Shown one piece after another: positions 1 to 64,000 of a stretch of 64,000 bases of DNA (within the stretch, counting starts at the first letter, position 1; every line of letters starts with the position of its first letter). This DNA is from an uncultured Clostridium sp. (GTDB lineage Bacteria > Bacillota_I > Bacilli_A > RF39 > UBA660). The notes under the pieces were generated by a model. That model was not told the DNA's origin. It searched no databases and saw only the letters and a program-made list of their open reading frames with translations. The position numbers were made by a program, and so were the translations under genes. The stretch spans positions 14,925 through 78,924 of the forward strand of contig CAJJPX010000003.1 in NCBI GenBank assembly GCA_905193755.1. The letters run 5' to 3'.

Positions 1-1350
1 GAAATCATATACTATTTCTGATAGTGGAAGTTCATATGTTATATTTACTCTTGTTTCATCTAAGTATGACATATTTTTATAGATTCCTCTTTTATCTTGG
101 CAAAGTTCCATTATTGAGCCTACATATTCACTTGGAACATATATATTAGCTCTTACGAATGGTTCTAATACTTTTGATATTTTAGATGGATCTGGCATTT
201 TAGAAGGTGAATCTATTGATACACTACTTCCATCGTTTAAAATTACTTCATAAATAACTGATGGACTCGTTGCAATTATCTCTATTCCAAATTCTCTTTC
301 TATTCTTTCTTGTATGATTTCCATATGAAGAAGTCCTAGAAAACCGCATCTAAATCCAAAACCTAATGCGATTGATGTTTCCGGTTCGAATGTAAGAGAT
401 GCATCACTTAGTTTTAATTTTAATAGTGCTTCTTTTAAATCTGGATATCTCGATGATTCGATTGGATATATTCCTGAAAACACCATTGGTTTCATTGGTT
501 TATAACCAGGTAGTGCTTCAACAGTTTCTCCTTCTTTGCAAATTGTATCCCCTACTTCTACTTCAGTTATACTTTTAATAGACGCACTTAAGAAGCCTAC
601 TTCACCAGCACTTAAGCTATTCTTTTTGATTTCGTGTGGAGTATGTTTACCTAGTTCTAGTACTTCGTAAGTTGCGTTTGAATTTATAAATCTTATTTTG
701 TCTCCTACTTTAACAGTGCCATCCATTATTCTAATAAGAATAACTACACCTTTATATGGGTCAAAGTAGCTATCAAATATTAATGCTCTTAGTTTATTAC
801 TATCACTCTTTGGACTTGGAACTCTTTCAATAACTGCATCTAGTAATTCATCAACGCCTTCACCAGTTTTTCCTGAACAACAAATTATTTCATCTCTATC
901 AAAGCCTATTGTTTTGACAAGTTCATCTTTTACTTTTTCAGGGTTTGCATTTGGTAAATCTATTTTATTAATGACTGGTATTATCTTTAGGTCTGCTTCT
1001 AGTGCTAAATAAAGGTTTGCTAGTGTTTGAGCTTCTATTCCTTGAGTTGCATCTACCACTAGAATTGCTCCTTCACAAGCAGCTAAGCTTCTACTTACTT
1101 CATAACTAAAGTCTACGTGTCCCGGGGTATCTATTAAGTGAAGAGTATAACCTTTATATTTAAGTTCTACTGCATTTAGCTTAATAGTTATTCCTCTTTC
1201 TCTTTCAAGATCCATAGAGTCTAGTATTTGTTCTTTCTTTTCTCTTTCAGTTACTGCATGACAAACATCAAGTATTCTGTCTGCTAGAGTACTCTTTCCG
1301 TGATCTATATGAGCTATTATACAAAAATTTTTAATCTTATCTCTTTCCAT
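1..1350 (-). CDS. lepA: Elongation factor 4 (LepA), N-terminal ~450 codons; 3' part lies beyond window start
   Basis: Not in ORF track because it is truncated. Manual translation from ATG at 1350..1348 gives [81 protein letters not shown]. GTPase G1 (AHIDHGKST) and G3 (DTPGHVDF) motifs are in the LepA-typical arrangement. The frame stays open to position 1. Confidence 0.93.
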
Positions 1351-1400
1351 AAGAAATATTTTAACAAATTAAGTAATAAAATACAATTATTATGATAAGA

Positions 1401-1425
1401 AAAGAGAACTATTTTAGTTCTCTTT
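1401..1425 (-). terminator. Rho-independent terminator after the 539-aa sigma-like gene
   Basis: Perfect hairpin aaagagaact-attt-tagttctcttt. On the minus strand it is followed by TTTTCTT. It lies about 60 nt downstream of the stop at 1488. Confidence 0.7.
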
Positions 1426-1487
1426 ACATGCTTTTGTTTTGTACGAATAATCTTTTTAATCTTTTTTCTTGTCTAGCAATTCTTTTA

Positions 1488-3107
1488 TTATTTTTTAGGC
1501 ATTCTATATACTCTTTCTACGTATCCTAACATACCTGCATGTTTTAGTGACATGGCTACACAAAATCTTTGATATCTTAAGTCGTATATTTGTTTTTCTA
1601 TATCATTTTTTAATTCTTCACCTTTTGCTCTTCTTTTTTCAGAACTTAAGGCTTTTATTTGATCGTCTATGTCATAAAGCTTTAAGCATACTTTTGGTAA
1701 TCTTGATATTTCTACTTCTCTTCTTATTCTTCTTACTTCTGATTTTCTATTTTCTAATTCTTCTAAAGCTATTTCGTATCTACGTTTTGCTTCTTCTTCA
1801 TCAGCAAATTCTTCACTTAATTCTTTACCATTTCTAAGTCTTTCTAAAACTTCTCTACATGAAGTTACAACATGTAATTGTTTTTCTTCATTTGCTAAAG
1901 CATCTTCTAATTTAGTTGCTAGTACTCTATTTGGTTTTGAAAGATAAGTTAAATATCTTTTTGGTTTATTGTGTGGTGTTAATGTATCTAAGTCTGGTCT
2001 ATTTCTTCTCTTAACTGATTCTTCAGAATTTTCTTGTTTTATTTCTTTTTTTCTTGTTTTCTTTGCTGTTTCTATTTCGGCTAGTCTTTTTTCTATAACT
2101 GAAGCTCTTTTTCTTTGCTTTTCTATTTCTTCTGTAAATTTCTTATGTGCTTCTTCTTTAATCTTTGGATCAATATTTTTATAACTTAATAATGTTTTTA
2201 TTTTTTGTTCTAAAAGATCTATTGTTTTTTTGATTCTTGAAAGTTCTAATTTTCCAAAGAAAACTTCTTCAGTTTCAACATTTAATATTTTGAATTTATC
2301 ACCAGTTTTTTTACTAGCTTGTTTTGATTGCATTGCTTTTAAAGTTTGAAGAGCTCTTTCTTCAAAGTTTATTTCTTCTATAAGTTTTTTTCCACCATTT
2401 TTAAATATATTCTCGATATCTTCTCTTTTAATATATAATGAACTTGCAATTTCTCCTAGTGGGTCGACGAAATCATCTTTTATTTTAAAATATTCTAATA
2501 ATATAGCTTTTTCATCAGCATTTAAGCTTTCTGAATTTTCTATTCTTTGATAAAATTCATCAATTACCATACTATTTATAACAGCATCTTCTAAATACTT
2601 AGAACTTGTAATTCCATTTTCTTCTATATCACTATTTGATAATAAGCTATCTAATGATACTACTTCTTTTTTTCTTCTTGATTCTAATATTTTACTTTCA
2701 TCTTTAGATAGTAAACCTGTTACTTCTTTTTTGAAATCTTTATCTGTTATAGATGATACTAGTTCTATATTAGATTTTATTGCTTTTATAATAGATTTTC
2801 TTATTTCTTTTCTTGCTAATAAATTAAATTTAATTTTAGATTCACTAGTTGCATATATATTGATTGCTCTTACTAGGCCAATATATCCTTCTTGAATTAA
2901 ATCTTCGATTTGAGCACCTTTTAGATAAGAAAATATTTCTTCTGAAGTTTCTATTACTTCTATTGAGTATCTTCTTACTAATTCATCAAATGCTCTTTTA
3001 TCATTATTTTTAATTCTTCTAAATAAATCCTTTTCTTCAACCATTGAAGGTATTTCATAACCTTCTATGTCCTTTAAATAATATTTCATTTCTTCTACTT
3101 TTTTCAT
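1488..3107 (-). CDS. Divergent sigma-70-family protein (regions 2 and 4 recognisable) fused to a ~300-aa K/E/R-rich coiled-coil C-terminal extension
   Basis: N-terminus has EEKDLFRRIKNNDKRAFDELVRRY (region 1.2/2.1-like) and IEDLIQEGYIGLVRAINIY (region 2.2, cf. [13 protein letters not shown] in the neighbouring RpoD-like genes). The region 2.3/2.4 aromatic motif is degenerate. A region-4-like HTH LNADEKAILLEYFKIKDD...LGEIASSLYIKREDIENIFKNGGKKL sits around aa 195-240. The rest is charged heptad-like sequence. The start overlaps the upstream stop (TAATG). Confidence 0.6.
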   Translation of the reverse strand: MKKVEEMKYYLKDIEGYEIPSMVEEKDLFRRIKNNDKRAFDELVRRYSIEVIETSEEIFSYLKGAQIEDLIQEGYIGLVRAINIYATSESKIKFNLLARKEIRKSIIKAIKSNIELVSSITDKDFKKEVTGLLSKDESKILESRRKKEVVSLDSLLSNSDIEENGITSSKYLEDAVINSMVIDEFYQRIENSESLNADEKAILLEYFKIKDDFVDPLGEIASSLYIKREDIENIFKNGGKKLIEEINFEERALQTLKAMQSKQASKKTGDKFKILNVETEEVFFGKLELSRIKKTIDLLEQKIKTLLSYKNIDPKIKEEAHKKFTEEIEKQRKRASVIEKRLAEIETAKKTRKKEIKQENSEESVKRRNRPDLDTLTPHNKPKRYLTYLSKPNRVLATKLEDALANEEKQLHVVTSCREVLERLRNGKELSEEFADEEEAKRRYEIALEELENRKSEVRRIRREVEISRLPKVCLKLYDIDDQIKALSSEKRRAKGEELKNDIEKQIYDLRYQRFCVAMSLKHAGMLGYVERVYRMPKK

Positions 3108-3391
3108 TATTTTCCCCCATTTATTTTTAATAATAATTTTTTTATTTCTTTATCTTCGTCTGATTTTTCTTTTATTTCTTTATCTTCGTCTGATTTTTCT
3201 TTTATTTCTTTAAATTCATTAACTACTTCGTCATTATTTATTTTTTTCATTATTTTACTTAGTAATTCATGATAGTATTGTTTTGACTTATTAGTTAATC
3301 TTGATAATTCTGTAAAACTCATTGGTGGATACCCATCAAAACCAAAGAAGTACATTAGAAAGAATCTTTCTTTTTGAGTTAATTTTTTCAT
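3107..3391 (-). CDS. Small sigma region-4-like HTH protein with acidic tandem-repeat tail (possibly the C-terminal half of a decayed sigma paralog)
   Basis: LTQKERFFLMYFFGFDGYPPMSFTELSRLTNKSKQYYHELLSKIMKKI has the same layout as region 4 of the 539-aa protein. The C-terminus has KEIKEKSDED x2. The frame is open a further 23 codons upstream (NRNSEEELINKIYSKELAKRVLE) up to TAG at 3461..3463. Confidence 0.55.
   Translation of the reverse strand: MKKLTQKERFFLMYFFGFDGYPPMSFTELSRLTNKSKQYYHELLSKIMKKINNDEVVNEFKEIKEKSDEDKEIKEKSDEDKEIKKLLLKINGGK
3141..3212. repeat. Perfect 30-bp tandem repeat, 2.4 copies, in frame inside the 94-aa ORF
   Basis: Unit tttatttctttatcttcgtctgatttttct occupies 3141-3170 and 3171-3200. 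The first 12 nt repeat again at 3201-3212. It encodes KEIKEKSDED repeats. Confidence 0.95.
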
Positions 3392-3455
3392 TTCTAAAAC
3401 TCTTTTTGCTAATTCTTTACTATATATTTTATTTATTAATTCTTCTTCGGAGTTT

Positions 3456-3617
3456 CTATTCTATTAATAAGTTTTGATATCTTTTTATAAGTTCATTTCT
3501 TGCTTCAATATCACCACTTCTTATTTTTTCAAATAGTAAAGTTTCTTCTTCTCTAGATGGCATTTTATAATCTTTTATGTCTTCTAAAGAAGAACGAATA
3601 TTTTCTCTCTTTACCAT
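3456..3617 (-). pseudogene. 53-codon sigma-70 region 1.2/2.1-like N-terminal fragment (remnant or small subunit of a sigma paralog)
   Basis: Below ORF-track size. Manual translation gives MVKRENIRSSLEDIKDYKMPSREEETLLFEKIRSGDIEARNELIKRYQNLLIE, then TAG. It aligns with aa 10-53 of the 539-aa protein (LKDIEGYEIPSMVEEKDLFRRIKNNDKRAFDELVRRYSIEVIE). The next ORF continues in a different frame and regions 2.2-3 are missing. Confidence 0.5.
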
Positions 3618-3638
3618 ATAACCCCCATTAACGCATAT

Positions 3639-3667
3639 ATTATATCATAAATGATACAAGAAGTCAA
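3639..3667 (-). promoter_or_regulatory. Sigma-A-type promoter TTGACT-17-TATAAT with extended -10 and embedded TATCA-N4-TGATA palindrome
   Basis: Minus strand reads TTGACTtcttGTATCATTTATGATATAAT. The -35 is at 3662-3667 and the -10 at 3639-3644. It lies about 20 nt upstream of the 53-codon ORF. Confidence 0.6.
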
Positions 3668-3743
3668 AACAAATATTAAAAAAAAAGAACTACAATTCTT
3701 TAGTTTTATATTAATTATTAAAGAATTACGTTCTTTTTTTACT

Positions 3744-5012
3744 TTATTTATATATAAAATGTGGTTTTTTCGTAGGTACAAGTGTTGCTTCTGATTCTTT
3801 TGAACTTAGATTATATGTTTTAATAATTCTATTACGTTTTAACTTTCTAAGTGCTTTCGATTCGATTTGTCTAATTCTTTCACGAGTAACATTAAATCTT
3901 TTACCTACTTCTTCTAATGTATATTCTTTTCCATCAACAAAGCCAAATCTTAAAGCTATAACTTGTGCTTCACGTTGTGTTAATACATCTCCTTCAAAAA
4001 CAGCTTTTCTAAATTCTCTATAGAATGTTACATCTGTATAATCTATGTTTCTAGTACTTGGGTCTTCAATCATGTCTCCTAATTCAGTATCTTCTGGTTC
4101 TGATCCTGTTCCTTTTAATGGCGTTGCAAGTGATACTGGGTTACTTATTAAAATTTGTAAACATTGTTCTACTTTATCAACTGGCATATCTAATATTTCT
4201 GATATTGTTTTCGCATTAGGTGTTTTACCGTATTGTTGTTCATATTTATCTATTGCTCTTTTTACTTTTTGAACTTGTTCATGTAGATGAACTGGTATTC
4301 TTATTGTTCTTGATGTATCTGCGATTGATCTTGTTATTGCTTGACGGATCCACCAAGTTGCATATGTACTAAACTTATATCCTTTAGTATAATCAAATTT
4401 TTCTGCTGCTTTCATTAAGCCAATATTTCCTTCTTGAATTAAGTCTAAAAATGAAATATTTCTTCCTTGATAACGTTTAGCATGTGCGACTACAAGACGA
4501 AGGTTATGTTCTACTAAAGTTTTCTTAGCTTCTTCATCACCTTCCATAATTCTTTTTCCTAGTTCCACTTCTTGTTCTGGTGTTAATAATTCACTACTTA
4601 ATTCTTTTAAATATGCTTTTACATCATCAGTCGGAGCCAGTGTATCATAACTATAATCTAATTCTTTTTCTGACTCTGATTTATCTTCATCTTCGTTGAT
4701 TACTTTAGATTCTTTTATTTCTTTTCCTGATATCATTGAGTATGAAGTTAGCATTGCTCCTACTGTTTCATCACCTACTATGTCTAGTATTCCATCAAAA
4801 TTTATAATTTCATCTAACATTTCTTTTAGTTGTTTTGAATTTTTAACTAATTCATTTGTATCATCTACACTTAGTAATATTTTCTTGTCCATTATAAATT
4901 TTACTAGATTTCTACAATTCTTTAATTGATTGTTTTTTCCAGTGACAAAGTTAGTATTTACGAAATCATTTATCATTTTTGTTTGTTCTTCAATTGATAA
5001 CATATATTTCAC
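3744..5012 (-). CDS. RpoD/SigA-like sigma-70 factor, paralog A (regions 1.2-4.2 complete, atypical N-terminal domain)
   Basis: [65 protein letters not shown] and [28 protein letters not shown] match primary sigma motifs. Its own promoter TTGCAA-17-TATAAT is at about 5033-5061. Confidence 0.9.
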
Positions 5013-5066
5013 CCCTTAAAAAAGTGCCAATATTATAGCACATTGTTATGTTCTTTGCAAGTTTTA

Positions 5067-6314
5067 CTAATTATATTTGTTATTTGGTTTTAGTTTTAGT
5101 GTAGTTTGAGAATCTGATGCTTTTGGATCAAAAGATTTAAGTTCTCTATTATGTCTTAATTTTCTTAATGCTTTTGCTTCTATTTGTCTTACTCTTTCAC
5201 GAGTTATTCCTAATTCTTTTCCTACATCTTCTAATGTATATAGTTTACCATCTCTAAATCCATTTCTTAATGATATAACGAAGCACTCACGATCTGTTAA
5301 TGCTCCACTTTCAAATACTGCTTTTCTGAATTCTTCATAGAATATACCTTCTGAATAGTCTATATCACTAGAATTTGGATCTTCAATCATTTCTCCCAAT
5401 TCTGTTTCATTTGAATCATCACCTGTAGCTTTTATTGGAGTAGATAGAGAAACTGGTGTACTTGCTAGTATTTGTAATAGTTGTTCTACTTTATATTTTG
5501 AAATTCCTGTTATATTTGAAATTGTCTCTGCATTTGGTGTAACTCCATTTTCTGGTTCATAAATATCTATTGCTTTTTTTACTTTTTGAACTTGATCATG
5601 AAGATGAACAGGTATTCTTATTGTTCTTGATTTATCAGCAATTGATCTTGTTATTGCTTGACGTATCCACCATGTAGCATAAGTACTGAATTTATATCCC
5701 TTAGTATAATCAAATTTTTTAACAGCTGTTAGAAGTCCTAGATTTCCTTCTTGTATTAAATCTAAAAATGATAGATTTTTTCCTTTATAATGTTTGGCTA
5801 TTGATACAACTAAACGTAAGTTAGATTCTGCTAGTATCTTTTCTGCTTCTTCATCGCCTTCGGCTATTCTTTTACCTAATTCTATTTCTTCTTCACCTGT
5901 TAATAATTCACTTGGTAATTCTCTTAAATAAACATGTGTATTATCTACGTATGCTAAAGTATTATAACTAAAGTCTAATTTTTTTTCTTCTTTTTTTTCT
6001 TCTGGTTCTTCTATCTTTATTTCTTTAATTTCTTTACCAGTAAACATAGAATGTGATGTTATCATTGCTTGTATAGTTGTATTACTAACTATATCCATAA
6101 TACCTTCAGTATCCATAATACCATCTAACATTTCTTTTAAAGATAGTGAATTTTTTACTAAATCACTAGTATCATCTATTGTTAAAGATATTCTATTTGC
6201 TTGAAGAAATTTTGCTAAGTTTCTACAATTTTTTAATTGATTAGATTTACCAACTAAAAAAGTTGAATCAGCGAATTCTTCTATCATTTTTATTTTTGTT
6301 TCTTTTGTAGCCAT
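5067..6314 (-). CDS. RpoD/SigA-like sigma-70 factor, paralog B
   Basis: Same motif set as paralog A: [55 protein letters not shown] and [28 protein letters not shown]. Its own promoter TTGAAA-17-TATAAT lies upstream. It is preceded by the ppa terminator. Confidence 0.9.
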
Positions 6315-6406
6315 AATTTCCCCCTTATAAAAAACTTCAATATTATAACATATTACTTATTAAATTTCAACTTTTATGTTAAATAAAAAAAGAAGTTTAA
6401 TAACTT

Positions 6407-6892
6407 CTAATTGCTTTGTTCTTTATATCTTCTTATAGAATCTTCTATAACTTTTAAAGCTTCATCTTTATTGTAGTATTCTCCAACTTCAACTTTTATA
6501 TTTTGTAGTGATTTATAGTTTTCAAAGAAGTTTTTAATTTCTTCTAGAATAAATTCAGATAAGTCTTTAAGCTCGTTTATTTCATTATATCTTGGATCTA
6601 CGTCTACTACTGAAATGATTTTATAATCTTCAAAACCATTATCAATTAATTTTAAGCATCCTACTACTCTTGCTGGTATAATACAGCCTGGATAAGTAGG
6701 CTCAGTACCAATAACTAATATATCTAATGGGTCTCCATCTTTAGCAAGTGTATTATCAATAAAACCATATTCTGCTGGATAAGCCATTGCTGAATATAAA
6801 ACTCTATCTAATTTGATCTTGCCATTCTTGATTTCAAATTTGTTTCTACTTCTATAAGGAATTTCTATTATAGCTTCTACTACGTTATTCAT
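6407..6892 (-). CDS. ppa: Inorganic pyrophosphatase, family I
   Basis: EIPYRSRNKFEI...YPAEYGFIDNTLAKDGDPLDILVI is the typical family I PPase active-site region. The size (161 aa) also fits. Confidence 0.88.
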   Translation of the reverse strand: MNNVVEAIIEIPYRSRNKFEIKNGKIKLDRVLYSAMAYPAEYGFIDNTLAKDGDPLDILVIGTEPTYPGCIIPARVVGCLKLIDNGFEDYKIISVVDVDPRYNEINELKDLSEFILEEIKNFFENYKSLQNIKVEVGEYYNKDEALKVIEDSIRRYKEQSN

Positions 6893-6952
6893 TTATTCAC
6901 CATCCTAAAAGAAGTATAACATAAGACAACAAAAAAAGCCAACATTAGTTGA

Positions 6953-7168
6953 CTACTTTGTTTCTTCTTTAGTAACTTTGATAGCTTCTTTACCTTTGTA
7001 ATAACCACATTTTGTACAAGCTCTATGAGGAGCAACTACAGCACCACAATTAGTACAAGTAGTAACTGTTGGAGCAGTCTTCTTTAAATGTGTTCTTCTT
7101 TGTCTTTTAGCAGTTTTACTAATTCTTCTAAATGGTAAAGCACCAAATAAAGTAATGTCTAATCTCAT
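6953..7168 (-). CDS. rpmF: 50S ribosomal protein L32 (with short N-terminal extension)
   Basis: PFRRISKTAKRQRRTHLK followed by CTNCG...CTKCGYYKG zinc-ribbon cysteines. RBS GGAGGA lies 6 nt before ATG at 7168. Confidence 0.9.
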   Translation of the reverse strand: MRLDITLFGALPFRRISKTAKRQRRTHLKKTAPTVTTCTNCGAVVAPHRACTKCGYYKGKEAIKVTKEETK

Positions 7169-7332
7169 TTTTATTCCTCCTTTTGTATCAGGTCGTAAAA
7201 ATATATCTTTTTCACTTCGCTAAAGTATTTTCTCATAAAAAGATGAAAATATCAAGAGAATTTTAGTATTTTCTTATAAAATTTGTATAATTATTAGTAT
7301 TTTGTTATAATTTTTATGAGGGGGAATACTCT

Positions 7333-8034
7333 ATGAAACTATTAGTTAGTGATTATGATGGCACTTTTAATGAAGATAATAAACTTTCTAAAATTAATAA
7401 GAATATAGAAGCTGTTAAAAGATTTATGGATAGTGGTAATATATTTGCTTTTGCGACTGGTAGAAATTATGATTCAATTAAAAAAGAAATTACTAAGTAT
7501 CATATACCATATAATTATCTAATATGTAGTAATGGTAGTATAGTATTTGATCATAAAGATAGAGTGTTATTTCAAAACACTATTTTAGTAGACACTGTTA
7601 AAAAGACACTAAGATACTTAAATAAATTAGGATTTGTAAAGAGTTTAGAACTTCGTGATGCTTATGGTAGAAGTACTAGTGACTATAATAATGTATGTGA
7701 AATAGTTTGTACTTTGAAGTTTAAAAATTCTTTAGATGCAAGAATGGTAAGAGAAGAAATTGCTTTTTTAAATAGTTTTTCTTTTATGAATGTAATTATG
7801 TTTAAAGAAGAACTTGATAAAAAAGATGGTATATATGTGGTAAGTGGTATAGAAGGAATAGGAAAAGAAGATATTTATACTATAGGAGATGCTTCTAATG
7901 ATAGAGGTATGCTTGAAGAATTCAATGGTTTTAAAATGCCCTACTCATATCCTGAGATAATGTTTAGTGAAGCAAGAATTGTAAGGTCAGTTAAGAGTTT
8001 GATTAGAAAGATAGAAAGGAATAGTCATGAATAA
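7333..8034 (+). CDS. HAD-superfamily (Cof-type, IIB) hydrolase
   Basis: DYDGTF (motif I), ATGR (motif II) and GDASND (motif IV). Confidence 0.75.
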   Translation: MKLLVSDYDGTFNEDNKLSKINKNIEAVKRFMDSGNIFAFATGRNYDSIKKEITKYHIPYNYLICSNGSIVFDHKDRVLFQNTILVDTVKKTLRYLNKLGFVKSLELRDAYGRSTSDYNNVCEIVCTLKFKNSLDARMVREEIAFLNSFSFMNVIMFKEELDKKDGIYVVSGIEGIGKEDIYTIGDASNDRGMLEEFNGFKMPYSYPEIMFSEARIVRSVKSLIRKIERNSHE

Positions 8035-9160
8035 AGTAATTGGTATAGTTGCTGAATATAATCCATTTCATAATGGACACAAGTATCAAATAGATAAAAT
8101 AAGAGAAAAATATAAAGACTCAACTATTATAGTAGTATGTTCTTCATCATTTACCCAAAGAGGAGACACATCAGTACTTAATAAGTTTGATAAAGCAGAA
8201 GTTGCTCTTAATAATGGAGTTAATTTAGTAGTTGAACTTCCTTATGTTTATAGTACTCAAAGTAGTGATATATTTGCTAGCGCTGCTATAAAGATACTTA
8301 ACTATTTAAAAGTTGATACTATATGTTTTGGTACTGAAAGAGATAGTATTGGTGATATAAAGAAATGTGCTATTACACAGTTAAATGATCCAAGGTATGA
8401 GAAAATCGTAAAAGAACAATTAGATCTTGGCGTTAACTACCCTACTGCTTTAAATAAAGCATTAATGAAACTTATAGATATAGAAATAACTGAACCTAAT
8501 GATTTACTTGCTTTAAGTTATGTAAAAGAAATAATAAAAAATGAATATAACATAGAAATATTCAATATAAAAAGAACTAATGATTTTCATGATATAGAAT
8601 CTAACGATAGTATTATTTCTGCATCTAATGTTAGAAATAAGATAATGAATAATATTGATATTAAAGATTATGTACCAAATGATGTATATTTGAAACTTAA
8701 AGATATAAAACTTAATGATAAGTATTTTGAATTTTTAAAATATAAGATATATTCTGAAAATGATTTAGAAAAATATTTAGATGTAGATGAAGGACTAAGT
8801 ACAAGAATTAGAAATTCTATTGGTAAATCTAATAGTCTTGATGAGTTAATTTTAAATATTAAGACTAAAAGATATACTTATAATAAAATATCTAGAATGC
8901 TTAATCATATACTTTGTTCATTTACTAAGGATGAGAGAGATCAAACTAAAGATATAGAATATATAAGAGTACTTGGATTTGATAAAGTTGGTCAAAAACA
9001 TTTAAATAGTTTTAAAGATAAGATTGAAATTAAAATACTTAATAAGTTTGATACTAGCTACAAAGCTTTAGATATTGAAAAAAGAGTTAGTAGTATATAT
9101 TCTATGATAATGTCTGACATAATGGATAAAGAAATTAAAAATATACCAGTTAAAAAGTGA
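8027..9160 (+). CDS. tmcAL: tRNA(Met) cytidine acetate ligase (YlbM/TmcAL family nucleotidyltransferase)
   Basis: N-terminal GIVAEYNPFHNGHKYQ signature of the YlbM/UPF0348 family. Length is 377 aa. Confidence 0.8.
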   Translation: MNKVIGIVAEYNPFHNGHKYQIDKIREKYKDSTIIVVCSSSFTQRGDTSVLNKFDKAEVALNNGVNLVVELPYVYSTQSSDIFASAAIKILNYLKVDTICFGTERDSIGDIKKCAITQLNDPRYEKIVKEQLDLGVNYPTALNKALMKLIDIEITEPNDLLALSYVKEIIKNEYNIEIFNIKRTNDFHDIESNDSIISASNVRNKIMNNIDIKDYVPNDVYLKLKDIKLNDKYFEFLKYKIYSENDLEKYLDVDEGLSTRIRNSIGKSNSLDELILNIKTKRYTYNKISRMLNHILCSFTKDERDQTKDIEYIRVLGFDKVGQKHLNSFKDKIEIKILNKFDTSYKALDIEKRVSSIYSMIMSDIMDKEIKNIPVKK

Positions 9161-9176
9161 CTTTTGGGGTCACTTT
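9155..9176. terminator. Bidirectional hairpin between convergent tmcAL and polA
   Basis: aaaagtgac-ttttgg-ggtcactttt overlaps both stop codons. Confidence 0.6.
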
Positions 9177-11743
9177 TATTTTGCTTCGTACCAGTCTTTA
9201 CCGTAGTTTATTTCTACTTTTAGTGGTACATCTAATTTATATATATTTTCCATAGTATCTTTAACTATTTCTTTTACTTCTTCTATTTCTTCTTCTGGTA
9301 CATCAAATATTAATTCATCGTGAACTTGTAATAACATTTTAGTTTTTAAATTCTTCTCTTTTAATATATTATGAAGTTTAACCATAGCCATTTTAAGTAT
9401 ATCAGCAGCTGTTCCTTGTATTGGAGTATTAAGTGCCATTCTTTCTCCCATAGCTCTAATCATATAGTTTGTATTCTTTAATTCTTCTATTTCTCTTTTT
9501 CTATTAAATAGAGTTCTTACTTCTCCAGTTTTCTTTGCTTCTTCAACAATATTTTTCATATAATTATTTACTTCTGGATATAGTGTTAAATATTTATCTA
9601 TATATTTTTTTGCTTCACTAGCACTTATATCAAGGTTTTCACCTAGTCCATAACCACTTATACCATAGACTATACCAAATATTACTGCTTTAGCTGTACG
9701 TCTTTGATTTGGTGTTACTTCATTTTCTCTTATACCAAATATATCACTAGCTACATGTGTATGTATATCTTCACCATGAATGAATGCATTTTTAAGGCTA
9801 TCAGAAGAACTTATATGAGCAAGTACTCTTAGTTCGATTTGTGAGTAATCGCTTGATAGAAGGTATCCATTTGTACTTGGAATGAATGCTTTTCTAATCT
9901 TTTTTCCTTCTTCACTTCTTACAGGTATATTTTGAAGGTTTGGTTCAACTGATGATAGTCTTCCAGTACGTGTACCAGTCTGTTTATATATAGTATGTAT
10001 TTTGCCATCTTCTAAGATGTAACTATTGAATGTATCTAAGTATGTACTTACTAATTTAGATAGGTTTCTATATTCTAATATTTCATTTATGATTGGAAAT
10101 TTATCTTTATATTTAATTAATACATCGTGAGCTGTTGATGTTGCATTTTTACCTTTACCTTTTGGAAGACCAATCTTTTCATAAAGGATGTCTCCTAGTT
10201 GTTTAGGACTTCCTATATTAAATGTTTCACCAGCTAGTTCATATATTTTATTTTCTATTATAGTTAATCTTTCTTTTAATTCTTTTGATAAATCTTCTAT
10301 AATATTTGGTCTTACACTTATACCATTTATTTCCATAGTAGATAGTACTTCTATTAGTGGATGCTCTATATTAGTATAGAGATTATAAAGATTTTCATTC
10401 TTTAACTTGTTATTGAAGTCTTCGTATGTATCATATAAGAATTTAGATTTTTTAACTATTGAAGTAATTATTTCTTCTTCACTAAGTGGATTTTTCTTTG
10501 AAATAATTGTGTCATAGTAAGGTATTTCTATTCCATATGTTGTACTTATGTATGAAACATCATCTTTAACATTGTATTCAAGTAAGTATGAAGCTATTAG
10601 TGTGTCAAATGATGTATGTGTTTCGATACCTAGTTTATTTAAGAATACTATGTTCTTTTTATAGTCAAAAGTTACTAATATATCTTTTAGTAAATCTCTA
10701 TTTAGAAGTAGGCTTGCTTCATCAAAATAATATGCATTCTTTCCATCATAGATAGATGCACCTATGAAGTTTGCTTTGTTATAGTTAGCGTTATCTAGTT
10801 CTATGTAAAGACTTTTTTTACCTTCTATTTCTACTTTACCTTTTACGATAGTGTAAGCTACGTCTTTTTTATCTACTTTAGTTGGAATAGATTTTAAGAA
10901 TGAATTGAATTCTAGTTCCTTGTATTTTTCTATTAATGCTTTTGTATTTGGTTTTAAGTATTTGATACTGTCAAAAGTATATTCGAAGTCTATTGTTTTA
11001 TAGATAGTTGCTAGTTTATATGAGAAGTATGCATTTTCTTTATCATTTTCTAGTTTTTCTTTTGTTTTACCACCTATGTCATCTAAATGATTATAGATTC
11101 CATCTAAAGTTTCATATTTTTGAAGAAGTGAAAGTGCTGTTTTCTCTCCTATTCCTTTAACACCAGGTATGTTGTCACTAGCATCTCCCATTAATGATTT
11201 TAGATCAATCATTCTAATAGGTTTAATACCATATACTTCCATAAATTTATTTTCATCCATCATTATGTAGTCTTTTTGTTTTAGAAGTTTTACGTTTACT
11301 TCATCACTAATTAATTGTAGTAAATCTTTATCACTACTTATGATAGTTGCATTATAGTTTTTGTCTTCGTCTGCCATTCTTGCGAATGTACCAATGATAT
11401 CATCAGCTTCATAGTTATCACATTCGATATATTTGATACCAAGGAGTGTACATATTTCTTTAGCTTCTTTGAATTGTACTTTTAAATCTTGTGGTGTTTC
11501 GATACGACCATCTTTATAGTTATCATACATATCTTGTCTAAAGTTGTGTCCTTTATCGAATGCTACCATTATATATTCAGGATTTTCTTCATTAATTATT
11601 TTATTTAACATGTTGATAAATCCATATAATGCGTTTGTTGGGAATCCTTTACTATTTTTCATTAAGTTTCCATTGTATGCAGTTGCATAGTAACTTCTAA
11701 ATAATAAGTTGTTTCCATCTATTAAAATTGCTCTTTTCTTCAT
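9176..11743 (-). CDS. polA: DNA polymerase I
   Basis: 5'-nuclease N-terminus (ILIDGNNLLFRSYYA). Pol motifs DYSQIELRVLAH (A), RRTAKAVIFGIVYG (B) and QVHDELIF (C). The likely true start is ATG 11743 (MKKRAIL), preceded by AAAGGTGAGGA. The ORF-track start at 11752 is a GTG inside the RBS. Confidence 0.95.
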   Translation of the reverse strand: MKKRAILIDGNNLLFRSYYATAYNGNLMKNSKGFPTNALYGFINMLNKIINEENPEYIMVAFDKGHNFRQDMYDNYKDGRIETPQDLKVQFKEAKEICTLLGIKYIECDNYEADDIIGTFARMADEDKNYNATIISSDKDLLQLISDEVNVKLLKQKDYIMMDENKFMEVYGIKPIRMIDLKSLMGDASDNIPGVKGIGEKTALSLLQKYETLDGIYNHLDDIGGKTKEKLENDKENAYFSYKLATIYKTIDFEYTFDSIKYLKPNTKALIEKYKELEFNSFLKSIPTKVDKKDVAYTIVKGKVEIEGKKSLYIELDNANYNKANFIGASIYDGKNAYYFDEASLLLNRDLLKDILVTFDYKKNIVFLNKLGIETHTSFDTLIASYLLEYNVKDDVSYISTTYGIEIPYYDTIISKKNPLSEEEIITSIVKKSKFLYDTYEDFNNKLKNENLYNLYTNIEHPLIEVLSTMEINGISVRPNIIEDLSKELKERLTIIENKIYELAGETFNIGSPKQLGDILYEKIGLPKGKGKNATSTAHDVLIKYKDKFPIINEILEYRNLSKLVSTYLDTFNSYILEDGKIHTIYKQTGTRTGRLSSVEPNLQNIPVRSEEGKKIRKAFIPSTNGYLLSSDYSQIELRVLAHISSSDSLKNAFIHGEDIHTHVASDIFGIRENEVTPNQRRTAKAVIFGIVYGISGYGLGENLDISASEAKKYIDKYLTLYPEVNNYMKNIVEEAKKTGEVRTLFNRKREIEELKNTNYMIRAMGERMALNTPIQGTAADILKMAMVKLHNILKEKNLKTKMLLQVHDELIFDVPEEEIEEVKEIVKDTMENIYKLDVPLKVEINYGKDWYEAK

Positions 11744-11811
11744 AATCCTCACCTTTTATTATTGTACTATATTTTTTAAATTTTATAAACAATTAAAAAG
11801 AGATATTTTAG

Positions 11812-12561
11812 TTATATCTCTATAGTTTCACTTATTTTATCTTTATATGCTACATATATTGGAATGTTTGGATCTATTGATTCTCTATTTACTTCGTATG
11901 CTTTTTCATAAGTGTTATCGTTTTCACTTATATGTACTAACATTATATCTTTAGTATTTGGTCCTATAAAATGATTTAAATATTTAGCACAGTCTTCATT
12001 TGATAAGTGGCCTTCATCACCTATATTTCTATATTTTATGTATTCAAACTTATTACCATTCATTTCCATTTCTACATCGTGATTACTTTCTAATAAGTAT
12101 ACTGTTTTATTTTTCATTTTCTCATGATATCTTGAATGTATCATACCAGTATCAGTCATGTATACTAGTGATTTACCATCTTTTTCAAATACAAATCCAA
12201 AACCTTTTTTATCATGACTTATAGGTATTTTAGTAAATTTGATTCCCATAATATTATCTAGTTCATCAAATAATTCATAGTTTTTTATATAATCTTTTTT
12301 GCTATATTCATTTAATGTTTCAATAGAAATATATATTTTAGTATTATAAACTCTATTAAATGAATGAACACTTTTGACGTGATCTGAGTGAGCATGTGTT
12401 ACGATTATAAAATCTATATCTTCAGGACGTTCATTAATACTATAAAGTGCATCTTTTAGTTTTCCGAATTGAAGTCCTGCATCTATTAAAAATTTAACAT
12501 TATCAATATTAACAAAAGTAGAGTTTCCACTACTACTACTTCCTAAAACTACAATTTTCAT
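11812..12561 (-). CDS. MBL-fold metallo-hydrolase (YycJ-like)
   Basis: VTHAHSDH zinc-binding motif. MKIVVLGSSSSGNS N-terminus. Confidence 0.75.
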   Translation of the reverse strand: MKIVVLGSSSSGNSTFVNIDNVKFLIDAGLQFGKLKDALYSINERPEDIDFIIVTHAHSDHVKSVHSFNRVYNTKIYISIETLNEYSKKDYIKNYELFDELDNIMGIKFTKIPISHDKKGFGFVFEKDGKSLVYMTDTGMIHSRYHEKMKNKTVYLLESNHDVEMEMNGNKFEYIKYRNIGDEGHLSNEDCAKYLNHFIGPNTKDIMLVHISENDNTYEKAYEVNRESIDPNIPIYVAYKDKISETIEI

Positions 12562-12640
12562 ATAACCACCAGGTAATATTATAGCATAATCAAAAGAAAA
12601 ATTACCAGTTATGCTAATCTTAATATATCTTTTTTAAATT

Positions 12641-12663
12641 AAAAGAAGCCAAAGGCTTCTTTT
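12641..12663 (-). terminator. Terminator after the Type III res gene
   Basis: aaaagaagcc-aaa-ggcttctttt hairpin just below the res stop (12677), with a T-run on the minus strand. Confidence 0.7.
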
Positions 12664-12676
12664 GCTACATTCTTAA

Positions 12677-15586
12677 TCAATTTTTAAAATCTGAAAAATA
12701 ATTGGTTGCGACTTGATATCCTATATTTGTATCGAGTGCATCAAAATGTTTTCTTGCACATTCTATTTTGCCATTTTCAGTTCCTCTTCTATCCGATTTA
12801 TGCATACTACCTTTTGTTTCAACTATAAAATATAATTTATCTTCTCCATCTTCGTTCATTACTATTGCCCAGTCAGGGATATGATTACCTAATGGTGTGT
12901 CTATAGTAAACCAACTAGGTAATTTAATATACATTTTGCAATCTTCATCCTCTTCCATGTCTTTTGCAAAATCTTTTTCTATTCCTGAATCATATATAGT
13001 ATAGTTATATACTCCTTTTTGCGATTCAATTGCATTTGAATCTAAATATGCTTTTAAATTATCAATTTCAAACAAACTTTGTTCGTAACAATCATTTACT
13101 TTTATATATTGTATACCCTTTACCAATTGCATTTTTTTATTTTTTAATATAATTCTACTTACTTCTTCAAGATATTTTTGAGGATTATCAAAGAAATCAT
13201 TTAGTCTTTCAGATAAAGTTATAATTTTATAAGCTGTTTCTCTTTTTATATTAGTTGTATCTTGAATGTATCTCATTGGATCAGGATAAGAAGTGTTTTG
13301 TTCTAATAAAGAAACAGGTTTTATTGTTTGTACAGTTGTACCTATACCATTTTTAGATATATTTAGTTTTACATTTTCAGCTCTAATTCTTTGTTTTTTT
13401 ATTTGAGGCATACTTTTTATATCATCAATACAATCTTGTATAAATTCATCAGTGTTCATATTTACTGAGTATGTTGTTTTATGCTTGATTTTATTCCACA
13501 ATTCTTTAAAATCATCATTAAGATAAACCTCTTTATTAAGTTTTACAGATACTTCTTTATTTGCATCTTTTATTGTAACTTTCGTATTTACTTTATCTAA
13601 CTTGAAATATATATCATCTAAATATAAAGACATTTCATCTGGAAAGTCTATTCTTCTATATTTAATATCTGATTTACCTTTTTCAGTAATTTTTCCTGAA
13701 GGTGTTATTGTTTCATTTTTAAGTAAAGCGTCATATATTTCTTCTGAAACCTTTATTCCTATTTCTTCATATTCACCAGATTGATTTTTTATTGTAATAT
13801 CTGCAAAATAATTTTTTTCTATTATTCCAAATCTAACATTTGTTTCTTGTTCTATTTCTTTTTGAAGTTCATCTGCAAAAGTTTTATAGGATTCATTGGC
13901 GATTACCGTAAGTTCATTATATATATAATTTTCCACTCTTTCTCCTGATTGGTTAACACATAATCTTAAACCTCTTCCTATCTTTTGCCTTTTTGTCATA
14001 TTATCTTTGGTTTCAACAAGAGTACAAACTTGAAAAACATTTGGATTATCCCAACCTTCTTTTAGTGCAGAATGTGAAAAAATGAATCTTAGTGGCTCAT
14101 CAAAACTTAATAATGTTTCTTTATTCTTCATAATTTTTTCATAAACTGATTGATCTGCTATTGTATCTCCATTTGTATTTTTTACTCTACCCTTACCATC
14201 TATTGAAAAATAGCCATCATGAACTTTCTTAACATCATAATAATCCGGATTTGAATCCCTTAAATCTTTAAATTTTGTGTTTATTAATTCATTATACACT
14301 TCTTCGAACATTTTATAATATTCTCCAGGTATTTCATTTCCATCTTTATCATAATTACGATACTTTGATACTTCATCGATAAAAAATAAGCTTAATACTT
14401 TTATTCCTTCTTTAGTATATTGTCTTTCTTTCTTTAGATGCGTTGCTATTGTTGTTTTTATTTGTGCTCTTTTTATTAAAGACATATCAATATCTCCAAT
14501 TACCTCTCCAATGTATAGTATTTGTCCTGTTGTAAACTGTATATACTCATTTCCAGGTGTAGTATCTATATCATCTAAAATATAATTAGAATAACATTCT
14601 AAGTTTGTATTATCTTTTAAGTTATCGTCTGTTTTTATAGTTATTACTTTCTTTTCAAGTGTTCCGTCAGATTTTCTTGATTTAACTTCGACTTTTGCAC
14701 TATAACCTTTTTTGTCAGAAACTGAAATCAATTTAATGTAAGCGTTTTCAGCATTTTCATCACTTAGTACCGAACTAACAGATATCTGTTTTACTAATTT
14801 TTTGTTATATGCTTCTACAGCATCTAATTTATACATTAAATCATATTTTTCTTTATGTGTAGCTGAATATCTTAATTGGCATAATGGATTTAGTCTACTA
14901 ATTGCTTCTTTAGATTTCGCAGTGTTATCAACACTTTGTGGTTCATCTATAATTACAATAGGGTTTGTATTACTAATTAAATCTATCGGAGTATGATCAT
15001 TGATACTTTCGTTAGGTCTATACATTAAATTTGATTTCTTACTGTCTTTACCAAAATCAGAAATGAATGCACCTATTGTAATAATCATAATTTGTATATC
15101 TGTGCTTAATGCAAAGGTCGCTATTTGACCTCCTTTTTTAGAATCGTAAATAAAATAATTATAACTAACATTATCATATAAACTTCTAAAATGCTCTTCA
15201 GTTATTTTAAATGACTTGTAAACTCCTTCTTTGATAGCTATGCTTGGAACTACAATAATAAATTTTGTAAATCCATATTTTTTATTCAATTCAAGTATTG
15301 TTTTTGTATATACGTATGTTTTACCAGTACCAGTTTCCATTTCTATAGTAAAATTCATTTTACTAAGATCTGTACTTCTTGTTAATTTATTATTTAGTTG
15401 TATGTTTCTTACATTTTCTAGTATTTGTTCCTCTGATAAATTTAAATAATTCCCTGTGCCTTGTGTAAGAATAGAATTAGGAGCTACAGTGAAATTAGAT
15501 TTTTTCATTTGTTGGCCATTGAAAATTTGTACAATTGAGTTAACTGCTTCTGTTTGATATTCCTGAATACTAAATTTTAATTTCAT
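12677..15586 (-). CDS. res: Type III restriction enzyme, Res subunit (SF2 helicase/ATPase + PD-(D/E)xK nuclease)
   Basis: Walker A/motif I METGTGKTYVY. Motif II IIDEPQSV. C-terminal nuclease-like PDWAIV...FIVETKG. The 969-aa size and the position directly after the mod genes are typical. Confidence 0.88.
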   Translation of the reverse strand: MKLKFSIQEYQTEAVNSIVQIFNGQQMKKSNFTVAPNSILTQGTGNYLNLSEEQILENVRNIQLNNKLTRSTDLSKMNFTIEMETGTGKTYVYTKTILELNKKYGFTKFIIVVPSIAIKEGVYKSFKITEEHFRSLYDNVSYNYFIYDSKKGGQIATFALSTDIQIMIITIGAFISDFGKDSKKSNLMYRPNESINDHTPIDLISNTNPIVIIDEPQSVDNTAKSKEAISRLNPLCQLRYSATHKEKYDLMYKLDAVEAYNKKLVKQISVSSVLSDENAENAYIKLISVSDKKGYSAKVEVKSRKSDGTLEKKVITIKTDDNLKDNTNLECYSNYILDDIDTTPGNEYIQFTTGQILYIGEVIGDIDMSLIKRAQIKTTIATHLKKERQYTKEGIKVLSLFFIDEVSKYRNYDKDGNEIPGEYYKMFEEVYNELINTKFKDLRDSNPDYYDVKKVHDGYFSIDGKGRVKNTNGDTIADQSVYEKIMKNKETLLSFDEPLRFIFSHSALKEGWDNPNVFQVCTLVETKDNMTKRQKIGRGLRLCVNQSGERVENYIYNELTVIANESYKTFADELQKEIEQETNVRFGIIEKNYFADITIKNQSGEYEEIGIKVSEEIYDALLKNETITPSGKITEKGKSDIKYRRIDFPDEMSLYLDDIYFKLDKVNTKVTIKDANKEVSVKLNKEVYLNDDFKELWNKIKHKTTYSVNMNTDEFIQDCIDDIKSMPQIKKQRIRAENVKLNISKNGIGTTVQTIKPVSLLEQNTSYPDPMRYIQDTTNIKRETAYKIITLSERLNDFFDNPQKYLEEVSRIILKNKKMQLVKGIQYIKVNDCYEQSLFEIDNLKAYLDSNAIESQKGVYNYTIYDSGIEKDFAKDMEEDEDCKMYIKLPSWFTIDTPLGNHIPDWAIVMNEDGEDKLYFIVETKGSMHKSDRRGTENGKIECARKHFDALDTNIGYQVATNYFSDFKN

Positions 15587-15597
15587 ACTATTACCTC

Positions 15598-17490
15598 CTA
15601 AATGCTTTTTATCTTTTCTTCATCGATTCCTATTTTCTTAAGTTCTTGTAATGCATTTACTTTAGCATTTTCATCTTTAAAACCAGAATCTTTAAAAATA
15701 ATTATTGTGGGATTTAGCTTTCCTATTTCCTTTACTAATCCAACGTCAATTTCGTCTTGTAAACAAACAACCATTTTTTCATCTTCTAAGTGATAAATTT
15801 TTTTGGTATTTATATTTTTTTCCTTGATTTGTGATGAAAGTGTTATTCCTTCTTTTAATAGAATTTCATATAAAATATCATCATTTGTTCTTCCTTCAAC
15901 GATTGGGTCGATGTGTTCATAAAAGTATTTATTTGCATTATCTATCGTTAAATCTTCACTATTCCATACTTTAATATTACTAGTATCAAGTTTAAATACT
16001 TTAAATCCATAATCAATTTTCGCTTTTGTTTCTTCTTTTATTTTTTTACCAGCACGTCTTATTCTTTCTTCTCCAATATCGCATATTGTTTTATAATCTT
16101 TTATTGATTCATCGCTTATAATTTCTGGTAATTGAATCATGATATATTTTCTATTTCCTTCATCTTCCGCATTCATTTGCATTATTGCATCTGCAGTTGT
16201 GGCACTTCCACTAAAGAAATCTAGAACGTATGATTCTTTATCCATTTGTATTATTTTAGCTAAATATTTTATTAATTTAGTTGGTTTTGGAAAAGAAAAT
16301 GGTATATCTAATCTCGCTAATTCCTCAGAACCATTTCTATTTAGAAATCCTTCAAATATATCGCGTGGAATGTTTCCTTTATCTTTCTTGTCATTTAAAT
16401 AGCTTTTTGTATAAATATTCCATTTAGCTTGTTTTCCATATTGATTTAATAAAGGTGACTTTTTGGTTTTTTTAAAAACAAGAAGATTTTTCTTTAATAA
16501 GTATTGCGATTGTTCCCATCTCCATACACCATCTCCTTTGTTTGGGAGAACTTTTGAACCATCTTTTTCTTCTTGAGGCATAGTACCTCCAGGTGGTATA
16601 ACAAGTTCTCCATCAGGACATTCAATGTAATATCTTTGATTTGGTCGTGTCTCTAATGTTGTAAGGTAAAATGCTATATCATCTCTATAATATTCACCTT
16701 TTCTTTCACCATCATGTTCTACTTTTTTAAATTGATCATCATTAGTTACTTCATCAACAAAGTGCGATAAATTATTAATATTTTTTGCATAGCATAGAAT
16801 ATAATCTTTACTTGGAGCAAAGAAATTTCCTCTAAAACTAGTTGTTTTAGATACTCTTGTAATATTAGATATGAAATTAATTTCTCCGAATAATTCATCA
16901 CATACTTTTCTTAAATTTGTGACTTCATTTTCATCTATTGATATAAATATAATACCATCATCAGATAAAAGATTCTTCGCTAATCTAAGTCTTGGATATA
17001 TCATATTTAACCACTTTGTATGAAATCTTCCATTTGTTTCACTATTTGCTTTATATTTTTGATTTGTTTGTTCTTTGTAGTTTTGTAATGGATCTTTAAA
17101 TGAATCGTTATATATAAAGTCTCCACTAGTATTATAAGGTGGATCTATATATATCATTTTTATTTTTTTATAGTATGATTTTTGGAGAATTTTAAGAACC
17201 TCTAAATTGTCTCCCTCAATATAAACGTTGTTTGTATTGTCCCAATCAATGCTTTTTTCAGGACAAGGAATCAGTGTACCTGTTGTTGACATGTCAGCTA
17301 TTTTAGTTGATTCTTCTTTTCCATTCCAAGTAAAACTGTAGATTTCTTCTTTTTCATTTAAATTTCCTAATATACTTTTTAATATATTAAAATCTACTTT
17401 ATTTTCTTTAATAACTTCAGGAAATAGACAACCTAATTTTTTAATGTTTTCATTTACTATATCCATTGATGTACTACAGACTTTTTTCAT
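15598..17490 (-). CDS. mod: Type III Mod DNA methyltransferase (N6-adenine, beta class), copy 2 of 2
   Basis: Motif IV IYIDPPYNT precedes motif I LDFFSGSATTADA. RBS-coupled to res (11-nt gap) and to the upstream mod (8-nt gap). Confidence 0.88.
   Translation of the reverse strand: MKKVCSTSMDIVNENIKKLGCLFPEVIKENKVDFNILKSILGNLNEKEEIYSFTWNGKEESTKIADMSTTGTLIPCPEKSIDWDNTNNVYIEGDNLEVLKILQKSYYKKIKMIYIDPPYNTSGDFIYNDSFKDPLQNYKEQTNQKYKANSETNGRFHTKWLNMIYPRLRLAKNLLSDDGIIFISIDENEVTNLRKVCDELFGEINFISNITRVSKTTSFRGNFFAPSKDYILCYAKNINNLSHFVDEVTNDDQFKKVEHDGERKGEYYRDDIAFYLTTLETRPNQRYYIECPDGELVIPPGGTMPQEEKDGSKVLPNKGDGVWRWEQSQYLLKKNLLVFKKTKKSPLLNQYGKQAKWNIYTKSYLNDKKDKGNIPRDIFEGFLNRNGSEELARLDIPFSFPKPTKLIKYLAKIIQMDKESYVLDFFSGSATTADAIMQMNAEDEGNRKYIMIQLPEIISDESIKDYKTICDIGEERIRRAGKKIKEETKAKIDYGFKVFKLDTSNIKVWNSEDLTIDNANKYFYEHIDPIVEGRTNDDILYEILLKEGITLSSQIKEKNINTKKIYHLEDEKMVVCLQDEIDVGLVKEIGKLNPTIIIFKDSGFKDENAKVNALQELKKIGIDEEKIKSI
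15901..16158. repeat. 258-bp block nearly identical to 17802-18059 (direct repeat between the two mod genes)
   Basis: Manual alignment at offset +1901 shows 4 mismatches (15910, 16081, 16096, 16114). Flanking homology decays to roughly 70-80 percent. Confidence 0.9.
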
Positions 17491-17498
17491 AAAACCTC

Positions 17499-19325
17499 CT
17501 ATATACTCTTTACTTTTTCCGCATCTATTCCTGAATTTTTTAATTCTTGTAATGCGTTAACTTTAGCATTTTCATCTTTAAAGCCAGAATCTTTAAATAT
17601 AACAACTTCAGGTTTTAGTTTTCCTATTTCTTTTACTAAGTTTATATCAATATCATCTTCTAGACAAATAATCATGGAACCATTATTAATTACATATAAT
17701 AAATTATTATTTATCTTTTCTTCTTTGATCTGTGATGATAGTATTATTCCTTCTTTTAACAGAATTTCATATAAAATATCATCTTCTGTTCTTCCTTCAA
17801 CGATTGGGTCAATGTGTTCATAAAAGTATTTATTTGCATTATCTATCGTTAAATCTTCACTATTCCATACTTTAATATTACTAGTATCAAGTTTAAATAC
17901 TTTAAATCCATAATCAATTTTCGCTTTTGTTTCTTCTTTTATTTTTTTACCAGCACGTCTTATTCTTTCTTCTCCAATATCACATATTGTTTTATAGTCT
18001 TTTATTGATTCATCACTTATAATTTCTGGTAATTGAATCATGATATATTTTCTATTTCCATTTGTTTCTGCATTTAGCTGTAGTGTTGCTTCTGCTGATG
18101 CTGCACTTCCACTGAAAAAATCCATTATGAAGTCATTCTCATTTGTTGATACTCTAATCAATTCTTTTATTAGTTTTGTTGGTTTTGGTGTGTCAAAAAT
18201 ATTTCTATTTCCAAAAAGTGTTTCTAACTCATCTTTTGCTGATGATGAAGTTCCTACTCCTCTAAGTATACTTTCCATACTATATTCTTTTTCTTCGTTT
18301 TCAAATGTTTTAATTCTTGGTACTCCATTTCCATTCTTTGGATAAAAAATTCTATTGTCTGTATCTAACTTGTAAAACTCATCTTTAGAAATAAACCACT
18401 GTCTTGTTATTTCTTTGCCACTTGGTGTTGTTATTGAATAATAATAATCAGAAGTTTTATCTTCATTCTTGTGACCTTCTTCGTATGAAATAATTCCAGA
18501 AGACCATGGACCACGTGGATCATTATCAGGGTTAGTTTGTTTGTTTTTCCATTCTGGTTTTCTCATAAACTTATTGAATATTGTATCTCTTTTATTTTTA
18601 TAACACAAAATTATGTACTCATGTATTTCTTTATATCTATTTATTATTTTTGCGTTTGTATTTCTGTCTACTTGAGAATCCATTTTTTGCCAAATAATAC
18701 AATCTACATTTGCTTTTCCAAAAATTTCTTCACATATTTTTTTTAAATTTTCTTGCTCATTATCATCTATACTTATAAATAGAATGCCATCATCAGTAAG
18801 TAAGCTCATTGAAAGAAGCAATCTTGGGTATATCATATTAAGCCAATCAGTATGAAATCTTCCATTTGTTTCAGGATTTGCTTTATTTTCTTGTTCAGTT
18901 ATTTTTTTATAATTTTTTATCGTCTCTTTATAATCATCTTTGTAAACGAAATCATTGCCTGTATTATATGGTGGATCTATATAAATTGCTTTTATTTTAT
19001 TATGGTACGCTTTTTGCAGTATTTTTAAAACTTCTAAGTTATCACCTTCTATATATATATTATTTGTATTTTCCCAGTCAACGCTTTTATTTTTAATTGG
19101 TAATAAAGTTGCACAAGATGTAACTTGAATATATCGTTTGGCATTTTGTTTTCCATTCCAAGTGAATTGATATTTTTCATCATTTGAATCAGAAAATATT
19201 CCGAGTTTTTCTTTTAATAAATCTATATCAATTTTACCCTCTACTAATATTTCTGGAAATATTTTTGTAATTTTACTTATATTATCATTTATTATATTAA
19301 ATGATTCACTTTCAATTTTTTTCAT
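17499..19325 (-). CDS. mod: Type III Mod DNA methyltransferase (N6-adenine, beta class), copy 1 of 2, different central TRD
   Basis: IYIDPPYNT and MDFFSGSAASAEA. The N-terminal ~200 aa and C-terminal ~190 aa are homologous to the other mod. The central ~170 aa do not align by eye. Confidence 0.88.
   Translation of the reverse strand: MKKIESESFNIINDNISKITKIFPEILVEGKIDIDLLKEKLGIFSDSNDEKYQFTWNGKQNAKRYIQVTSCATLLPIKNKSVDWENTNNIYIEGDNLEVLKILQKAYHNKIKAIYIDPPYNTGNDFVYKDDYKETIKNYKKITEQENKANPETNGRFHTDWLNMIYPRLLLSMSLLTDDGILFISIDDNEQENLKKICEEIFGKANVDCIIWQKMDSQVDRNTNAKIINRYKEIHEYIILCYKNKRDTIFNKFMRKPEWKNKQTNPDNDPRGPWSSGIISYEEGHKNEDKTSDYYYSITTPSGKEITRQWFISKDEFYKLDTDNRIFYPKNGNGVPRIKTFENEEKEYSMESILRGVGTSSSAKDELETLFGNRNIFDTPKPTKLIKELIRVSTNENDFIMDFFSGSAASAEATLQLNAETNGNRKYIMIQLPEIISDESIKDYKTICDIGEERIRRAGKKIKEETKAKIDYGFKVFKLDTSNIKVWNSEDLTIDNANKYFYEHIDPIVEGRTEDDILYEILLKEGIILSSQIKEEKINNNLLYVINNGSMIICLEDDIDINLVKEIGKLKPEVVIFKDSGFKDENAKVNALQELKNSGIDAEKVKSI
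17802..18059. repeat. Partner copy of the 258-bp mod-mod direct repeat
   Basis: See 15901-16158. Confidence 0.9.
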
Positions 19326-19643
19326 GATTCACCTCAACTTGATTAATATTCTTTTTTTATTATAACATGTATTATTTCAAACATAAAGAAATTAGACAAA
19401 TTGATTTACTTTTCTTGTGATAAATTATTCTTTATTTGCAATAAATTTTGTTTTTCATCGTTATACTTAGGTATCTTTGTTATAATTCTCGTAAAAAACA
19501 ATGATGTAATTTGTTAATTTTACCATTCTATTATTATAGTTAGTTATAAAAACAAAAAACACGTCTTTAATGTAGATTGAAATTTATTAACTTTTTTAAT
19601 TTAAGTAGTTACATTTTGTGATTATTTTTTTCTTGTAAAATAA

Positions 19644-19662
19644 AAGAAGCTTAATGCTTCTT
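19644..19662 (-). terminator. polC terminator
   Basis: aagaagc-ttaat-gcttctt hairpin overlapping the polC stop. On the minus strand it is followed by TTATTTT. Confidence 0.65.
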
Positions 19663-22600
19663 AAAGGTCAAATAAGCTAAGTTGTGAGCTTTCTGGTATT
19701 CCTTTGAATATTCCCATTGCTCTCATTTTGTCTATTAGAGTTTGTGATACTTTGCATCTGCTTTGGAAGTCTTCGATGCTTATGAATGGACGTTTTTTTG
19801 CTTCTGTTTCTATGTTTTTGGCAACTGTTTCACCTAGTCCATCTATTGTTATGAATGGAGGAATGATTGTTTTATCATCTTCTACTCCGAAAGTAAGACC
19901 TTTTGATTTATAAAGATCAAACTCTGATACTCTTATGTGTCTTGCGGCCATTTCTAGGGCTACATTTAAGCATTCTTGTTGTCCTGCTTCTTTATTAGTT
20001 GCATCGTATCCTTTATTTTTAATTTCAATTATTTTATTTTTAATAGCATCATATCCTTTGATCATTGATTCTATATCAAAGTCTGTTGCTTTAGTTGAGA
20101 ACCATGAAGCATAGAAGTATGCTGGCATATGTACTTTATACCAAGCTATTCTAAATGCACTTGTTACGTATGCTGCTGCGTGTGCTTTAGGGAACATGTA
20201 TTTTATTTTATGACATGATTCTATGAACCATTCTTCTATACCTGCTTCTTCCATGGTTTTTCTATGTTCTTCCCATGTAGCTGGATCCTTTGATGCTTTT
20301 CCTTTACGAACGAATTCCATTATTTTGAATGCTTTGATTGGTTTCATTCCTTTGTACATTAAATATACCATGATATCATCACGACATCCAATAACGTCTT
20401 TGAATGGTACTTGTATTTTACCTTCGGCATTTGGTGTACATAAATCTCTTGCATTTCCTAACCAAACATCAGTACCATGGGAAAGACCTGATAATTTTAC
20501 AAGTTCTGCGAATGTCGTCGGTTTTGTTTCAGCAACCATACCTATAGTGAATGAAGTACCAAACTCTGGAATTCCAAGTGTACCTGTTGGGCACATTATT
20601 TCTTCATTTGTAACTCCTAGTACTTTAGTAGATGTAAATATACTCATTGTATCTTTATCATCTAGTGGTACTTTTGATACATCTGTATGACTTAAATCTT
20701 GTATAAGTCTTAATTGTGTTGGGTCTGAGTGACCTAATATATCTAGTTTTAGTAAGTCTGCATCAATTGCATGGTAATCGAAGTGTGTTGTTCTCCATGC
20801 AGAATTTACATCGTCTGCTGGGAATTGGAATGGAGTAAAATCTGATACATCCATATAATCTGGTACAACTACTATACCACCTGGGTGTTGACCTGTTGTT
20901 CTTTTAACTCCTGTACATCCCATAGCTAGTCTTTCTATTTCACAACTTCTTTTATCTAGAATACCTTTGTCTTCAAAGTATCCTTTTACAAATCCGTATG
21001 CTGTTTTTTCTGCGACTGTACCTATTGTTCCAGCTCTATAAACGTTATCCACTCCGAACAATACTTTTGTATATTCGTGAGCTGATGCTTGGTTTAGATC
21101 TGAAAAGTTAAGGTCTATATCTGGTACTTTGTCTGCGTTGAATCCTAAGAATGTGGCAAATGGCATATCTTGTCCATCTTTGATCATTTTTTCTCTACAA
21201 TTTGGGCATATTTTATCTGGAAGGTCAAAACCACTTGAGTAATCTTTACCATAAGGTACTCCATTTTCATCTATAAATATACTTGTTTTACATTTACCAC
21301 ATCTATAGTGAGCAGGAAGTGGATTTACTTCTGTTATACCCATCATTGTAGCAACGAAACTACTACCTACAGATCCTCTTGATCCTACTAGGTATCCTTC
21401 ATCATTAGAGTGTTTAACTAGTCTTTGTGCGATTAGGTATATTGGATCGAATCCTCCACCTATGATACCACCTAGTTCCTTTTTAACTTTTTTAGCTAGA
21501 GATTTTTCATTTAATTCTCCATCTTCTTCAGTCCATTTGCTTTTAACACTATCACCTATAAGCTCTTTTACTTTATCAAATCCTTCTATTAGTGTTTCGT
21601 GAAGACGACTAAATGTTTCTGTTTCTAAATCTTCAGGAGTAATATCTGGTTTTTCTTCTTTAATTCTATCATTCCAGTATTTGAATATTGCATCTCCATA
21701 AAGTTCTTTTGAAATACGTTCTTCTATATTATGTGGTAATGGATCTCCATACCATTCTTTTGCTTTTTCAAATACTAGGTCTGTAACAACTCTTGGACAA
21801 TCTAGGTAGCTTTGTCCATCGTCTGCTTTAACTCTTGGACTAAATGGAATACCACCTGTATCAATAATAACTTCAAATTCTCCGACCATATCACATATCT
21901 TATTAGTATTAGTTACTACTATTTCGTATGCTAAATCTTTGTCTAAGAAATCAAAATCATTTAACATTTCATTAGTTGTTCTAAAGTGTTGAGATGGAAT
22001 ATTTGTGATATTACTTTTAGCTAGTGGATGTCTTCCTCCTCCTGGTACTTTTTGATTTATTATGATTTCTCTATATATCTTATCTTCTCTTGTGAAGTGG
22101 TGTACGTCTCCTGTAGCTACTACTATTTTACCTGCTGCTTTTGATGCTTCTATTACTTTCTTAATATGATTTTTAAGTTCAAAAGAGTTAGCAAAGTCAC
22201 TTGTTTGTATTAAGTGGTCGTATACTTCTGGAGGTTGTACTTCTACATAATCATAGAAGTTTATTATATTAGTTAGTTCTTCTCCATCTTTGCTTCTTGC
22301 TTCTTTAAATACTTCTGATTCGTAGCAGCCACTTCCTATTAAAATACCTTCTCTTAGTTCGTTTAGTTTGCTTCTTAATATTCTTGGTGTCTTATATAGA
22401 TAAGTTGTGTTTGCTAAAGAGATAATCTTGAACATATTTTTAAGACCGGTTCTATTTAGTGCAATTGCATTAAAGTGATAAGTTCTACCAAATTTATATA
22501 TTTCATCTTTACTAATTAGTCTTTCTAAATCACTTATTTTTTCGTAGTTTTGACCTATTAGTTTTTGACACATTTTATGAAATACTAGCGCTGTTCCTTC

Positions 22601-24268
22601 TGCATCGTAGTCTGCTCTATGGTGGCTTTCTTCATCGAATGGTACATTATATCTTTTAACTAATGCTGATAAGCTATGTCTTGCAAATCCTTGGTCTAGT
22701 GCACGGGACAGTTCTAATGTATCTATTACTGTATTTGTAAATTCTCCTAGATTATATTTTCTCATAGCACTTTCAATAAATGAAATATCGAATTTAGCGT
22801 TATGAGCTACCATTGGAGCATCCCCAGTCCACTCTAAGAATCTCTTTGTTACTTCTTCTTCAGTGCCAGCGTCTTTTACCATTTCATCTGTTATTTCTGT
22901 AAGTTCAGTAATCTTATCAGGAATATGTCTTCCAGGATTAATGAATTCATCAAATCTATCTATAATAGCTCCATTTTGTATTTTAACAGCACCTATTTCA
23001 ATCATTTGATCACCTGATGCTGCATTAAATCCTGTTGTTTCTGTATCGTATACTACAAATGTTGTGTCTTCTAAAGTTAAATCCGTTGGTCTTACTACTA
23101 TAGTTACAGTATCATCTACTAAAGTAAGTTCCGTTCCATAAATACCTTTAAATTTCTTTTCTGGATCAGTTTGCTTTTTATTGTATCCTTGTATTATTCC
23201 ATATGCGATAGGAAATGCTTGGCAACCATTATGATCAGTGATTGCGACCCCCCTATAACCCATTTCGATTGCTCTACTAACAAGTTCACAAGTATGTGCT
23301 CCTAGATCTAATTTAGTAAGTCCATCCATTTGACTCATCATAGTATGAGCATGTAACTCTACTCTTTTTACTTCAGCGTCATCTATTAATTTTTGTTCTT
23401 TCTTTTCATAAGTTTCTATATCATTAACACCAAATTCATAATCATTACTTCTTTGATTATATTTAATATTTCCTCTTAATTTATACCATTTATCTTTCTT
23501 AATATTTGAAAGAAGATAGTCAAATTCTTCTTGCTTTTTAGTGAATATGTTTGCCATGATACTATCAGTATAATCAGTTAACTTAAGAGTGATAATAAAC
23601 CATCCACTTTGTGTACTTTTAGAGTCAATGCCAAATACTTTAGCTATTAAGACTACTCTATCTTCATTAGTAATTAAATTCTTTATTTCTGAAGCTTCTC
23701 CTGCGATTGGGTTTCCTTTTATAGTTTTTCTTGTTTCTTTATTAACTATTTTTTCTGTTACTACATCTAGTGTTTGTTTGAATTTTTCTCTTTCAGTTTC
23801 ATTTATATTAGTAGTTACTTCTACATCATCAAATCCCATATCACTCATAAATATTTCTATCTTTTCTTTGATTTCTTCGATCTTGTTATATTCTGCTGGA
23901 TTTAAGACTTCTATATTTATTTTATTATTGTCAAAAGTTATTTTAGTTCTATCTATACAGTTAAGCATAGGACACTTGCTAACTAGAATATCAAAGTAAT
24001 AATCAAAGTATTCTTTAAATAATAAAGTGTTATTTTCTACTATGAATTTAAATCTTACTTCGTCTGCTCCTTCTAAAGTTTTACCTTTTTCATATGTTTC
24101 TTTAAAAACGTCTATTGGAGGAAGTGAATCTATATTGATGATCATAGTCATTCTGTTTTCTTTACGTCTTAAAAGTACTTCTTTTAAAGAAGCATTTTCA
24201 TAATATTTTAAATATTCTTTATTAAAGTCTATGGTATTAAAAAACCTAACTAATTTATCGTCTTTCAC
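19661..24268 (-). CDS. polC: DNA polymerase III alpha subunit, Gram-positive PolC type (with internal 3'-5' exonuclease)
   Basis: 1535 aa. PHP domain (VELHAHTMMSQMDG). Exonuclease motifs VVYDTETTG and HRADYDA. Apparent GVP...CPNC zinc-finger region and a polymerase core. Apparent GVP GTG start at 24268. Confidence 0.95.
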   Translation of the reverse strand: MKDDKLVRFFNTIDFNKEYLKYYENASLKEVLLRRKENRMTMIINIDSLPPIDVFKETYEKGKTLEGADEVRFKFIVENNTLLFKEYFDYYFDILVSKCPMLNCIDRTKITFDNNKINIEVLNPAEYNKIEEIKEKIEIFMSDMGFDDVEVTTNINETEREKFKQTLDVVTEKIVNKETRKTIKGNPIAGEASEIKNLITNEDRVVLIAKVFGIDSKSTQSGWFIITLKLTDYTDSIMANIFTKKQEEFDYLLSNIKKDKWYKLRGNIKYNQRSNDYEFGVNDIETYEKKEQKLIDDAEVKRVELHAHTMMSQMDGLTKLDLGAHTCELVSRAIEMGYRGVAITDHNGCQAFPIAYGIIQGYNKKQTDPEKKFKGIYGTELTLVDDTVTIVVRPTDLTLEDTTFVVYDTETTGFNAASGDQMIEIGAVKIQNGAIIDRFDEFINPGRHIPDKITELTEITDEMVKDAGTEEEVTKRFLEWTGDAPMVAHNAKFDISFIESAMRKYNLGEFTNTVIDTLELSRALDQGFARHSLSALVKRYNVPFDEESHHRADYDAEGTALVFHKMCQKLIGQNYEKISDLERLISKDEIYKFGRTYHFNAIALNRTGLKNMFKIISLANTTYLYKTPRILRSKLNELREGILIGSGCYESEVFKEARSKDGEELTNIINFYDYVEVQPPEVYDHLIQTSDFANSFELKNHIKKVIEASKAAGKIVVATGDVHHFTREDKIYREIIINQKVPGGGRHPLAKSNITNIPSQHFRTTNEMLNDFDFLDKDLAYEIVVTNTNKICDMVGEFEVIIDTGGIPFSPRVKADDGQSYLDCPRVVTDLVFEKAKEWYGDPLPHNIEERISKELYGDAIFKYWNDRIKEEKPDITPEDLETETFSRLHETLIEGFDKVKELIGDSVKSKWTEEDGELNEKSLAKKVKKELGGIIGGGFDPIYLIAQRLVKHSNDEGYLVGSRGSVGSSFVATMMGITEVNPLPAHYRCGKCKTSIFIDENGVPYGKDYSSGFDLPDKICPNCREKMIKDGQDMPFATFLGFNADKVPDIDLNFSDLNQASAHEYTKVLFGVDNVYRAGTIGTVAEKTAYGFVKGYFEDKGILDKRSCEIERLAMGCTGVKRTTGQHPGGIVVVPDYMDVSDFTPFQFPADDVNSAWRTTHFDYHAIDADLLKLDILGHSDPTQLRLIQDLSHTDVSKVPLDDKDTMSIFTSTKVLGVTNEEIMCPTGTLGIPEFGTSFTIGMVAETKPTTFAELVKLSGLSHGTDVWLGNARDLCTPNAEGKIQVPFKDVIGCRDDIMVYLMYKGMKPIKAFKIMEFVRKGKASKDPATWEEHRKTMEEAGIEEWFIESCHKIKYMFPKAHAAAYVTSAFRIAWYKVHMPAYFYASWFSTKATDFDIESMIKGYDAIKNKIIEIKNKGYDATNKEAGQQECLNVALEMAARHIRVSEFDLYKSKGLTFGVEDDKTIIPPFITIDGLGETVAKNIETEAKKRPFISIEDFQSRCKVSQTLIDKMRAMGIFKGIPESSQLSLFDL

Positions 24269-24341
24269 TTACCTCACCCTTTTTAATTATACATAACAAA
24301 AAAAATTATATCAAGAAAGTTTGACATAATTTTTATTTATT

Positions 24342-24809
24342 TTAGTCTTTATTATTAAAAGTTAGGACTGCTCTATTGTATCTACCAATCTGCTCTATAT
24401 TACAGTTATTATTTGTGTATTCTGTTATTACTTTTGTCCAAAATGTTTCTGCATCTTTTGAACATGGTAAACTCTTTATTTCCCAAGTGCCTTTATAAGT
24501 GTTTAATAATTCTATTACTGCTTTTTTGCCAAAGCCTTGTCCTTTATAATTATTAAGTATAAACATTTCTTGAATTACGTTTTTATCTTCTAAAAAGTCT
24601 ATTAGCATGAATCCTACTATATCATTTTCATTTTTTATTAAGAATGCTTTATTATTATCATTTTCAAAGTATTTAGATATATCATCATAATCATATAGAG
24701 CTGTTTCACTATTAAAGTCTATAGGAAAATATAAACTTATGTTGTGTAGATATAATTGTAGTAGTCTTTCTAATAATTCTTTTTTAGGTTTTGTTATTCT
24801 TTCTAACAT
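24342..24809 (-). CDS. GNAT-family N-acetyltransferase
   Basis: NNYKGQGFGKKAV acetyl-CoA-binding motif (Q/RxxGxG/A). Preferred start is ATG 24809 (MLERITK), preceded by AAGGAG. The ORF-track start at 24830 is a TTG inside the upstream gene. Confidence 0.75.
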   Translation of the reverse strand: MLERITKPKKELLERLLQLYLHNISLYFPIDFNSETALYDYDDISKYFENDNNKAFLIKNENDIVGFMLIDFLEDKNVIQEMFILNNYKGQGFGKKAVIELLNTYKGTWEIKSLPCSKDAETFWTKVITEYTNNNCNIEQIGRYNRAVLTFNNKD

Positions 24810-24820
24810 ATGTGTCTCCT

Positions 24821-25501
24821 TTATTTCCAATCACTTGCGTTTATTAAGTTTTCATATTTATACATTTGATTGAATCTATTTTTTATAAATGATTGACTTT
24901 TATATACGTCTACCATTTCCATTTTTTTATCATATACTTCTTCTGGTATTTCTCTTGCTCCTTTGTTTTTATCTATTCTTTTCTTTGAATAGTATTTTCC
25001 AAAGTATTTAAGATTGCCATTGTTATTTTTATTATATACTTTTGTAACTATTTTGTTTGTCATTTTATGATGAATGTGTCCATATTCGCCTTCTGGATTA
25101 TGTGTTACAATATTGTTCCAATTTTTCTTTTTCATTATATAGTTTATTTCTAGTTCTATTTGTTTTTTATAGTGCTTCCAATCACTTCTTTTTCCTTTTA
25201 CTTTATCTGGTTTATCTAAAACTATTAATCTATCTTTTGATATTTTTAGTGCTTGTTCTATTTCTTTCTCACGCTTTTTATTAGTACCACAAGTAATACA
25301 AACAACTAAATATCTATTGTTAATTAACTCTTCGCTTCCCCATAGTGTTTCATCATCTGGGTGTGCTACAATCATTAAATTATCTACATTATTCCAATCA
25401 TGGAATCTTAATAATCCATTTTTTCTTAAATAAACTTTACTAAAAAGTATTAATAATATTGAGAATATAGCTAAAATAAAAAATATTATAATCTTTTTCA
25501 T
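24821..25501 (-). CDS. PIG-L/LmbE-family deacetylase with N-terminal membrane anchor
   Basis: VAHPDDETLWG signature and downstream HxxH (HIHH). N-terminal hydrophobic helix. Confidence 0.75.
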   Translation of the reverse strand: MKKIIIFFILAIFSILLILFSKVYLRKNGLLRFHDWNNVDNLMIVAHPDDETLWGSEELINNRYLVVCITCGTNKKREKEIEQALKISKDRLIVLDKPDKVKGKRSDWKHYKKQIELEINYIMKKKNWNNIVTHNPEGEYGHIHHKMTNKIVTKVYNKNNNGNLKYFGKYYSKKRIDKNKGAREIPEEVYDKKMEMVDVYKSQSFIKNRFNQMYKYENLINASDWK

Positions 25502-25555
25502 GGTTCCCCTTCTTTTTGCTATATATGATTATAATACTTTTTAATTAATTTTCAA

Positions 25556-26110
25556 CTATTTTTCACTTGATTTTGACTTTTTAGTTTTTTCTTCTTTTAC
25601 TTCTTCTTGTTTTGGCTCTTCATTTTTCTTTTTAAGTGTTAATTCTTCACCGTTTTGTGCTTGTGTTTTTAGTGTTTTAAATATTCCACTTACTCCTAGT
25701 ACTGTAAATAACAGTGCGAATATTAAGTCTTTGATGATTGCACCTTTAAATTCAGAATTGCTATATAAGAATGATATTACTTCAGAAGTTGGTGTAATTC
25801 CTTCTTTCATTATTAGTAAGCAAGGTATTACGTATAGTGTTACGAATACTACTACTAGTATAGAAACTATTCCAACTATATATGGAACTTTAATATCCAT
25901 TTTACCTTTAAATGTTTTATATCCTATAAATGCTCCATATCCTATAATAAGTGCCATAAATGACCATAATATTTCTAGATATACATACATTATTATCCAA
26001 GGAATACTAGCAATTAGTCCGCCTAGTACTGCACCTAAAACTCCTAAAACATAATTATTGTTTTCTGGCTTTATACTTTTATTCACTTCAACCTTCACAT
26101 CTTTTTTCAT
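25556..26110 (-). CDS. Membrane protein (about 4 TM helices) with K/E-rich C-terminal tail
   Basis: Hydrophobic segments by eye. No recognisable family. Confidence 0.5.
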   Translation of the reverse strand: MKKDVKVEVNKSIKPENNNYVLGVLGAVLGGLIASIPWIIMYVYLEILWSFMALIIGYGAFIGYKTFKGKMDIKVPYIVGIVSILVVVFVTLYVIPCLLIMKEGITPTSEVISFLYSNSEFKGAIIKDLIFALLFTVLGVSGIFKTLKTQAQNGEELTLKKKNEEPKQEEVKEEKTKKSKSSEK

Positions 26111-27597
26111 TATTTTCTCTCTTTCATTGTTGGGAATAAAATAACATCTCTAATTGATTCATTTTCTGTAAAGAACATAACTGTTCTATCGATTCCATAA
26201 CCAATACCACCAGCTGGAGGCATACCATATTCAAGAGCTTCTACGAAGTCCATATCGATATCGTTAGCTTCATCATTACCAAGTTCTTGTTCTTTTAATT
26301 GGTTTTCAAATCTTTCTAATTGATCGATTGGATCATTAAGTTCAGTATATGCATTAGCCATTTCTTTTCCACCAATGAATAATTCAAATCTTTGAACGAA
26401 TCTTGGATCTTTTGGATCTTTCTTAGTAAGTGGACTTATTTCAATTGGGTGTCCACATAAGAATGTTGGTTGAATTAGAGTTTCTTCTACGTATTTTTCA
26501 AAGAATTTATTTACTATATGACCAAATACTCTTTCATGTTTTTCTAGTTCAATATCATGTTCTTCACATAGTTTTAATAAGTCATCTAGTTCCCATTCTT
26601 TACTGAAATCTATTCCAGTTTGTTCTTTAATAGCATCTACCATTGTAACTCTTCTAAAACTTGGACCTAAATCTATTTCATGACCTCTCCAGTTAAATGT
26701 TTCTTTATTAAATACTTCGTGAGCTATTGTCTTATAAAGTGATTCAGTCATTTCCATCATACCTTCTAAGTTTGAATAAGCAAGGTATGCTTCCATTGAA
26801 GTGAATTCTGGATTATGTGTTGTATCCATTCCTTCGTTTCTAAATAATCTTCCGATTTCGTATACTGCTTCTAGTCCACCTACTAGTAATCTCTTAAGAG
26901 GTAGTTCTAAAGCTATACGAAGATACATATCTAAATCTTGAGCATTATGATGAGTTACGAATGGTCTTGCACTTGCTCCAGTTAAAAGTGTACTTAAAAC
27001 TGGTGTTTCAACTTCTAAGAACCCTCTTCCATCCATAAATCTTCTCATACAACTAATTATTTTTGATCTATAGATTGCTGTTTTCTTAGATTCATCATTC
27101 ATAATTAAATCTACATAACGTCTTCTATATCTTTCTTCTACATCAGTTAATCCATGAAATTTTTCAGGAAGTGGTTTTAATGCTTTAACAAGTGGAGTAT
27201 ACTTTAGACACTTAATAGTAAGTTCTCCAGTCTTTGTTTTCATTACTTTACCATATATACCTACGATATCTCCGATATCAGCACTCTTAAATAATGTATA
27301 TGATTCTTCTCCTATATCATTAATTGAAATATATATTTGAATAGGACCTGTTTTGTCTTTGATACTAAAGAATGATGCTTTACCCATTTTACGAATAAAC
27401 ATTATTCTTCCAGCTACTGTTGCAGTGTCTTCCATACTTTCAAATTCTTCATGACTAACTGTAGCATATTTTTCTTTTAAGTCAGCAGCAAAGCTATCTC
27501 TATCAAATCTATCTCCGAATGGATCTAGACCAGACTCACGTAACTTTTCAGCTTTTTCACGTCTAATTAATTCTTGTTCTGTATATTGTCTTTCCAT
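26110..27597 (-). CDS. lysS: Lysine--tRNA ligase, class II
   Basis: Class II aaRS motifs (FRNEG..., GGIGYGIDR). OB-fold N-terminus. MERQYTEQELIRREKAEKL is a typical LysS start. Confidence 0.93.
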   Translation of the reverse strand: MERQYTEQELIRREKAEKLRESGLDPFGDRFDRDSFAADLKEKYATVSHEEFESMEDTATVAGRIMFIRKMGKASFFSIKDKTGPIQIYISINDIGEESYTLFKSADIGDIVGIYGKVMKTKTGELTIKCLKYTPLVKALKPLPEKFHGLTDVEERYRRRYVDLIMNDESKKTAIYRSKIISCMRRFMDGRGFLEVETPVLSTLLTGASARPFVTHHNAQDLDMYLRIALELPLKRLLVGGLEAVYEIGRLFRNEGMDTTHNPEFTSMEAYLAYSNLEGMMEMTESLYKTIAHEVFNKETFNWRGHEIDLGPSFRRVTMVDAIKEQTGIDFSKEWELDDLLKLCEEHDIELEKHERVFGHIVNKFFEKYVEETLIQPTFLCGHPIEISPLTKKDPKDPRFVQRFELFIGGKEMANAYTELNDPIDQLERFENQLKEQELGNDEANDIDMDFVEALEYGMPPAGGIGYGIDRTVMFFTENESIRDVILFPTMKERK

Positions 27598-27615
27598 ATT
27601 TTCATCTCCTTTTTA

Positions 27616-29355
27616 TTAATCTCTTACTTTTATATGTGTTTCTCTTAATTGTTTTTCAAATACTTCATTTGGGCAACCCATTAGAGCATCTGCACCATTA
27701 GCAGCCATTGGGAATGCTACCATTTCACGAATATTTTCTTCGTCTTTTAATAACATAAGTATTCTATCAAGTCCAGGAGCCATACCAGCATGAGGAGGTG
27801 CTCCGAATTGGAATGCTTGATATAATGATGGGAATTTACTTTCTACTACACTTTCATCGTATCCGGCAATTTCAAATGCTTTTTTAAGAATAGTTGGGCT
27901 ATAATTTCTTTCCCCTCCACTTGCCATTTCAAGACCATTACATACGAAGTCATATTGACAAGCAACTATATCTCCAGGATTCATATTTAATAATGCATCC
28001 ATTCCACCATTTGGCATACTAAATGGATTATGTGTGAAATCCCATTTATTATCTTCTTCGTTCCATTCATAGAATGGGAAGTCTACGATAATACAAAATT
28101 CATATTTATTTTTATCTATTAAGCTTAATTCATTTCCTAGTTTTAATCTTAATGAACCACAAAGTTTATCAAATTTTTCACCTTTAGTTCCGCAAGATAT
28201 AACTACTACGTTTCCATTTTCTAGTTTTAATGTTTTCTTTAGTTCTTCTTTTTCTTCTTCACTAAATAGTTTAGCCATTGAACCAGATATTTCATTATTA
28301 TCAAGTTTTATGAAACCAAGTGATGACATACCAAGTGATTTATATTCTTCTTCTAGTTTTTTATACCAAGAATTAGATTTATCACTGCTTGGTAGTACAC
28401 ATGCTTTTACTTCTTTGCCTTTGAATACTACACTTTCAGATTTATTAAGTAAGCTTGTAATATTTTCAATAGCAAATGGTATTCTTAAGTCTGGTTTATC
28501 ACTACCATATTTTTCCATTGCTTCTTTGAATGGTATTCTTCTGAATGGAACACTTGAAACTTCTTTGTTACCAAATTTCTTAAATACATCATAGAATACT
28601 CTTTGACCTACTTCGAATACATCTTCTTGTGTTGCGAATGACATTTCAAAGTCTAATTGGTAGAATTCTCCATAAAGTCTATCACTTCTTGGGTCTTCAT
28701 CTCTAAAGCATGGTGCGATTTGGAAGTATCTATCAAATCCACTACACATTAATAATTGTTTGAATATTTGTGGTGCTTGAGGAAGAGCATAGAATTTACC
28801 TTTGAATTTTCTACTTGGTACTATGAAGTCTCTTGCTCCTTCTGGACTAGATGCTGTTAAGATTGGTGTTTGAATTTCAGTAAATTTCATATCTTTCATA
28901 GTGTGTCTAATGAAATCAATTACTTCTGTTCTAAATCTTATACCATCATGAACACTTTTGTTTCTTAAATCTAAATAACGATATTTAAGTCTAGTTTCTT
29001 CACTTGAAGATTTACTGTTTTTAACTTCAAATGGAAGTGTTCTATATACATCACCTAGAATATCTATAGTTTTGATTTCTACTTCTATTTCACCAGTTTT
29101 CATGTTTTTATTTACCATATCTGGTGTTCTAGGTTTAACTACTCCTGTTACAGTAGCAGTAGATTCACGATTTAGTTTAGCATATTCTACATTATTAGAA
29201 ATTAATTGTACGATACCAGTTTCATCTCTTAATGTAATAAATACTAAGCCACCTAGATTACGAACTGTTTCAATCCATCCTGCTAGTCTTACTTCTTTTC
29301 CTTCATATTCTTTTGTTACTTCTCCACAATATACATTTCTGTATCTGTTTTCCAT
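27616..29355 (-). CDS. aspS: Aspartate--tRNA ligase
   Basis: QLDFEMSF, FRDED, GLDRILM class IIb motifs. 582 aa in the track. The preferred start is the second ATG at 29355 (MENRYRN), because AAGGAG abuts the first ATG. Confidence 0.93.
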   Translation of the reverse strand: MENRYRNVYCGEVTKEYEGKEVRLAGWIETVRNLGGLVFITLRDETGIVQLISNNVEYAKLNRESTATVTGVVKPRTPDMVNKNMKTGEIEVEIKTIDILGDVYRTLPFEVKNSKSSSEETRLKYRYLDLRNKSVHDGIRFRTEVIDFIRHTMKDMKFTEIQTPILTASSPEGARDFIVPSRKFKGKFYALPQAPQIFKQLLMCSGFDRYFQIAPCFRDEDPRSDRLYGEFYQLDFEMSFATQEDVFEVGQRVFYDVFKKFGNKEVSSVPFRRIPFKEAMEKYGSDKPDLRIPFAIENITSLLNKSESVVFKGKEVKACVLPSSDKSNSWYKKLEEEYKSLGMSSLGFIKLDNNEISGSMAKLFSEEEKEELKKTLKLENGNVVVISCGTKGEKFDKLCGSLRLKLGNELSLIDKNKYEFCIIVDFPFYEWNEEDNKWDFTHNPFSMPNGGMDALLNMNPGDIVACQYDFVCNGLEMASGGERNYSPTILKKAFEIAGYDESVVESKFPSLYQAFQFGAPPHAGMAPGLDRILMLLKDEENIREMVAFPMAANGADALMGCPNEVFEKQLRETHIKVRD

Positions 29356-29364
29356 AAAACTCAT

Positions 29365-29598
29365 CTCCTTATAAATAAAAAAGAATCTATTCGTAAGAGC
29401 GTTTTTGTACGCTGTACCATCTTACTTCATAGATTCTTTGAATTCTATCTTTTAGTCTTTATAGCTGACATGCTTATTAGCTCTGGAAAATTGTCACGTT
29501 TTTTCTTCATTATTTATCTATTATTAGTTTCCACCAACCACTAACTCTCTATTAAGGGAAATAAATAATTACTACTTTCCTTCATCGCTTATGAGTAG
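29365..29598 (-). promoter_or_regulatory. T-box leader (specifier GAC, Asp) with promoter TTGACA-17-TATAAT and terminator/antiterminator
   Basis: Minus strand has stem I elements GCGATGAAGGAAAGTAG, AGAGAG and GGTTGGTGGAAA. Specifier GAC followed by A lies directly before the lower-stem strand TTTTCC (GAC at 29493-29495). T-box sequence AAGATGGTACAGCG is at 29407-29423. A long hairpin AGAATCTAT...ATAGATTCT plus T6 lies at 29381-29439. The -10 is at 29599-29604 and the -35 at 29622-29627. Confidence 0.88.
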
Positions 29599-29633
29599 AT
29601 TATAGTTTATTCATTAGTTTTTGTCAATAATTT

Positions 29634-31412
29634 TTAAATTTTTACTAAATATTTATTTAGTTTTTTATCTTTTGCTTTTTCTTCTTCTATATCTAAATTT
29701 ATTCTATGAAGACTAATCATTATCTTAGAAAGTGCTTTAGAGATAGATAAAATATCATAACTTTCTAGTTCTATACTTAATATTCTTTTTAAATCTATAT
29801 CTCTTCTACTTATTCTTATACTTTTTACTTCTTTATTTATACTATCTAGTAGTCTATCTATAAATCTATTATTACTATCAATATGTATGTAGTTACCATT
29901 ATTGATAAGCATAAGAGCTGTACTTATGAATAATTCATTACTTGAAAACTTTGATAATTCATTAAGCATAAATTCACGTGCTTCGATTTCTATTCTTTTT
30001 TCTTCATTTTTAGACATAGAAACCATAGATTCTAGTACTGGATGTAATTTTATTCTAAAATGTGTTTCATAACTAGTTAAATCTTTATATCCTAGTAGTG
30101 GTGGTGCTAATCTTAAGTTAATTCCATCAGTAAGTGTATTTATATATTCTAAATATTCTTTTACATCTTTTTTATCTTCTTCTAATAAAGTTAATATTTT
30201 TCTTCTTAGAACCATTTGATTTTTATGATCACTAGTTAGCTTTGGAAATATTTCACTATGTATTCTATAAATATCTTTATATAATTCATTATTACATTCA
30301 GTTTCTTTACCATGTAGTGCATCTATACATTTATCTATGAAATCTAAAATCTTATTATATTCTTTACTTGATTCCATATTTCTTTTTAATTTGTCAAGTA
30401 TTCTATTTAAATCACTAATAAGTCCTACTCTTAATGTATCTTCTGTAACTAGTGTAAGACCAGTATTATTTTTTAACTCTAATATATCATTATTATATTT
30501 TGTAACTAGTTTTCTAACTACTGTACTTACATCTTCAGTTCCATGATAATATTCAGCATAAACACTTATTTCATTTATAAGAGTAGTTATTTCATCTTGA
30601 TCTATATTATCCATTTCTTCTAGTTTTCTCGTATTCATATGTTGTAAGATTGCATCATGTAAGAAAGTTTTATTTAAATATTCATATAAATAAGTGTGTT
30701 CATAAGGAGGTATATCAACTTCTTTTGATAGAGCTATTCCTGTTAATAAGGGTGCTGGAGCTATTAAGCATTTATTTTCCCAGTCTATATGCCACTTTAA
30801 GGGTTTTACTGTGAATGTTTCTTTAACTTTAAGTAGTTTATCTTTTTGTATATCTTTTGTGTATCTTACTGCATCTACTATCTTCTCACCATTTAGATCA
30901 TATTCTTCTACTCTTTGTGTCTTATTTATTCTTGTACAAAAGTCTGGTGTTTCGATTGGTAAAGTGTATGTTTTACCAGTAGGTACTTTTCCTTTTTTCT
31001 CTTCTGTAGTTAAGAAGTTTTTTTTCATAGGGTATCTACCTAACTCTAAAGTTTTTGTTCCTGGTTTTAAACCTTTTGTAAGTTCTTCGAACATTTTATT
31101 AGATAATTTTATTATTGGCAATATTTGAGTGTGTTTTGGAAATAATGCTCCGTAGTTAGCAATGAAGCCTTTTCTTGTACTAGCTCCATACATATTCCAA
31201 GTTCTTTTAAATAAAATATCATCACTATCATTTAATTCGTAATCTCTACTTATTAAAATTTCATCTCTAGGTTCCATATCTGTATATATTCTACTTAAAC
31301 TATACACAAAGTCTCCATATTTTAAAGCAGTACCATTTAATATATCAATTAATTTATCGCTCATTTTCCAGTTTGCATGTGGTATGAATACTTCAAAATC
31401 CTTATTTTCCAT
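29634..31412 (-). CDS. Hypothetical 592-aa cytoplasmic protein, no recognisable domain; monocistronic
   Basis: Long clean ORF with a GGGGG RBS, its own promoter and flanking terminators. No TM segment, signal peptide or nucleotide-binding motif seen. Confidence 0.7.
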   Translation of the reverse strand: MENKDFEVFIPHANWKMSDKLIDILNGTALKYGDFVYSLSRIYTDMEPRDEILISRDYELNDSDDILFKRTWNMYGASTRKGFIANYGALFPKHTQILPIIKLSNKMFEELTKGLKPGTKTLELGRYPMKKNFLTTEEKKGKVPTGKTYTLPIETPDFCTRINKTQRVEEYDLNGEKIVDAVRYTKDIQKDKLLKVKETFTVKPLKWHIDWENKCLIAPAPLLTGIALSKEVDIPPYEHTYLYEYLNKTFLHDAILQHMNTRKLEEMDNIDQDEITTLINEISVYAEYYHGTEDVSTVVRKLVTKYNNDILELKNNTGLTLVTEDTLRVGLISDLNRILDKLKRNMESSKEYNKILDFIDKCIDALHGKETECNNELYKDIYRIHSEIFPKLTSDHKNQMVLRRKILTLLEEDKKDVKEYLEYINTLTDGINLRLAPPLLGYKDLTSYETHFRIKLHPVLESMVSMSKNEEKRIEIEAREFMLNELSKFSSNELFISTALMLINNGNYIHIDSNNRFIDRLLDSINKEVKSIRISRRDIDLKRILSIELESYDILSISKALSKIMISLHRINLDIEEEKAKDKKLNKYLVKI

Positions 31413-31436
31413 AATATCCCCCTCTTATTTCCGCAT

Positions 31437-31465
31437 ATTATATCATAAGTGATACATATAGTCAA
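31437..31465 (-). promoter_or_regulatory. Promoter TTGACT-17-TATAAT with TATCA-N4-TGATA palindrome, near-copy of the one at 3639-3667
   Basis: Minus strand reads TTGACTatatGTATCACTTATGATATAATATGCGG. The -10 is at 31437-31442 and the -35 at 31460-31465. Confidence 0.6.
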
Positions 31466-31479
31466 TTTTGACATTTTAA

Positions 31480-31499
31480 AAGCAAGACAAAGCTTGCTT
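31480..31499 (-). terminator. Terminator after the 212-aa gene
   Basis: aagcaag-acaaag-cttgctt hairpin overlapping the stop. On the minus strand it is followed by TTTTAAAA. Confidence 0.6.
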
Positions 31500-32136
31500 A
31501 TTTGTTTCTAAGTATCATTTTAATTGTACTTGTACTTGTTAATTCTTCAAAAGTATCTATATCATAGATTGGAACATCGTATCCAAATCTACTCAGTAGT
31601 TTATCTATTTCTTCGATTTCAAACATTATTATTGATGCTTGTTCATCTAGAGAACTATTACTACAGTCTTTTAATAAGTGTAATGGAAATGTAGTTGCAC
31701 ATAAGTTATCAAGTGATACTTTGTCTTTTACTTGTACTTCATCTGGCATATCTGTGCATCTTCTAATCTTTGACTTGCCTAATTTTTCCATTTCTTCATA
31801 CCCTTTTAGATCTCTAATATATATTCCATCTAATACTTTTGGTTTTATAACGCTTAATTTGTCTTTAGGAAATGCTAGTGATAGAGAATATCTTATGTAT
31901 GAATGATAAGCATTATACTTTCCCATGAATTTTTTGTATTCATCTCTTTTATCATAATCACATAATGAAACATAATCACGACCATTAAATCCACCGTAAG
32001 ATCTTTTTCTTTGAAGTTTTGCTGAAAGAAGGGCTCTTCTTTTTAGAATTTGTAGTAGTTTTTGATTAGTTTCATCTGGATGATAGTAATCATCCGGTAC
32101 TGAATTTATCGCATGTAAGTATATTTCTCTATCCAT
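31498..32136 (-). CDS. Hypothetical 212-aa protein, co-transcribed with the upstream glucosaminidase-like gene
   Basis: 23-nt gap after the stop at 32160. RBS GGGAG. No recognisable domain. Confidence 0.6.
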   Translation of the reverse strand: MDREIYLHAINSVPDDYYHPDETNQKLLQILKRRALLSAKLQRKRSYGGFNGRDYVSLCDYDKRDEYKKFMGKYNAYHSYIRYSLSLAFPKDKLSVIKPKVLDGIYIRDLKGYEEMEKLGKSKIRRCTDMPDEVQVKDKVSLDNLCATTFPLHLLKDCSNSSLDEQASIIMFEIEEIDKLLSRFGYDVPIYDIDTFEELTSTSTIKMILRNK

Positions 32137-32159
32137 ATTTACTCCCTGACTAATTTTTG

Positions 32160-32726
32160 TTATTTTTTTAACTTATTTATGTAATTATTAACTCTTTCTG
32201 GCCATTTTGGATCACTTGCATATTTAGGTCCAATTTGATATGTAGTAGTTAATCCTTTTTGATAGTAAGAGTTTAGTTTATTGATTGCAAATTTAATTCC
32301 TTCTTCGATGGTATCAAATCTTCTATAGCTTCCACCATTACATCCAGGTTTTCCTTTGTTACCACCAACATTATTACATACTCTAGTTAAATAACTGCAG
32401 TTCCAGTAGCAACCAGTTTCTTGTAACATTACTCCTGCTGCTAAATAAGGATCCATTCCAACTGAAATAGAATACTCAGTAATAAATTTACCTTTTCCTT
32501 TTAATGTAGAATTTAGATATCTATCTATTTTACTTGCTATGACATCTATCTTTTCTCCATTAAAATAATTCTCTTTCTTATAGTCTTCATGTTCACTTTG
32601 GAAATGCTTAACACTTAACTCTATTTGTTTATCTAAGTAGCTATGATTTATTTCAGTTGTTTCTTTAGCCTCATTGCTAAATACGCTTCCAAATAAAGTA
32701 AGTGCTATTAATAATTTATATATCAT
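32160..32726 (-). CDS. Secreted glucosaminidase-domain (LytD/FlgJ-like) peptidoglycan hydrolase
   Basis: Signal peptide MIYKLLIALTLFGSVFS. AAGVMLQETG...NNVGGNKG...F.TIEEGIKFAINKLNSYY resembles the mannosyl-glycoprotein endo-beta-N-acetylglucosaminidase domain. Confidence 0.6.
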   Translation of the reverse strand: MIYKLLIALTLFGSVFSNEAKETTEINHSYLDKQIELSVKHFQSEHEDYKKENYFNGEKIDVIASKIDRYLNSTLKGKGKFITEYSISVGMDPYLAAGVMLQETGCYWNCSYLTRVCNNVGGNKGKPGCNGGSYRRFDTIEEGIKFAINKLNSYYQKGLTTTYQIGPKYASDPKWPERVNNYINKLKK

Positions 32727-32842
32727 ATATTATATATTCACTCCTTAATGGGCAAGTGCCATTTATTATATCACTTTTAACATTATTAATCAAATTTACC
32801 CATTTTATGCGGTTTAGGAAAGAAAAAAGCAACAAATGTTGC

Positions 32843-33613
32843 TTACTTTAAATTGAATATACTTAATATATCTTTTCCTGCGTATGTAGATGGAAGTTTA
32901 CCATCCCATTTATTAATAAATTCTTTAGCAATTAAATTATCTGTTAAGCTTTGTTTTAATAAGTCATTTGCTTTCTTAGTTGCTTCTGCTTCAACTATTT
33001 TACTTTCGGCATCTAGTTTAGCTTTTTCTAGTTTTTGCTCAGCTACTTGTTTGTCTTCGATTGCTTTACTATACTCTTCACTAAAACTTAAATTAGTAAT
33101 ATTGAAGTTATCAATTGTGATACCATATTTATCTACTTTAGATTGTAAGTCTTCCATACAATTTTTAGATACGTTTGCTCTTTCAGTGATTACTTCTGCT
33201 GCTGTATATTTAGCAATAGTAGCTTTAATACTTTCTTTAATCGCTGGTTCTAAAATAGTACTTTCATAGTTATTGCCTACTGTTCTATATAGATGTGTCG
33301 CTTTATCACTATTGATTCTATAGTTTACAGCTAAAGTTGTTTCAATAGTTTGTAAATCTTTACTGGAACTTTCTGTACTTAATTCAATCTTTTGAACTTT
33401 AATATTTACTTTAACTATTTGTTCTACATAGGGTATTTTAAGATTGAATCCTTCATTTAATTGAGTATTTACTATTTTGCCAAATCTTACTTTTAAGCCT
33501 ACTTCACCTGACTTAATAGTTTGAAAACTACATAATATAGTTACTACTAGGAATAATGCTATAACTCCATAAATAACATATTTCTTTGTATTTGTTTTGT
33601 TTATATACTTCAT
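32843..33613 (-). CDS. SPFH/band-7 (prohibitin-like) membrane protein
   Basis: N-terminal TM, then SGEVGLKVRFGKIV...LKIPYVEQIV and a coiled-coil C-terminus. Confidence 0.8.
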   Translation of the reverse strand: MKYINKTNTKKYVIYGVIALFLVVTILCSFQTIKSGEVGLKVRFGKIVNTQLNEGFNLKIPYVEQIVKVNIKVQKIELSTESSSKDLQTIETTLAVNYRINSDKATHLYRTVGNNYESTILEPAIKESIKATIAKYTAAEVITERANVSKNCMEDLQSKVDKYGITIDNFNITNLSFSEEYSKAIEDKQVAEQKLEKAKLDAESKIVEAEATKKANDLLKQSLTDNLIAKEFINKWDGKLPSTYAGKDILSIFNLK

Positions 33614-33662
33614 AAACCCTCCTTAGTGGTTTATTATAAGTTATAAACATAAGATTGTCTAT

Positions 33663-34346
33663 TTATTTTAAAAAATATTTTTCTTTTATATTTAAATTAT
33701 CGTCTAGTTCATAAACGTATGGTACTCCTGTAGGTATTTCTACGCTCATAATATCTTCGTCACTAATATTTTCTAAATATTTAATTATACTTCTAAGACT
33801 ATTACCATGAGCTACTACTAAAACATTTTCTTTATTTTCTAAATGTTTCTTAATTTCATTATTATAATATGGTAGTACTCTTTCTAGAGTATCTTTTAAG
33901 CACTCTGTAAGTGGTAATTCTTCAGGAGTTAAATCTTTATATTTTGGATCGTTTCCTGGGTACCTTTCATCATCTTTAGTAAGCTCTGGTGGTCTTACAT
34001 CATAACTACGTCTCCATATATGAACTTGTTTTTCTCCAAATTTCTTTTTCATTTCATCTTTATTTAATCCTTGAAGAGCTCCGTAGTGTCTTTCATTTAA
34101 TCTATAACTATAGTGAACCGGAATATCAAGATTCATTTCTTTTAATACTATTTCTAGTGTTCTATTAGCTCTTTTTAATACTGATGTAAAGGCTATATCA
34201 AAAGTGTATCCTTTTTCTTTTAAAAGTTTTCCTGCATCTTCTGCTTCTTTAACTCCGTTTTCTGATAAGTCTACATCTGTCCATCCAGTGAATCTATTTT
34301 CTTTATTCCATTCACTTTCTCCGTGTCTTAATAATACTAATTTCAT
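33663..34346 (-). CDS. gpmA: 2,3-bisphosphoglycerate-dependent phosphoglycerate mutase
   Basis: [25 protein letters not shown] and VAHGNSLR motifs. Confidence 0.92.
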
Positions 34347-34349
34347 TTT

Positions 34350-35138
34350 TTATTTCTCCTTTAATAATTTATCTAATTTTTCTCCGACTTTATATGTTTT
34401 ATTGTAGAACTCATTTATATCTATTTTATCTTTATAGAATTCTTTATAACATACTTCTAAAGTTGTATATCCTTTGTAGTTTGCTTCTTTTAAGCCGTTA
34501 ATAACTTTATCATAATCTAATGTTCCATCATATGGTATTACATGATCATCAATTTCTCCGAAGTTATCGTGTAAATGAAGACAAAATATTTTATCTTTAA
34601 ATATACTAAAGTCAAAGTTATCTTTGAAGTGACAATGATAGTGTCCAGAGTCAAAACAAATACCTACGTTATCATTTTTAATATTCTTAAGTAAGAATTC
34701 TAAATAACCTTTCATCTTTGTATTTTCAAAAGCAACTTTAATACCTAGGTTTTCTGCATAATCACATACTCTTCTAAATCTTTCAAGACCTATTTCGTTT
34801 GGTTCTACTGCATCCCAACCAATACATGCATGCATTACAACCATATCAATATTATTACTCTTACATTCATCTAAATTTCTTAAATATTTTTTTACTAGTT
34901 CTTCTCCCATTTCATTATCAAGCCAAATATTATTTAAGTTTTTATATCCTAAATGAGCAAATATAACATTTAGATTCTTTTCTCTTATATATTTAAGTTG
35001 TTCTTCTTGTGAAACCTCAAAGTCTTTGTCATACCATTGTATAAATACATTTTTAAATCCAGCTTTAACTACAGCATCAATAGTTTCATAAGGAGAAGCT
35101 AAGTTATCATTACTTATACATACAGCTAAATTATTCAT
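34350..35138 (-). CDS. Sugar phosphate isomerase/epimerase (xylose isomerase-like TIM barrel)
   Basis: FENT...CFDSGH...LHLHDN metal-ligand pattern of the AP endonuclease 2/xylose-isomerase-like fold. Confidence 0.7.
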   Translation of the reverse strand: MNNLAVCISNDNLASPYETIDAVVKAGFKNVFIQWYDKDFEVSQEEQLKYIREKNLNVIFAHLGYKNLNNIWLDNEMGEELVKKYLRNLDECKSNNIDMVVMHACIGWDAVEPNEIGLERFRRVCDYAENLGIKVAFENTKMKGYLEFLLKNIKNDNVGICFDSGHYHCHFKDNFDFSIFKDKIFCLHLHDNFGEIDDHVIPYDGTLDYDKVINGLKEANYKGYTTLEVCYKEFYKDKIDINEFYNKTYKVGEKLDKLLKEK

Positions 35139-35185
35139 TTTTTCCTACCTTTCTATATATAATTATATCACTTTGAAAATACATT

Positions 35186-35211
35186 AAAAAGTCTAGTATA
35201 CACTAGACTTT
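35186..35211 (-). terminator. Terminator after TraX-family gene
   Basis: Perfect 10-bp stem aaagtctagt-atac-actagacttt, with a T-run on the minus strand. Confidence 0.7.
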
Positions 35212-35264
35212 ACTATGTTTAATATTTAGTTTTTTATAAGTTTAAATATAATTATATTTTTGAA

Positions 35265-36008
35265 TTAATTAAATAATAAAGGAATATTACCATACATATA
35301 TAGTCTCAAAGCTCCAATTATTATTAAGTGTAATGGATAATATAAATAGAAGAACCATTTTAACCATTTAGTTTTTCCACGTTTTCCGTTATAGTTTTTT
35401 AGAAGTGGATAAACAAGAATTGCTGTCAGTGCAATCAGACCATAAGTTTTACTTACGAATAAATAAGATATTAAAGCATATAAACTTAGCCAAGCCATCA
35501 TACTTATCATTTGGCTCTTTAAGTTACCTCTTCTATCATACATAAATAATATAGCCATTACTGCAATACTACTAAAGTCTGATGAGAATGTTATCAGATT
35601 TATAAGTATTATTAGTAACCATTTTTGATATTCTTTTAAATTATTTTTACCATGGATTATATGAAGTGCTACTACTGACCAAGCTAGAGTCCACATTATA
35701 CTTGTTTGATTAAATATGTTTCCGGTACTAAATGGAATAAAATTAATACCAAAAGCAAAACAATATGCAAAGTGAGAAATAAGAGCAAATATAAATAATC
35801 TACTTATATACTTCTTTACATCTTTAGTATAATAATACCCTTCACAAATGAAGAAAAACATTATAGGAGCAGTAAGTCTACCAATTATATGCATCACGTT
35901 AGATATAAATATATTTGGCATACCTGGATATAATAAATCGGCTATGTGATCTATTGTCATAGCTATAATAGCAATTATCTTTAAATGATTAGAATTTAAT
36001 TTCTTCAT
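35265..36008 (-). CDS. TraX-family membrane protein
   Basis: LKIIAIIAMTIDHIA N-terminal signature. Polytopic membrane protein. Confidence 0.7.
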   Translation of the reverse strand: MKKLNSNHLKIIAIIAMTIDHIADLLYPGMPNIFISNVMHIIGRLTAPIMFFFICEGYYYTKDVKKYISRLFIFALISHFAYCFAFGINFIPFSTGNIFNQTSIMWTLAWSVVALHIIHGKNNLKEYQKWLLIILINLITFSSDFSSIAVMAILFMYDRRGNLKSQMISMMAWLSLYALISYLFVSKTYGLIALTAILVYPLLKNYNGKRGKTKWLKWFFYLYYPLHLIIIGALRLYMYGNIPLLFN

Positions 36009-36078
36009 AACTCACCTTTTCCTTTATAATTATAATATTTATAATGGCTTGTTTCTATATAAGTCTAATGTTTAATTA

Positions 36079-36285
36079 TTATCTTATTTTATTAAATAAA
36101 ACTGTTTTATCTTTCATTGATATTTTAGCTACTTCATATCCATAGCTTATTAATTCTTTTTTATAAGTTAGAAATGAATGATCTATAGGAAAGCCTAAGA
36201 TATTTTCTATTTCTTCATAAGTTAATTTATAACTATCTTTATTATTTTCTTTTATATAATTCCATAATGGTTCATATTTACTCAT
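36079..36285 (-). CDS. Small hypothetical protein (68 aa)
   Basis: ATGA overlap with the upstream membrane ORF. YEPLWNYIKEN...LTYEEIENILGFPI resembles a widespread small-protein family, but the family identity is uncertain. Confidence 0.5.
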   Translation of the reverse strand: MSKYEPLWNYIKENNKDSYKLTYEEIENILGFPIDHSFLTYKKELISYGYEVAKISMKDKTVLFNKIR

Positions 36286-36776
36286 ATGTTCTCCTTTTTG
36301 TTTCTAATTATAAATAGAAAGATTGGTCTTAAAAATCCTAGTGATAAGATGCTTAATGCAGTCATAACATCTTTAAAGTTCTTTGAATATTTATTAAATA
36401 TTTTATGTGATAAAATTATATCTAAAATAAATGTTATAAGTGTGCTTAATAAGAAAATTATTATTAATACAGGTTGTGGTTCTTTAAATACAAAGAATAA
36501 TATAATTGTAATCGTAGAAATTAATGTTGTTATAAAAAGAGTTATCCCAAGAGGTTTACTGTTTCCTATTTTACCTAGTATATATTTGTTATAAAATGGT
36601 ATCCATCCAGTATTAGCATTTTTATATTTTTGATTTTTACTCATAGACACAATAGATATACTTTCAAATATATAACTTATTAGTGTGTAAAATATAATTA
36701 TAGCTATAAAAGTAATTACAAAAATATATATAAAAGATAATAAACCCATTAAAAATAATACACTTATGCCACCCAT
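36282..36776 (-). CDS. Hypothetical membrane protein (164 aa, about 4 TM)
   Basis: Hydrophobicity by eye. Confidence 0.5.
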   Translation of the reverse strand: MGGISVLFLMGLLSFIYIFVITFIAIIIFYTLISYIFESISIVSMSKNQKYKNANTGWIPFYNKYILGKIGNSKPLGITLFITTLISTITIILFFVFKEPQPVLIIIFLLSTLITFILDIILSHKIFNKYSKNFKDVMTALSILSLGFLRPIFLFIIRNKKENI

Positions 36777-36838
36777 AATTCACCTTCTTTGATGAGATTA
36801 TTATAGCATACAAATGTATTATTTTTTACATATATCAA

Positions 36839-37042
36839 TTAGTTTTTTATGGTATTTGCAGTTCTTACAGTTATTTTGTCTTTTATATCTTCAAGACTTT
36901 TGATGTGATTATATAAAGATGGTGCCTTAATATTTAATTTTTCTGTGATCAATTTTAATGATAGGTTATCTAATCCAACTTCATTTGAAAGTTTAGCTGA
37001 TAATTCTATTATAACTTCATCACTAATATTATTTTTTGCCAC
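36839..37042 (-). pseudogene. TetR/AcrR-family regulator truncated to the N-terminal HTH domain (67 aa)
   Basis: GLDNLSLKLITEKLNIKAPSLYNHIKSLEDI is the TetR HTH. The ~120-aa ligand-binding domain is absent. Confidence 0.6.
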
Positions 37043-37116
37043 ATTTTTCTCCTAACTAATCATATTTATATTATAACTAATCTAATTAGTTTTTACAATA
37101 ATAATAAAAAGAGACA

Positions 37117-37713
37117 TTAATCTCTTTTATCATTAAATTTTTTAGAATATATTTTTTTGATTTTAGTGTTATTATTTTCTTTATGCATGAAACAGTCTTT
37201 ATCGTGAGAATAAATTATACCTATTGCTTGTAAGTATGAATATATAATAGTAGAGCCTACAAACTTCATGCCTCTTTTAATTAAATCATTAGATATTCTA
37301 TCTGATAGGTCATTTGTTGTTTTACCAACTTCATAAAATGTTTTGCCATTTGTAAAACTCATTAAATATTTATAGAAACTCCCATATTCTTTTTCTATAT
37401 TCTTAAATATTTTTGAGTTATTTATACTTGCTTTTATTTTAAGTTTATTTCTTATAATCTTAGGATTAGATAGTAACTCATTTATTTTAGTTTCATCATA
37501 GTTAATTATTTTATCTATATCAAAGTTATCATAAGAAATTCTAAAGTCTTCTCTTTTGTTTAGAACGCATTCCCATGAAAGTCCTGCTTGAAAGGATTCT
37601 AGTATTAACATTTCAAATAAGTATTTATCATTATTGTTTTGCACGCACCACTCTTTATCATGATATTCTACATATAATGAATTATCTAAGTTACACCATT
37701 TGCATCTTTTCAT
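37117..37713 (-). CDS. tag: DNA-3-methyladenine glycosylase I
   Basis: CKWC...YHDKEWC...FEMLILESFQAGLSW zinc-snap and HhH signature of Tag. Confidence 0.88.
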   Translation of the reverse strand: MKRCKWCNLDNSLYVEYHDKEWCVQNNNDKYLFEMLILESFQAGLSWECVLNKREDFRISYDNFDIDKIINYDETKINELLSNPKIIRNKLKIKASINNSKIFKNIEKEYGSFYKYLMSFTNGKTFYEVGKTTNDLSDRISNDLIKRGMKFVGSTIIYSYLQAIGIIYSHDKDCFMHKENNNTKIKKIYSKKFNDKRD

Positions 37714-37763
37714 AGTTTTGTTCCTTTCTTTGGTATAAAGTATTTACTCATATCATTTTGTTC

Positions 37764-37988
37764 TCATTTTAATAATTCAATTTTATTTTTAATTCCTCTA
37801 TTATTTTTTTTGCTTTTTGATGATATTTTATTGCAAACTAAGTCTATTGTTATGTAAGATATGGCGTATACAATAGAAGTTATTATTATCATTTTGAAAT
37901 CAATATTCTTTGTAAGCAAATATGATACTAATGTATAAACTACTAGGAATACAATTGTACTAATTATATATTTCATATATTCTTTCAT
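37764..37988 (-). CDS. Small membrane protein (74 aa, 2 TM)
   Basis: Hydrophobicity only. Confidence 0.4.
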   Translation of the reverse strand: MKEYMKYIISTIVFLVVYTLVSYLLTKNIDFKMIIITSIVYAISYITIDLVCNKISSKSKKNNRGIKNKIELLK

Positions 37989-37995
37989 GAGTCAC

Positions 37996-38517
37996 CTACT
38001 TTATTATTGTTACATAGTCTTCTTTTCTAGGTTTGGCTTCTGGAAGTGGTCCTTCAGCGCAACCTAAAATACAATGCCCTATTCCTACATAATTATCAGG
38101 TATATTCCATTCTTTTAATAGTTTTTTTCCGTCTTCTCTTTCAAATTCTTCTTTAGCTCTATGTATCCAACAAGAACCTAATCCTAGACTATGAGCTGCA
38201 TTCATTAAGTTTCCTATAACTAAACTTCCGTCTTCTATATAAGTTGTTCTTGTTTTGTCAGCTAGAACTACTATTACAGTAGGTGCTCCATAAAATGGGT
38301 CAATGTCTCTTCCCATAATCTTAGCATTTAATTTTGATAATTTTTCTATTGTTTCTTTATTTTGAAGAACTACCATTTTAGGTGATTGCATTCCCATACC
38401 AGTTGGTGCATATTCTCCCGCTAGTAATATTTCATTTAATTCTTCATCTTTAATTTGTTCTTCTTTAAATTTTCTACAACTTCTTCTTTCTATTAAATTT
38501 TTAATTGTTTCGTTCAT
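37996..38517 (-). CDS. Nitroreductase-family oxidoreductase
   Basis: LIERRSCRKF N-terminal motif, plus the size and pattern of the NADH-oxidase/flavin-reductase fold. Confidence 0.8.
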   Translation of the reverse strand: MNETIKNLIERRSCRKFKEEQIKDEELNEILLAGEYAPTGMGMQSPKMVVLQNKETIEKLSKLNAKIMGRDIDPFYGAPTVIVVLADKTRTTYIEDGSLVIGNLMNAAHSLGLGSCWIHRAKEEFEREDGKKLLKEWNIPDNYVGIGHCILGCAEGPLPEAKPRKEDYVTIIK

Positions 38518-38522
38518 TATTT

Positions 38523-39119
38523 TTACTCCTTATTTTTTTTATTAATAATCATATATATCAATGTAGATATTATAATGCCTAATGAATTTAGAATAATATC
38601 ATTAATATCAAACGCTCTTCCAAATATTGGTTCTAATACTTCTATTATTAATACGAGTATAATTCCTTTTATAATAGTATTTTTATAGTTAAATTCTTTT
38701 TGTGATAAAGGATACAATATACCAAATGGTAAAAACATTAAGAAGTTTCCAATATTTTCTTTAGTTAAGTTACTTATAAAATTTAGATTGAAGCTAAAGT
38801 TGCCATTAAACCAATTTATACTAGTACCTGGATCCATATGATATATCAGTTTATACCAAATTATATTTATTATGTCTAGACCAATAGTTAAGCATATTAG
38901 ACCAGTTATATAACAAATAAATATACTTGAAAATATCTTTTTACTTAGTGGTGTCTTTGAATCATTTCTAAATTTTATTAAATAGTAAGTTACACTTGTG
39001 ATTAGTGCTAGTGGTAGTGCTTGTAAAAAGTAACCAACATATGTATCAAAAAAGAAATATTGAAAAGTCATATTTTGTGGAAAATACATGCTTACCTCCT
39101 TTATATATTGAGTTATCAA
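38523..39119 (-). CDS. VanZ-family membrane protein (start uncertain)
   Basis: NFLMFLPFGILYP and DINDIILNSLG motifs. Confidence 0.7.
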   Translation of the reverse strand: MITQYIKEVSMYFPQNMTFQYFFFDTYVGYFLQALPLALITSVTYYLIKFRNDSKTPLSKKIFSSIFICYITGLICLTIGLDIINIIWYKLIYHMDPGTSINWFNGNFSFNLNFISNLTKENIGNFLMFLPFGILYPLSQKEFNYKNTIIKGIILVLIIEVLEPIFGRAFDINDIILNSLGIIISTLIYMIINKKNKE

Positions 39120-39256
39120 TACTTAAGTTATTTAACCATTTAGAAAATATTCCGAGAACTATTCCTAATATAAATATTAAGATTGTATTAATTATTTTAT
39201 TTTTGGTTTTTATTTTGATATTTGAAGTTCTAGTTTTACTTAAATATTTTTTAACA

Positions 39257-39676
39257 TTATTCAAACATTTCATTAAATATATCTCCTTTTATATTTATAA
39301 TGTCTGTCATACTTATAATAGAATTATCAGTGAATTTTACATTTTTCTTTATTAAGTCTATTCTTTTGATTATTCCTGTTTTTTGTAGATATTTTCCACC
39401 TGATTTTTTTTGATCTTTTATGAAGTATGTAATGGTTATCTCATTTTGATCATTTAAGTGCTCATTTAAATAGTTCAGTTTATCACTTATTATTTCTTTT
39501 TGACTATCATCTAAAACTATTTGCTTGTCAGTGAGTCTTGCTGTTTCTTTTATTTCACTATCATATCCTACTAGTGCTGCAAATGGTGCGAATTGAGAAG
39601 CACGGGACTCCATACTTGAAGAAGGGCGTTTAGAAACTGGTCTATCTAAATTAACAATATCATCATAATTATTCAT
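39257..39676 (-). CDS. YolD-like protein (accessory partner of Y-family polymerases)
   Basis: SQFAPFAALVGYD motif. 4-nt overlap with the upstream Y-family polymerase gene. Confidence 0.7.
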   Translation of the reverse strand: MNNYDDIVNLDRPVSKRPSSSMESRASQFAPFAALVGYDSEIKETARLTDKQIVLDDSQKEIISDKLNYLNEHLNDQNEITITYFIKDQKKSGGKYLQKTGIIKRIDLIKKNVKFTDNSIISMTDIINIKGDIFNEMFE

Positions 39677-41172
39677 CCTCTATGTCCTCCTACTTCTTTA
39701 TTTCTTTCTTTAGCTGTTGCTCCTTCCTCGTAGTTCATTGCTTTTAAAATAGAGTTTTTTCCATATTTTTTCTTAATATCTAGTAGTGTCTTTTGAATCT
39801 TTTTTTCTTCTATCTCGTCTTCCAAGCTTTTTTCTTTTTGTTTACTTATTTCTTCATAATTACTAAATAAGTCTACTTGTTCTATTATTGGTTTATCTTC
39901 AGTGTCTTCACTCACTAAATTGCAAGCTGTTAAGTTAAGTCTTCTAATTAATAAGATAGGATTTACTATTCTATCATAAAGTTTCATTATTTCACTTGTT
40001 ATTACTTTTGTTGAAGAGGTTTTATGGTCTATGTTTGCTGTTCCATGAGCATGTTTTGGTACTCTTCTTCCATATGCATCTATGGTTACTTCACCACGAT
40101 ATTTTCTTGCAATTTCAGGTGTTGTTAAACTTTCTACGTCGTAACCTATAGTTAGAACAAATTGATCTGTTTTTAAATGTTTTTCTACCAAATCTAGTAC
40201 TAAGTTATCTGTCATTTCTCTTACTATAAGTTTTGTTTTTTCATAATTATATGGGCAGTGTAATACTTGTCCTTGACTTATACTATTAGTTGATGGTTTA
40301 TATTTTTTAGCATCTCTTATAGTACAAGGTTCATATCCCCAAGCGTGATCTATTAATAACTCTGCATTTACTCCGAATAATTTATATAAGAAGTCTTCGT
40401 TATTAATGGACATTCTTGCAACGTCTCCCATCGTATGCATTCCATTTTCTTCTAATTTTTTAGCATATCCTTTGCCTACTCTCCAGAAGTCCGTTAGTGG
40501 TTTATGACTCCATAATTCTTTTTTATATTTCATTTCATCAAGTGAAGCAATTCTTACACCAAACTTATTTGGTTTCATCTTTTTAGCTGTAACATCCATT
40601 GCTACTTTAGCTAAGTACATATTTGTACCTATTCCTGCGGTTGCTGTTATACCAGTAGTATTATAAACATCTTCTATAATCTTCATAACTAATTCTTCAG
40701 CAGTCATCTTATAAAAACTTAAATAATTAGTTATATCACAAAATACTTCATCTATTGAATAAACTAATATATCTTCTGGAGCAATATATTTTAAATAGAC
40801 ATTATAAATATTAGTACTGTATTTCATATATAGTTTCATTCTAGGGACTGCAGCTATAAAATCTAGTTCAAGGCTTGGATCATTATTTAACTTTGAAGCG
40901 ATATATGACTTTCCAGTAAAGTTCCTGTAGTGATTATTTTTTCTTCTTTGATAGTTAACTTCTTTTATTTTTTGTCTTACTTCAAATAATCTACATCTTC
41001 CACCTAGTCCATAAGATTTAAGTGAAGGTGATACTGCTAAACAAATAGTTTTATCTGTTCTTGATTCATCTGCCACTACTAAGTTAGTATCTAGTGGATC
41101 TAAGTTTCTCTCTCTACATTCTACTGATGCATAGAAACTTTTTAAATCAATACACATATATACTTTGTTCAT
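39673..41172 (-). CDS. Y-family (UmuC/UvrX-like) translesion DNA polymerase
   Basis: CIDLKSFYASVECRERNLDP..LVVAD N-terminus and SIDEVFCDIT catalytic acidic motif. Confidence 0.88.
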   Translation of the reverse strand: MNKVYMCIDLKSFYASVECRERNLDPLDTNLVVADESRTDKTICLAVSPSLKSYGLGGRCRLFEVRQKIKEVNYQRRKNNHYRNFTGKSYIASKLNNDPSLELDFIAAVPRMKLYMKYSTNIYNVYLKYIAPEDILVYSIDEVFCDITNYLSFYKMTAEELVMKIIEDVYNTTGITATAGIGTNMYLAKVAMDVTAKKMKPNKFGVRIASLDEMKYKKELWSHKPLTDFWRVGKGYAKKLEENGMHTMGDVARMSINNEDFLYKLFGVNAELLIDHAWGYEPCTIRDAKKYKPSTNSISQGQVLHCPYNYEKTKLIVREMTDNLVLDLVEKHLKTDQFVLTIGYDVESLTTPEIARKYRGEVTIDAYGRRVPKHAHGTANIDHKTSSTKVITSEIMKLYDRIVNPILLIRRLNLTACNLVSEDTEDKPIIEQVDLFSNYEEISKQKEKSLEDEIEEKKIQKTLLDIKKKYGKNSILKAMNYEEGATAKERNKEVGGHRG

Positions 41173-41381
41173 TTTATCACCTCCAGTTTAGTTAAATTCA
41201 TATAATGATTATATCATAAAAAAGACTAGTTTTTTATAACTAATCTTTTACTTAACTTCTACTACTTCTTTGATATTAATCATTCTATAATATAGTGTTT
41301 TCTTTCCTTTTTTTTCTTATGTTTCTAGTATCTTTGTTTCCTGCTATAAAAATTTCATATTTGTTGTCCGTTTTATCTCCT

Positions 41382-41709
41382 TTAATTCCAATATTCATAA
41401 TCTTCTTTATCTATGAAATTAGGTATTTCTATATTTTTATCTTTTGTATCTAGCACTCTATAGAAATCTAGTTGATTCATAAGGGACTCGCCTATATAAT
41501 AAACCATTAAGAAGTTTTCATCTTTATCATTTGCTAGCGTGTATACTCTTGTATCTTTATCATTATAACGTATCATCTATATCACTTTTATATTCTCCCA
41601 TAATGAAACTTATAGCATTTTCTTTTAATTCTGGATAGTTTGTTCTAGTAAGTATTGTAACTAATACTAGCACTAGTATAATTCCTATTACTATTAATTT
41701 ATTTTTCAA
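41382..41709 (-). pseudogene. Probable frameshifted gene: TTG-start 48-codon signal-anchor ORF (41563-41709) overlapping the 64-aa ORF (41382-41576)
   Basis: Manual translation of the upstream part gives MKNKLIVIGIILVLVLVTILTRTNYPELKENAISFIMGEYKSDIDDTL, then a stop. It overlaps the next ORF by 14 nt in another frame. Confidence 0.35.
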
Positions 41710-42715
41710 TGTAACCGCTTATTCCTTTTGTATACATATCATCCGTTATAGATTTATATTCATTTCCATCGTAGTCATCAGTAAATCCATTATATGCTTT
41801 ATAAATTTCACCTGTATCTGTGTTATAAACTCTTTCGTATCCAAGTATTGCATCACTTTGTTTTTGACTCATTATATCATAACTAGCACTTCTCTTATTC
41901 CATGAATCCATTATTCCATTACTTATTTGATTACAAACACTTCTCACATAGTTAAAGTCTTTCATTACTGCATCTTGCTCTTTGGCAAAGCCATTCATAA
42001 AAGTATCTGTGAATTCTAGTGATGAAACGATTTGATTTAATGTTTCTTCCCAGTTAACTTATTCATCTTTTGGAGCACTTATAAATATTGCATCATATAC
42101 ACTTAATGTATAAATGTCTATTTTCTTACCACTAGTAATGTTTTTAGTTACATAATATGGTCCAGCATCATAAACGTATGCTGTGAAAAGTCCTTCTAAT
42201 TCTTTTTTATCTTTATTTGTAAAAGTTGCTCTTAAGATGTCTCCACCTATATTAGATGTTCCTAGCTTATCAACTACTTTAAAGTCATTAATAGTTGGAA
42301 AAGTAAATTCGTCTGTATTATTAAGTTTTCCTAAATCATTAAATATTTTATAGAATGCTTCAGTTGTCTTAGGGGACAACACTGATGTTTTAGCAAATAT
42401 ACTACTTGGATAATATTTTTGTTGCCATTCTTTTGCTTCTTGTGACTTATTGTATCCTTCGGTTTTTAAATTAAAGAAAAATTGGTAAGATTCGTCACTT
42501 GGATTATAAGCTTTTATGGTGTAATGAATATAGTCTCCTAATACATCTACTTTCCATCCTTCTGGTATTTTTAATTTTATTAGACTATTATCATAATCAA
42601 CAAGTTTTATTTTCTTAGTTTCACTTTCTCTTATTTTAACATTTTCTTTTGTACATGCAGTTAAACTTATAATTAATGTTATGCATAATAAAATAGATAA
42701 TATTTTCTTTTTCAT
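41699..42715 (-). pseudogene. Lipoprotein gene interrupted by a single in-frame TAA (218-aa + 99-aa ORFs share one frame)
   Basis: Lipobox LTAC at the N-terminus. TAA at 42059-42061. The same frame continues VNWEETLNQIVSSLEFTDTFMNGFAKEQD... into the 99-aa ORF. 42715 and 41998 both leave remainder 1 on division by 3. Confidence 0.75.
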
Positions 42716-42794
42716 ATATTCTCCTTTTACTTGATTAAATAATTCTATGATTATTATATCATAATAATTTATTTTTTTTTAAATAAAATCACTT

Positions 42795-43451
42795 TTACTT
42801 TCTATTTATAAATTTTTCTTTATCACATTCATACGTATAGCATGTTAGAATGTTTCCATTTTCATCAAAGTATGTTGAAGTTTTTTCTCCAGTTCTTACG
42901 AATCCGAGTTTTTCCATTAATTTCCATGATCCTCTATTTATAATAGCTGCAGATGTTATTATTTTAGATATTTCTATTTCATCAAACATATATTCAAGTA
43001 TTTTTGTAGCTGCTTCAGTTGCATAACCTTTTCCTTGATACTTTGGGCTTATAAACCAGCCAATGTCTCTTATATCTTTAGAATCAATGAATTCTTCTTT
43101 AGGTTGAACTGTTATTTGACCAATTACTTCGTTATTCTTAGTAAATATACTCCACGTAAACTTTTGACTATTATCTCCTGACTTAATACAATCAATCTTC
43201 TTTTCATAAAATGGTTTTTGTCTTTCCCAATTATTTAGTTCATCTAAAAAATATTTTCTTGCTTCTCTTAAATCATTTATATTTTCTTTTGACAAATTAT
43301 ATTTTTTAAATATTCTGTCTGGTGTTGGAAAATAATATTTATTTACATTTTCATCTCTAAGTATGTTCCATAATTCATGTTGTTCTTCTATAGTTGGCAC
43401 TTTAATATACAAGTTTTTTGTTTCTAAATCTCTAGTTTTAATATCTTTCAT
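42795..43451 (-). CDS. GNAT-family (RimJ/RimL-like) N-acetyltransferase
   Basis: ISPKYQGKGYATEA acetyl-CoA motif. 218 aa. Confidence 0.75.
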   Translation of the reverse strand: MKDIKTRDLETKNLYIKVPTIEEQHELWNILRDENVNKYYFPTPDRIFKKYNLSKENINDLREARKYFLDELNNWERQKPFYEKKIDCIKSGDNSQKFTWSIFTKNNEVIGQITVQPKEEFIDSKDIRDIGWFISPKYQGKGYATEAATKILEYMFDEIEISKIITSAAIINRGSWKLMEKLGFVRTGEKTSTYFDENGNILTCYTYECDKEKFINRK

Positions 43452-43558
43452 TTATATCACTATCCTTTTTAAAAATTATAACATTTATTTTGATACATAA
43501 AAAGAAAAAAATAACTTTAATTTTCGTTTTTTAAATTTTTTGCTTTTTTATTTATTTT

Positions 43559-43609
43559 GGTGCCGTGCTAAAGTGCCATTATTACATCGAGTGCCATATA
43601 AAGTGCCAT
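43559..43609. repeat. Array of three exact AGTGCCAT (minus: ATGGCACT) direct repeats plus one degenerate copy
   Basis: Exact copies at 43572-43579, 43590-43597 and 43602-43609. Degenerate ggtgccgt at 43559-43566. GC-rich octamers in an AT-rich spacer. Confidence 0.85.
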
Positions 43610-43665
43610 AAAATTTAATGCTTTATAATAAGTTATGATATTTTATAATACTTTTAATATAAATT

Positions 43666-43704
43666 AAAAACACGCATAAATTCTGGCTTTATAGCGTGTT
43701 TTCT
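43666..43704 (-). terminator. Terminator after the tRNA pair
   Basis: Stem aaacacgc/gcgtgttt with an 18-nt loop, followed on the minus strand by TTTTTAATTT. Confidence 0.6.
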
Positions 43705-43715
43705 AATAATCATTA

Positions 43716-43791
43716 TGGTGCTGAAAATAGGAATTGAACCCACAACCTACTGATTACGATTCAGTTGCTCTACCACTTGAGCTATTTCAGC
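43716..43791 (-). tRNA. tRNA-Thr (anticodon CGU)
   Basis: Manual cloverleaf: GCTGAAA TA GCTC AAGTGGTA GAGC A ACTGA ATCGTAA TCAGT AGGTT GTGGG TTCAATT CCTAT TTTCAGC A CCA. 76 nt with encoded CCA. Confidence 0.9.
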
Positions 43792-43792
43792 A

Positions 43793-43866
43793 TGGTTGCC
43801 TCAATAGGATTCGAACCTATGATGCTGGAGTCAGAGTCCAGAGCCTTACCACTTGGCCATGAGGCA
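43793..43866 (-). tRNA. tRNA-Gln (anticodon CUG)
   Basis: TGCCTCA TG GCC AAGTGGTAA GGC T CTGGA CTCTGAC TCCAG CATC ATAGG TTCGAAT CCTAT TGAGGCA A CCA. U1-A72 and a 3-bp D stem, as in Bacillus tRNA-Gln. Confidence 0.88.
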
Positions 43867-43875
43867 ATGAATGTA

Positions 43876-44244
43876 CTAGTTGTATGACAACATAATACTT
43901 TTTTTAGTATAAACTAAACCTAATAAATCTATATTTAAATATATATCATATAGTTCTTTATTCTTAACTATTTTAAAATCTATATCTTCTTTGCTTATAT
44001 CACTTGGTATATTATTTACTTCATAGATTATTTCTTCTACTGAATCTCTTAAAGTTATTTCATCTTTTATATCATCTAATTCATCTTTAGTTAGTGTTGT
44101 TCTAAATTCTAGTTTTATATCTCCTAGATCTTCAAAATAAGTTTCTATTCTTAAAGTAAATGTACTCATGATACCACTTTCATTTTCCCATATAACTGTT
44201 GTTTTGTCAGTTAAGCTTTCATTATCGATTTTTAACATAAGCAC
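43876..44244 (-). CDS. Hypothetical acidic protein (122 aa)
   Basis: ORF only, located between tmRNA and the tRNAs. Confidence 0.45.
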   Translation of the reverse strand: MLMLKIDNESLTDKTTVIWENESGIMSTFTLRIETYFEDLGDIKLEFRTTLTKDELDDIKDEITLRDSVEEIIYEVNNIPSDISKEDIDFKIVKNKELYDIYLNIDLLGLVYTKKSIMLSYN

Positions 44245-44288
44245 TCTCTTTCATTTAAAAAGACTTTATTAAGTCTAAATTACATATT

Positions 44289-44640
44289 TGGTGGAGATGA
44301 GGAGTAGCGAACTCCTGTCCAAGATTCATCCCAGTAGAACTTCTACAAGTTTAGTTGGTTTTTAATTTCAAATAATAATGTAGATTGCCAACTTCTCTTA
44401 TTATTCTAGGATTGCTAATTATTCTTTATAAACCACAAACAAATTTATAATATAGCTCACTTTATGACTCCCAACTTAAAACTCGTGAGCAAAAGTTAAA
44501 AGCGGAAGCTCCGTTTTACTTAATTAAGCAAAAGCTGGAGAGAAATTAAAATCGTTTCCGATTATTTTTGTTTTGCATTTAAAGTATGCCTACTACTTGC
44601 ATCCTACCCAGACATAATCCTGTCGAATCAATGCATCCCC
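44289..44640 (-). ncRNA. ssrA: tmRNA (SsrA)
   Basis: 5' end GGGGATGCATTGATTCGACAGG. 3' end GGACAGGAGTTCGCTACTCCTCATCTCCACCA. The acceptor stem pairs GGGGATG/CATCTCC with a G3-U wobble. The internal reading frame AAA ACA AAA ATA ATC GGA AAC GAT TTT AAT TTC TCT CCA GCT TTT GCT TAA ends in the hydrophobic AFA-stop (stop at 44524-44526). Confidence 0.92.
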
Positions 44641-44721
44641 ATATGTGTTAATTATATCATAATATATGTTTTATTTCTAGTTTTATTGACAAAATAGGCA
44701 TTTTTTCTTAAAATTATAGAT

Positions 44722-45447
44722 ATGAAATATAGTGCGTTAAAAATTGTTGAGTTAGTTATAGTTAATTTAATAACACTTACTAGATTAGTAGGTGCACTTT
44801 TGCTTCCATTAATATATGTTAAATATGGAGCTAGTATTTGCGCAATATGGACTATAGTTTTATTTGCCACTGATGCGATAGATGGCTTTTTAGCAAGAAC
44901 ACTTAAAATTTCAACATTCTTTGGAAGTGCTATGGATGGAATAAGTGATAAACTGTTAAATGCTATTTCATTCATTATACTGGGGTTTCAATATAATATC
45001 ATGATTCCACCACTTATTTTGGAACTAGCAATAATGTCAACAATATATTCTACGTATAGATTTGGTGGTAATATTCAATCAAGCAAAACTGGTAAAATTA
45101 AAACTATAATATTAGATGTATGTGTTATACTTAGTTTTACTCTTATGAGTTTACCTGCACTTAAAATAAATAATTTTGTTATAAATCATTTAATTCATAA
45201 TACTAGTGGATATATAATATTACTTGGATGTATTATAACTATTGCATCTATTATTACACTGATGGACTATAATAAAAAGAATAAGAACACTAGAGATAAT
45301 AAAAAATTAACACATATTAAGTACCAACATAGAATTAAAAAAACAACAAAAGAGGTAATAAATGATCTATTTGATACTGACTACTATATAAAACATAAAA
45401 ACGAACCAATAATGAAACAATTCTATAAAACTAAAGTAGCTAAGTAA
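44722..45447 (+). CDS. CDP-alcohol phosphatidyltransferase family protein
   Basis: DAIDGFLARTLKISTFFGSAMDGISDK matches D(x)2DG(x)2AR...G(x)3D(x)3D. Polytopic membrane protein. Confidence 0.8.
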   Translation: MKYSALKIVELVIVNLITLTRLVGALLLPLIYVKYGASICAIWTIVLFATDAIDGFLARTLKISTFFGSAMDGISDKLLNAISFIILGFQYNIMIPPLILELAIMSTIYSTYRFGGNIQSSKTGKIKTIILDVCVILSFTLMSLPALKINNFVINHLIHNTSGYIILLGCIITIASIITLMDYNKKNKNTRDNKKLTHIKYQHRIKKTTKEVINDLFDTDYYIKHKNEPIMKQFYKTKVAK

Positions 45448-45512
45448 AATGCTACTTTTTTCTTTTAATATAAGTAAATATATGCTACAATTATAATCAA
45501 GGAAGTGATTAG

Positions 45513-46103
45513 ATGAAAAGAAAAATAAGTATATTCCTTATAATAATTGTTGCAGTTGTAGGTACAATACTTATTTATAAACATTTTGATAAGAAAGTTA
45601 TTGATAATAAAAGTGTTACTAAATTTTCGGATGAATATACTTTAGTAGATAAGGATAACGTATTTGTGTATTCGAATATAGATGAAATAGCAAATATGAT
45701 TGAGAATGGTACTGGTATTATATTTATTGCTTATCCAGAGTGTCCATGGTGTCAAAGGTATGCTATGTATTTAAATGAAGTTGCTAAAGAAAATAACATC
45801 AAAGAAATATATTATTTAAATATTAAACATGATAGACAAATTAATTCTAGTAAATACTCTAAGATAGTGAGACTACTTGAAAATTATTTATATTCAGATG
45901 ATACTGGTAAAGCTAAAATATTTGTTCCTGATCTTATATTTGTAAAGAATGGTAAAATAATAGCTAATGATAATGAAACTGCTATTACTATGGCAAGTAT
46001 GGATATTGAAACTTATTGGACTGAAGAAGTAATAATGGAATTTAAAGATAAAATAACAAATTATATAAGAGAATATGACACAACATGTTCTATTTGCAAT
46101 TAG
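45513..46103 (+). CDS. Membrane-anchored thioredoxin-fold protein (CPWC)
   Basis: N-terminal TM helix and a YPECPWCQRY redox motif. Confidence 0.65.
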   Translation: MKRKISIFLIIIVAVVGTILIYKHFDKKVIDNKSVTKFSDEYTLVDKDNVFVYSNIDEIANMIENGTGIIFIAYPECPWCQRYAMYLNEVAKENNIKEIYYLNIKHDRQINSSKYSKIVRLLENYLYSDDTGKAKIFVPDLIFVKNGKIIANDNETAITMASMDIETYWTEEVIMEFKDKITNYIREYDTTCSICN

Positions 46104-46115
46104 GAGGAAGATAAA

Positions 46116-46427
46116 ATGTATTGGCAATATATAGTTATAATATTAGTGTTATTATTAATATCACTTGTAATTATTAAGATGAGAAGAAAGGATTTCCATG
46201 TTGAAATAAATAAACTTATTCAATATTTAGGTGGTAAAGATAACATACTTGATGCTCAAATAAATCTATCAAGACTTAAGGTTACGTTAAAAGATGTTAC
46301 TTTAGTTAATAAAGAAGGAATTCAAAAATTAGGAGCTAAAGGTATAGTTGAAATAGATAATGAACTTAAGATTATACTTGGTCCTAACTCAAAACAATTA
46401 AAAAAATACATGGCTGATTTAAAGTAG
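46116..46427 (+). CDS. Membrane-anchored PTS EIIB(Glc)-like domain protein lacking the catalytic Cys
   Basis: YLGGKDNILDAQINLSRLKVTLKD aligns with the EIIB consensus LGGkeNI..v.hCaTRLRf.l.D. Asn stands in place of Cys. Confidence 0.55.
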   Translation: MYWQYIVIILVLLLISLVIIKMRRKDFHVEINKLIQYLGGKDNILDAQINLSRLKVTLKDVTLVNKEGIQKLGAKGIVEIDNELKIILGPNSKQLKKYMADLK

Positions 46428-46440
46428 TAATTTTACTACT
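46423..46440 (+). terminator. Terminator after the EIIB-like gene
   Basis: agtagt-aatttt-actact followed by T7. Confidence 0.6.
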
Positions 46441-46485
46441 TTTTTTATATATTAAAGACACTAATACTAGTGCCTTTAATAATTA

Positions 46486-47145
46486 TTATTTTTTTAGTTT
46501 TAACATTGTTTGTTCTTTTTGAGCTCTATCCATACCTCTTTTACATTCTTCTTTATATATATCCATTAATTCTCTTATCAATGGATATATTTCTTGTTTT
46601 TCTCTATCAGATACATAATCAAAGTTACCAATCATTATGTCATATACTAGTTGTTCAGTGTCTTCTCTTAGAATTCGATCTACGGTTTTTCCAGTTAACC
46701 TTTTTACCATTTTTGTAAGTGTTACTTGGTATTTTTCCCATCCTTTTACTATTTCAAATTGATCTAATAATGGATAACATTTACCTTTTACTTCACTAGG
46801 TATTAGGTTTACTCCTCCACTTGGTCTATTTTCTAATGAGTATGGGCATCCTCTTTCAGTTAGTACTGAACAACAACTTTTCATTGATATTAAATCTACT
46901 ATTCCTCTATTTTTGTTTCTAACTCTTAAATAAAGATAAGGTACTATATATTTAGTTCCATTCTTAGTTCTTTTTATATCTATCGCTGCTACAATTGATG
47001 TTTTACCTTCTTTTAAGATTTCTTCTAAAGCCTTTATACTTAAATCTTGAAAGTCATTTGTACTATAATCACATCCACATTTTTTACAGCATTCGCCTTT
47101 ACATTTCTTACATATTTCTTTATTTTCATATTTATTATTTTCCAT
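46486..47145 (-). CDS. Cysteine-cluster (CxxCxxCC, YkgJ-like) protein
   Basis: CKKCKGECCKKCGCDY. Preferred start is ATG 47145 (MENNKYENKE), preceded by GAGGGG. Confidence 0.55.
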   Translation of the reverse strand: MENNKYENKEICKKCKGECCKKCGCDYSTNDFQDLSIKALEEILKEGKTSIVAAIDIKRTKNGTKYIVPYLYLRVRNKNRGIVDLISMKSCCSVLTERGCPYSLENRPSGGVNLIPSEVKGKCYPLLDQFEIVKGWEKYQVTLTKMVKRLTGKTVDRILREDTEQLVYDIMIGNFDYVSDREKQEIYPLIRELMDIYKEECKRGMDRAQKEQTMLKLKK

Positions 47146-47192
47146 ACTTGCCCCTCTTTGAGGGTATATTATACTATATTTATGTTTTTTTA

Positions 47193-47351
47193 TCAATAAT
47201 AAGGATAGTATCCATATGGATTTTGATAATAAACTGGTCTTGGTCTATAAGGATTAAATGTGCCTACTGCGACACCTCCTGTTAAAGCTCCTAAAAGAAA
47301 TGGTGCTGCAAAACCAAATCTATCTTTTCCATACTTAAAGTTTCCGTACAT
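47193..47351 (-). CDS. Small Gly/Tyr/Pro-rich peptide (52 aa)
   Basis: Below ORF-track size. RBS GAGGTGA precedes ATG 47351. Translation is MYGNFKYGKDRFGFAAPFLLGALTGGVAVGTFNPYRPRPVYYQNPYGYYPYY, then TGA. Confidence 0.4.
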   Translation of the reverse strand: MYGNFKYGKDRFGFAAPFLLGALTGGVAVGTFNPYRPRPVYYQNPYGYYPYY

Positions 47352-47388
47352 ATACTCACCTCTAATTTATACTATGAAAAAAGCACAT

Positions 47389-48291
47389 TTAAGATTGTGC
47401 TTTTAAACGATATAAGTTGAATGATGGTTTATTAAATATTCTATATGGATACTTATTAGTGCCTATTCCACTTGATATATATATTTCAGTAATACCTTTT
47501 GAATAATGTTCTTGATAGTATTTATCTCCCAAATCATCTAAGAAAACCCCACCATAATATGGAACTACTACACTACCATTTAATGAGTGTCCACCTAATA
47601 CTAAATCTACTTCGTATATAGTATCATCTAATAATTTTATAGTTTTACCATCATGAGCTAAAACTATTATATATTTTCTTTTTTCATCTTCTTTATAAAA
47701 ATTAAATGCTTCTTCAAATTTAACTTCTTCTTTTGAGGAACTAGGAAGTCCGACTATGAATAGAGAATCATTGTTCTTATAAAATACTTCATCATAACTA
47801 TTATTTAGTATATTAAATTTACTTTTTTCTATTATAGTTTTATAGTCTTCAAAGTTATAATCTGCATCTCCGTATATTGCGTATTTACCAATATTTGCAT
47901 TTATGTTTGTTAATTGTTCTTCTAAAAACTCTATATCATCATTACTATATTTTTTATTTTTATTTACTAAATCACCTGTGAATACTACTATATCTGGTTT
48001 TAATTCATTTATTCTTGAGACTAGATTTTTAATATCTTCTTTGTTTGTTGTTGATTTATAAAGCAAATCACTAAAGTGTACTATCTTTATACCACTAAAG
48101 TTGCTAGTTAATATATTGCTTTCTATTTTATATTCTTTTACTATTAAGCCTTTTATTCCCACATATTTAGCGTATATAAATAATAGTGCTATTAGTAAAA
48201 TTATAAAGAATATTATACTTATTAGTTTTCCTTTATGTGACTTTTTTACTTCTTCTTGTGCCATTTTAAATAGCTCCCATATTGTATACAA
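47389..48291 (-). CDS. Membrane-anchored metallophosphoesterase (YkuE-like)
   Basis: VHFSDL, FTGDL, GDADY, LAHDG and GGHSLNG motifs. Confidence 0.8.
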   Translation of the reverse strand: MYTIWELFKMAQEEVKKSHKGKLISIIFFIILLIALLFIYAKYVGIKGLIVKEYKIESNILTSNFSGIKIVHFSDLLYKSTTNKEDIKNLVSRINELKPDIVVFTGDLVNKNKKYSNDDIEFLEEQLTNINANIGKYAIYGDADYNFEDYKTIIEKSKFNILNNSYDEVFYKNNDSLFIVGLPSSSKEEVKFEEAFNFYKEDEKRKYIIVLAHDGKTIKLLDDTIYEVDLVLGGHSLNGSVVVPYYGGVFLDDLGDKYYQEHYSKGITEIYISSGIGTNKYPYRIFNKPSFNLYRLKAQS

Positions 48292-48958
48292 GAAGTAATA
48301 AAACTCCGGTCATTGTGTTATGGAACATATGCATCATTACACTTGTGAATGTTGTTTTTGTTTCTCTATCCATTAATGCAAAAACAAATCCTAGTGAACC
48401 ATATGGAAGTAAATAAAGTAAATTAATAAGCTTAAACTCTCCAGCTACTAAGTGACATACAGCGAATATTAAACCACATGATAATGCATAAATCCATTTG
48501 TTTTTGATTAATGGGTCAATACTTTTTCTAAATGTAAATTCTTCGCTAAGTGGTGCTATTATAGATATGTTTATCATAGTAAAAACTGGCATTTTAAATA
48601 ACATATCTCTTACTAAGCTTTCATTAGTAGAAACATCTTTTATTATGATTGATATAAATAAATTAAATACAACCATAGCAATTAACCCAGCTATATAATA
48701 TTTAAAACCTATTTTAAAATTATTCTTAAATCCTTTTGTAAACGTTTTAAATTCTTTATCTAAGTCTTTTTTATACATTAAATATAATAATAATATAAAA
48801 GTAAAATTTCCTAGTAGTGTAGCTATTTGTGTATTTTTAACAAGCCCTAGAAAGATCTCACTAAATAAAGATGGAAGTACAAATGTTCCAATAAATGCAA
48901 CTAAAAAGAATAATATATTTATATAAAATGGTCTTTCTTTAGAATATTTAAATTTCAT
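48266..48958 (-). CDS. CPBP-family intramembrane glutamic endopeptidase (CAAX/Abi)
   Basis: PLSEEFTFRKS (EExxxR) and MHMFHN motifs. Confidence 0.8.
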   Translation of the reverse strand: MKFKYSKERPFYINILFFLVAFIGTFVLPSLFSEIFLGLVKNTQIATLLGNFTFILLLYLMYKKDLDKEFKTFTKGFKNNFKIGFKYYIAGLIAMVVFNLFISIIIKDVSTNESLVRDMLFKMPVFTMINISIIAPLSEEFTFRKSIDPLIKNKWIYALSCGLIFAVCHLVAGEFKLINLLYLLPYGSLGFVFALMDRETKTTFTSVMMHMFHNTMTGVLLLLVYNMGAI

Positions 48959-49001
48959 TTTATCACTTACCTTCTATTTAATAGTATACCATAAATGATA
49001 A

Positions 49002-49571
49002 TTATTTACTATTACTATTATATTTTCTTAATATTAATTCACTAGCTTTTTCTTGATTGCTTTTTACTGAAACTGTAAAAAACTCTTTTTGAATATTATA
49101 GTATTTTCCCCATAATCTATATCCTTTTAGATATATAATCTTATGTGTTGATTCAAATTCTATGCATTTACTTATTGGTATAGTTATTTGAGTATCTTGT
49201 TCTAAATCTTGAAATATCCTGTATTCTGCTTTTGGATCTAAATAATCAACTCTTATATCACTGCTTCCGTGTTCAATATCAGTTTCATATGAACTTTTAT
49301 ATGTACCTAAGTATGCATATATTTTGTTAGTATCATTTTCATTTATATTACGTAAGTGTTTATAATATACTTTTGTCACTAAAGTATCTTCATCAGTTTC
49401 AAGATGTTCTTTTATTCTTATTTCTTTCACTCCTCTTAGTCTTAAATATTCTCTTACTTTGATATCTTGTTCTAATTCTTGTATTCTTCTACTTTTTCTA
49501 TTAATTTCTTCGTTTTTTCTTTTTAATTCTTTTACTTCTCTTCTTATTTCATTTAAAGTTTCTTCTTTCAT
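49002..49571 (-). CDS. Hypothetical protein with N-terminal coiled coil
   Basis: ORF only. ATG 49571 (MKEETL) is preferred over the GTG at 49577. Confidence 0.5.
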   Translation of the reverse strand: MKEETLNEIRREVKELKRKNEEINRKSRRIQELEQDIKVREYLRLRGVKEIRIKEHLETDEDTLVTKVYYKHLRNINENDTNKIYAYLGTYKSSYETDIEHGSSDIRVDYLDPKAEYRIFQDLEQDTQITIPISKCIEFESTHKIIYLKGYRLWGKYYNIQKEFFTVSVKSNQEKASELILRKYNSNSK

Positions 49572-49613
49572 ATACACCTCTATTTAATATTTTTTGATAA
49601 AGAAAAAGCTAAC

Positions 49614-50816
49614 TTAAGCATTTAAGTTAACTTTTATATGCGTTTTTTTACCTTTTCCGATCACTAGATCTTTGATTTCTTCTTTCTTAAACATTCTTGT
49701 TTCATCAGTTTCTTTTGCAGAATTAAAACTAATACCGTTTCCTTGTACTAGTCTTCTTGCTTCACTTTTTGATGGAGCAATTCCTGATTTAACCAATAAA
49801 TCTAAAATATTTATTTCATCTTCTACATCGATTAGTACTTCTTCCATACCTTCTTCAGAATATCCTTTAGTAAATAATTCTTCACTTGTATTTCTTGCTT
49901 TAATAGCTTCTTCTTCTCCATGTAAATCTTTTACTACTTCGAATGCTAAAGTTTTTTGAGCAAGTCTCTTTTCAGGTTCATTTTTAACACTTTCTTCAAG
50001 TTTATCTATTTCTTCTTTACTTAGGAATGTAAATACTTTTAAGTATTCTACTACTTTAGAATCTTCTGAATTAATTAAGTATTGATAAATTTTATATGGA
50101 CTTGTTTTTTCTTTATCTAGCCATAAAGCATTTCCTTCACTTTTACCAAATTTTTTACCTGTACTATCAAGTATTAATGGCATAGTGAATCCGTATGCTT
50201 CTTTTCCTTCTATTTTACGAATTAATTCTATACCTGTTGTGATATTACCCCATTGATCAGAACCTGCTGCTTGAAGAACACAATTTTTTTCATTAAATAA
50301 ATGTAGAAAATCAAATCCTTGAAGTAATGTATATGAGAATTCAGCATATGTAATACCAGTATCAAGTCTTCTTGCAATAATATCTTTATTAAGCATGTAA
50401 TTAACATTAATATATTTACCGATATCTCTTAGGAAATCTAAGAATGTTACATCTTTAGTCCAGTCATAGTTATTTACTACTTCTGCTTTTCCATCTAATA
50501 ATTTAATTACTTGACGTTTTATGCCTTCTAAGTTCTTTTCAACTGTTTCTTTTGAAATCATTTGTCTTTCAGTAGTAGGTCTTGGATCTCCAATAAGTCC
50601 TGTTGCTCCACCTACTAATATAATTGGGTGATGTCCATGTAGTGCTAAACGTTTAGCTGTTACAAATGATGCATAGTGACCAATATGTAGTGAGTCTGCT
50701 GATGGATCCGTTCCTAAATAGAATGTTAATTTTTCATTATTTAGTTTATCCTTTAAATCAGGACTGCTTATATCTTTTACTACGCCTCTCCATTCTAATT
50801 CTTCAAAAAATGTCAT
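49614..50816 (-). CDS. tyrS: Tyrosine--tRNA ligase
   Basis: HIGHY and KFGKSEG class I motifs. S4-like C-terminus. True start is ATG 50816 (MTFFEELEWRGV), preceded by AAGGAGGG. The longer track ORF reads into dut. Confidence 0.93.
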   Translation of the reverse strand: MTFFEELEWRGVVKDISSPDLKDKLNNEKLTFYLGTDPSADSLHIGHYASFVTAKRLALHGHHPIILVGGATGLIGDPRPTTERQMISKETVEKNLEGIKRQVIKLLDGKAEVVNNYDWTKDVTFLDFLRDIGKYINVNYMLNKDIIARRLDTGITYAEFSYTLLQGFDFLHLFNEKNCVLQAAGSDQWGNITTGIELIRKIEGKEAYGFTMPLILDSTGKKFGKSEGNALWLDKEKTSPYKIYQYLINSEDSKVVEYLKVFTFLSKEEIDKLEESVKNEPEKRLAQKTLAFEVVKDLHGEEEAIKARNTSEELFTKGYSEEGMEEVLIDVEDEINILDLLVKSGIAPSKSEARRLVQGNGISFNSAKETDETRMFKKEEIKDLVIGKGKKTHIKVNLNA

Positions 50817-50817
50817 A

Positions 50818-51303
50818 TTATTTTCCCTCCTTATTAGTGGAACCAATTCCACCTTTTCTCTCATTTTTTATTTCTTCTTCGTCATCTACTGTTAAATATT
50901 TCATGAATACACCTTGAGCTATTCTATCTCCTATTTTAACTTCGAAATCCTTATTTCCATGATTAATTAGTTTTACTTTAAAGTGACCTTCATTATCTTC
51001 ATTATTATAGAAATCACTATCTATTACTCCTACACTATTTGAAAGTGATACATCGTATTTATATCCCATACTACTTCTACTATAAAGATATAACACTTCA
51101 TCATCATTCATTGATACCTTAAGTCCAGTTGTAAAAGCTTTAGATTCACCAGGTTTTAAAGTATATTCTTCTAAACTTCTAATATCATATCCAGCACTTT
51201 TCTTAGTACTTCTTGTAGGCAATAAATAGCTTTCATATAGTTCTTTATCATCTTTAATATCTTTTTTAAATTGTTCAAAACTTATTTTCTCAAACTTTCT
51301 CAT
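50818..51303 (-). CDS. dut: dUTP diphosphatase (trimeric dUTPase, YncF-like)
   Basis: The five dUTPase motifs: SAGYD, SRSS, GVIDSDFY, GDRIAQ and RKGGIGSTN. Start is ATG 51303 (MRKFEK) after GGAGGA. The upstream 18 codons of the track ORF overlie the T-box terminator. Confidence 0.85.
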   Translation of the reverse strand: MRKFEKISFEQFKKDIKDDKELYESYLLPTRSTKKSAGYDIRSLEEYTLKPGESKAFTTGLKVSMNDDEVLYLYSRSSMGYKYDVSLSNSVGVIDSDFYNNEDNEGHFKVKLINHGNKDFEVKIGDRIAQGVFMKYLTVDDEEEIKNERKGGIGSTNKEGK

Positions 51304-51549
51304 AACTTTCCTCCAATAAAAAAGGCACCAATTAAAGGACGAATTTCTCCGTGGTACCACCTTATTTCATAGTTAAACTATCTTAAAGATTATAAAGCAT
51401 CACCTTTAAACTCAAAAATATGTAACTTCTTTATTAAAGATATGTTAGTTTCCATCAACCACTAACTCTCTATAAATAATCTTTATAAATACTATTATTT
51501 CGTCTTCGCTTAATGAGTAAAGTATATATTATTTTTTTAGGTTTGTCAA
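51304..51549 (-). promoter_or_regulatory. T-box leader (specifier UAC, Tyr) with promoter TTGACA-17-TATACT
   Basis: Stem I has AGAGAG and GGTTGATGGAAA. Specifier UAC plus A lies directly before the lower-stem strand TATTTT (UAC at 51422-51424). T-box AAGGTGGTACCACGG is at 51349-51366. A hairpin plus T6 precedes the RBS. The -10 is at 51521-51526 and the -35 at 51544-51549. Confidence 0.85.
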
Positions 51550-51730
51550 TATAAAAACTCCACCAAATGATAGAGTTAAACATATTCAACTGGGATTATT
51601 TATACTTCGCACCATCCGGGAGTGAGAACATTTTCAAATGCACCTATAATATATCACATTAACCCATTTTAGTTAACTGATATCTATTAATAGTATATTC
51701 TTTCTTTTATAAAACTATACTTTTTCAAAA

Positions 51731-51755
51731 GAAAAAACTAAATTTCTTTAGTTTT
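51731..51755 (-). terminator. efp terminator
   Basis: aaaactaaa-tttc-tttagtttt. On the minus strand it is followed by TTCTTTT. Confidence 0.7.
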
Positions 51756-52312
51756 TATCCTCTACTAAAATATTTACCATCACGAGTAGTTATAATTATT
51801 TCTTCTCCTTCTGAAATAAATAATGGAGCTTTTAAAGTATAACCAGTTTCGATAGTAACGTCTTTTTGTGCTGTGCTTGTTGTATTACCTTTAACAGCAT
51901 CTGGAGCACTGATAACTTTGTATGATACTTTTTCAGGAAGTGTAATACCTACTACTTCTCCTTCAATTACCATAGATTCAACATTCATTCCTTCTTTTAA
52001 GAATTTAGCTTCATTTTCTACTAAACTTGCTGGTATTTCAATTTGATCATAAGTATTATTATCCATAAATACATAAGCATCTCCAGTAGAATATAAATAT
52101 GAAAGTTGATTCTTTCTTACATCAGCTTTTTCCATTTTAATTCCAGCATTGAATGTAATTTCTTGAGTAGTACCTGCTCTTAAATTTTTAAGTTTTGTTT
52201 TAACAAAAGCACTACCTTTACCAGGTTTTACATGTTGAAATTCAACAACTTGATAGATATTACCTTCATACTTGATAGTCATTCCGTTTTTAATATCATT
52301 AACATTGAACAT
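51755..52312 (-). CDS. efp: Elongation factor P
   Basis: MFNVNDIKNGMTIKYEGNIYQVVEFQHVKPGKGSAFVKTKLKNL is a canonical EF-P N-terminus, including the KPGKG loop. Confidence 0.95.
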   Translation of the reverse strand: MFNVNDIKNGMTIKYEGNIYQVVEFQHVKPGKGSAFVKTKLKNLRAGTTQEITFNAGIKMEKADVRKNQLSYLYSTGDAYVFMDNNTYDQIEIPASLVENEAKFLKEGMNVESMVIEGEVVGITLPEKVSYKVISAPDAVKGNTTSTAQKDVTIETGYTLKAPLFISEGEEIIITTRDGKYFSRG

Positions 52313-52318
52313 AATCTA

Positions 52319-52486
52319 CTACGCCTTCTTTTCTTTATGAGCAGTAGTCTTATTACATCTTGAACAGAATTTCTTAATTTCTAATTTACCATCAGTATTC
52401 TTTTTATTTTTACTAGTTAAATAGTTGATTTCTTTACAAACAGTACATTGTAGTGCGATACCTTCTCTATTTTCTTTCTTTGCCAT
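52319..52486 (-). CDS. rpmG: 50S ribosomal protein L33
   Basis: Below ORF-track size. Manual translation is [55 protein letters not shown]. CxxC...CxxC zinc ribbon. RBS GGAGGAG. Promoter TTGTCA-17-TATAAT upstream. Confidence 0.88.
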
Positions 52487-52629
52487 TTGGACTTCTCCTC
52501 CTTTTTTTATACACTCAAGATTATAACAAATAAAAATGAAGTTGACAAGAGAAACTTATTAAATATTAAGCTAAGACTTCAAAAAAGTGTTTTTTTGTGC
52601 TAAAATATGCTCATTAAGCGAGGTAAATT

Positions 52630-53370
52630 ATGAATAGAAAGAGTGTTTTAGTGACAGGTTCAAGTATTGGACTTGGTGCGTCAATTATAAGAAAATATGC
52701 AAGTAATAATTATGATGTTGTTATTACATATTTGAGTCATAAGGAAGAAGCAGAAAAATTAAAGAACGAAGTTACTTCTAAATATGGAGTGAATGCTTTA
52801 ATAGTTAGATGTGATATTAGTAATGAAAAAGATATAGAAAATTTAAAAAACGAAATATTAAATAATTATAGTAAATTAGATGTACTTGTAAATAATGCAG
52901 GTATAGCAATAGATACTACATTTGAAGATAAAACTAAAGATAATTTTATGAGAACTTTAGAAATTAATTTAGTTGGTACTTTCTTAATGTCTAAATCTTT
53001 CGGTGATATTATGGAAAAAGAAGGACATGGAAATATCATTAATATAAGTAGTACTAATGGAATAGATACATATTATGAATATAGTATAGATTATGATGCA
53101 TCTAAGGCTGGTGTAATTAATTTAAGTCATAACTTAGCAAATCACTATAATGGTAAAGTTAGAGTTAATACTGTATGTCCTGGATGGGTAGATACACCTA
53201 TGAATAAAGAATTAGATAGTGAATATAAAAAAGATGAAGAAAAAAAGATAATACTTGGTAGATTTGCTCACCCTGATGAGATTGCTAATGTTGTATATTT
53301 CTTATCAAGTGAAGATGCAAGTTATATGAATGACTCAGTAATAAGAATAGATGGTGGTAAAAGATGTTAA
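52630..53370 (+). CDS. SDR-family oxidoreductase (FabG-like)
   Basis: TGSSIGLG, NNAG and YDASK motifs. Confidence 0.85.
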   Translation: MNRKSVLVTGSSIGLGASIIRKYASNNYDVVITYLSHKEEAEKLKNEVTSKYGVNALIVRCDISNEKDIENLKNEILNNYSKLDVLVNNAGIAIDTTFEDKTKDNFMRTLEINLVGTFLMSKSFGDIMEKEGHGNIINISSTNGIDTYYEYSIDYDASKAGVINLSHNLANHYNGKVRVNTVCPGWVDTPMNKELDSEYKKDEEKKIILGRFAHPDEIANVVYFLSSEDASYMNDSVIRIDGGKRC

Positions 53371-54599
53371 AGTTAAATGATAAATATATAAAGTTAGTAA
53401 ATGATAGCGAGATGGAATTAAGTGATATATTTAGTTCTATAGATAAGAATACTTTTATTAATAGTAAGAAAGTACTTGATGCTTTTCATAGAGAGAATAT
53501 TAGTGAAAGTGATTTAAATGGTACTAGTGGGTATGGATATAATGATACAGGAAGAGATAAAATAGAAAGAATATTTTCTTATGTACTTGATAGTGATGAC
53601 GCGTTAGTTAGAACTCAAATTATATCTGGGACTCATGCTATAAGTACAGCATTATTTGCTATTTTAAGGCCAGGTGACACTCTTTTAGCTATTAGTGGTA
53701 CTCCTTATGATACATTACATGAAGTTATTGGAATTAAGCCTAATAATAGTTCTCTTATTAGTTATGGAATTAAATATAAAGAAATAGATTTAATAGATAA
53801 TGATTTTGATTATGAAAAGATTCAAGAAGAACTTAAAAATAACATAAAAGCTATACACATTCAAAGATCTAGAGGTTACTCTTTAAGAGAATCACTTACT
53901 ATTGAAAAGTTAGAGAAAGTTATTAAATTCATTAAAGGAATTAATAAGGATGTAATCGTTTTCGTAGATAATTGTTACTGTGAATTTGTAGAGATTACTA
54001 CCCCCACCTCAGTTGGTGCTGACTTAATGGCTGGAAGTTTAATTAAGAATTTAGGTGGAGGTATTGCTCGTAATGGTGGTTATATTGCTGGACGTCATTA
54101 CTTAATAGAATTATGTGCTGAAAGACTTAATGTTCCTGGTGAAGGACGTGAAGTTGGGCCTAGTCTAAATGCTAATCGTGAGTTCTTACAAGGTATATAT
54201 TTTGCTCCTAGTGTTATATCTTCTGCTTTAAAAACTTCTATTCTTACAAGCAAGATACTTGATAAATTAGGATATGAAGTACACCCTAAATATAATGATA
54301 AACGTGCTGATATAGTACAACTAATATACTTTAAAAATGAAAAGAATATTATTAAGTATGCTGAAGGTATACAAGCATCTGGAGCAATAGATGCTAATGT
54401 TTCACCTATTCCATCTGATATGCCTGGATATGATGATAAAATAATAATGGCTAGTGCTTCTTTTGTTCAAGGAAGTTCTATAGAGATATCTTGTGATGGA
54501 CCACTTAAAGAACCATATGTTTTGTTCCAACAAGGGGCTCTTACTTATGACTATGGTAAGATAGCATTAATTAATGCAATATCTAAATTAAATGAATAA
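53364..54599 (+). CDS. YnbB-family PLP-dependent protein (methionine gamma-lyase / aluminium-resistance family)
   Basis: N-terminal ...VLDAFHRENISESDLNGTSGYGYNDTGRDKIERIF pattern typical of this family. 411 aa. Confidence 0.7.
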   Translation: MLKLNDKYIKLVNDSEMELSDIFSSIDKNTFINSKKVLDAFHRENISESDLNGTSGYGYNDTGRDKIERIFSYVLDSDDALVRTQIISGTHAISTALFAILRPGDTLLAISGTPYDTLHEVIGIKPNNSSLISYGIKYKEIDLIDNDFDYEKIQEELKNNIKAIHIQRSRGYSLRESLTIEKLEKVIKFIKGINKDVIVFVDNCYCEFVEITTPTSVGADLMAGSLIKNLGGGIARNGGYIAGRHYLIELCAERLNVPGEGREVGPSLNANREFLQGIYFAPSVISSALKTSILTSKILDKLGYEVHPKYNDKRADIVQLIYFKNEKNIIKYAEGIQASGAIDANVSPIPSDMPGYDDKIIMASASFVQGSSIEISCDGPLKEPYVLFQQGALTYDYGKIALINAISKLNE

Positions 54600-54642
54600 A
54601 AAATCCTCTTACTAATAAACTATATTAGTAGGAGGTTTTTAT

Positions 54643-54897
54643 TTGAAAAAAGAACTATTAAAGGGTTATATTAATAAATTAACTAAACAAGATATTATAA
54701 ATTATTTAAGCCATGAGTGTGTTACTGCATCAGATGAAGAAATTGATATGATTTATAATGCTGTTAAAAATGATTATGAAGAAATATTAAATACTAATTT
54801 TATGAGTTATATTTCTAATTATAAATTAAATTTTAACCCTGAACTTTATAAAAAAATAATTGAAAAATATAATGAATATAAAAAGTTTATTGAATAA
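54643..54897 (+). CDS. Small DUF2624-like protein (TTG start)
   Basis: AGGAGG lies 7 nt before the TTG. KLTKQDIINYLSHECVTASDEEIDMIYNAVKNDYEEIL. Confidence 0.5.
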   Translation: MKKELLKGYINKLTKQDIINYLSHECVTASDEEIDMIYNAVKNDYEEILNTNFMSYISNYKLNFNPELYKKIIEKYNEYKKFIE

Positions 54898-54918
54898 AAC
54901 CAATAAACTTTTATTTTG

Positions 54919-57408
54919 TTAACCTATTCTAAATGCTGGGCTATAACCTATATTATCTAATGTTGCTGTTCCACCAGAGTTTTTTCCTGCTGTATCAACT
55001 GCATAATATGAAGTAGTTAAAGTTCTAATTGGAGTTCTTAACCACCATACATTTTCAGTATCCCTTAATTTTTTTATTGCAGCAGATGAATTAGTTGTTG
55101 TAACTCCTCTATAGCTATAGTAATCTAATTGTCTAGTTACATTTTTTGCTGTATCAGAAGTAGTTGTTGCATCAGCATAAACCTCAGATAGTGATGGTAT
55201 ATAAATATAATCTGTTGATGTAAAATTACTTGACCCACTTTGTCCATAACCCGAAACTACTCTTGTTTGTATAATACCATTTTTTAATTCAGTTGGTATC
55301 ATACTATAAAATTCATTATTTAAGTAATAATGTAATTCAGTTGCCGGCCATCCATTTGCATTAGATGCTATATTATTTATTTTTTTTGCTAATATTACAT
55401 CTTCAAATTCAAGTACAAATCCACATGCTGTTTCGGAATAAGTACTAGAATCACATGAATTTGGTGTTGAAATGTTTGCTATTCTAAGTGTATATGTTCC
55501 TAAATTTCCTATTTGAACTTTTTTAGTATCGCCAACATTATATTTAGATGTTTTATTCTTTTTGACAGCAGCAATTATCGTATTCCATGAATCTGCACTA
55601 AACGAAATTGGTTCTAGATTTGTAAAGTATCCTGGTGTGGATGATGTATCTATTCTTGCATAATTATGTGTTACATTATTTACATCATATGTAGTTCCAT
55701 TTCCACCTACTAATTTTGTTGCGTCACTAAACATATATGTTCCATTTGTAACTTTTGTTGTAACAAATTTGCTACTCGCATAAATAGTTTTCAAATTAGA
55801 ACAATATCTAAACATGCTACCCATTATAGTTACTTTTGCTGTATCAAAACTACTGACATCTATTTCGGTTGCTTCTGCACTCATAAACATACTGTTTAGT
55901 TTAGTTACACTAGATGTATTAAAGTTTCCTAAATCAATTGTTGAGAGTTTACTACTTCTAAACATATATTCCATACTTGTTACTTTGCTTGTATTAAAAT
56001 TACTTAAGCCTATAATATTAGTTGCCTCAGCCTGAGAAAACATATTAGTCATATCAGTAACATTTGAAGTATTAAAACTACTTAAATTTATTGTCGCTGC
56101 TTTACTTGATTGAAACATATATGTCATATTTGTTACTTTTGATGTATTAAAATTTGTTAGATCTAGTGATGTTGCTTCGCTTCCATAAAACATATATGTC
56201 ATATTAGTAACATTGCTTGTATTAAGTTTACTTAAATTTAATGTTGTAGCCTTATTATTATAAAACATATACCTCATATCTGTTACTTTGCTCGTATCAA
56301 AAGCAGTTATATCTAGAGACGTTGCACTTGAACCATAAAACATAAAACTCATATTTGTTACATTTGATGTATCAAGATTGTTTAGGTTTAGTGCTGTAGC
56401 TTTGGATGCTCTAAACATTTGTGCCATGTTAGTTACATTACTTGTATTAATTTTATCAAGATCATTAATTGTTGTTGCACTTGAACCATAAAACATACCA
56501 TACATATTAATTACGTTGGATGTATCAATATTTCCTAGTGTTATTGTTGTTGCGGCACTATTTGAAAATAAATTAGCTAATGTTGTAACATTACTTGTAT
56601 TGAAATTTGATATATCTATTGATGATGCTTTACTTTTCTCAAATGTGTTAGATAAAACTTTTATTGGTTTATTATCTATATATGTACAAAGCTTTCCATT
56701 AAATGATTCAGTACTTGTTTTATCTGCTAATTGTACTCCCCAACTATCTATTGTTGCACTTGTTGCCCAAGATCCTGCTGTAGTAGTACTTGGAAGATAC
56801 TTATACTTGTATGCTAATTTATCTGCTGTATATTCAAGTCCATCTGTTAAAGCAGAAGATGTATGACAAAAGTATGTATTAGCATCTTGTGTGGCTAAAC
56901 CAATTTGATAATAACCAGATGGTACTACTACATCTGCAAGTGTATTTGTTGAGTATCCTCCGCTTACTTTAAATGTTACTGTTCTACTATCAGCAGAAGC
57001 ATTATTAATTTTTAGTTTTAAAGTCTTACTTCCTTTAATAGTAAGTGAACTTCCAGGTAAATCATATGTTGTTAAGTTACCACTGGTATCTTGAACTTTA
57101 TCAAAATATTTAACCGTTACTGCATTATTACTAGACGTGTATAAGAGTTTATAATAAGTATCTATATTATTTAGTCCAGTTAGTGTTAGATCGACTATTG
57201 TTTCACCACTTGGTACAGTTAATATATTAGTATCACTTCCATCTATTGAAATTGAATATTGAAGTTCTCCAACATACATTTCTGCTGCTCTATGATTATC
57301 ACTATTAGTCATAAAATATGACAAACTATATGTAAGGAGCATGCAAACTGCTAAAACTATTGATATTAGTCCAATATATTGTTTTACATAATCTATTACT
57401 TTTTGCAT
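54919..57408 (-). CDS. BspA/DUF285-type leucine-rich-repeat surface protein with N-terminal anchor/signal and a C-terminal domain of uncertain family
   Basis: About 11 tandem ~26-aa units of the form FNTSNVTNMTYMFYGSEATSLDLT. N-terminal TM followed by YFMTNSDNHRAAEMYVGEL (SipW-type signal-like). The C-terminus (...WWLRTP...GYSPAFRIG) may correspond to a DUF6273-type domain, but this family assignment is a low-confidence recollection. Confidence 0.8.
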   Translation of the reverse strand: MQKVIDYVKQYIGLISIVLAVCMLLTYSLSYFMTNSDNHRAAEMYVGELQYSISIDGSDTNILTVPSGETIVDLTLTGLNNIDTYYKLLYTSSNNAVTVKYFDKVQDTSGNLTTYDLPGSSLTIKGSKTLKLKINNASADSRTVTFKVSGGYSTNTLADVVVPSGYYQIGLATQDANTYFCHTSSALTDGLEYTADKLAYKYKYLPSTTTAGSWATSATIDSWGVQLADKTSTESFNGKLCTYIDNKPIKVLSNTFEKSKASSIDISNFNTSNVTTLANLFSNSAATTITLGNIDTSNVINMYGMFYGSSATTINDLDKINTSNVTNMAQMFRASKATALNLNNLDTSNVTNMSFMFYGSSATSLDITAFDTSKVTDMRYMFYNNKATTLNLSKLNTSNVTNMTYMFYGSEATSLDLTNFNTSKVTNMTYMFQSSKAATINLSSFNTSNVTDMTNMFSQAEATNIIGLSNFNTSKVTSMEYMFRSSKLSTIDLGNFNTSSVTKLNSMFMSAEATEIDVSSFDTAKVTIMGSMFRYCSNLKTIYASSKFVTTKVTNGTYMFSDATKLVGGNGTTYDVNNVTHNYARIDTSSTPGYFTNLEPISFSADSWNTIIAAVKKNKTSKYNVGDTKKVQIGNLGTYTLRIANISTPNSCDSSTYSETACGFVLEFEDVILAKKINNIASNANGWPATELHYYLNNEFYSMIPTELKNGIIQTRVVSGYGQSGSSNFTSTDYIYIPSLSEVYADATTTSDTAKNVTRQLDYYSYRGVTTTNSSAAIKKLRDTENVWWLRTPIRTLTTSYYAVDTAGKNSGGTATLDNIGYSPAFRIG
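55773..56658. repeat. Coding tandem repeats (~78 bp) of the DUF285 LRR units
   Basis: Repeated aca/gta...catata...gttac patterns in the nucleotide sequence and the periodic protein sequence. Boundaries are approximate. Confidence 0.7.
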
Positions 57409-57444
57409 TTAATCACCCGCGCTTATTCTTATTTATTATGCCCT

Positions 57445-58329
57445 TTATTTATTTATAAAATCAATAAATTCTTTATTTCTTATACTTTCTATTTCCATTT
57501 TATATGGTGCGTATGCATCATTAGTGTTTCTATTGATATAAGGTGTTTCTAAAATCATAGGAATTCCTTCTAATCTAGAACTATATACTACGTTTATTAA
57601 GTTATCAAATCCTATAGTTCCATAACCTATATTAGCATGTCTGTCTTTATGACTAGATATTGGGTTCATACTGTCATTTATATGAACACATTTTATCTTG
57701 TCTATACCTATTTTAGAATCAAACTCATCTAGAAACTCATTAAATTTAGATATGTCTATGCCTGAGTCATTCATGTGACAAGTATCTATACATACACCTA
57801 TTCTATCTTTATCGTCTATTTTGTCTATTATACTTTTAAGTTCATCAATTGAAGTGCCTACTTCGTTTCCTTTACCTGACATATATTCTAGAAGAATCAT
57901 TGTATCAGTGGTGTTTTTATAAACTAAGTTTATTCCATGAGCTATATTATTTATTGCTTCTTCTTTAGTACATGTAGTTGCGCTTCCTGGATGAAGTACT
58001 ATTTTATCTAATCCTAAAGTTTTACATCTATCTAATTCTTGTGATAAGAAATTTATATAAAAATCATATTTATTTTGATCACTTCTGTTCGCTAAATTTA
58101 CTATATATGGTGCATGAACTATTACATTTTTGGCATTTATATTATGTTCTAACATTAGTTTATATGCTTCGTAAGTTAATTCATCATTTATAGGACTTCT
58201 CATAGTACTTTGAGCTCCTCCTGTATAAATCATGAATGTGTTAGCATCATAGCTTATTGCTTCTTCCACACTACCTAATAGTTGTTTTTTATTATTAAAG
58301 CTCACGTGGCTTCCTATTATTAAATTCAT
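57445..58329 (-). CDS. nfo: Endonuclease IV (deoxyribonuclease IV)
   Basis: GSHVS, HAPYIVNL, LHPGS, CIDTCH, HINDS and ILETP metal-site motifs. ATG 58329 follows AGGTGA. Confidence 0.9.
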   Translation of the reverse strand: MNLIIGSHVSFNNKKQLLGSVEEAISYDANTFMIYTGGAQSTMRSPINDELTYEAYKLMLEHNINAKNVIVHAPYIVNLANRSDQNKYDFYINFLSQELDRCKTLGLDKIVLHPGSATTCTKEEAINNIAHGINLVYKNTTDTMILLEYMSGKGNEVGTSIDELKSIIDKIDDKDRIGVCIDTCHMNDSGIDISKFNEFLDEFDSKIGIDKIKCVHINDSMNPISSHKDRHANIGYGTIGFDNLINVVYSSRLEGIPMILETPYINRNTNDAYAPYKMEIESIRNKEFIDFINK

Positions 58330-58406
58330 TATTATCACCTAGTTAATTATATATTATTTTTTACAAAATAAAAAGACTTAAATTTAAGTCTTAATTATTT
58401 AATTAT

Positions 58407-58925
58407 TTAATTTCCAGCTTCAGCTGCACCTTTTACATTGCCGGTTAATGTAGCAGTTGTGTTTCCATTAGTTGTTGATATTGTTACTGTGAATGTAGTA
58501 TCAGCTTCTTTTACTGCATACTTAGTTCCATTTGTTCCATCTTTATCTTCAACGCCAATATCTTCAATTAAGATTTTTTCATCTGCAATGTCAATACCAT
58601 AAGTACCATTAGTAGCAACAAATCTTGTACAATCACCATTAGCATTAAATATCATGTAGTATTTTGTTTTCTTATTACCACTCATTTCTAATTTAACAGC
58701 ACTTGCTGGTGCATTATCAGCGTTTGAGAAGATGATTTGACTACCAGCATTAAGCATATATTTTTGCTCTGCTGCTTTGTAATGATCTTTTACTTCTGTA
58801 GTAAATGCATTTTTTCTAGCTTCATTGTACATTGAAAGTACGTTTGGTAATGCTATAATTACTAAGATGGCTAAGATAGCGATAACTGCTAATAATTCAA
58901 CTAAAGTAAATCCTTTCTTCTTCAT
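58407..58925 (-). CDS. Type IV pilin / pseudopilin-like protein (prepilin N-terminal cleavage-methylation motif)
   Basis: MKKKGFTLVELLAVIAILAILVIIALP. Own promoter TTGACA-18-TATAAT at about 58975-59005. Confidence 0.8.
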   Translation of the reverse strand: MKKKGFTLVELLAVIAILAILVIIALPNVLSMYNEARKNAFTTEVKDHYKAAEQKYMLNAGSQIIFSNADNAPASAVKLEMSGNKKTKYYMIFNANGDCTRFVATNGTYGIDIADEKILIEDIGVEDKDGTNGTKYAVKEADTTFTVTISTTNGNTTATLTGNVKGAAEAGN

Positions 58926-59041
58926 TTTTCTAAATCACAATCCTTTCTATATTTGAGATATCCTCTCTATCTTTATGTTCTAATTATAGCATTAATTAAA
59001 AATACATGTCAATCTCTTATTACAAAAATTATACACATTTA

Positions 59042-59263
59042 TTATTTAGATGCATCTAATATTTTTGTTACTAAATCTACGCTTGTTACAAAGTTATCTA
59101 TTTTATCAATAGTTCTTAGTTTATACTTTTCTTTCATTGCTTTTACAAATTCATTATATTTTTCAGGTTCTCTATTAAGAGTTTTATACCATGAAGAGTT
59201 TTGTCTTAAGAATTTTAAATATTTTGGATCTTTTTTTAGTTTATCAAGAACTTCTTTATTCAT
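59042..59263 (-). CDS. YlbE-like small protein
   Basis: KDPKYLKFLRQNSSWYKTLNREPEKY resembles B. subtilis YlbE. ATG 59263 follows GGAGAT. Confidence 0.6.
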   Translation of the reverse strand: MNKEVLDKLKKDPKYLKFLRQNSSWYKTLNREPEKYNEFVKAMKEKYKLRTIDKIDNFVTSVDLVTKILDASK

Positions 59264-59609
59264 TTTTATCTCCATATAAAGTATCTATTTTTGATTCTTT
59301 AGGGGTAGCCTTTTCTTCTTTTTTAGTTTCTCTTGTTAGTTCTTCTACTAATGATACTGCCTTTTGAATTGAATTTATATTTTCTTCTAGAGATGTTACA
59401 TCTATACTTTTAATAGTATTTAATAGTCCTTTGATACTGAAACTATCTTTTGATGATGACTTTATATATTTACTCCATATTTCTTCATTTTCTCCATATA
59501 TATCATATAGTTCATATAGTTTTTGCCATGTTGTTTCATTATTTCTTACTACATCTATAAAGTCTGGATGATTACCTATAAATTTCTTAAAATTATCTAA
59601 TTTTGTCAT
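59256..59609 (-). CDS. YlbD-like protein
   Basis: FKKFIGNHPDFIDVVRNNETTWQKLYELYDIYGENEEIW resembles YlbD. Confidence 0.6.
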   Translation of the reverse strand: MTKLDNFKKFIGNHPDFIDVVRNNETTWQKLYELYDIYGENEEIWSKYIKSSSKDSFSIKGLLNTIKSIDVTSLEENINSIQKAVSLVEELTRETKKEEKATPKESKIDTLYGDKNE

Positions 59610-59645
59610 ATTAAATTATATTAAAAAAAGATATACTTATGTATA

Positions 59646-60320
59646 TCAATTCTTTATCTCAAAGTAGTTTCCACTATCTAAATATAGTATTCCTTTTTTA
59701 TTATCTAGTTTAGAAACTATTTCTACATATTTATTTAATAAATTAGTTCTAAGTACTGTTATATATACTTCGTTACCATCATTCATATAAAGTAAGAATC
59801 TTTCGTTATCATATGAAGTCTTACTATATTCTATCTCACTTATCATGTCTATTATATTTATATCTATTTCTTTAAATCTTTCTATAAATCTTTTTTCGAC
59901 TTCTTCTGGTACATAATTTATAAGTGTTGGTACCCCAGTTATATTTTTAAGATCATAGTTATTTCCATCTGATGCTTTGTATTCGTTAGTACTTCTAACA
60001 AAGTATAATATTTTCTTTTCATAAACAGTTATTCTGAGTTTGAAACCAAACTCTTTTTTTATTTCAATTTTTTCTATTAAATCTAATTTTTCTAATTTGT
60101 TTTTTATTTTCTTTTTACTTAGTGTTATAAATTTAGGGTAATTTTCTATTCCAGCGGTTTCTATTATTTCTTCATCACTATAATAATTATTATTTATAAT
60201 TAGAATGTTTTTTGTATTTATACTTAGTAAGTATTTTATTCCAAAGTAAATAAGACATATCGTTAGTATGAATAATATAAATCTACCAAAATTAAATTTT
60301 CTTTTTACCCTTTTCTTCAT
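59646..60320 (-). CDS. divIB: Cell division protein DivIB/FtsQ
   Basis: Basic N-terminus, a single TM, a POTRA-like region (IIINNNYYSDEEIIE) and a position directly after murG. Confidence 0.75.
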   Translation of the reverse strand: MKKRVKRKFNFGRFILFILTICLIYFGIKYLLSINTKNILIINNNYYSDEEIIETAGIENYPKFITLSKKKIKNKLEKLDLIEKIEIKKEFGFKLRITVYEKKILYFVRSTNEYKASDGNNYDLKNITGVPTLINYVPEEVEKRFIERFKEIDINIIDMISEIEYSKTSYDNERFLLYMNDGNEVYITVLRTNLLNKYVEIVSKLDNKKGILYLDSGNYFEIKN

Positions 60321-61398
60321 CTTTTTCCTTTAATTCTTTATATATTTCTTTCATTATTAATGTACTTGATGACATATCTTTTATTTCGCTTAAGTTTTTC
60401 TTTATTTCTTTGAATGTACTTTCTTCGAATATTTCTGTTATTGCTTCAATAAGAGTTTCTTTGTTTAGGTCTTTTTCTTCTATTAATATGCTTATTTTTT
60501 TATCTACTAAATCTAATGCATTATAGTATTGATGATTGTTTGCTACATAAGGACTAGGTATTAGTATTGATGGTGTTTTAGTTGCCATTATTTCAGCTAT
60601 TGTAGAAGCTCCAGCTCTTGATATAATTAAGTCTGCTGATTTCATTAGACTTGGAAGGTTATCAAAGAATGGAACTATTTTAGTACTTTTTGGTACTATT
60701 AAGTTATTGCTTAAATCTGGATAACTCTTTTTACCAGTGATAAATAATATTTCAGTATCTTCTCTTTCATAAGTTCTTAAGAAGTCTAATAGTTTTTCAT
60801 TTACTGATGTACTTCCAAGAGAACCCATAACTATTATTATAAGTTTTTTATCTTTAGTAAATCCTAAGTCTGTTTTATCATATTTTTTAGTTTCTATTGC
60901 TCTTTGACTCACTGGATTTCCTGTATAAATTATATTTTTACATTTTAGTTTTCTTTTACCATCTTTAAATGATACAAATACTGCATCTACTTTTTTAGAT
61001 AAATATATATTTGTTTTACCAGGTAACATATTTTGTTCATGTAAGAATACTTTAATTCCTCTTTTTTTAGCAGCTAAACATACTGGAAGAGTCACATAAC
61101 CTCCGAATGCTATTACTGCATCTGGCTTAAATTCGTCCATTATTTTTAAGCATTTCTTATATGAATTTTTTATGCATTTTATATTTTTAATATTTTTTAT
61201 CATATTTGTTTTTGAAAGTCCATAGATTTCTATACTTTCATAAGGTATTCCAAGACTTGGTATTAATTCATTTTCCATTCTGTCTTTAGTACCTATGTAC
61301 AAATATTCATTTTTCTTATCTTTCTTTATTTCTTCTAATACTGATAATGCAGGATATATGTGTCCTCCTGTTCCACCAGCTGTTAAAATAAATTTCAT
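60292..61398 (-). CDS. murG: UDP-N-acetylglucosamine--N-acetylmuramyl-(pentapeptide) pyrophosphoryl-undecaprenol GlcNAc transferase
   Basis: GGTGGHIYPALSV N-terminal G-loop, ...HEQN... and RAGASTIAE motifs. Confidence 0.92.
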   Translation of the reverse strand: MKFILTAGGTGGHIYPALSVLEEIKKDKKNEYLYIGTKDRMENELIPSLGIPYESIEIYGLSKTNMIKNIKNIKCIKNSYKKCLKIMDEFKPDAVIAFGGYVTLPVCLAAKKRGIKVFLHEQNMLPGKTNIYLSKKVDAVFVSFKDGKRKLKCKNIIYTGNPVSQRAIETKKYDKTDLGFTKDKKLIIIVMGSLGSTSVNEKLLDFLRTYEREDTEILFITGKKSYPDLSNNLIVPKSTKIVPFFDNLPSLMKSADLIISRAGASTIAEIMATKTPSILIPSPYVANNHQYYNALDLVDKKISILIEEKDLNKETLIEAITEIFEESTFKEIKKNLSEIKDMSSSTLIMKEIYKELKEKDEEKGKKKI

Positions 61399-61432
61399 AA
61401 GTTACACCTCACAATTTATATATTATATACTA

Positions 61433-62287
61433 TTATTCACTTTTTTGCATTAATTTAATCATTGTTTTTCTAAGTAGAGCATTTGCTTCTTCTAATTCCA
61501 TACCACTTATATCTAATGGTTTACCTATTCTAGTGATAAGTTGATCTTTTTCTTTATTATAAAGTCCAACTGTTGCGAATGGTATAATTAGAGCATTTTC
61601 CTTTTTAGCTAGAGATACTGCTCCGAATTTAAATGGAAGAAGTAATGATTCTTCATATTCATTTTTAGTTATTACTTTCTTTTTAAGTAGTTTCAATAAT
61701 GCATTATCTGCATCAAGTACGAACTTTTTAAGTTCATCTTTTGTGATTTTGTTTTGGTTTTTAAGTTCTATTAAAAGATTTACTTGTGTTGTTCTTATTG
61801 ATTTATCTTTTATTTTTTCTATTATTTCTTCTTTAGATATATTTAATATCTTTTCTAGTTTTTCTAGTTCAGCATCTTTGCAAGTTACTTCGTTTCTTGT
61901 TCCTTCTGGGAATAGTCCTATGCAACCTTTACTATGAAGTATTGCTCTTGCCTCGCTTTTAGCATTTTCATCATGTATTGTTCTATCTACTGGTATGCAT
62001 CCAGCTGCTCTATAGAACCATGCTTTCTTACCTTTAAAGTATTCATCTTTTGAAAGCATATGAATTACTCTGTTAGTTGCTAACATCACATTATATTGAT
62101 CATCTTTATGTCTATGATTTCCACAAAAAACAAGTGCTCCAGTTTTAGGAATATTTTCGCTTCCTATTACTACTGGATGATATGTTCTTTTAAAGTGGCT
62201 AGCCACGATTGGTTTCATTAATTTATAACCTAATTCGTGTCTACATTCATCTGTTGCTTTGACTTCTTTCATCTTCATCATCCTCAT
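61433..62287 (-). CDS. PlsC-family lysophospholipid acyltransferase with an ~80-aa helical insertion (start uncertain)
   Basis: NHRHKDD (NHx4D), FPEGTR and LPFKFGAVSLA motifs. Overlaps the upstream ligase gene by 41 nt if the track start is used. Confidence 0.75.
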   Translation of the reverse strand: MRMMKMKEVKATDECRHELGYKLMKPIVASHFKRTYHPVVIGSENIPKTGALVFCGNHRHKDDQYNVMLATNRVIHMLSKDEYFKGKKAWFYRAAGCIPVDRTIHDENAKSEARAILHSKGCIGLFPEGTRNEVTCKDAELEKLEKILNISKEEIIEKIKDKSIRTTQVNLLIELKNQNKITKDELKKFVLDADNALLKLLKKKVITKNEYEESLLLPFKFGAVSLAKKENALIIPFATVGLYNKEKDQLITRIGKPLDISGMELEEANALLRKTMIKLMQKSE

Positions 62288-64000
62288 CTTTACTGTTTAT
62301 TAGTTCTCTATATGCTACTTTACCTAGTTTTGTTTTTGGTAGTTCTTTTCTATAACCATATGCATATGGAAGGGCATACTTAGCAATATTCTTTTCGCAG
62401 TGTTCTTTTATTGATTTTTTAACTTCACTATTTAATTCTATTCCTTTTTTTAACACAATATATGCTTTTGCAACTTCTTTTTTGTATGGATGTGGTACTC
62501 CTACTACTGAGCATGCTTGTACGTATGGATGTTCACATATAATTTGTTCGATTTGTCCTGGATAAATATTATATCCACTTGATACTATCATTCTTTTTAG
62601 TCTTGATTTAAAGTATACAAATCCATTTTCATCCATTGTACCAAGATCTCCACTATGTAACCAAGTAAGTCCATCTTTATGTTTTTTTAGTGTATTTTTA
62701 GTTTCTTCAGGCTCATTTATATATTCTTTCATAAGAGTTGGACCACTTATACATATTTCTCCAACTTCTCCATTTTTGCATTCTTTGTCTGTTCCTGGTT
62801 CACATATTTTAATCAAGCAGTCTGGACATGGAACTCCGATACTTTCTTTTCTAGTTACTTCAAGTGGCATCATTGTTACTCCAGCTGCACATTCTGTCAT
62901 ACCAAATGCTGTTCTTACGTGTGTTTCACTTCCATGATCATATAAGAATTCATCTATTTTTTCATTAAGTGTTCCAGTTAATGAATCTCCTCCACAAATA
63001 ATACATTTTATGAATGAAAGGTCTTCATCTACTAGTTTCTTACTTAATGTAAGTCCTTCTAGTACACTTGGTACACAAGCTAAGATATTTGGTTTATATT
63101 TAAGAAGTGTTTCATCAAATTTTTTAGGATTTACACTTGGAAGTACTATTGCTGTACCACCTGATACCATACATGCATGGAATGTACATCCTAAACCAAA
63201 TCCATGGAATATAGGCATTATAGCAAGTATACTAATACCATCACCTAAACATTTATTTATCTCTAGTTCACTAAGTACTAGTGCGTTAAAGTTTTTATTA
63301 GTAAGTACTATTCCTTTGGGTTTACCAGTAGTTCCTCCACTATGAAGAATAACTGCTACATCTTCACCTTTTCCTGTATCTTTTACTTCTTCTTTTTCAT
63401 ATTTACTTCTTCCAATGAATCTATAATATGGAATTGTATCACTTCCACTAGGTTTTACTGCTTTTCTACCAGTAGTAAGTTTATATCCTATTTTCATCAT
63501 TGTATCCATAGATTCACATATAGGAAGATATACTATCTTTTTAAGTTTTAAGTCATCTTTTATATTTTTTAATTTACCATATGCGATATCTGCTACTATA
63601 ACATAAGTAGAAGCAGTAAGATTGATATCATATTTTATTTCTTCTTCACTTGAAAGTGGATGAATCATATTACATACAGCACCTAACTTATTTAATGCAT
63701 AAAAACAAGTAATAGCTTCTGGAGTGTTTGGCATTATAATACTTACGACATCTCCTTTTACTACTCCTAGTCTTACGAATGCTTTCGCAGTTTCATCTAT
63801 ATTTTTAATATAACTTTTATAAGTTACTTTGTTGCCAAAATAAGTATATGCGATATTTCCTGGATATTTATCAGCGCATCTTCTTACTAATTCATACATT
63901 GAAACATCTGGGTAATCAATGTGTTCTCTTACACCTTTATAGTATTTGAACCAAGGATGTTCATACTTTTTATTTTCTTTTACTTCTTTTGTTTCTTTTT
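62247..64000 (-). CDS. AMP-dependent synthetase/ligase (long-chain fatty-acid--CoA ligase-like); 5' end beyond window
   Basis: ILHSGGTTGKPKGIVLT AMP-binding motif. The frame stays open upstream of the track Met (63899): ...KETKEVKENKKYEHPWFKYYKGVREHIDYPDVS, with no stop up to position 63998. The real start is therefore outside the window. Confidence 0.88.
   Translation of the reverse strand, partial: KETKEVKENKKYEHPWFKYYKGVREHIDYPDVSMYELVRRCADKYPGNIAYTYFGNKVTYKSYIKNIDETAKAFVRLGVVKGDVVSIIMPNTPEAITCFYALNKLGAVCNMIHPLSSEEEIKYDINLTASTYVIVADIAYGKLKNIKDDLKLKKIVYLPICESMDTMMKIGYKLTTGRKAVKPSGSDTIPYYRFIGRSKYEKEEVKDTGKGEDVAVILHSGGTTGKPKGIVLTNKNFNALVLSELEINKCLGDGISILAIMPIFHGFGLGCTFHACMVSGGTAIVLPSVNPKKFDETLLKYKPNILACVPSVLEGLTLSKKLVDEDLSFIKCIICGGDSLTGTLNEKIDEFLYDHGSETHVRTAFGMTECAAGVTMMPLEVTRKESIGVPCPDCLIKICEPGTDKECKNGEVGEICISGPTLMKEYINEPEETKNTLKKHKDGLTWLHSGDLGTMDENGFVYFKSRLKRMIVSSGYNIYPGQIEQIICEHPYVQACSVVGVPHPYKKEVAKAYIVLKKGIELNSEVKKSIKEHCEKNIAKYALPYAYGYRKELPKTKLGKVAYRELINSKDEDDEDERSQSNR

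Follow-up and report, generated by a model that had tools for sequence, protein, structure and literature searches.

A cluster of sigma factor-like genes between ppa and lepA in an uncultured gut member of the Bacilli, with two putative accessory primary-like sigma factors

Organization of the ppa-lepA interval

The stretch of DNA analyzed here (the window, 64 kb in total) comes from an uncultured genus of low-GC (27%), small-genome gut Bacilli and contains, between ppa and lepA, five open reading frames on the same strand, whose coordinates and orientation in the original prediction were confirmed when the ORF list was rechecked (Table 1). The GC content of this interval, referred to here as the sigma island, is that of its flanks. 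All five ORFs had been assigned to the sigma-70 family, and this assignment held for two intact RpoD-like genes and, with moderate confidence, for the gene of a 539-aa sigma-like protein, whereas the 53-aa and 94-aa ORFs are remnants of a single decayed gene. It is nevertheless a real and dense cluster of sigma-family genes with ppa upstream, outside the dnaG-rpoD context; neither dnaG nor rpoD was found within the window.

Table 1. Features of the sigma island and its flanks
Feature	Position	Strand	Remarks
lepA, 5' part (partial, runs off the window)	1-1350	minus	downstream flank; 97-99% aa identity to relatives
sigma island, ppa to lepA interval	1488-6314	minus	five same-strand ORFs
539-aa orphan protein	1488..3107	minus	predicted N-terminal sigma2-sigma3-sigma4-like module (~residues 20-260), then ~280 residues of long helices
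94-aa ORF (3107-3391) with open upstream frame	3107..3451	minus	3' end (region-4-like HTH) of the decayed gene to which the 53-aa ORF also belonged
53-aa ORF	3456..3617	minus	5' end (regions 1.2/2.1) of a decayed small sigma-like gene; 41.5% identity (E 7e-10) to the first 53 residues of the 539-aa protein
near-consensus promoter before the 53-aa ORF	3639..3667	minus	TTGACT-17 nt-TATAAT with TG extension; 11/12 match
sigA-like copy, 419-aa primary-like sigma	3744..5003	minus	Pfam r1_2, r2, r3, r4; no r1_1; same architecture as sigB-like
terminator-like hairpin containing the sigA-like -10 box	5024..5060 (promoter and hairpin)	minus	GTGCTATAATATTGGCAC then T6
sigA-like promoter	5032-5060	minus	TTGCAA-17 nt-TATAAT with TG extension; 10/12 match
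sigB-like copy, 415-aa primary-like sigma	5067..6314	minus	Pfam r1_2, r2, r3, r4; no r1_1
sigB-like promoter	6342..6370	minus	TTGAAA-17 nt-TATAAT with TG extension; 11/12 match; AAGGGGG ribosome-binding site downstream
ppa	6407-6892	minus	conserved upstream flank; Ppa 92-98% identical across relatives
rpmF	6953-7168	minus	conserved upstream flank; L32 94-100% identical across relatives

The two RpoD-like genes, termed here the sigB-like and sigA-like copies, encode proteins in which a new N-terminal domain (approximately residues 1-100) is followed by an acidic linker, regions 1.2 to 4.2, and a C-terminal tail. They had been described as tandem full-length paralogs, and Sigma70_r1_2, r2, r3, and r4 were indeed all matched above their gathering thresholds in both proteins (79.6, 38.7, and 53.5 bits for r2, r3, and r4 in sigB-like; 83.0, 49.3, and 69.3 bits in sigA-like), while the same Pfam search gave no match to Sigma70_r1_1 (PF03979) in either. 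The length of 422 aa originally given for sigA-like had to be revised to 419 aa with an ATG start at position 5003; the GTG start at 5012 in the ORF list lies inside the ribosome-binding site, and the 419-aa form is the one present in public gene calls (P0001/P0581). The two proteins are 64% identical, and their recognition residues are nearly identical, as predicted: the region 2.4 motif is the same in both, and region 4.2 differs as TRERIRQIE versus TRERVRQIE. Primary-type residues for recognition of the -10, extended -10, and -35 elements are kept in regions 2.4 and 4.2 and in the H/E of region 3.0. The best NCBIfam matches of both copies were RpoD/SigA models, and the cut-offs of the RpoD equivalogs NF006666 (572 bits; sigB-like 312, sigA-like 344) and TIGR02393 (354; 268 and 292, respectively) were not reached. 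The N-terminal domain is predicted by structure modelling to form six helices (pLDDT 74-87); it did not match region 1.1 (hhalign probability 0.4%), nor was any match found among PDB sequences or in Pfam.

Both RpoD-like genes had also been predicted to possess their own consensus promoters, which agrees with our analysis (11/12 and 10/12 matches for sigB-like and sigA-like, respectively). The number of promoter-like sites across the region was not above expectation (32 observed, 35.3 in shuffled sequence), and the best three sigma-70-type sites on the minus strand were those directly 5' of sigB-like, sigA-like, and the 53-aa ORF. The arrangement of hairpin and promoter upstream of sigA-like is common to the group II alleles at the related loci L007, L026, and L029. 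The promoter preceding the 53-aa ORF may drive the remnant ORFs together with the 539-aa gene as an operon, because the stop and start codons overlap (TAATG) at position 3107.

The 53-aa ORF stops where region 2.2 ought to start, and the 94-aa frame, when extended upstream to position 3451, reads ...SEEELINKIYSKELAKRVLE-M... and resembles the region-4 end of a 257-aa gene in L032 and a 544-aa gene in L026 (E 2e-11). The 94-aa ORF carries a 30-nt tandem duplication (KEIKEKSDED twice), and an 84-aa variant of it occurs in other strains. Neither ORF matched a curated family, Pfam included, at a significant level; their similarity is pairwise only, to the ends of neighbouring sigma-like genes, and regions 2.2-3 are missing. 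The two ORFs are the ends of one decayed small sigma-like gene. The 539-aa protein gave a weak signal with Sigma70_r2 (18.4 bits, cut-off 24) and with TIGR02937 over residues 39-245 (37.5 bits, cut-off 42.9), and its residues 1-250 matched approximately 630 ordinary sigma factors at E <= 1e-3. A Foldseek comparison aligned its model with the structures of sigmaS, SigD, sigmaA, and WhiG over 250-290 columns (best E 3e-5, probability 1.0), which suggests a sigma fold for its first ~260 residues, with moderate confidence because the mean pLDDT was 69 and the alignment contained only 3 sequences. Among 1.84 billion proteins, only two full-length representatives of this family were found (98% and 38% identity), and the tail of ~280 residues has no homolog outside the genus. 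Within the genus, the gene was found in L001-L003 (96%) and in L014, L026, and L030 (50%) and is absent from most relatives.

Distribution and evolution of the ppa-linked sigma factors

A cluster so dense in sigma genes beside lepA had been regarded as not a standard arrangement in Bacillota. For this genus, however, a sigma gene between ppa and lepA is the rule, the order rpmF-ppa-sigma-[variable slot]-lepA being found in every sampled member. The -35, extended -10, and ribosome-binding sites are kept upstream of all ppa-linked sigma alleles, with TTGCAx-17-TGnTATAAT as the conserved promoter. What is unusual is the tandem pair. Approximately 30 related loci carry one sigma copy each, as do 8 GTDB species and all 10 of the long contigs examined (up to 1.375 Mb, for example ERZ28615740 scaffold_1) between ppa and lepA; relatives lack the pair, which is therefore specific to this species, throughout which it is present. 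Since the pair recurs in at least 6 independent assemblies and its members are only 64% identical, an assembly duplication was rejected as the source of the second copy. The exact sigB-like protein is present on 4 public contigs, the 14-member cluster of sigA-like proteins shares contigs with the sigB-like cluster, and both copies are intact in every assembly. With the single-copy sigmas found in group I relatives the sigB-like protein shares 68-72% identity, and sigA-like, which is basal in group I, is 61-65% identical to every other allele. A recent duplication in place was also rejected, because sigB-like resembles the single copies of other species more than it does sigA-like and both are equidistant from the outgroup; the two copies are instead old allele lineages, each with its own promoter. 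In the slot before lepA, small sigma-like genes are gained, lost, and degraded, with remnants both in the window and in L017.

In genomes with 97-99% identical LepA proteins, identity of the ppa-linked sigma drops to only 52-72%. Between the window and L001, dN and dS were 0.19-0.28 and 0.70-0.79 for the sigma, 0.007 and 0.17 for LepA, and 0.012 and 0.32 for PolA; amino acid change is thus 15-40 times faster in the sigma than in its neighbours, and at synonymous sites its divergence is 2-4 times the flank value. In this comparison dN/dS was approximately 0.3 for the sigma versus 0.04 for LepA. Canonical rpoD has a dN/dS of approximately 0.07. Overall, dN/dS of the ppa-linked sigma ranged from 0.13 to 0.34, and regions 2.2-2.4 were constrained at 0.01-0.16. 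No region had dN/dS above 1, so that the fast evolution carries no sign of positive selection and points to no specific driver. The gene is kept in all genomes across dS of up to ~0.8. This fast evolution, together with the replacement of region 1.1 by a new N-terminal domain and scores far below the RpoD equivalog cut-offs, led us to reject the two genes as ordinary sigA duplicates.

A search for a canonical dnaG-rpoD locus beyond the window showed many contigs with dnaG-rpoD-trmK, which very probably belong to the lineage of the ppa-linked sigma. The canonical RpoD that they encode is intact, 363 aa in length, and conserved (94-99% identity in more than 120 clusters on at least 1000 contigs). 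In a neighbour-joining tree with few outgroups, the ppa-linked sigmas were monophyletic and sister to the canonical RpoD of this lineage. The only physical link between the two gene types is L004, probably a chimeric or recombinant contig, in which the crossover lies in a stretch where they are approximately 90% identical. We infer, rather than observe, that they reside in the same genome.

Discussion

The ppa-linked sigmas resemble the group 2 sigma factors (RpoS, HrdA/C/D of Streptomyces, SigB of mycobacteria, and SigB-E of cyanobacteria) in having regions 1.2-4 with primary-type recognition and no canonical region 1.1, and, probably, in occurring alongside a conserved housekeeping sigma. 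Among the best matches of the predicted structure are sigmaS and actinobacterial primary sigmas. They differ by the ~100-aa N-terminal domain, region 3.2 insertion, and C-terminal tail found in the ppa-linked clade, by their very fast divergence between close relatives, and by their location in a hotspot where other sigma-like genes are gained and lost. The clade occurs in gut Bacilli of the Bacillota type, for which group 2 sigmas are not known as a regular feature. Compared with the housekeeping SigA/RpoD of Bacillota, encoded in the dnaG-sigA operon, the region 2.4 motif is the same and the region 4.2 motif nearly so, with identities of 57-62% in regions 1.2-2.1 and 4 and 80-86% in regions 2.2-2.4. 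In contrast, the ppa-linked sigma lacks region 1.1, scores only ~55-60% of the equivalog cut-off, has HLHE in place of HMVETINK, lies in a ppa-lepA rather than a dnaG-trmK context, and is not conserved as a primary sigma would be. Sigma factors of the ECF41 and ECF42 types carry C-terminal extensions in the form of fused regulatory domains. The 539-aa protein may be likened to them in joining a small sigma-like module to a long C-terminal extension, but its extension consists of ~280 residues of long helices and its module resembles group 3 or SigH-like factors more than it does ECF factors. Turicibacter sanguinis, a spore-forming member of the gut Bacilli and thus an organism of related type, offers a precedent at the level of annotation for additional genes like sigA: three sigA paralogs are annotated and listed by locus tag (PMC13492147).

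Several other explanations of the locus were considered. Because the gene is conserved, the view that it is a redundant, non-functional rpoD duplicate drifting to loss, with the tandem copy and its neighbours as future pseudogenes, is already largely refuted, and we regard it as very improbable: relaxed constraint and the clear remnants adjoining the genes, here and in L017, would fit it, but both copies are intact in every assembly, regions 2.2-2.4 are under strong constraint, the gene persists over the whole range of divergence, and promoter and ribosome-binding site are conserved. There is hardly more reason, and if anything less, to see here a remnant of a prophage or mobile element with its own transcription factors. 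The content of the slot is variable and phage sigma families do match the conserved core (phrog_351), but every genome has the locus at the same chromosomal site, the locus gene tables list neither integrases nor structural genes of phages, GC content is that of the flanks, and the N-terminal domain and the 539-aa tail are absent from IMG/VR and GenBank phages, where only the sigma core found matches.

It is also conceivable, though on balance unlikely, that the sigma copies and sigma-like proteins are backups or decoys against anti-sigma factors of phages or other elements, or otherwise serve in defence. The sigma with its new N-terminal domain, the tandem allele, and the turnover of sigma-like genes, including the orphan sigma with its coiled coil, would then be kept diverse between strains to escape or decoy phage or mobile-element factors that hijack the housekeeping sigma. 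Such an arms race could account for fast amino acid change outside the DNA-reading region, presence/absence polymorphism, decay of the sigma-like neighbours, and the elevated dS; the mosaic of L004, L009, and L001 suggests exchange of alleles between species, another variable slot, at a distance of ~8 kb, contains defence genes, and a sigma-70 protein, MzaA, is known from one anti-phage system (MZA). However, dN/dS exceeds 1 nowhere, and the ppa-linked sigmas do not match MzaA over its full length, scoring 262-297 bits against a cut-off of 800 and aligning only through the generic RpoD core in the C-terminal third of the model. The adjacent genes include no further MZA components and no known defence genes, and the evidence is purely circumstantial. 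A second explanation, likewise unlikely, is that the ppa-linked sigma is the only primary sigma of the genus, that the dnaG-linked RpoD comes from a sister lineage, and that the tandem is a duplicated housekeeping gene. The ppa-linked gene occurs throughout the genus in conserved synteny, has strong conserved promoters and the full set of recognition residues, and no contig was found that carries both it and canonical rpoD. On the other hand, 52-72% identity next to a LepA of 97-99% would be unprecedented for a sole primary sigma, the canonical RpoD contigs are equal in GC content, records on both sides bear similar organism names (Clostridium sp., Mollicutes/Tenericutes, Bacilli), both genes are seen in over 1000 records as well as on contigs 1.3-1.4 Mb long, and L004 does unite the two gene types.

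Given the abundance of a conserved dnaG-rpoD-trmK gene in what is very probably this lineage, the ppa-linked genes are most readily taken as accessory primary-like sigmas, and we favour, with some reservation, the interpretation of the locus as a dynamic, lineage-specific sigma island in which they are group-2-like factors. Most likely they arose by duplication of the lineage's own rpoD, a copy of which would have lost region 1.1, gained the six-helix N-terminal domain of ~100 residues and the C-terminal tail, and then changed under far more relaxed constraint than the housekeeping sigma. As the recognition residues for the -10, extended -10, and -35 elements are kept, the ppa-linked sigma would be expected to compete with the dnaG-linked SigA for core RNA polymerase and to initiate at the same class of promoters, its own TTGCAx-17-TGnTATAAT promoter included. 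Any functional difference might then lie in the timing of expression and in the partners of the variable N-terminal domain, region 3.2, and tail. Sub-functionalization and a dedicated regulatory module, as originally suggested, are candidate roles for the cluster. What is left of one decayed gene, its two ends, occupies the downstream slot together with the intact gene of an orphan protein in which a sigma-like module is fused to long helices. The accessory, non-essential status of the ppa-linked sigma is likewise a presumption; if the genus should lack a canonical rpoD, the ppa-linked gene would be its primary sigma rather than an accessory one.

Architecture and promoters of the two full-length genes

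Five consecutive minus-strand ORFs, running from 6314 down to 1488 between ppa and lepA, were found exactly where they had been predicted from the sequence. Profile searches bore out the RpoD-like assignment of the two full-length members, B and A (see the table), and Sigma70_r1_1 gave no Pfam match in either. The size of 422 aa first given for A needs correction: the listed GTG start sits within the ribosome-binding site, and translation begins instead with the ATG at 5003, giving a protein of 419 aa, the form present in public gene calls. B and A share only 64% protein identity, and therefore neither is an assembly copy of the other. As originally proposed, their -10 motifs are identical and their -35 motifs nearly so (TRERIRQIE versus TRERVRQIE); both also retain the H and E with which region 3.0 reads the extended -10 element.

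B and A belong to a small clade that is distinguished from ordinary RpoD by its own N-terminal domain of ~100 residues, by HLHE in place of HMVETINK, by an insertion in region 3.2 and by a C-terminal tail of ~25 residues. Searches gave no support to the idea that this domain is a diverged form of region 1.1: they detected no homolog of it, and a structure search with the full-length model returned matches to the sigma core and none to this domain.

The claim that each gene has its own consensus promoter also held, with sigma-70-type sites directly upstream of B and A. These, together with the site before the 53-aa ORF, are the three best matches on the strand. The number of promoter-like sites in this AT-rich region was not above chance (32 versus 35.3 in shuffles), and the promoter argument therefore rests on the quality, placement and conservation in relatives of these three sites. 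The -10 box of the A promoter lies within a terminator-like hairpin, as does that upstream of the sigma gene in three related loci (L007, L026 and L029). This embedded box is typical of group II, an allele group of the ppa-linked sigma, and is conserved between A and group II; it may be one element that both terminates the upstream gene and starts the next.

Features of the sigma factor locus and of related loci (window positions unless a locus, L, is named; minus, minus strand)
Feature	Position	Strand	Remarks
B	5067-6314	minus	415 aa; Pfam Sigma70_r1_2, r2, r3, r4 above threshold
A	3744-5012 (ORF as listed)	minus	Pfam Sigma70_r1_2, r2, r3, r4 above threshold
Promoter of B	directly upstream of B	minus	TTGAAA-17-TATAAT, TG extension
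Promoter of A	directly upstream of A	minus	TTGCAA-17-TATAAT, TG extension
Promoter of 53-aa ORF	directly upstream of 53-aa ORF	minus	TTGACT-17-TATAAT, TG extension
Hairpin with -10 box of A	5024-5041	minus	GTGCTATAATATTGGCAC then T run
30-nt tandem duplication in 94-aa ORF	about 3161-3220	minus	encodes KEIKEKSDED twice
Type III restriction-modification system	12677-19325	minus	Res 969 aa; two adjacent Mod genes, 630 and 608 aa
tmRNA	44289-44640	minus	tag peptide GNDFNFSPAFA
tmRNA with adjoining tRNA-Gln and tRNA-Thr	43716-44640	minus	
Surface-repeat gene	L011:8031-9890		DUF285/BspA-like
Surface-repeat gene	L033:10796-12646		DUF285/BspA-like
Surface-repeat gene fragment	L035:12052-12648		DUF285/BspA-like
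Junction sigma gene	L004:10001-11149		
Stop in canonical rpoD	L021:10718-10720		in-frame TAA (TCA in L020)
Insertion in canonical rpoD	L020, about 10750-10790		1 nt
Frameshift in canonical rpoD	L024:6527-6582		193+170 aa
Inverted segment in dnaG-linked rpoD	L022:4132-4418		regions 3 to 4.1
Inverted segment in dnaG-linked rpoD	L023:4841-5127		regions 3 to 4.1

Synteny and the variable slot

When one genome per GTDB species was scanned with motifs of the N-terminal domain, these were found in only 8 species, all of them uncultured gut MAGs labelled Bacilli, Mollicutes or Clostridium sp. The arrangement had been regarded as non-standard, which does not hold within the genus: all loci examined (about 30, including scaffolds of 1.09-1.38 Mb reached via the invariant L32 protein) have the order polC ... 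polA - nucleotidyltransferase - hydrolase - rpmF - ppa - sigma - [slot] - lepA - T2SSF - prepilin peptidase, where the slot is a variable stretch. It is empty in L007, L009, L027, L029 and others, and elsewhere holds a 262-aa sigma-like gene (L005, L033), genes of 257, 262 and 97 aa (L032, L035), a 539/544-aa gene (L001, 96% identical to that of the window, and L014/L026, 50%) or fragments (L017, where a 71-aa ORF matches an internal stretch of the 262-aa gene at 87% identity). Between ppa and sigma, three of the loci also encode a large surface-repeat protein (616-619 aa where complete) or its fragment, which adds to the signs of an insertion hotspot here.

The window has a Type III restriction-modification system in a second variable slot, which lies between polC and the lactamase-fold gene; relatives have genes there for Bro-N, OLD/AAA_15, MazG-like and SLFN-type helicase proteins. 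The tmRNA and its adjoining tRNA genes are ordinary features.

The tandem pair and the smaller members

Each of the about 30 related loci carries a single sigma copy, so that relatives do not routinely have the tandem pair, one of two outcomes by which the original prediction would have fallen. The other, assembly duplication, does not apply either. A public collection contains exact matches to all five proteins, and in it B and A form clusters of 12 and 14 members with several sequence variants in each. The longest contigs of the two clusters coincide pairwise (99,154; 72,661; 113,644; 154,580; 15,608; and 21,353 bp), and thus the pair recurs in at least six independent assemblies. No A-like allele was found in any other genome examined. 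A shows 61-65% identity to every allele, and a neighbour-joining tree places it at the base of group I; B shares 68-72% identity with group I alleles and groups with those of L001 and L005. The group II outgroup is equidistant from both (dN 0.36-0.39), which rules out A as a fast-evolving recent copy of B and indicates that A is an old allele lineage. The tandem pair is therefore real but species-specific.

The 53-aa and 94-aa ORFs had been counted as two sigma ORFs. The former shares 41.5% identity with residues 1-53 of the 539-aa protein (E 7e-10), and the frame of the latter stays open upstream to 3451 and, so extended, resembles the linker and region-4 HTH of the small sigma-like genes of relatives (E 2e-11). 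Regions 2.2-3 are absent between them, and the two are therefore the ends of one decayed gene. The 94-aa ORF also contains a 30-nt tandem duplication, and an 84-aa version in other strains is consistent with one fewer repeat unit.

The 539-aa protein scored below threshold with sequence models (Sigma70_r2, 18.4 bits; TIGR02937, 37.5 bits against a cut-off of 42.9). In an exhaustive HMMER search of 1.84 billion representatives, its first ~250 residues aligned to about 630 ordinary small sigma factors, and only two full-length relatives, of 98% and 38% identity, were found. Its predicted structure (mean pLDDT 69, from a thin alignment) matched sigmaS, SigD, sigmaA and WhiG over 250-290 columns (E 3e-5), followed by long helices with no structural match, so that "sigma-like fusion" was a fair label.

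Evolutionary rate

The sigma proteins are only 52-72% identical between genomes in which LepA is 97-99%, L32 94-100% and Ppa 92-98% identical. Between the window and L001, dN and dS were 0.007 and 0.17 for LepA, 0.012 and 0.32 for PolA, and 0.003 and 0.14 for the lactamase-fold gene, as against 0.188 and 0.70 for B and 0.275 and 0.79 for A. The amino acid sequence of the sigma has thus changed 15-40 times faster than those of its neighbours, and its synonymous divergence is 2-4 times theirs. Regions 2.2-2.4 alone are tightly held (dN/dS 0.01-0.16), the other regions having values of about 0.1-0.9, mostly 0.2-0.5. Pervasive positive selection found no support, as dN/dS exceeded 1 in no region, and the pattern is one of relaxed constraint around a protected core for promoter melting and -10 reading. 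The excess in dS hints that the alleles are older than the species backbones, that is, exchanged between species. Allele exchange is also suggested by L004, although this contig may be chimeric: its sigma segment is 100% identical to that of L009 and its lepA flank 97.5% identical to that of L001, whose sigma is only 75% identical.

The canonical dnaG-linked rpoD

A canonical dnaG-rpoD locus elsewhere in the genome, raised as a point to check in the original prediction, was found in part: neither gene is present within the 64-kb window and no contig was found with both canonical rpoD and the ppa-linked sigma, but the canonical gene is abundant in what is very probably the same lineage. A full-length query returned intact 363-aa RpoD in more than 120 clusters (94-99% identity) on at least 1000 contigs of up to 1.3-1.4 Mb, with records named "Clostridium sp. 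CAG:524" and "Tenericutes bacterium". Its context is dnaJ-dnaG-rpoD-trmK and its dN/dS about 0.07. These clusters rule out that the dnaG-linked rpoD is always broken and was replaced by the ppa-linked gene. A 151-aa N-terminal query prompted by L004 had returned only proteins of up to 263 aa, and five contexts had differing disruptions. The protein homology search appears to omit matches beyond about 1.75 times the query length; P0031 (382 aa), which contains that query, was among the proteins missed. The apparent decay of the housekeeping rpoD is therefore an artefact, and domain-fragment queries in such a search can wrongly suggest a truncated family.

The disrupted copies are a filtered minority, at least one of them (L025) from a poor assembly. 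Those in L020, L021 and L024 are sporadic within an otherwise perfectly conserved gene, of which the intact form is the rule. In L022 and L023, from two NCBI MAGs (GCA_949110175.1 and GCA_949459495.1), the inverted segment is flanked by a 37-nt perfect inverted repeat, and if the 213 nt between its arms were flipped, rpoD would again be in frame, with about 17 aa inserted. Inversion could serve here to switch a housekeeping sigma gene on and off; alternatively, the rearrangement could be fixed.

L004 has the order dnaG, sigma, lepA. Nucleotides 1-480 of its sigma gene are of the dnaG type, with region 1.1, and nucleotides 481-1149 are of the clade type shared with L009. The crossover falls within region 2.2, in a stretch of about 90% identity between the two gene types. 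We therefore rejected it as a genuine arrangement and take it as a MEGAHIT chimera or a real recombinant, in either case weak evidence. Over about 135 nt, canonical rpoD and the L009-type sigma reach 92-93% identity as against 74-87%, which suggests gene conversion, but the tract is too short to carry weight.

We consider it highly probable that the same genomes carry both genes, because the contigs on both sides have equal GC content and similar record names (Clostridium sp., Mollicutes/Tenericutes, Bacilli), both genes are abundant (each in well over 1000 contigs or index blocks), L004 joins both gene types, and the tree places the clade as sister to this RpoD.

Interpretation and significance

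The best reading of these sequence comparisons is that the locus is a genus-specific sigma island, the core gene of which probably encodes an accessory, primary-like sigma factor. In region 1.1, equivalog scores, conservation and synteny the ppa-linked sigma falls outside group 1; its architecture is that of group 2. It would work like a group 2 sigma, using the SigA promoter class and competing for core RNAP, and its new N-terminal domain, region 3.2 and tail would set it apart from SigA in regulation or in partners. The present species has two old allele lineages in tandem, and its slot, which undergoes turnover, holds one decayed gene and one orphan sigma-like gene.

A role of the ppa-linked gene as sole primary sigma would be remarkable given its variability and is quite unlikely. 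An arms-race, decoy or defence role has circumstantial support and is unlikely too, and tests of defence-system membership (MzaA, PADLOC) placed the gene in no such system. Drift to loss is very improbable, being contradicted by retention in all genomes and by the constrained core, and a mobile or phage remnant is hardly probable at all, since only generic sigma core matches were found.

Primary-like sigma factors determine which promoters a cell is able to use and vie for the limited RNA polymerase available, and group 2 sigmas are textbook knowledge elsewhere. At the level of annotation, the three sigA paralogs of Turicibacter sanguinis (PMC13492147) are a precedent for extra sigA-like genes in gut Bacilli. 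A literature search on the lineage name returned nothing. As far as our searches show, the clade-specific N-terminal domain, the extreme rate contrast with the flanks, the gain-and-loss slot, the orphan 539-aa fusion family and the species-specific tandem pair are new. The interest of the island is lowered in that it is the norm for the genus, that a housekeeping sigma very probably exists and that nothing yet points to a new mechanism. Because annotation pipelines name the ppa-linked genes "RpoD/SigA", counts of sigma factors and work that takes rpoD as a marker could go astray. In common uncultured human gut bacteria, the locus yields a so far unannotated N-terminal domain and an orphan family of sigma fusions. 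The ppa-linked sigma has kept its promoter-reading residues, has a new folded domain in place of region 1.1 and lies within a hotspot of gain and loss of sigma-like genes; it is a natural experiment on how far a working SigA-like protein can change and on what selects for such change.

What the first reader, a model, noticed from the sequence alone, without database searches (positions are those of the whole stretch)
1488..3107. Sigma-like protein fused to a ~300-aa charged coiled-coil extension
The first ~240 aa have recognisable sigma regions 2.1/2.2 and a region-4 HTH. The -10 melting motif (region 2.3/2.4 aromatics) is replaced by KFNLLARKEIRKSIIKAIKS. The remaining ~300 aa are K/E/R-rich heptad-like sequence with no TM segment. 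C-terminal extensions are known for some ECF groups. A long soluble coiled coil on a group-3/4-like sigma is unusual, and it could tether or oligomerise RNA polymerase or act as a decoy.
Basis: partly seen in the sequence, partly recalled or inferred. Interest (0 to 1): 0.6.

Follow-up and report, generated by a model that had tools for sequence, protein, structure and literature searches.

The report
Divergent sigma factor with novel tail
An uncultured gut bacterium encodes a real but very divergent RNA-polymerase sigma-factor relative, fused to a fast-evolving, basic, all-helical tail found in only a few related species; whether it still starts transcription or only occupies the polymerase is untested.

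Summary
The ORF at 1488-3107 (minus strand, 539 aa) is real.

**N-terminal 250 aa.** This part is a genuine sigma-70-family core. A profile-profile match to sigma factors gives probability 99.9% (E 4e-33). The AlphaFold model has pLDDT above 90, and the structural matches are all sigma factors. Curated Pfam and NCBIfam cut-offs are nevertheless missed.

The region 2.2 core-binding motif is intact and strongly conserved (dN/dS about 0.2). The region 2.3 aromatic residues are absent, as in sigma-H-type factors. Domain 4 is more acidic than in any of 91 comparison sigmas, and its recognition helix varies between orthologs.

**C-terminal 290 aa.**
- It is basic and all-helical: two hairpins, a helical end, and a conserved disordered motif.
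- Heptad periodicity is only local, and there is no TM segment.
- It matches no domain library and shows only generic helical-hairpin resemblances to solved structures.
- It was found in only 2 of 50 species of the genus.
- dN/dS is about 1, yet the frame is clearly kept open by selection.

**Context.** The gene sits in a variable sigma-paralog slot upstream of lepA. It is driven by a genus-wide promoter-plus-palindrome shared with other fast-evolving orphan genes.

**Verdict.** This is a new variant of sigma factors with C-terminal extensions. An initiating sigma and a non-initiating polymerase binder are about equally likely. Interest is moderate.

**Earlier notes.** Earlier notes of this scan describe other tailed sigma factors on other DNA.

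The parts
1488..3107 (-). ORF539: sigma-family core fused to a novel helical C-terminal module
   Evidence: Orthologs: 51% identity in G016, 38% in P0006.
2670..3107 (-). Residues 1-146: regions 1.2-2.4 (sigma domain 2) plus two short helices left from region 3
   Evidence: pLDDT above 90. VIA Z 10.5-12.6 to sigma2 structures. Region 2.2 motif kept. dN/dS 0.14-0.25 over residues 1-120.
2601..2669 (-). Residues 147-169: acidic, disordered, region-3.2-like linker that keeps the SLD motif
   Evidence: pLDDT below 50. Aligns with the SLD of the sigma consensus. Net charge -4.
2358..2600 (-). Residues 170-250: sigma domain 4 fold, acidic, with a variable recognition helix
   Evidence: hhalign and AF2. 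Net -10, pI 4.4. More acidic than all 91 comparison sigmas. dN/dS about 0.58.
2004..2357 (-). Residues 251-368: basic antiparallel helical hairpin continuing the last sigma4 helix, with invariant N-I-D at the tip
   Evidence: Helices 228-308 and 314-368. Net +13, pI 9.9. Only generic hairpin matches. Invariant columns.
1932..2003 (-). Residues 369-392: conserved motif in a predicted disordered loop (T-x-T, N-K-P, Y-L, P invariant)
   Evidence: pLDDT below 50. Invariant columns across orthologs at 38% identity.
1491..1931 (-). Residues 393-539: second helical hairpin, three more helices, and a conserved G-Y...M-P end
   Evidence: pLDDT 82-97. dN/dS about 1.0-1.2. No domain match.
3107..3391 (-). 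ORF94: free-standing sigma-domain-4-like protein with a K/E repeat tail. Its stop overlaps the ORF539 start by one base (TAATG).
   Evidence: hhalign to sigma4 columns: probability 87.6%, E 3.5e-6. Sequence. No ORF94 gene lies between the promoter and the ortholog in G016.
3456..3617 (-). 53-codon ORF: remnant of a duplicate of the ORF539 N-terminus
   Evidence: 42% identity to ORF539 residues 1-53, E 3e-11, colinear from the start codon.
3639..3667 (-). Promoter TTGACT-17-TATAAT with TG, overlapped by the palindrome TGTATCA-N4-TGATATA (3641-3658)
   Evidence: Best promoter match in the region, 11 of 12. The same element lies directly before the G016 ortholog. It also precedes 6-7 other genes in G000.
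3114..3118 (-). GGGGG ribosome-binding site of ORF539, lying inside the end of ORF94. A second copy at 3622-3626 serves the 53-codon ORF.
   Evidence: Sequence read. The same leader type occurs in the promoter class.
1401..1425 (-). Terminator hairpin between ORF539 and lepA
   Evidence: 11-pair stem, against 0.2 expected in shuffles. The T-run on the minus strand was read.

Best explanation
ORF539 is a lineage-restricted sigma-70-family protein of the WW-less, sigma-H-like type, and I think it still works on RNA polymerase.

**Shown.**
- It has a full sigma2 / short sigma3 / linker / sigma4 core.
- The region 2.2 motif that docks sigma on the beta-prime clamp helices is intact and under strong purifying selection.
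- The 2.3-2.4 helix is conserved and unusually basic.
- Domain 4 is acidic and variable.
- A basic, all-helical module of about 290 aa continues straight out of the last sigma4 helix.
- The gene is driven by a consensus promoter overlapped by a palindrome, which is a probable repressor operator.

**Inferred.**
- When the operator is relieved, the protein is made and docks on core polymerase through sigma2.
- It reads a -10-like element with the basic 2.3-2.4 helix.
- It does not read a -35 hexamer. The basic helical hairpin that projects from sigma4 instead contacts upstream DNA or a partner.
- That would make it a second-tier switch within a genus-wide regulon of fast-evolving genes.
For: - **Sigma homology over the whole core:** hhalign 99.9%, E 4e-33. 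631 sigma hits with E at or below 1e-3, some of them spanning residues 1-250. Sigma folds found by Foldseek and VIA.
- **Region 2.2:** nearly identical to consensus. The SLD linker motif is kept.
- **Selection on residues 1-120:** dN/dS 0.14-0.25, against 0.02 for lepA at dS 0.47.
- **The 2.3-2.4 stretch:** net +5 to +7, at or above the top of 91 sigmas (mean +3.9, maximum +6), and nearly invariant among orthologs.
- **Closest named models:** sigma-H-type factors, which also lack the WW pair.
- **The tail is under selection:** it stays open in three lineages, whereas 0 of 20000 neutral simulants at the observed 42% divergence stay open. It has invariant motifs.
- **Its own promoter, RBS and terminator** are conserved in G016.
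Against: - The sigma4 core has net charge -2 to -5, against a mean of +3.5 (minimum -2) in 91 sigmas. The recognition helix has net -2 to +2, against +3.8, and differs in each ortholog.
- The loop before region 2.3, which sets -10 specificity in ECF-type sigmas, also varies.
- Sigma4 evolves at dN/dS about 0.58 and the tail at about 1.0-1.3.
- No target promoter was identified.
- The palindrome-promoter class is not its own target: it occurs in 37 of 50 genus genomes, while the protein occurs in 2 of 50.
- There are no expression data. Both tools that could have given them were unavailable.
Confidence: 0.4

Rival explanations
1. Pseudo-sigma. The protein docks on core polymerase through sigma2 but cannot recognise promoters. 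It acts as a competitor of the true sigmas, or as an adapter that brings the polymerase to whatever the basic helical tail binds (nucleic acid, a partner, or itself).
For: - The conservation pattern fits a protein that needs only the core-docking surface: sigma2 dN/dS about 0.2, sigma4 0.58, tail about 1.
- Sigma4 is more acidic than any of 91 sigmas, and its recognition helix varies.
- The aromatic residues of region 2.3 are lost and region 2.1 has turned acidic.
Against: - The 2.3-2.4 helix is basic and almost invariant. A pure competitor would not obviously need this.
- Working sigma-H-type factors also lack the WW pair.
- Apart from PhyR, I know of no sigma-70-family domain with a non-sigma role (from memory, not searched systematically).
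Confidence: 0.3
2. Sigma mimic in a partner switch, as in PhyR. The degenerate sigma-like core binds an anti-sigma factor and so frees a true sigma, for example one of the neighbouring RpoD-like paralogs. The tail would be the regulatory part.
For: - The layout is a degenerate sigma-like domain plus an unrelated C-terminal domain.
- The gene lies beside other sigma paralogs.
- PhyR sets the precedent (PMC4551977, PMC4598750; listed).
Against: - There is no receiver domain or any other signalling domain.
- I did not look for, and did not notice, an anti-sigma gene at the locus.
- The near-invariance of sigma2 between species fits an ultra-conserved partner such as the polymerase better than a co-evolving anti-sigma.
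Confidence: 0.08
3. Young fusion with little specific function. A duplicated sigma gene read into, or captured, AT-rich sequence. The tail would be tolerated ballast, and the gene would be on its way to loss.
For: - Tail dN/dS is about 1.0-1.3.
- The tail was found in 2 of 50 genus genomes and had no credible match (three weak hits, E 1e-4 to 9e-4) in 400 genomes of the family.
- A K/E/R-rich make-up is what 24% GC DNA tends to encode.
- A decayed duplicate lies just upstream.
- Sigma extensions born by duplication and chance insertion are documented (PMC7671368).
Against: - The frame is open and of the same length in three lineages down to 38% identity. No neutral simulant stays open.
- Invariant motifs lie at the hairpin tip, in the loop and at the C-terminal end.
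- The AF2 model is confident.
- A dedicated promoter is conserved.
Confidence: 0.12

Closest known systems
Sigma-H / ComX-type sigma factors of Firmicutes (NCBIfam TIGR02859, PRK08295; PDB 3mzy)
   Same: - They are the best named sequence models for residues 23-113.
- They have no WW pair in region 2.3 and little or no region 3.
- Their 2.3-2.4 helix is similar.
- A support-starred 7-row clade (95/90) contains the ORF539 family, this genome's SigH and other WW-less sigmas.
   Different: - Scores are far below the family cut-offs (31.6 against 294.8).
- The genome has its own 204-aa SigH in a separate contig.
- ORF539 has an acidic domain 4 and a 290-aa tail.
- The tree placement rests on long branches.
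ECF sigma factors with C-terminal extensions (for example ECF41/42, and the Planctomycetes extensions born by duplication and chance insertion; PMC7671368)
   Same: - A sigma core is followed by an extra C-terminal part that can regulate the sigma.
- Extensions can be lineage-specific, without homologs, and evolve differently from the core.
   Different: - ORF539 is not an ECF sigma: it keeps region 1.2, a rest of region 3 and a 3.2 linker.
- Its tail matches no Pfam domain.
- Its domain 4 is degenerate.
PhyR, the sigma-mimic anti-anti-sigma factor of Alphaproteobacteria (PMC4551977; review PMC4598750)
   Same: A degenerate sigma-like domain that (from general knowledge) no longer reads DNA, fused to a second domain.
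   Different: - PhyR carries a receiver domain and works with NepR and EcfG.
- No receiver domain is present here, no NepR- or anti-sigma-like partner was looked for, and the phylum is different.
Tailed sigma factors noted earlier in this scan: a phage SigF-like sigma with a coiled coil of about 280 aa (e1-5849847), and gut-Bacilli sigmas with region-4 repeat tails ending in an acidic region 4 (e1-1098760)
   Same: - A sigma core with a long C-terminal tail.
- One of those families has a coiled coil of similar length. Another has an acidic region-4 fold.
- The same genome also holds a 499-aa sigma whose tail ends in an extra sigma4-like domain.
   Different: - There is no sequence similarity: tblastn of ORF539 against 50,697 phage records finds nothing.
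- The ORF539 tail has no sigma4-like repeats (hhalign probability 0.3%).
- These notes are unchecked leads.

Membership tests
Sigma-70 family (Pfam Sigma70_r2/r4; NCBIfam TIGR02937) | Score above the curated family cut-offs | tested here: not met
   Sigma70_r2 scores 18.4 against 24, and there is no r4 hit. TIGR02937 scores 37.5 against 42.9.
Sigma-70 family (Pfam Sigma70_r2/r4; NCBIfam TIGR02937) | Homology and fold of sigma domains 2 and 4 in the canonical order | tested here: met
   hhalign 99.9%, E 4e-33, 233 columns. All listed Foldseek hits are sigmas. VIA matches sigma2 at Z 10.5-12.6, rmsd 1.4-2.2 A.
Sigma-70 family (Pfam Sigma70_r2/r4; NCBIfam TIGR02937) | Region 2.2 core-binding motif | tested here: met
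   The D-L-I-Q-E-G-x-I-G-L motif is kept with one change (N to Y). It is invariant in all orthologs.
Sigma-70 family (Pfam Sigma70_r2/r4; NCBIfam TIGR02937) | Basic recognition helix in region 4.2 for the -35 element | tested here: not met
   Net charge -2 to +2, against a mean of +3.8. The sigma4 core is -2 to -5, against +3.5 (minimum -2) in 91 sigmas. The helix differs in each ortholog.
Sigma-70 family (Pfam Sigma70_r2/r4; NCBIfam TIGR02937) | Binds core polymerase and directs promoter-specific initiation | not testable with these tools
   This needs biochemistry.
Groups 1-3 sigma factors | Aromatic residues of region 2.3 (Y, W, W) that open the -10 element | tested here: not met
   They are replaced by L, K and E. 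The family has 1-3 aromatics, against a mean of 4.0.
Sigma-H (TIGR02859 / PRK08295) | Equivalog score, and being the genome's sigH | tested here: not met
   Scores are 31.6 against 294.8 and 33.1 against 212. A separate 204-aa SigH lies at G000 C6:47316-47930.
ECF sigma factors with C-terminal extension | Only sigma2 and sigma4, plus a conserved extension domain of a described type | tested here: not met
   Region 1.2, a rest of region 3 and the 3.2 linker are present. The tail has no Pfam, PHROG or PDB sequence match.
PhyR-like sigma mimics | C-terminal receiver domain | tested here: not met
   No receiver domain was found in Pfam or NCBIfam. The tail is all-helical.
MzaA (sigma of the MZA anti-phage system) | Full-length match to the MzaA model | tested here: not met
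   Only 20.5 bits, over region 2.2 (residues 63-117).
Canonical long coiled coil | Continuous heptad periodicity over the tail | tested here: inconclusive
   Periodicity at 3.5 residues exceeds shuffles only in 394-425 and 437-469, and is borderline in 314-368. The test was home-made. AF2 shows antiparallel hairpins.

The most novel reading that the evidence does not exclude
ORF539 is a pseudo-sigma. It would be a sigma-derived protein that keeps only the polymerase-docking domain and uses a fast-evolving basic helical module to sequester, tether or retarget core RNA polymerase. It would be switched on by a genus-wide repressor-controlled programme. That would be a class of sigma competitor not described so far, evolving at arms-race speed.
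Probability: 0.3. Interest if true: 0.7.

Novelty: new variant of a known kind. Interest (0 to 1): 0.4.

Why it matters
Sigma factors are usually read as simple promoter-specificity subunits. Here the polymerase-docking half is frozen, while the DNA-reading head and a new 290-aa module change about as fast as silent sites.

If it still initiates, it shows how a sigma can trade -35 recognition for a new appended contact. If it does not, it is a natural sigma-derived polymerase binder, a kind known so far mainly from PhyR.

The locus also exposes active sigma-gene turnover in reduced gut Firmicutes:
- tandem RpoD-like paralogs;
- a variable slot upstream of lepA;
- a conserved operator driving hyper-variable orphan genes.

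The organism is uncultured and the family is tiny, so the practical reach is limited.

Tried and rejected
- **Homolog searches.** The 5.8-billion and 1.84-billion protein sets gave only three lineages of full-length relatives.
  - P0005, the tail joined to an unrelated N-terminus with a TM helix, comes from a 1.4-kb contig.
- **Scans for the tail.** I scanned 400 genomes of the family, 50 of the genus, metagenome contigs and genome contigs. Only G000 and the G016 lineage hold it.
- **No significant match for the tail** in Pfam, NCBIfam, PHROGs, PADLOC, PDB sequences (single sequence and profile) or the phage tblastn; the ESM Atlas gave no usable feature hit and only structure rows at TM ≤ 0.45.
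- **Fold searches** matched the tail only to generic hairpins (ESCRT-III, F-BAR, SMC, HlyD, prefoldin, HP0958/CT398) at Z 9-10.8. That is within the noise quoted for helical models, so I drew no functional reading from them.
- **Tail as degenerate sigma4 repeats:** rejected (hhalign 0.3%).
- **Internal repeats in the tail:** none found.
- **The 592-aa orphan that shares the promoter** is not related to ORF539.
- **The shared promoter motif as ORF539's own recognition site:** rejected. The motif is in 37 of 50 genus genomes and the protein in 2 of 50.
- **Origin from the neighbouring RpoD-like paralogs:** not supported by the tree. The family sits on a long branch outside that clade.

Full report
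**1. The object**

The minus-strand ORF 1488-3107 encodes 539 aa. The window comes from a 1.34-Mb, 74%-complete MAG with about 27% GC. The nearest genome that carries the gene is a human-gut MAG labelled uncultured Clostridium sp.. The genome has SigA behind dnaG. By context and similarity it also has SigE (behind a SpoIIGA-like gene), SigG/F-like, SigK-like and SigH genes. It is therefore a reduced, sporulation-type Firmicute.

**2. The N-terminal 250 aa are a sigma-70-family core**

Curated cut-offs are missed:
- Pfam Sigma70_r2 scores 18.4 against 24, with no r4 hit.
- TIGR02937 scores 37.5 against 42.9.

Deeper tests are clear:
- An exhaustive HMMER search found 631 proteins at E 1e-3 or better. 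Apart from two full-length relatives and one tail fragment, the 150 best listed are mostly 100-500 aa, many in the 230-300-aa range typical of sigma factors, matching residues 5-117 or 1-250.
- hhalign of residues 1-250 against a sigma-only alignment gives 99.9%, E 4e-33, over 233 columns from region 1.2 to 4.2.
- With a 99-sequence alignment, AF2 gives mean pLDDT 86.9, with sigma2 (1-146) and sigma4 (170-250) above 90.
- The listed (top ~50) Foldseek hits are all sigma factors.
- VIA-align superposes sigma2 on solved domain-2 structures at rmsd 1.4-2.2 A, Z 10.5-12.6.

**3. What is kept and what is changed in the core**

Kept:
- the region 2.2 motif, with one change and invariant in all orthologs;
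- the SLD motif of the 3.2 linker;
- the hydrophobic pattern of region 4.1.

Changed:
- The region 2.3 aromatics Y, W and W become L, K and E.
- Region 2.1 has turned acidic.
- Region 3 is reduced to two short helices.
- The sigma4 core has net charge -2 to -5, against +3.5 (sd 2.5, minimum -2) in 91 other sigmas.
- The recognition helix is different in each ortholog.

Two points limit the 'dead sigma' reading. First, sigma-H-type factors, which are the closest named models, also lack the WW pair, and so does this genome's own SigH. Second, the 2.3-2.4 helix is nearly invariant among orthologs and more basic (+5 to +7) than in typical sigmas (mean +3.9).

**4. The tail (residues 251-539)**

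- It has pI 9-9.9 in all orthologs.
- It is all-alpha. The last sigma4 helix runs on to residue 308 and pairs with helix 314-368. A disordered loop (369-384) follows. Then come helices 394-425, 437-469, 472-493, 497-523 and 527-534.
- Invariant residues cluster in three places: the hairpin tip (N-I-D), the loop (T-x-T, N-K-P, Y-L, P) and the C-terminal end.
- Heptad periodicity is only local, and there is no TM segment.
- No library, PDB sequence or profile, phage record or Atlas cluster gives a significant match.
- Fold matches are generic helical hairpins.

**5. Evolution**

LepA of G000 and G016 is 98% identical (dS 0.47, dN/dS 0.02). ORF539 is 50% identical between the same two genomes. 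Its dN/dS by region is:

| Region | dN/dS |
|---|---|
| Residues 1-120 | 0.14-0.25 |
| Sigma4 | about 0.58 |
| Residues 300-539 | 1.0-1.3 |

The tail is nevertheless under selection to be translated. At the observed 42% nucleotide divergence, 0 of 20000 neutral simulants stay open (mean 19.6 stops). The three lineages differ by only a few indels.

The tail was found in 2 of 50 species of the genus and had no credible match (three weak hits, E 1e-4 to 9e-4) in 400 genomes of the family.

**6. Locus and regulation**

On the minus strand the order is:
1. two RpoD-like paralogs (415 and 422 aa);
2. a terminator;
3. a TTGACT-17-TATAAT promoter with TG;
4. a 53-codon remnant of an ORF539-like N-terminus;
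5. ORF94, a free sigma4-like protein;
6. ORF539, overlapping ORF94 by one base;
7. a terminator;
8. lepA.

This order rests. In G016 the same promoter and GGGGG leader sit directly before the ortholog. The two small ORFs in G000 therefore look like a decayed tandem duplicate.

The promoter is overlapped by a palindrome, TGTATCA-N4-TGATATA.
- The same promoter, palindrome and GGGGG leader precede 6-7 otherwise unrelated genes in G000, against 0 hits for the reversed pattern. Most of them appear to stand alone, with the next ORF a housekeeping gene. They include a DnaJ-domain protein, membrane coiled-coil proteins and the 592-aa orphan.
- Four of these genes keep the element in G016, although their products are only 30-52% identical.
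- The element occurs in 37 of 50 genus genomes. It is therefore a genus-wide control element, probably an operator, and not ORF539's own target.

The slot upstream of lepA varies across the 30 genus genomes examined:

| Occupant of the slot | Genomes |
|---|---|
| RpoD-like genes | 10 |
| Short sigmas of 288-294 aa | 3 |
| WW-less 262-aa sigma with a basic tail | 1 |
| ORF539 family | 2 |
| Non-sigma genes | 14 |

A tree puts the ORF539 family on a long branch, in a supported set with SigH and other WW-less sigmas and outside the RpoD-like clade. The RpoD-like neighbour in G016 is sister to genes that abut lepA directly in other species. The ORF539 cassette is therefore a gain-or-loss polymorphism at this site.

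**7. Reading**

What is shown is a sigma-family core with a frozen polymerase-docking domain, a degenerate -35 head, a new basic helical module and repressor-type control. What it does is inferred. My estimates are:
- 0.4 for a working sigma that no longer uses a -35 hexamer;
- 0.3 for a non-initiating polymerase binder;
- 0.08 for a PhyR-like mimic;
- 0.12 for a weakly selected young fusion.

Precedents for sigma extensions arising by duplication and chance insertion exist (PMC7671368).

Noticed in passing
window 3639-3667 and 31435-31465; G000 C1:237718-237737, C3:10225-10244, C4:23895-23914, C5:7648-7667, C6:28555: A shared control cassette: a -35 box, the palindrome TGTATCA-N4-TGATATA over an extended -10, then a GGGGG RBS.
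- It drives 6-7 unrelated, fast-evolving genes, most of which appear to stand alone.
- It is conserved in G016 and present in 37 of 50 genomes of the genus.
- Some genomes carry the perfect palindrome, which points to a dimeric repressor.
- The repressor and its signal are unknown.
   Followed up: partly
window 3744-5012 and 5067-6314: The two RpoD-like paralogs are not the housekeeping sigma. SigA lies behind dnaG on G000 C9:25313-26404. The paralogs evolve fast: about 53% identity to the G016 gene and dN/dS about 0.45, while LepA is 98% identical.
   Followed up: partly
upstream of lepA in 30 genomes of the genus (loci L043-L072): The gene just upstream of lepA is a turnover hot spot. It can be an RpoD-like gene, a short sigma, a WW-less sigma, an ORF539-type gene or a non-sigma gene, even among genomes whose LepA is 96-99% identical.
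   Followed up: partly
G000 C21:5422-6921: A 499-aa SigE/K-like sigma whose 290-aa tail ends in an extra sigma4-like domain (hhalign 93%, E 2.5e-7), with weaker degenerate copies before it. It resembles the 'tailed sigma' family noted earlier in this scan.
   Followed up: partly
window 2928-3107 (first 60 codons of ORF539): Synonymous divergence from G016 is only 0.24 here, against about 0.5-0.9 further on and 0.47 in lepA. This could reflect selection on the 5' mRNA or a recent exchange of this segment.
   Followed up: no
protein P0005 (ENA contig of 1422 bases): The ORF539-type tail, nearly identical to G016 from residue 257 on, is joined to an unrelated N-terminus with a TM helix. It is probably a chimeric assembly, but a natural domain swap is not excluded.
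   Followed up: no
G000 C1:2256 (plus strand): A 95-aa protein that looks like an XRE-type helix-turn-helix regulator (by eye, no domain search) sits behind a degenerate copy of the palindrome-promoter (2 mismatches). It is a candidate for the autoregulated repressor of the cassette.
   Followed up: no
window 3178-3237 (in ORF94): A perfect in-frame tandem repeat encodes a duplicated 10-residue K/E/D-rich block in the tail of ORF94.
   Followed up: no
window 43719-44640: tmRNA (135.5 bits) and two tRNA genes lie on the minus strand.
   Followed up: no

Follow-up and report, generated by a model that had tools for sequence, protein, structure and literature searches.

A type III restriction-modification operon with two complete tandem mod genes and one res gene, occupying a variable defence slot in an uncultured Clostridium sp.

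The window, i.e. the whole stretch of 64,000 nucleotides analysed here (contig CAJJPX010000003.1 of an uncultured Clostridium sp., positions 14,925 to 78,924), harbours a type III restriction-modification (RM) operon located in a variable island. The features of this region are the following:

12590..19624, no strand assigned: variable 7.03-kb island carrying the whole operon (homology breakpoints against strains without the RM system)
12641..12662, minus strand: terminator-like hairpin 3' of res, AAAGAAGCCTTTGGCTTCTTTT (sequence read directly and repeat listing)
12677..15586, minus strand: res, type III restriction subunit, 969 aa (ORF call and family matches)
15598..17490, minus strand: modB, second type III modification subunit, 630 aa (ORF call and family matches)
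15807..16106, minus strand: copy 2 of a near-identical direct repeat, in modB (repeat scan; exact run 15911-16080)
17499..19325, minus strand: modA, type III modification subunit, 608 aa (ORF call and family matches)
17708..18007, minus strand: copy 1 of the near-identical direct repeat, in modA (repeat scan; exact run 17812-17981)
19359..19399, minus strand: candidate promoter 5' of modA, TTGTCT, 17 nt, AATAAT, with an extended -10, TGTTATAAT (consensus scan and sequence read directly)

The three genes are all located on the minus strand in the order modA-modB-res, both mods being upstream of res. A preliminary description of this DNA had proposed two complete tandem mods of 608 and 630 aa followed by one res, and the ORFs lie exactly where it placed them. 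The gaps that it reported, 8 nt between modA and modB and 11 nt between modB and res, were also found, and each contains a TAGGAGG ribosome-binding site (RBS) overlapped by the stop codon of the preceding mod, in agreement with the proposed coupling. As in type III systems, a mod gene lies upstream of res and adjoins it in one operon. Terminators flank the operon and are located only outside the modA-modB-res cluster. Promoter-like matches are fewer in the region as a whole than in shuffled sequence, and the modA promoter is therefore a candidate only.

Homology to strains that lack the RM system stops at 19621-19625 and resumes at 12589. The island is bounded by the polC terminator (19644-19662) and by a gene encoding an MBL-fold protein, and strains without the RM system hold alternative cargo in this slot. 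The polC/MBL interval is a variable defence slot, filled here by the 7-kb operon.

ModA and ModB both match the Pfam family N6_N4_Mtase (PF01555) and the PADLOC model MTase_III PDLC03634 (residues 2-607 of ModA on model positions 3-620 of 621; residues 2-629 of ModB, a full-length match). The DPPY motif announced in the preliminary description is present in each of them (residues 117-120 of ModA and 116-119 of ModB), but the FxGxG motif is not found literally: motif I reads F-S-G-S-A (404-408 in ModA and 426-430 in ModB), a form typical of the family. In both proteins the variable region lies between DPPY and FSGSA, i.e. the beta-class order expected of type III Mods. Using phmmer, both match the Mod subunit of EcoP15I (4ZCF_A; E=3e-49 for ModA and 2.5e-49 for ModB) and 6K0W, and Mbo45V Mod is a detectable relative of both in sequence and in structure. 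The AF2 models (pLDDT 80 for ModA and 84 for ModB) retrieve 4ZCF_A by Foldseek with E=4e-36 and E=1e-35, respectively, and align with 4ZCF_A/B over 665-688 columns with TM 0.60-0.70; for both models EcoP15I Mod ranks first, followed by 6K0W and Mbo45V Mod. Both Mods share the EcoP15I-like four-domain plan, in which an NTD and a CTD surround the MTase core. Furthermore, all the columns that are invariant in a 30-sequence family alignment are retained by ModA and ModB.

Res matches the Pfam families ResIII, DEAD and RE_endonuc. It carries the N-terminal SF2 helicase/ATPase motifs (GTGKT at 86-90 and DEPQ at 214-217) and the C-terminal PD-(D/E)xK nuclease motif (PD...ETK, PDW...ETKG, at 904-926) that are expected of a type III Res. 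The Res subunit of EcoP15I (4ZCF_C; E=7e-62, residues 47-966) is its only PDB sequence match. Res also matches PADLOC REase_III (E=2e-304, residues 1-958) and scores 379 bits against NCBIfam PRK15483, under the equivalog cut-off of 564, so that it is a member of the family but not that equivalog. These sequence data support the view that the locus is a type III operon encoding one Res together with two beta-class Mods, both complete and apparently functional. Type III systems hemimethylate an asymmetric site of 5-6 bp, and their ATP-dependent cleavage requires two inversely oriented unmethylated sites.

Overall, ModA and ModB are 52% identical. The preliminary description had pointed out that their N- and C-terminal thirds are homologous and partly near-identical and that their centres, which bear the target recognition domain (TRD), fail to align. 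Both points hold: identity is about 60-65% over the N-terminal ~205 aa, the C-terminal ~230 aa are near-identical for the most part, and the centres (~205-375 in ModA and ~205-397 in ModB) align poorly. The NTD, which is part of the dimer interface, is about 50% identical between the two proteins, and the MTase-C/CTD region that contacts Res reaches 84% identity over 160 aa. The near-identical part corresponds to the direct repeat, which is 300 nt long with 96% DNA identity and a 170-nt exact run; its coding sequence spans the last part of the MTase domain, the linker and the first part of the CTD, and maps to EcoP15I residues ~470-565. Only this patch stands out, since at the N-terminus and at the far C-terminus the two proteins resemble each other no more than they resemble the Mods of other organisms. 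Because near-identity is confined to this ~300-nt patch located after the TRD, the two Mods do not result from a recent duplication. Across strains, a polymorphism at nt 1401/1404 segregates in either copy of the repeat and nt 1318 changes in both copies together. Such polymorphisms common to both copies indicate gene conversion between the modA and modB patches.

The TRD of ModA is of the common family type (NPDNDPRG...) and is 78% identical to that of P0004. The TRD of ModB is unlike it (RPNQRY...) and shows 75% identity to P0302 over the TRD-region query, and 58% over a 398-aa alignment. Both TRDs are folded confidently in the AF2 models. The best matches of the ModB TRD are proteins of ~410 aa that first looked like stand-alone MTases, so that this TRD could have been borrowed from another class of MTase. 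This origin was rejected: when checked, P0302 turned out to be a type III Mod that is truncated because its contig ends there, and it is located upstream of a Res in another Firmicute. The two TRD types are both in use at other loci, the visible part of which includes one mod.

The order polC-modA-modB-res-MBL-polA was found in seven further human-gut metagenome contigs from several cohorts (carriers occur, for instance, in the cohorts of ERZ27287315 and ERZ4559535), and both mods are intact in every two-mod contig. Each Mod is represented by eight protein variants, all full length (seven of the eight ModA variants come from two-mod haplotypes), and length and frame are identical in all eight variants of each gene. 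Compared with the allele of the window, pN/pS is 0.05-0.13 for modA, 0.20-0.23 for modB and 0.19-0.29 for res, these ratios being based on small substitution counts (2-11 per class); synonymous divergence (pS) reaches ~3% among haplotypes. Both mod genes are thus under purifying selection and the two-mod layout is selectively maintained.

A one-mod variant is known from one short-read contig, L001 (one-mod strain of SRR31240009). It carries a single intact chimeric mod that corresponds to modA up to nt ~1344-1515 and to modB thereafter. This A-body/B-tail chimera is exactly the product of recombination across the patch. Mis-assembly through the repeat was considered but is unlikely, since a two-mod genome is expected to produce a fork in the k-mer graph where the patch lies. 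Such a fork is seen in nine other Logan contigs that share this Res allele and begin 250-380 nt upstream of res. Hence, L001 is probably a real one-mod genotype.

The layout with two mods and one res is a recurrent minority form that has already been reported in Mycoplasma. In M. pulmonis, a cluster similar to the multi-mod locus of M. bovis has reportedly been described by Dybvig and colleagues in 2007. We know of no multi-mod locus for which two specificities acting through one Res have been shown experimentally. M. bovis PG45 encodes one res with mod1, mod2 and mod3 (REBASE Mbo45ORF167P); Mbo45V consists of Mod1 and Res (PDB 7DSU), and the holoenzyme is Mod2Res1. As in the window, at least two paralogous full-length mods with different TRDs are clustered with a single res in these mycoplasmas, and the Mods are alike outside the TRD. 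However, the M. bovis mods each contain an AG repeat (11, 14 and 24 units), which makes them phase-variable, and there is a 14-bp overlap between mod1 and res. The M. bovis mods are also ~70% identical, whereas those of the window are 52% identical, SSR-free and coupled by RBS-containing gaps. In M. bovis, only Mod1 with Res has been characterised.

EcoP15I and EcoP1I resemble the window system by the plan of their Mods (NTD, split beta-class MTase, inserted TRD and CTD), the location of mod before res and a Res made of an SF2 helicase and a PD-(D/E)xK nuclease, 4ZCF being the best structural match for both Mods. In contrast, they have one mod gene, their Mods are only ~24% identical to those of the window, and they are borne by a phage or a plasmid, whereas the operon studied here lies in a chromosomal hotspot. 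In Haemophilus influenzae, Neisseria and Helicobacter pylori, mods have a hypervariable central TRD between conserved 5' and 3' segments and res is conserved (PMC1557822). There also, recombination in the conserved mod segments reshuffles TRDs, but the alternative TRDs are alleles of one locus in different strains. In the window, a single genome has both alleles fixed side by side, and sequence is exchanged between them.

Two mods were found in 7 of 160 sampled related loci (~4%). The novelty implied by the preliminary description is weakened, and its refuting case of a layout already characterised in REBASE applies in part: M. bovis PG45 is listed there, a similar cluster is cited for M. pulmonis, and two mods recur in these seven loci. 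These seven loci, from metagenomes and IMG/VR (L039, L045, L059, L115, L153, L156 and L183), have adjacent same-strand mods with the same pattern of conserved N-terminus, divergent TRD and conserved C-terminus. A res follows in four of them, the other three being cut by a contig end, and L156 and L045 share with the window a more similar patch 3' of the TRD. They differ by their unrelated hosts (GC 25-55%), and none is characterised. Moreover, several of them deviate in structure: additional small ORFs separate the genes, SNF2/DUF4391 partners are present, the first copy is truncated (L183) or the N-terminus includes a repeat (L115). Searching genome contigs with Res retrieved four distant loci (45-52% identity), each with one mod and with extra genes between mod and res. 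Among plasmids, tblastn retrieved 413 records, nearly all with one mod; Enterococcus faecalis plasmids with multiple matches were examined as possible intact tandems, but actually combine the remnant of a mod disrupted by an IS with a 318-aa ORF, one intact mod and res. Literature phrase searches for tandem or duplicated mod genes, and for 6K0W, returned nothing relevant.

We consider it rather likely that the locus is a type III operon in working order, borne as cargo by a defence slot of an uncultured human-gut species of Bacilli, with two Mods that have their own sites and one common Res. The Mod of EcoP15I dimerises via its NTD and MTase, and Res is contacted by the MTase and CTD of the reading protomer (PMC4490356). 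The dimer binds a single site, the TRD of one protomer reading the DNA and the other protomer methylating it (PMC4490356; see also the title of PMC4005696). Since the Mod regions that in EcoP15I make contact with Res and with the second Mod are conserved between the two copies, it is most likely that one Res serves two specificities. ModA and ModB have N-terminal/MTase dimerisation parts and Res-contacting MTase-C/CTD parts in common, and unrelated TRDs. Each Mod would methylate its own asymmetric site and recruit the same Res (helicase and PD-ExK nuclease), and the cell would restrict DNA without either mark, thus gaining two specificities for one extra 1.9-kb gene. The ~300-nt patch would be kept near-identical by gene conversion, and deletions mediated by the repeat would occasionally leave an ordinary operon with one mod. 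The sequences demonstrate the anatomy of the genes, their family membership and island context, as well as population persistence, purifying selection and footprints of gene conversion. We infer that the genes are co-expressed, that both Mods are active and use the same Res, and how heterodimers behave. Because the NTDs are only ~50% identical, heterodimers, or equal access of both Mods to Res, are not assured; productive coupling to Res may be limited to ModB, whose gene is next to res, ModA being a stand-alone methylase.

The preliminary description envisaged two or three specificities for one Res. Two are retained as the most likely reading, but a third one, specific to the heterodimer, is unlikely. 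Mixed dimers may form; yet, as one EcoP15I protomer alone reads DNA, a ModA/ModB dimer should still recognise site A or site B and no new site. There is a limited chance, which we judge low, that ModA/ModB is mainly a natural heterodimer with the reader and writer roles on different polypeptides and a behaviour that neither homodimer has. For instance, site A could be cross-methylated by the ModB catalytic centre, access to Res could be asymmetric or an extra composite specificity could arise. The gene-conversion patch would then be a device by which the paralogues stay matched with one another and with Res.

Should both Mods act through one Res, an insertion of 1.9 kb would double the range of DNA that can be restricted, i.e. 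a cheap broadening of defence in a small genome (~1.4 Mb), which may explain why tandem mods recur in ~4% of the related loci. Being constitutive and SSR-free, and having nearly identical Res-binding modules that bear different TRDs, the locus would offer a clean natural setting in which to test the EcoP15I reader/writer model. Furthermore, the population data suggest maintenance by concerted evolution of the common module and loss by repeat-mediated collapse. These data may also help in reading methylomes and in annotating type III systems prone to being fragmented by assemblers.

The tandem could instead be an intermediate of allele replacement, in which a foreign mod has recombined in and the short-lived tandem resolves to one mod, the second specificity being unselected. 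Direct repeats in tandem copies promote deletion, L001 is exactly such a collapse product, ModA and ModB have diverged as much as alleles from different organisms, and hypervariable Mod centres beside a conserved res are on record (PMC1557822). This explanation has a small but real chance of being correct, against which stand the seven further contigs from several cohorts, with intact ORFs, pS of ~3% and low pN/pS in both mods. Moreover, most Logan contigs that share this Res allele are interrupted at the repeat fork, which is expected of two-mod genomes, and comparable tandems recur in unrelated lineages with GC ranging from 25 to 55%. L001, as an intact ordinary one-mod operon, also argues against a division of labour, in which an obligate or preferred ModA/ModB heterodimer would have one Mod mainly reading and the other mainly methylating or binding Res, with effectively one specificity. 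Such a division would suit EcoP15I, in which reader and methylator are different protomers and only the CTD of the reader touches Res (PMC4490356), and tight translational coupling would yield equimolar synthesis. It is nevertheless quite improbable, as DPPY, the SAM motif and all family-invariant residues are kept in both paralogues, and both TRDs are confidently folded and of types found elsewhere in loci visibly showing one mod.

A phasevarion as in the Mycoplasma multi-mod loci, with Mods switched individually to vary methylation and gene expression, is very improbable. In M. bovis and M. pulmonis, which have the closest multi-mod loci on record, each mod does contain AG repeats, and in the window modB can be removed by recombination across the repeat. 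However, TRF and regex scans of the window mods revealed no Mycoplasma-type SSR, the longest tracts being A8, (AT)5 and (ATT)4 in a gene of 27% GC. The eight haplotypes show invariant gene lengths, no SSR length variation and no long repeats of this kind, frame is conserved in 8/8 variants of each gene, and recombinational deletion is irreversible and therefore not a switch. The DNA comes from a metagenome, and assemblies do break at repeats in mod genes, so that alleles from two co-assembled strains might have been joined artificially in tandem. We hold this to be extremely improbable: the same gene order and junctions were obtained with MEGAHIT, metaSPAdes and scaffolded assemblies from different samples, on contigs of 8.7-73 kb, and the sequence at the modA-modB junction is unique and includes a separate RBS.

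The two-Mod Type III operon is real and maintained. It lies in an AT-rich window (GC of about 27%), where three long ORFs follow each other head to tail on the minus strand. Its features are the following:

19662-19644, hairpin terminator 3' of polC
19399-19359, candidate promoter-like hexamers with an extended -10, TGTTATAAT
19325..17499, minus strand, modA, ORF of 608 aa
17490..15598, minus strand, modB, ORF of 630 aa
15586..12677, minus strand, res, ORF of 969 aa
12662-12641, hairpin terminator 3' of res

The modA-modB junction reads ...ATA TAG GAGGTTTT ATG, with a gap of 8 nt, and the modB-res junction ...ATT TAG GAGGTAATAGT ATG, with a gap of 11 nt. At both of them, a TAGGAGG ribosome-binding site overlaps the upstream stop codon. 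Re-reading of the ORFs, gaps and ribosome-binding sites thus confirmed the coordinates and the two-mod/one-res organization given in the preliminary description, except that motif I of the Mods reads FSGSA, the form typical of the family, and not a literal FxGxG.

ModA and ModB both match Pfam N6_N4_Mtase and, from end to end, PDLC03634, the PADLOC model for Type III methyltransferases (E ~1e-184). They also match the solved Type III Mods 6K0W, EcoP15I (4ZCF_A) and Mbo45V (7DSU), and they keep all invariant columns of a 30-member family alignment. Their AlphaFold2 models (pLDDT of 84 for ModB and 80 for ModA, both target recognition domains (TRDs) being confidently folded) have as best PDB neighbours the two EcoP15I Mod protomers (E ~1e-35, TM 0.60-0.70), followed by 6K0W and Mbo45V. 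Res carries ResIII/DEAD and RE_endonuc domains with the motifs GTGKT, DEPQ and PDW...ETKG; it matches EcoP15I Res over its residues 47-966 (E=7e-62) and PADLOC REase_III (E=2e-304).

ModA and ModB are 52% identical overall. Segment-wise comparison with about 100 homologues indicated that, in their first 205 and last 73 aa, they resemble Mods of other organisms at least as closely as they resemble each other; several foreign Mods even outrank ModB for the N-terminus of ModA, and likewise for both tails. The sole exceptional segment is the one located 3' of the TRD, with 84% identity over 160 aa. At the DNA level, it corresponds to a 300-nt direct repeat (17708-18007 in modA and 15807-16106 in modB, hereafter the patch) with 96% identity and an exact run of 170 nt. 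Since only this segment is exceptional, the locus is no fresh in-situ duplication but consists of two diverged alleles in tandem that share one homogenised module. TRD-A is of a type common in the family (78% identical to that of the homologue P0004) and aligns with the TRD of 6K0W. The relatives of TRD-B among ModA homologues are weak (best 42%). This type is in use elsewhere: in a spore-former, the Mod P0302, cut by a contig end, precedes RhuM and a Res, and it shares 75% identity over the TRD-region query and 58% over a 398-aa alignment.

The order polC-modA-modB-res-MBL-polA is repeated in seven further contigs (L098-L104), which were obtained with different assemblers in several metagenome studies of the human gut, with Hadza samples among the sources. 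Cluster look-ups retrieved eight full-length protein variants of ModA and eight of ModB. The ModA and ModB variants pair up by the length of their contigs, and two-mod haplotypes supply seven of the eight ModA variants, the remaining one being the L001 chimera discussed below. Pairwise pN/pS relative to the window allele, calculated on small counts, is 0.05-0.13 for modA, 0.20-0.23 for modB and 0.19-0.29 for res, with pS reaching up to 3%; all three genes therefore look to be under constraint. Within the patch, nucleotides 1401/1404 are AG or TA, found in either copy in different strains, nucleotide 1318 is the same base in both copies of one strain but varies between strains, and the exact run between the copies ranges from 110 to 198 nt across strains. 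These polymorphisms common to both paralogues are footprints left by ongoing gene conversion.

The Logan contig L001 (SRR31240009) has the organization polC-mod-res-MBL-polA with a single mod of 608 aa. A three-way nucleotide alignment indicated that this mod is almost identical to modA until about nt 1344-1515 and then matches modB to the stop, as would be expected if the two copies of the repeat had undergone homologous recombination. A mis-traversed repeat in k-mer assembly would produce the same sequence. However, nine other Logan contigs (L089-L097) with the same Res allele begin 250-380 nt before res, and five of these starts lie at about 355 nt, where the 3' fork of the window's repeat is expected. 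Two-mod genomes therefore break the assembly graph at this site, whereas L001 runs through it. From this one observation, we consider L001 quite likely to be a real deletion genotype.

In EcoP15I, the Mod dimer forms via the NTDs and MTase domains; the site is read by the TRD of one protomer, whose MTase/CTD also holds Res, and the adenine is flipped and methylated by the other protomer (PMC4490356). According to the title of PMC4005696, only one specific DNA is bound per EcoP15I Mod dimer. By analogy, ModA2 and ModB2 would share one Res, each of them marking and policing a site of its own. The third, heterodimer specificity put forward in the preliminary description is not expected, because the site read by a ModA/ModB mixed dimer would still be either A or B. 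Mapped onto EcoP15I (domain limits from PMC4490356), the patch runs from the last part of the MTase domain through the linker into the first part of the CTD. It would thus coincide with part of the Res-facing region, which fits selection on both Mods to suit one Res; a local hotspot of gene conversion would leave the same picture. We infer this mechanism as a whole from the anatomy of the locus and the EcoP15I model. The locus provides a natural test case for the reader/writer model. Its population genetics is also informative, the shared module evolving in concert and the repeats mediating collapse to one mod.

The locus has precedents, and its mechanism holds no surprise. Type III loci with several mods and a single res are listed in REBASE and known from the Mycoplasma literature, which weakens the novelty implied by the preliminary description. 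In the locus of M. bovis PG45 (REBASE Mbo45ORF167P), with three mods and one res, the Mods share about 70% identity and all contain an AG repeat (Mbo45V preprint), through which mycoplasma mods undergo phase variation (PMC3498834). Mod1 and Res of M. bovis form a Mod2Res1 enzyme with the site YAATC (Mbo45V preprint), and this preprint cites a similar cluster for M. pulmonis. In the literature searched, we found no report of two Mods working simultaneously through one Res and no description of non-phase-variable tandem mods. The operon is best filed with the multi-mod/one-res kind already reported, as a new non-phase-variable member.

Only about 4% of the 80 metagenomic and 80 IMG/VR loci retrieved with the family alignment have the two-mod layout. 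In three from metagenomes (L039, L045 and L059), two mods lie close together in tandem and the contig ends within the locus. Another four, from viruses or prophages (L115, L153, L156 and L183), have the order mod-mod-res, in some cases with small intervening ORFs or with a shortened first copy. In all seven, conserved N and C parts flank a divergent TRD, and in L156 (92% over 388 nt) and L045 (85% over 293 nt), the most similar DNA again lies directly 3' of the TRD. Their GC content ranges from 25 to 55%, indicating that the layout arose repeatedly. In L115 (664-2643), the first mod starts with an (RTNE)n peptide repeat, encoded by a 12-nt tandem repeat, that could be phase- or length-variable. 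Almost all of 413 plasmid records have one mod. Enterococcus faecalis conjugative plasmids (L006, LR962462.1; L007, LR961972.1) were rejected as exceptions since they contain an IS-broken mod remnant and, 3' of it, an ORF of 318 aa, one intact mod of 633 aa and res. In L007, the halves of the remnant are separated by a reverse-strand ORF, presumably an insertion element; these plasmids may carry a decayed two-mod locus.

Relatives of the Mod family often belong to four-gene clusters encoding an SNF2-type helicase, DUF4391, Mod and Res (L193, 695-9489; B. cereus plasmids), a different Type III-like architecture shared by the upstream ORFs of L039 and L045. Some related loci carry extra genes between mod and res, such as a RhuM-family gene (L194 and L195, 1308-2354), and mod-res inserts of 0.7-5 kb were found in Sulfurimonas and Geobacter MAGs (L002-L005). 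Assembly from short reads systematically breaks off within Type III mods, at conserved 5' or 3' modules (P0301-P0420; L089-L097; L194/L195). Therefore, many "methyltransferases" of about 410 aa in databases are truncated Mods, and tandem or multi-allelic mods will be under-counted.

The host belongs to the Bacilli of the human gut; it is uncultured and has a small genome, with scaffolds of up to 1.38 Mb, the standard code and PolC. Its PolA shares 76-78% identity with proteins labelled "MAG: Bacilli bacterium" and "Clostridium sp. CAG:524". Homology to strains devoid of the R-M system ends at 19621-19625 and restarts at 12589. In these strains (L105-L112), the polC-MBL slot harbors either a Bro-N gene alone or genes encoding an OLD-like AAA_15/TOPRIM ATPase, a MazG-like protein, an SLFN-g3/nSTAND3 helicase and Bro-N. 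Since other cargo occupies the same slot, the operon is one alternative cargo of a strain-variable defence hotspot (12590-19624). The adjacent MBL-fold protein (11812-12561, minus strand) shows weak matches to Anti-Pycsar Apyc1 and to MBL domains of the defence proteins RTasMBL and LmuA. It is probably housekeeping, since it is kept in all strains regardless of the island cargo (318-member cluster). An ADP-ribosylglycohydrolase gene located 3' of polA (equivalent to 9092-10045) is present in L001, L089 and L091-L093 and absent from L088, L090 and the L105 series, and thus marks a second small variable spot. The window also carries a tmRNA gene and two tRNA genes (44289-44640 and 43719-43866, minus strand).
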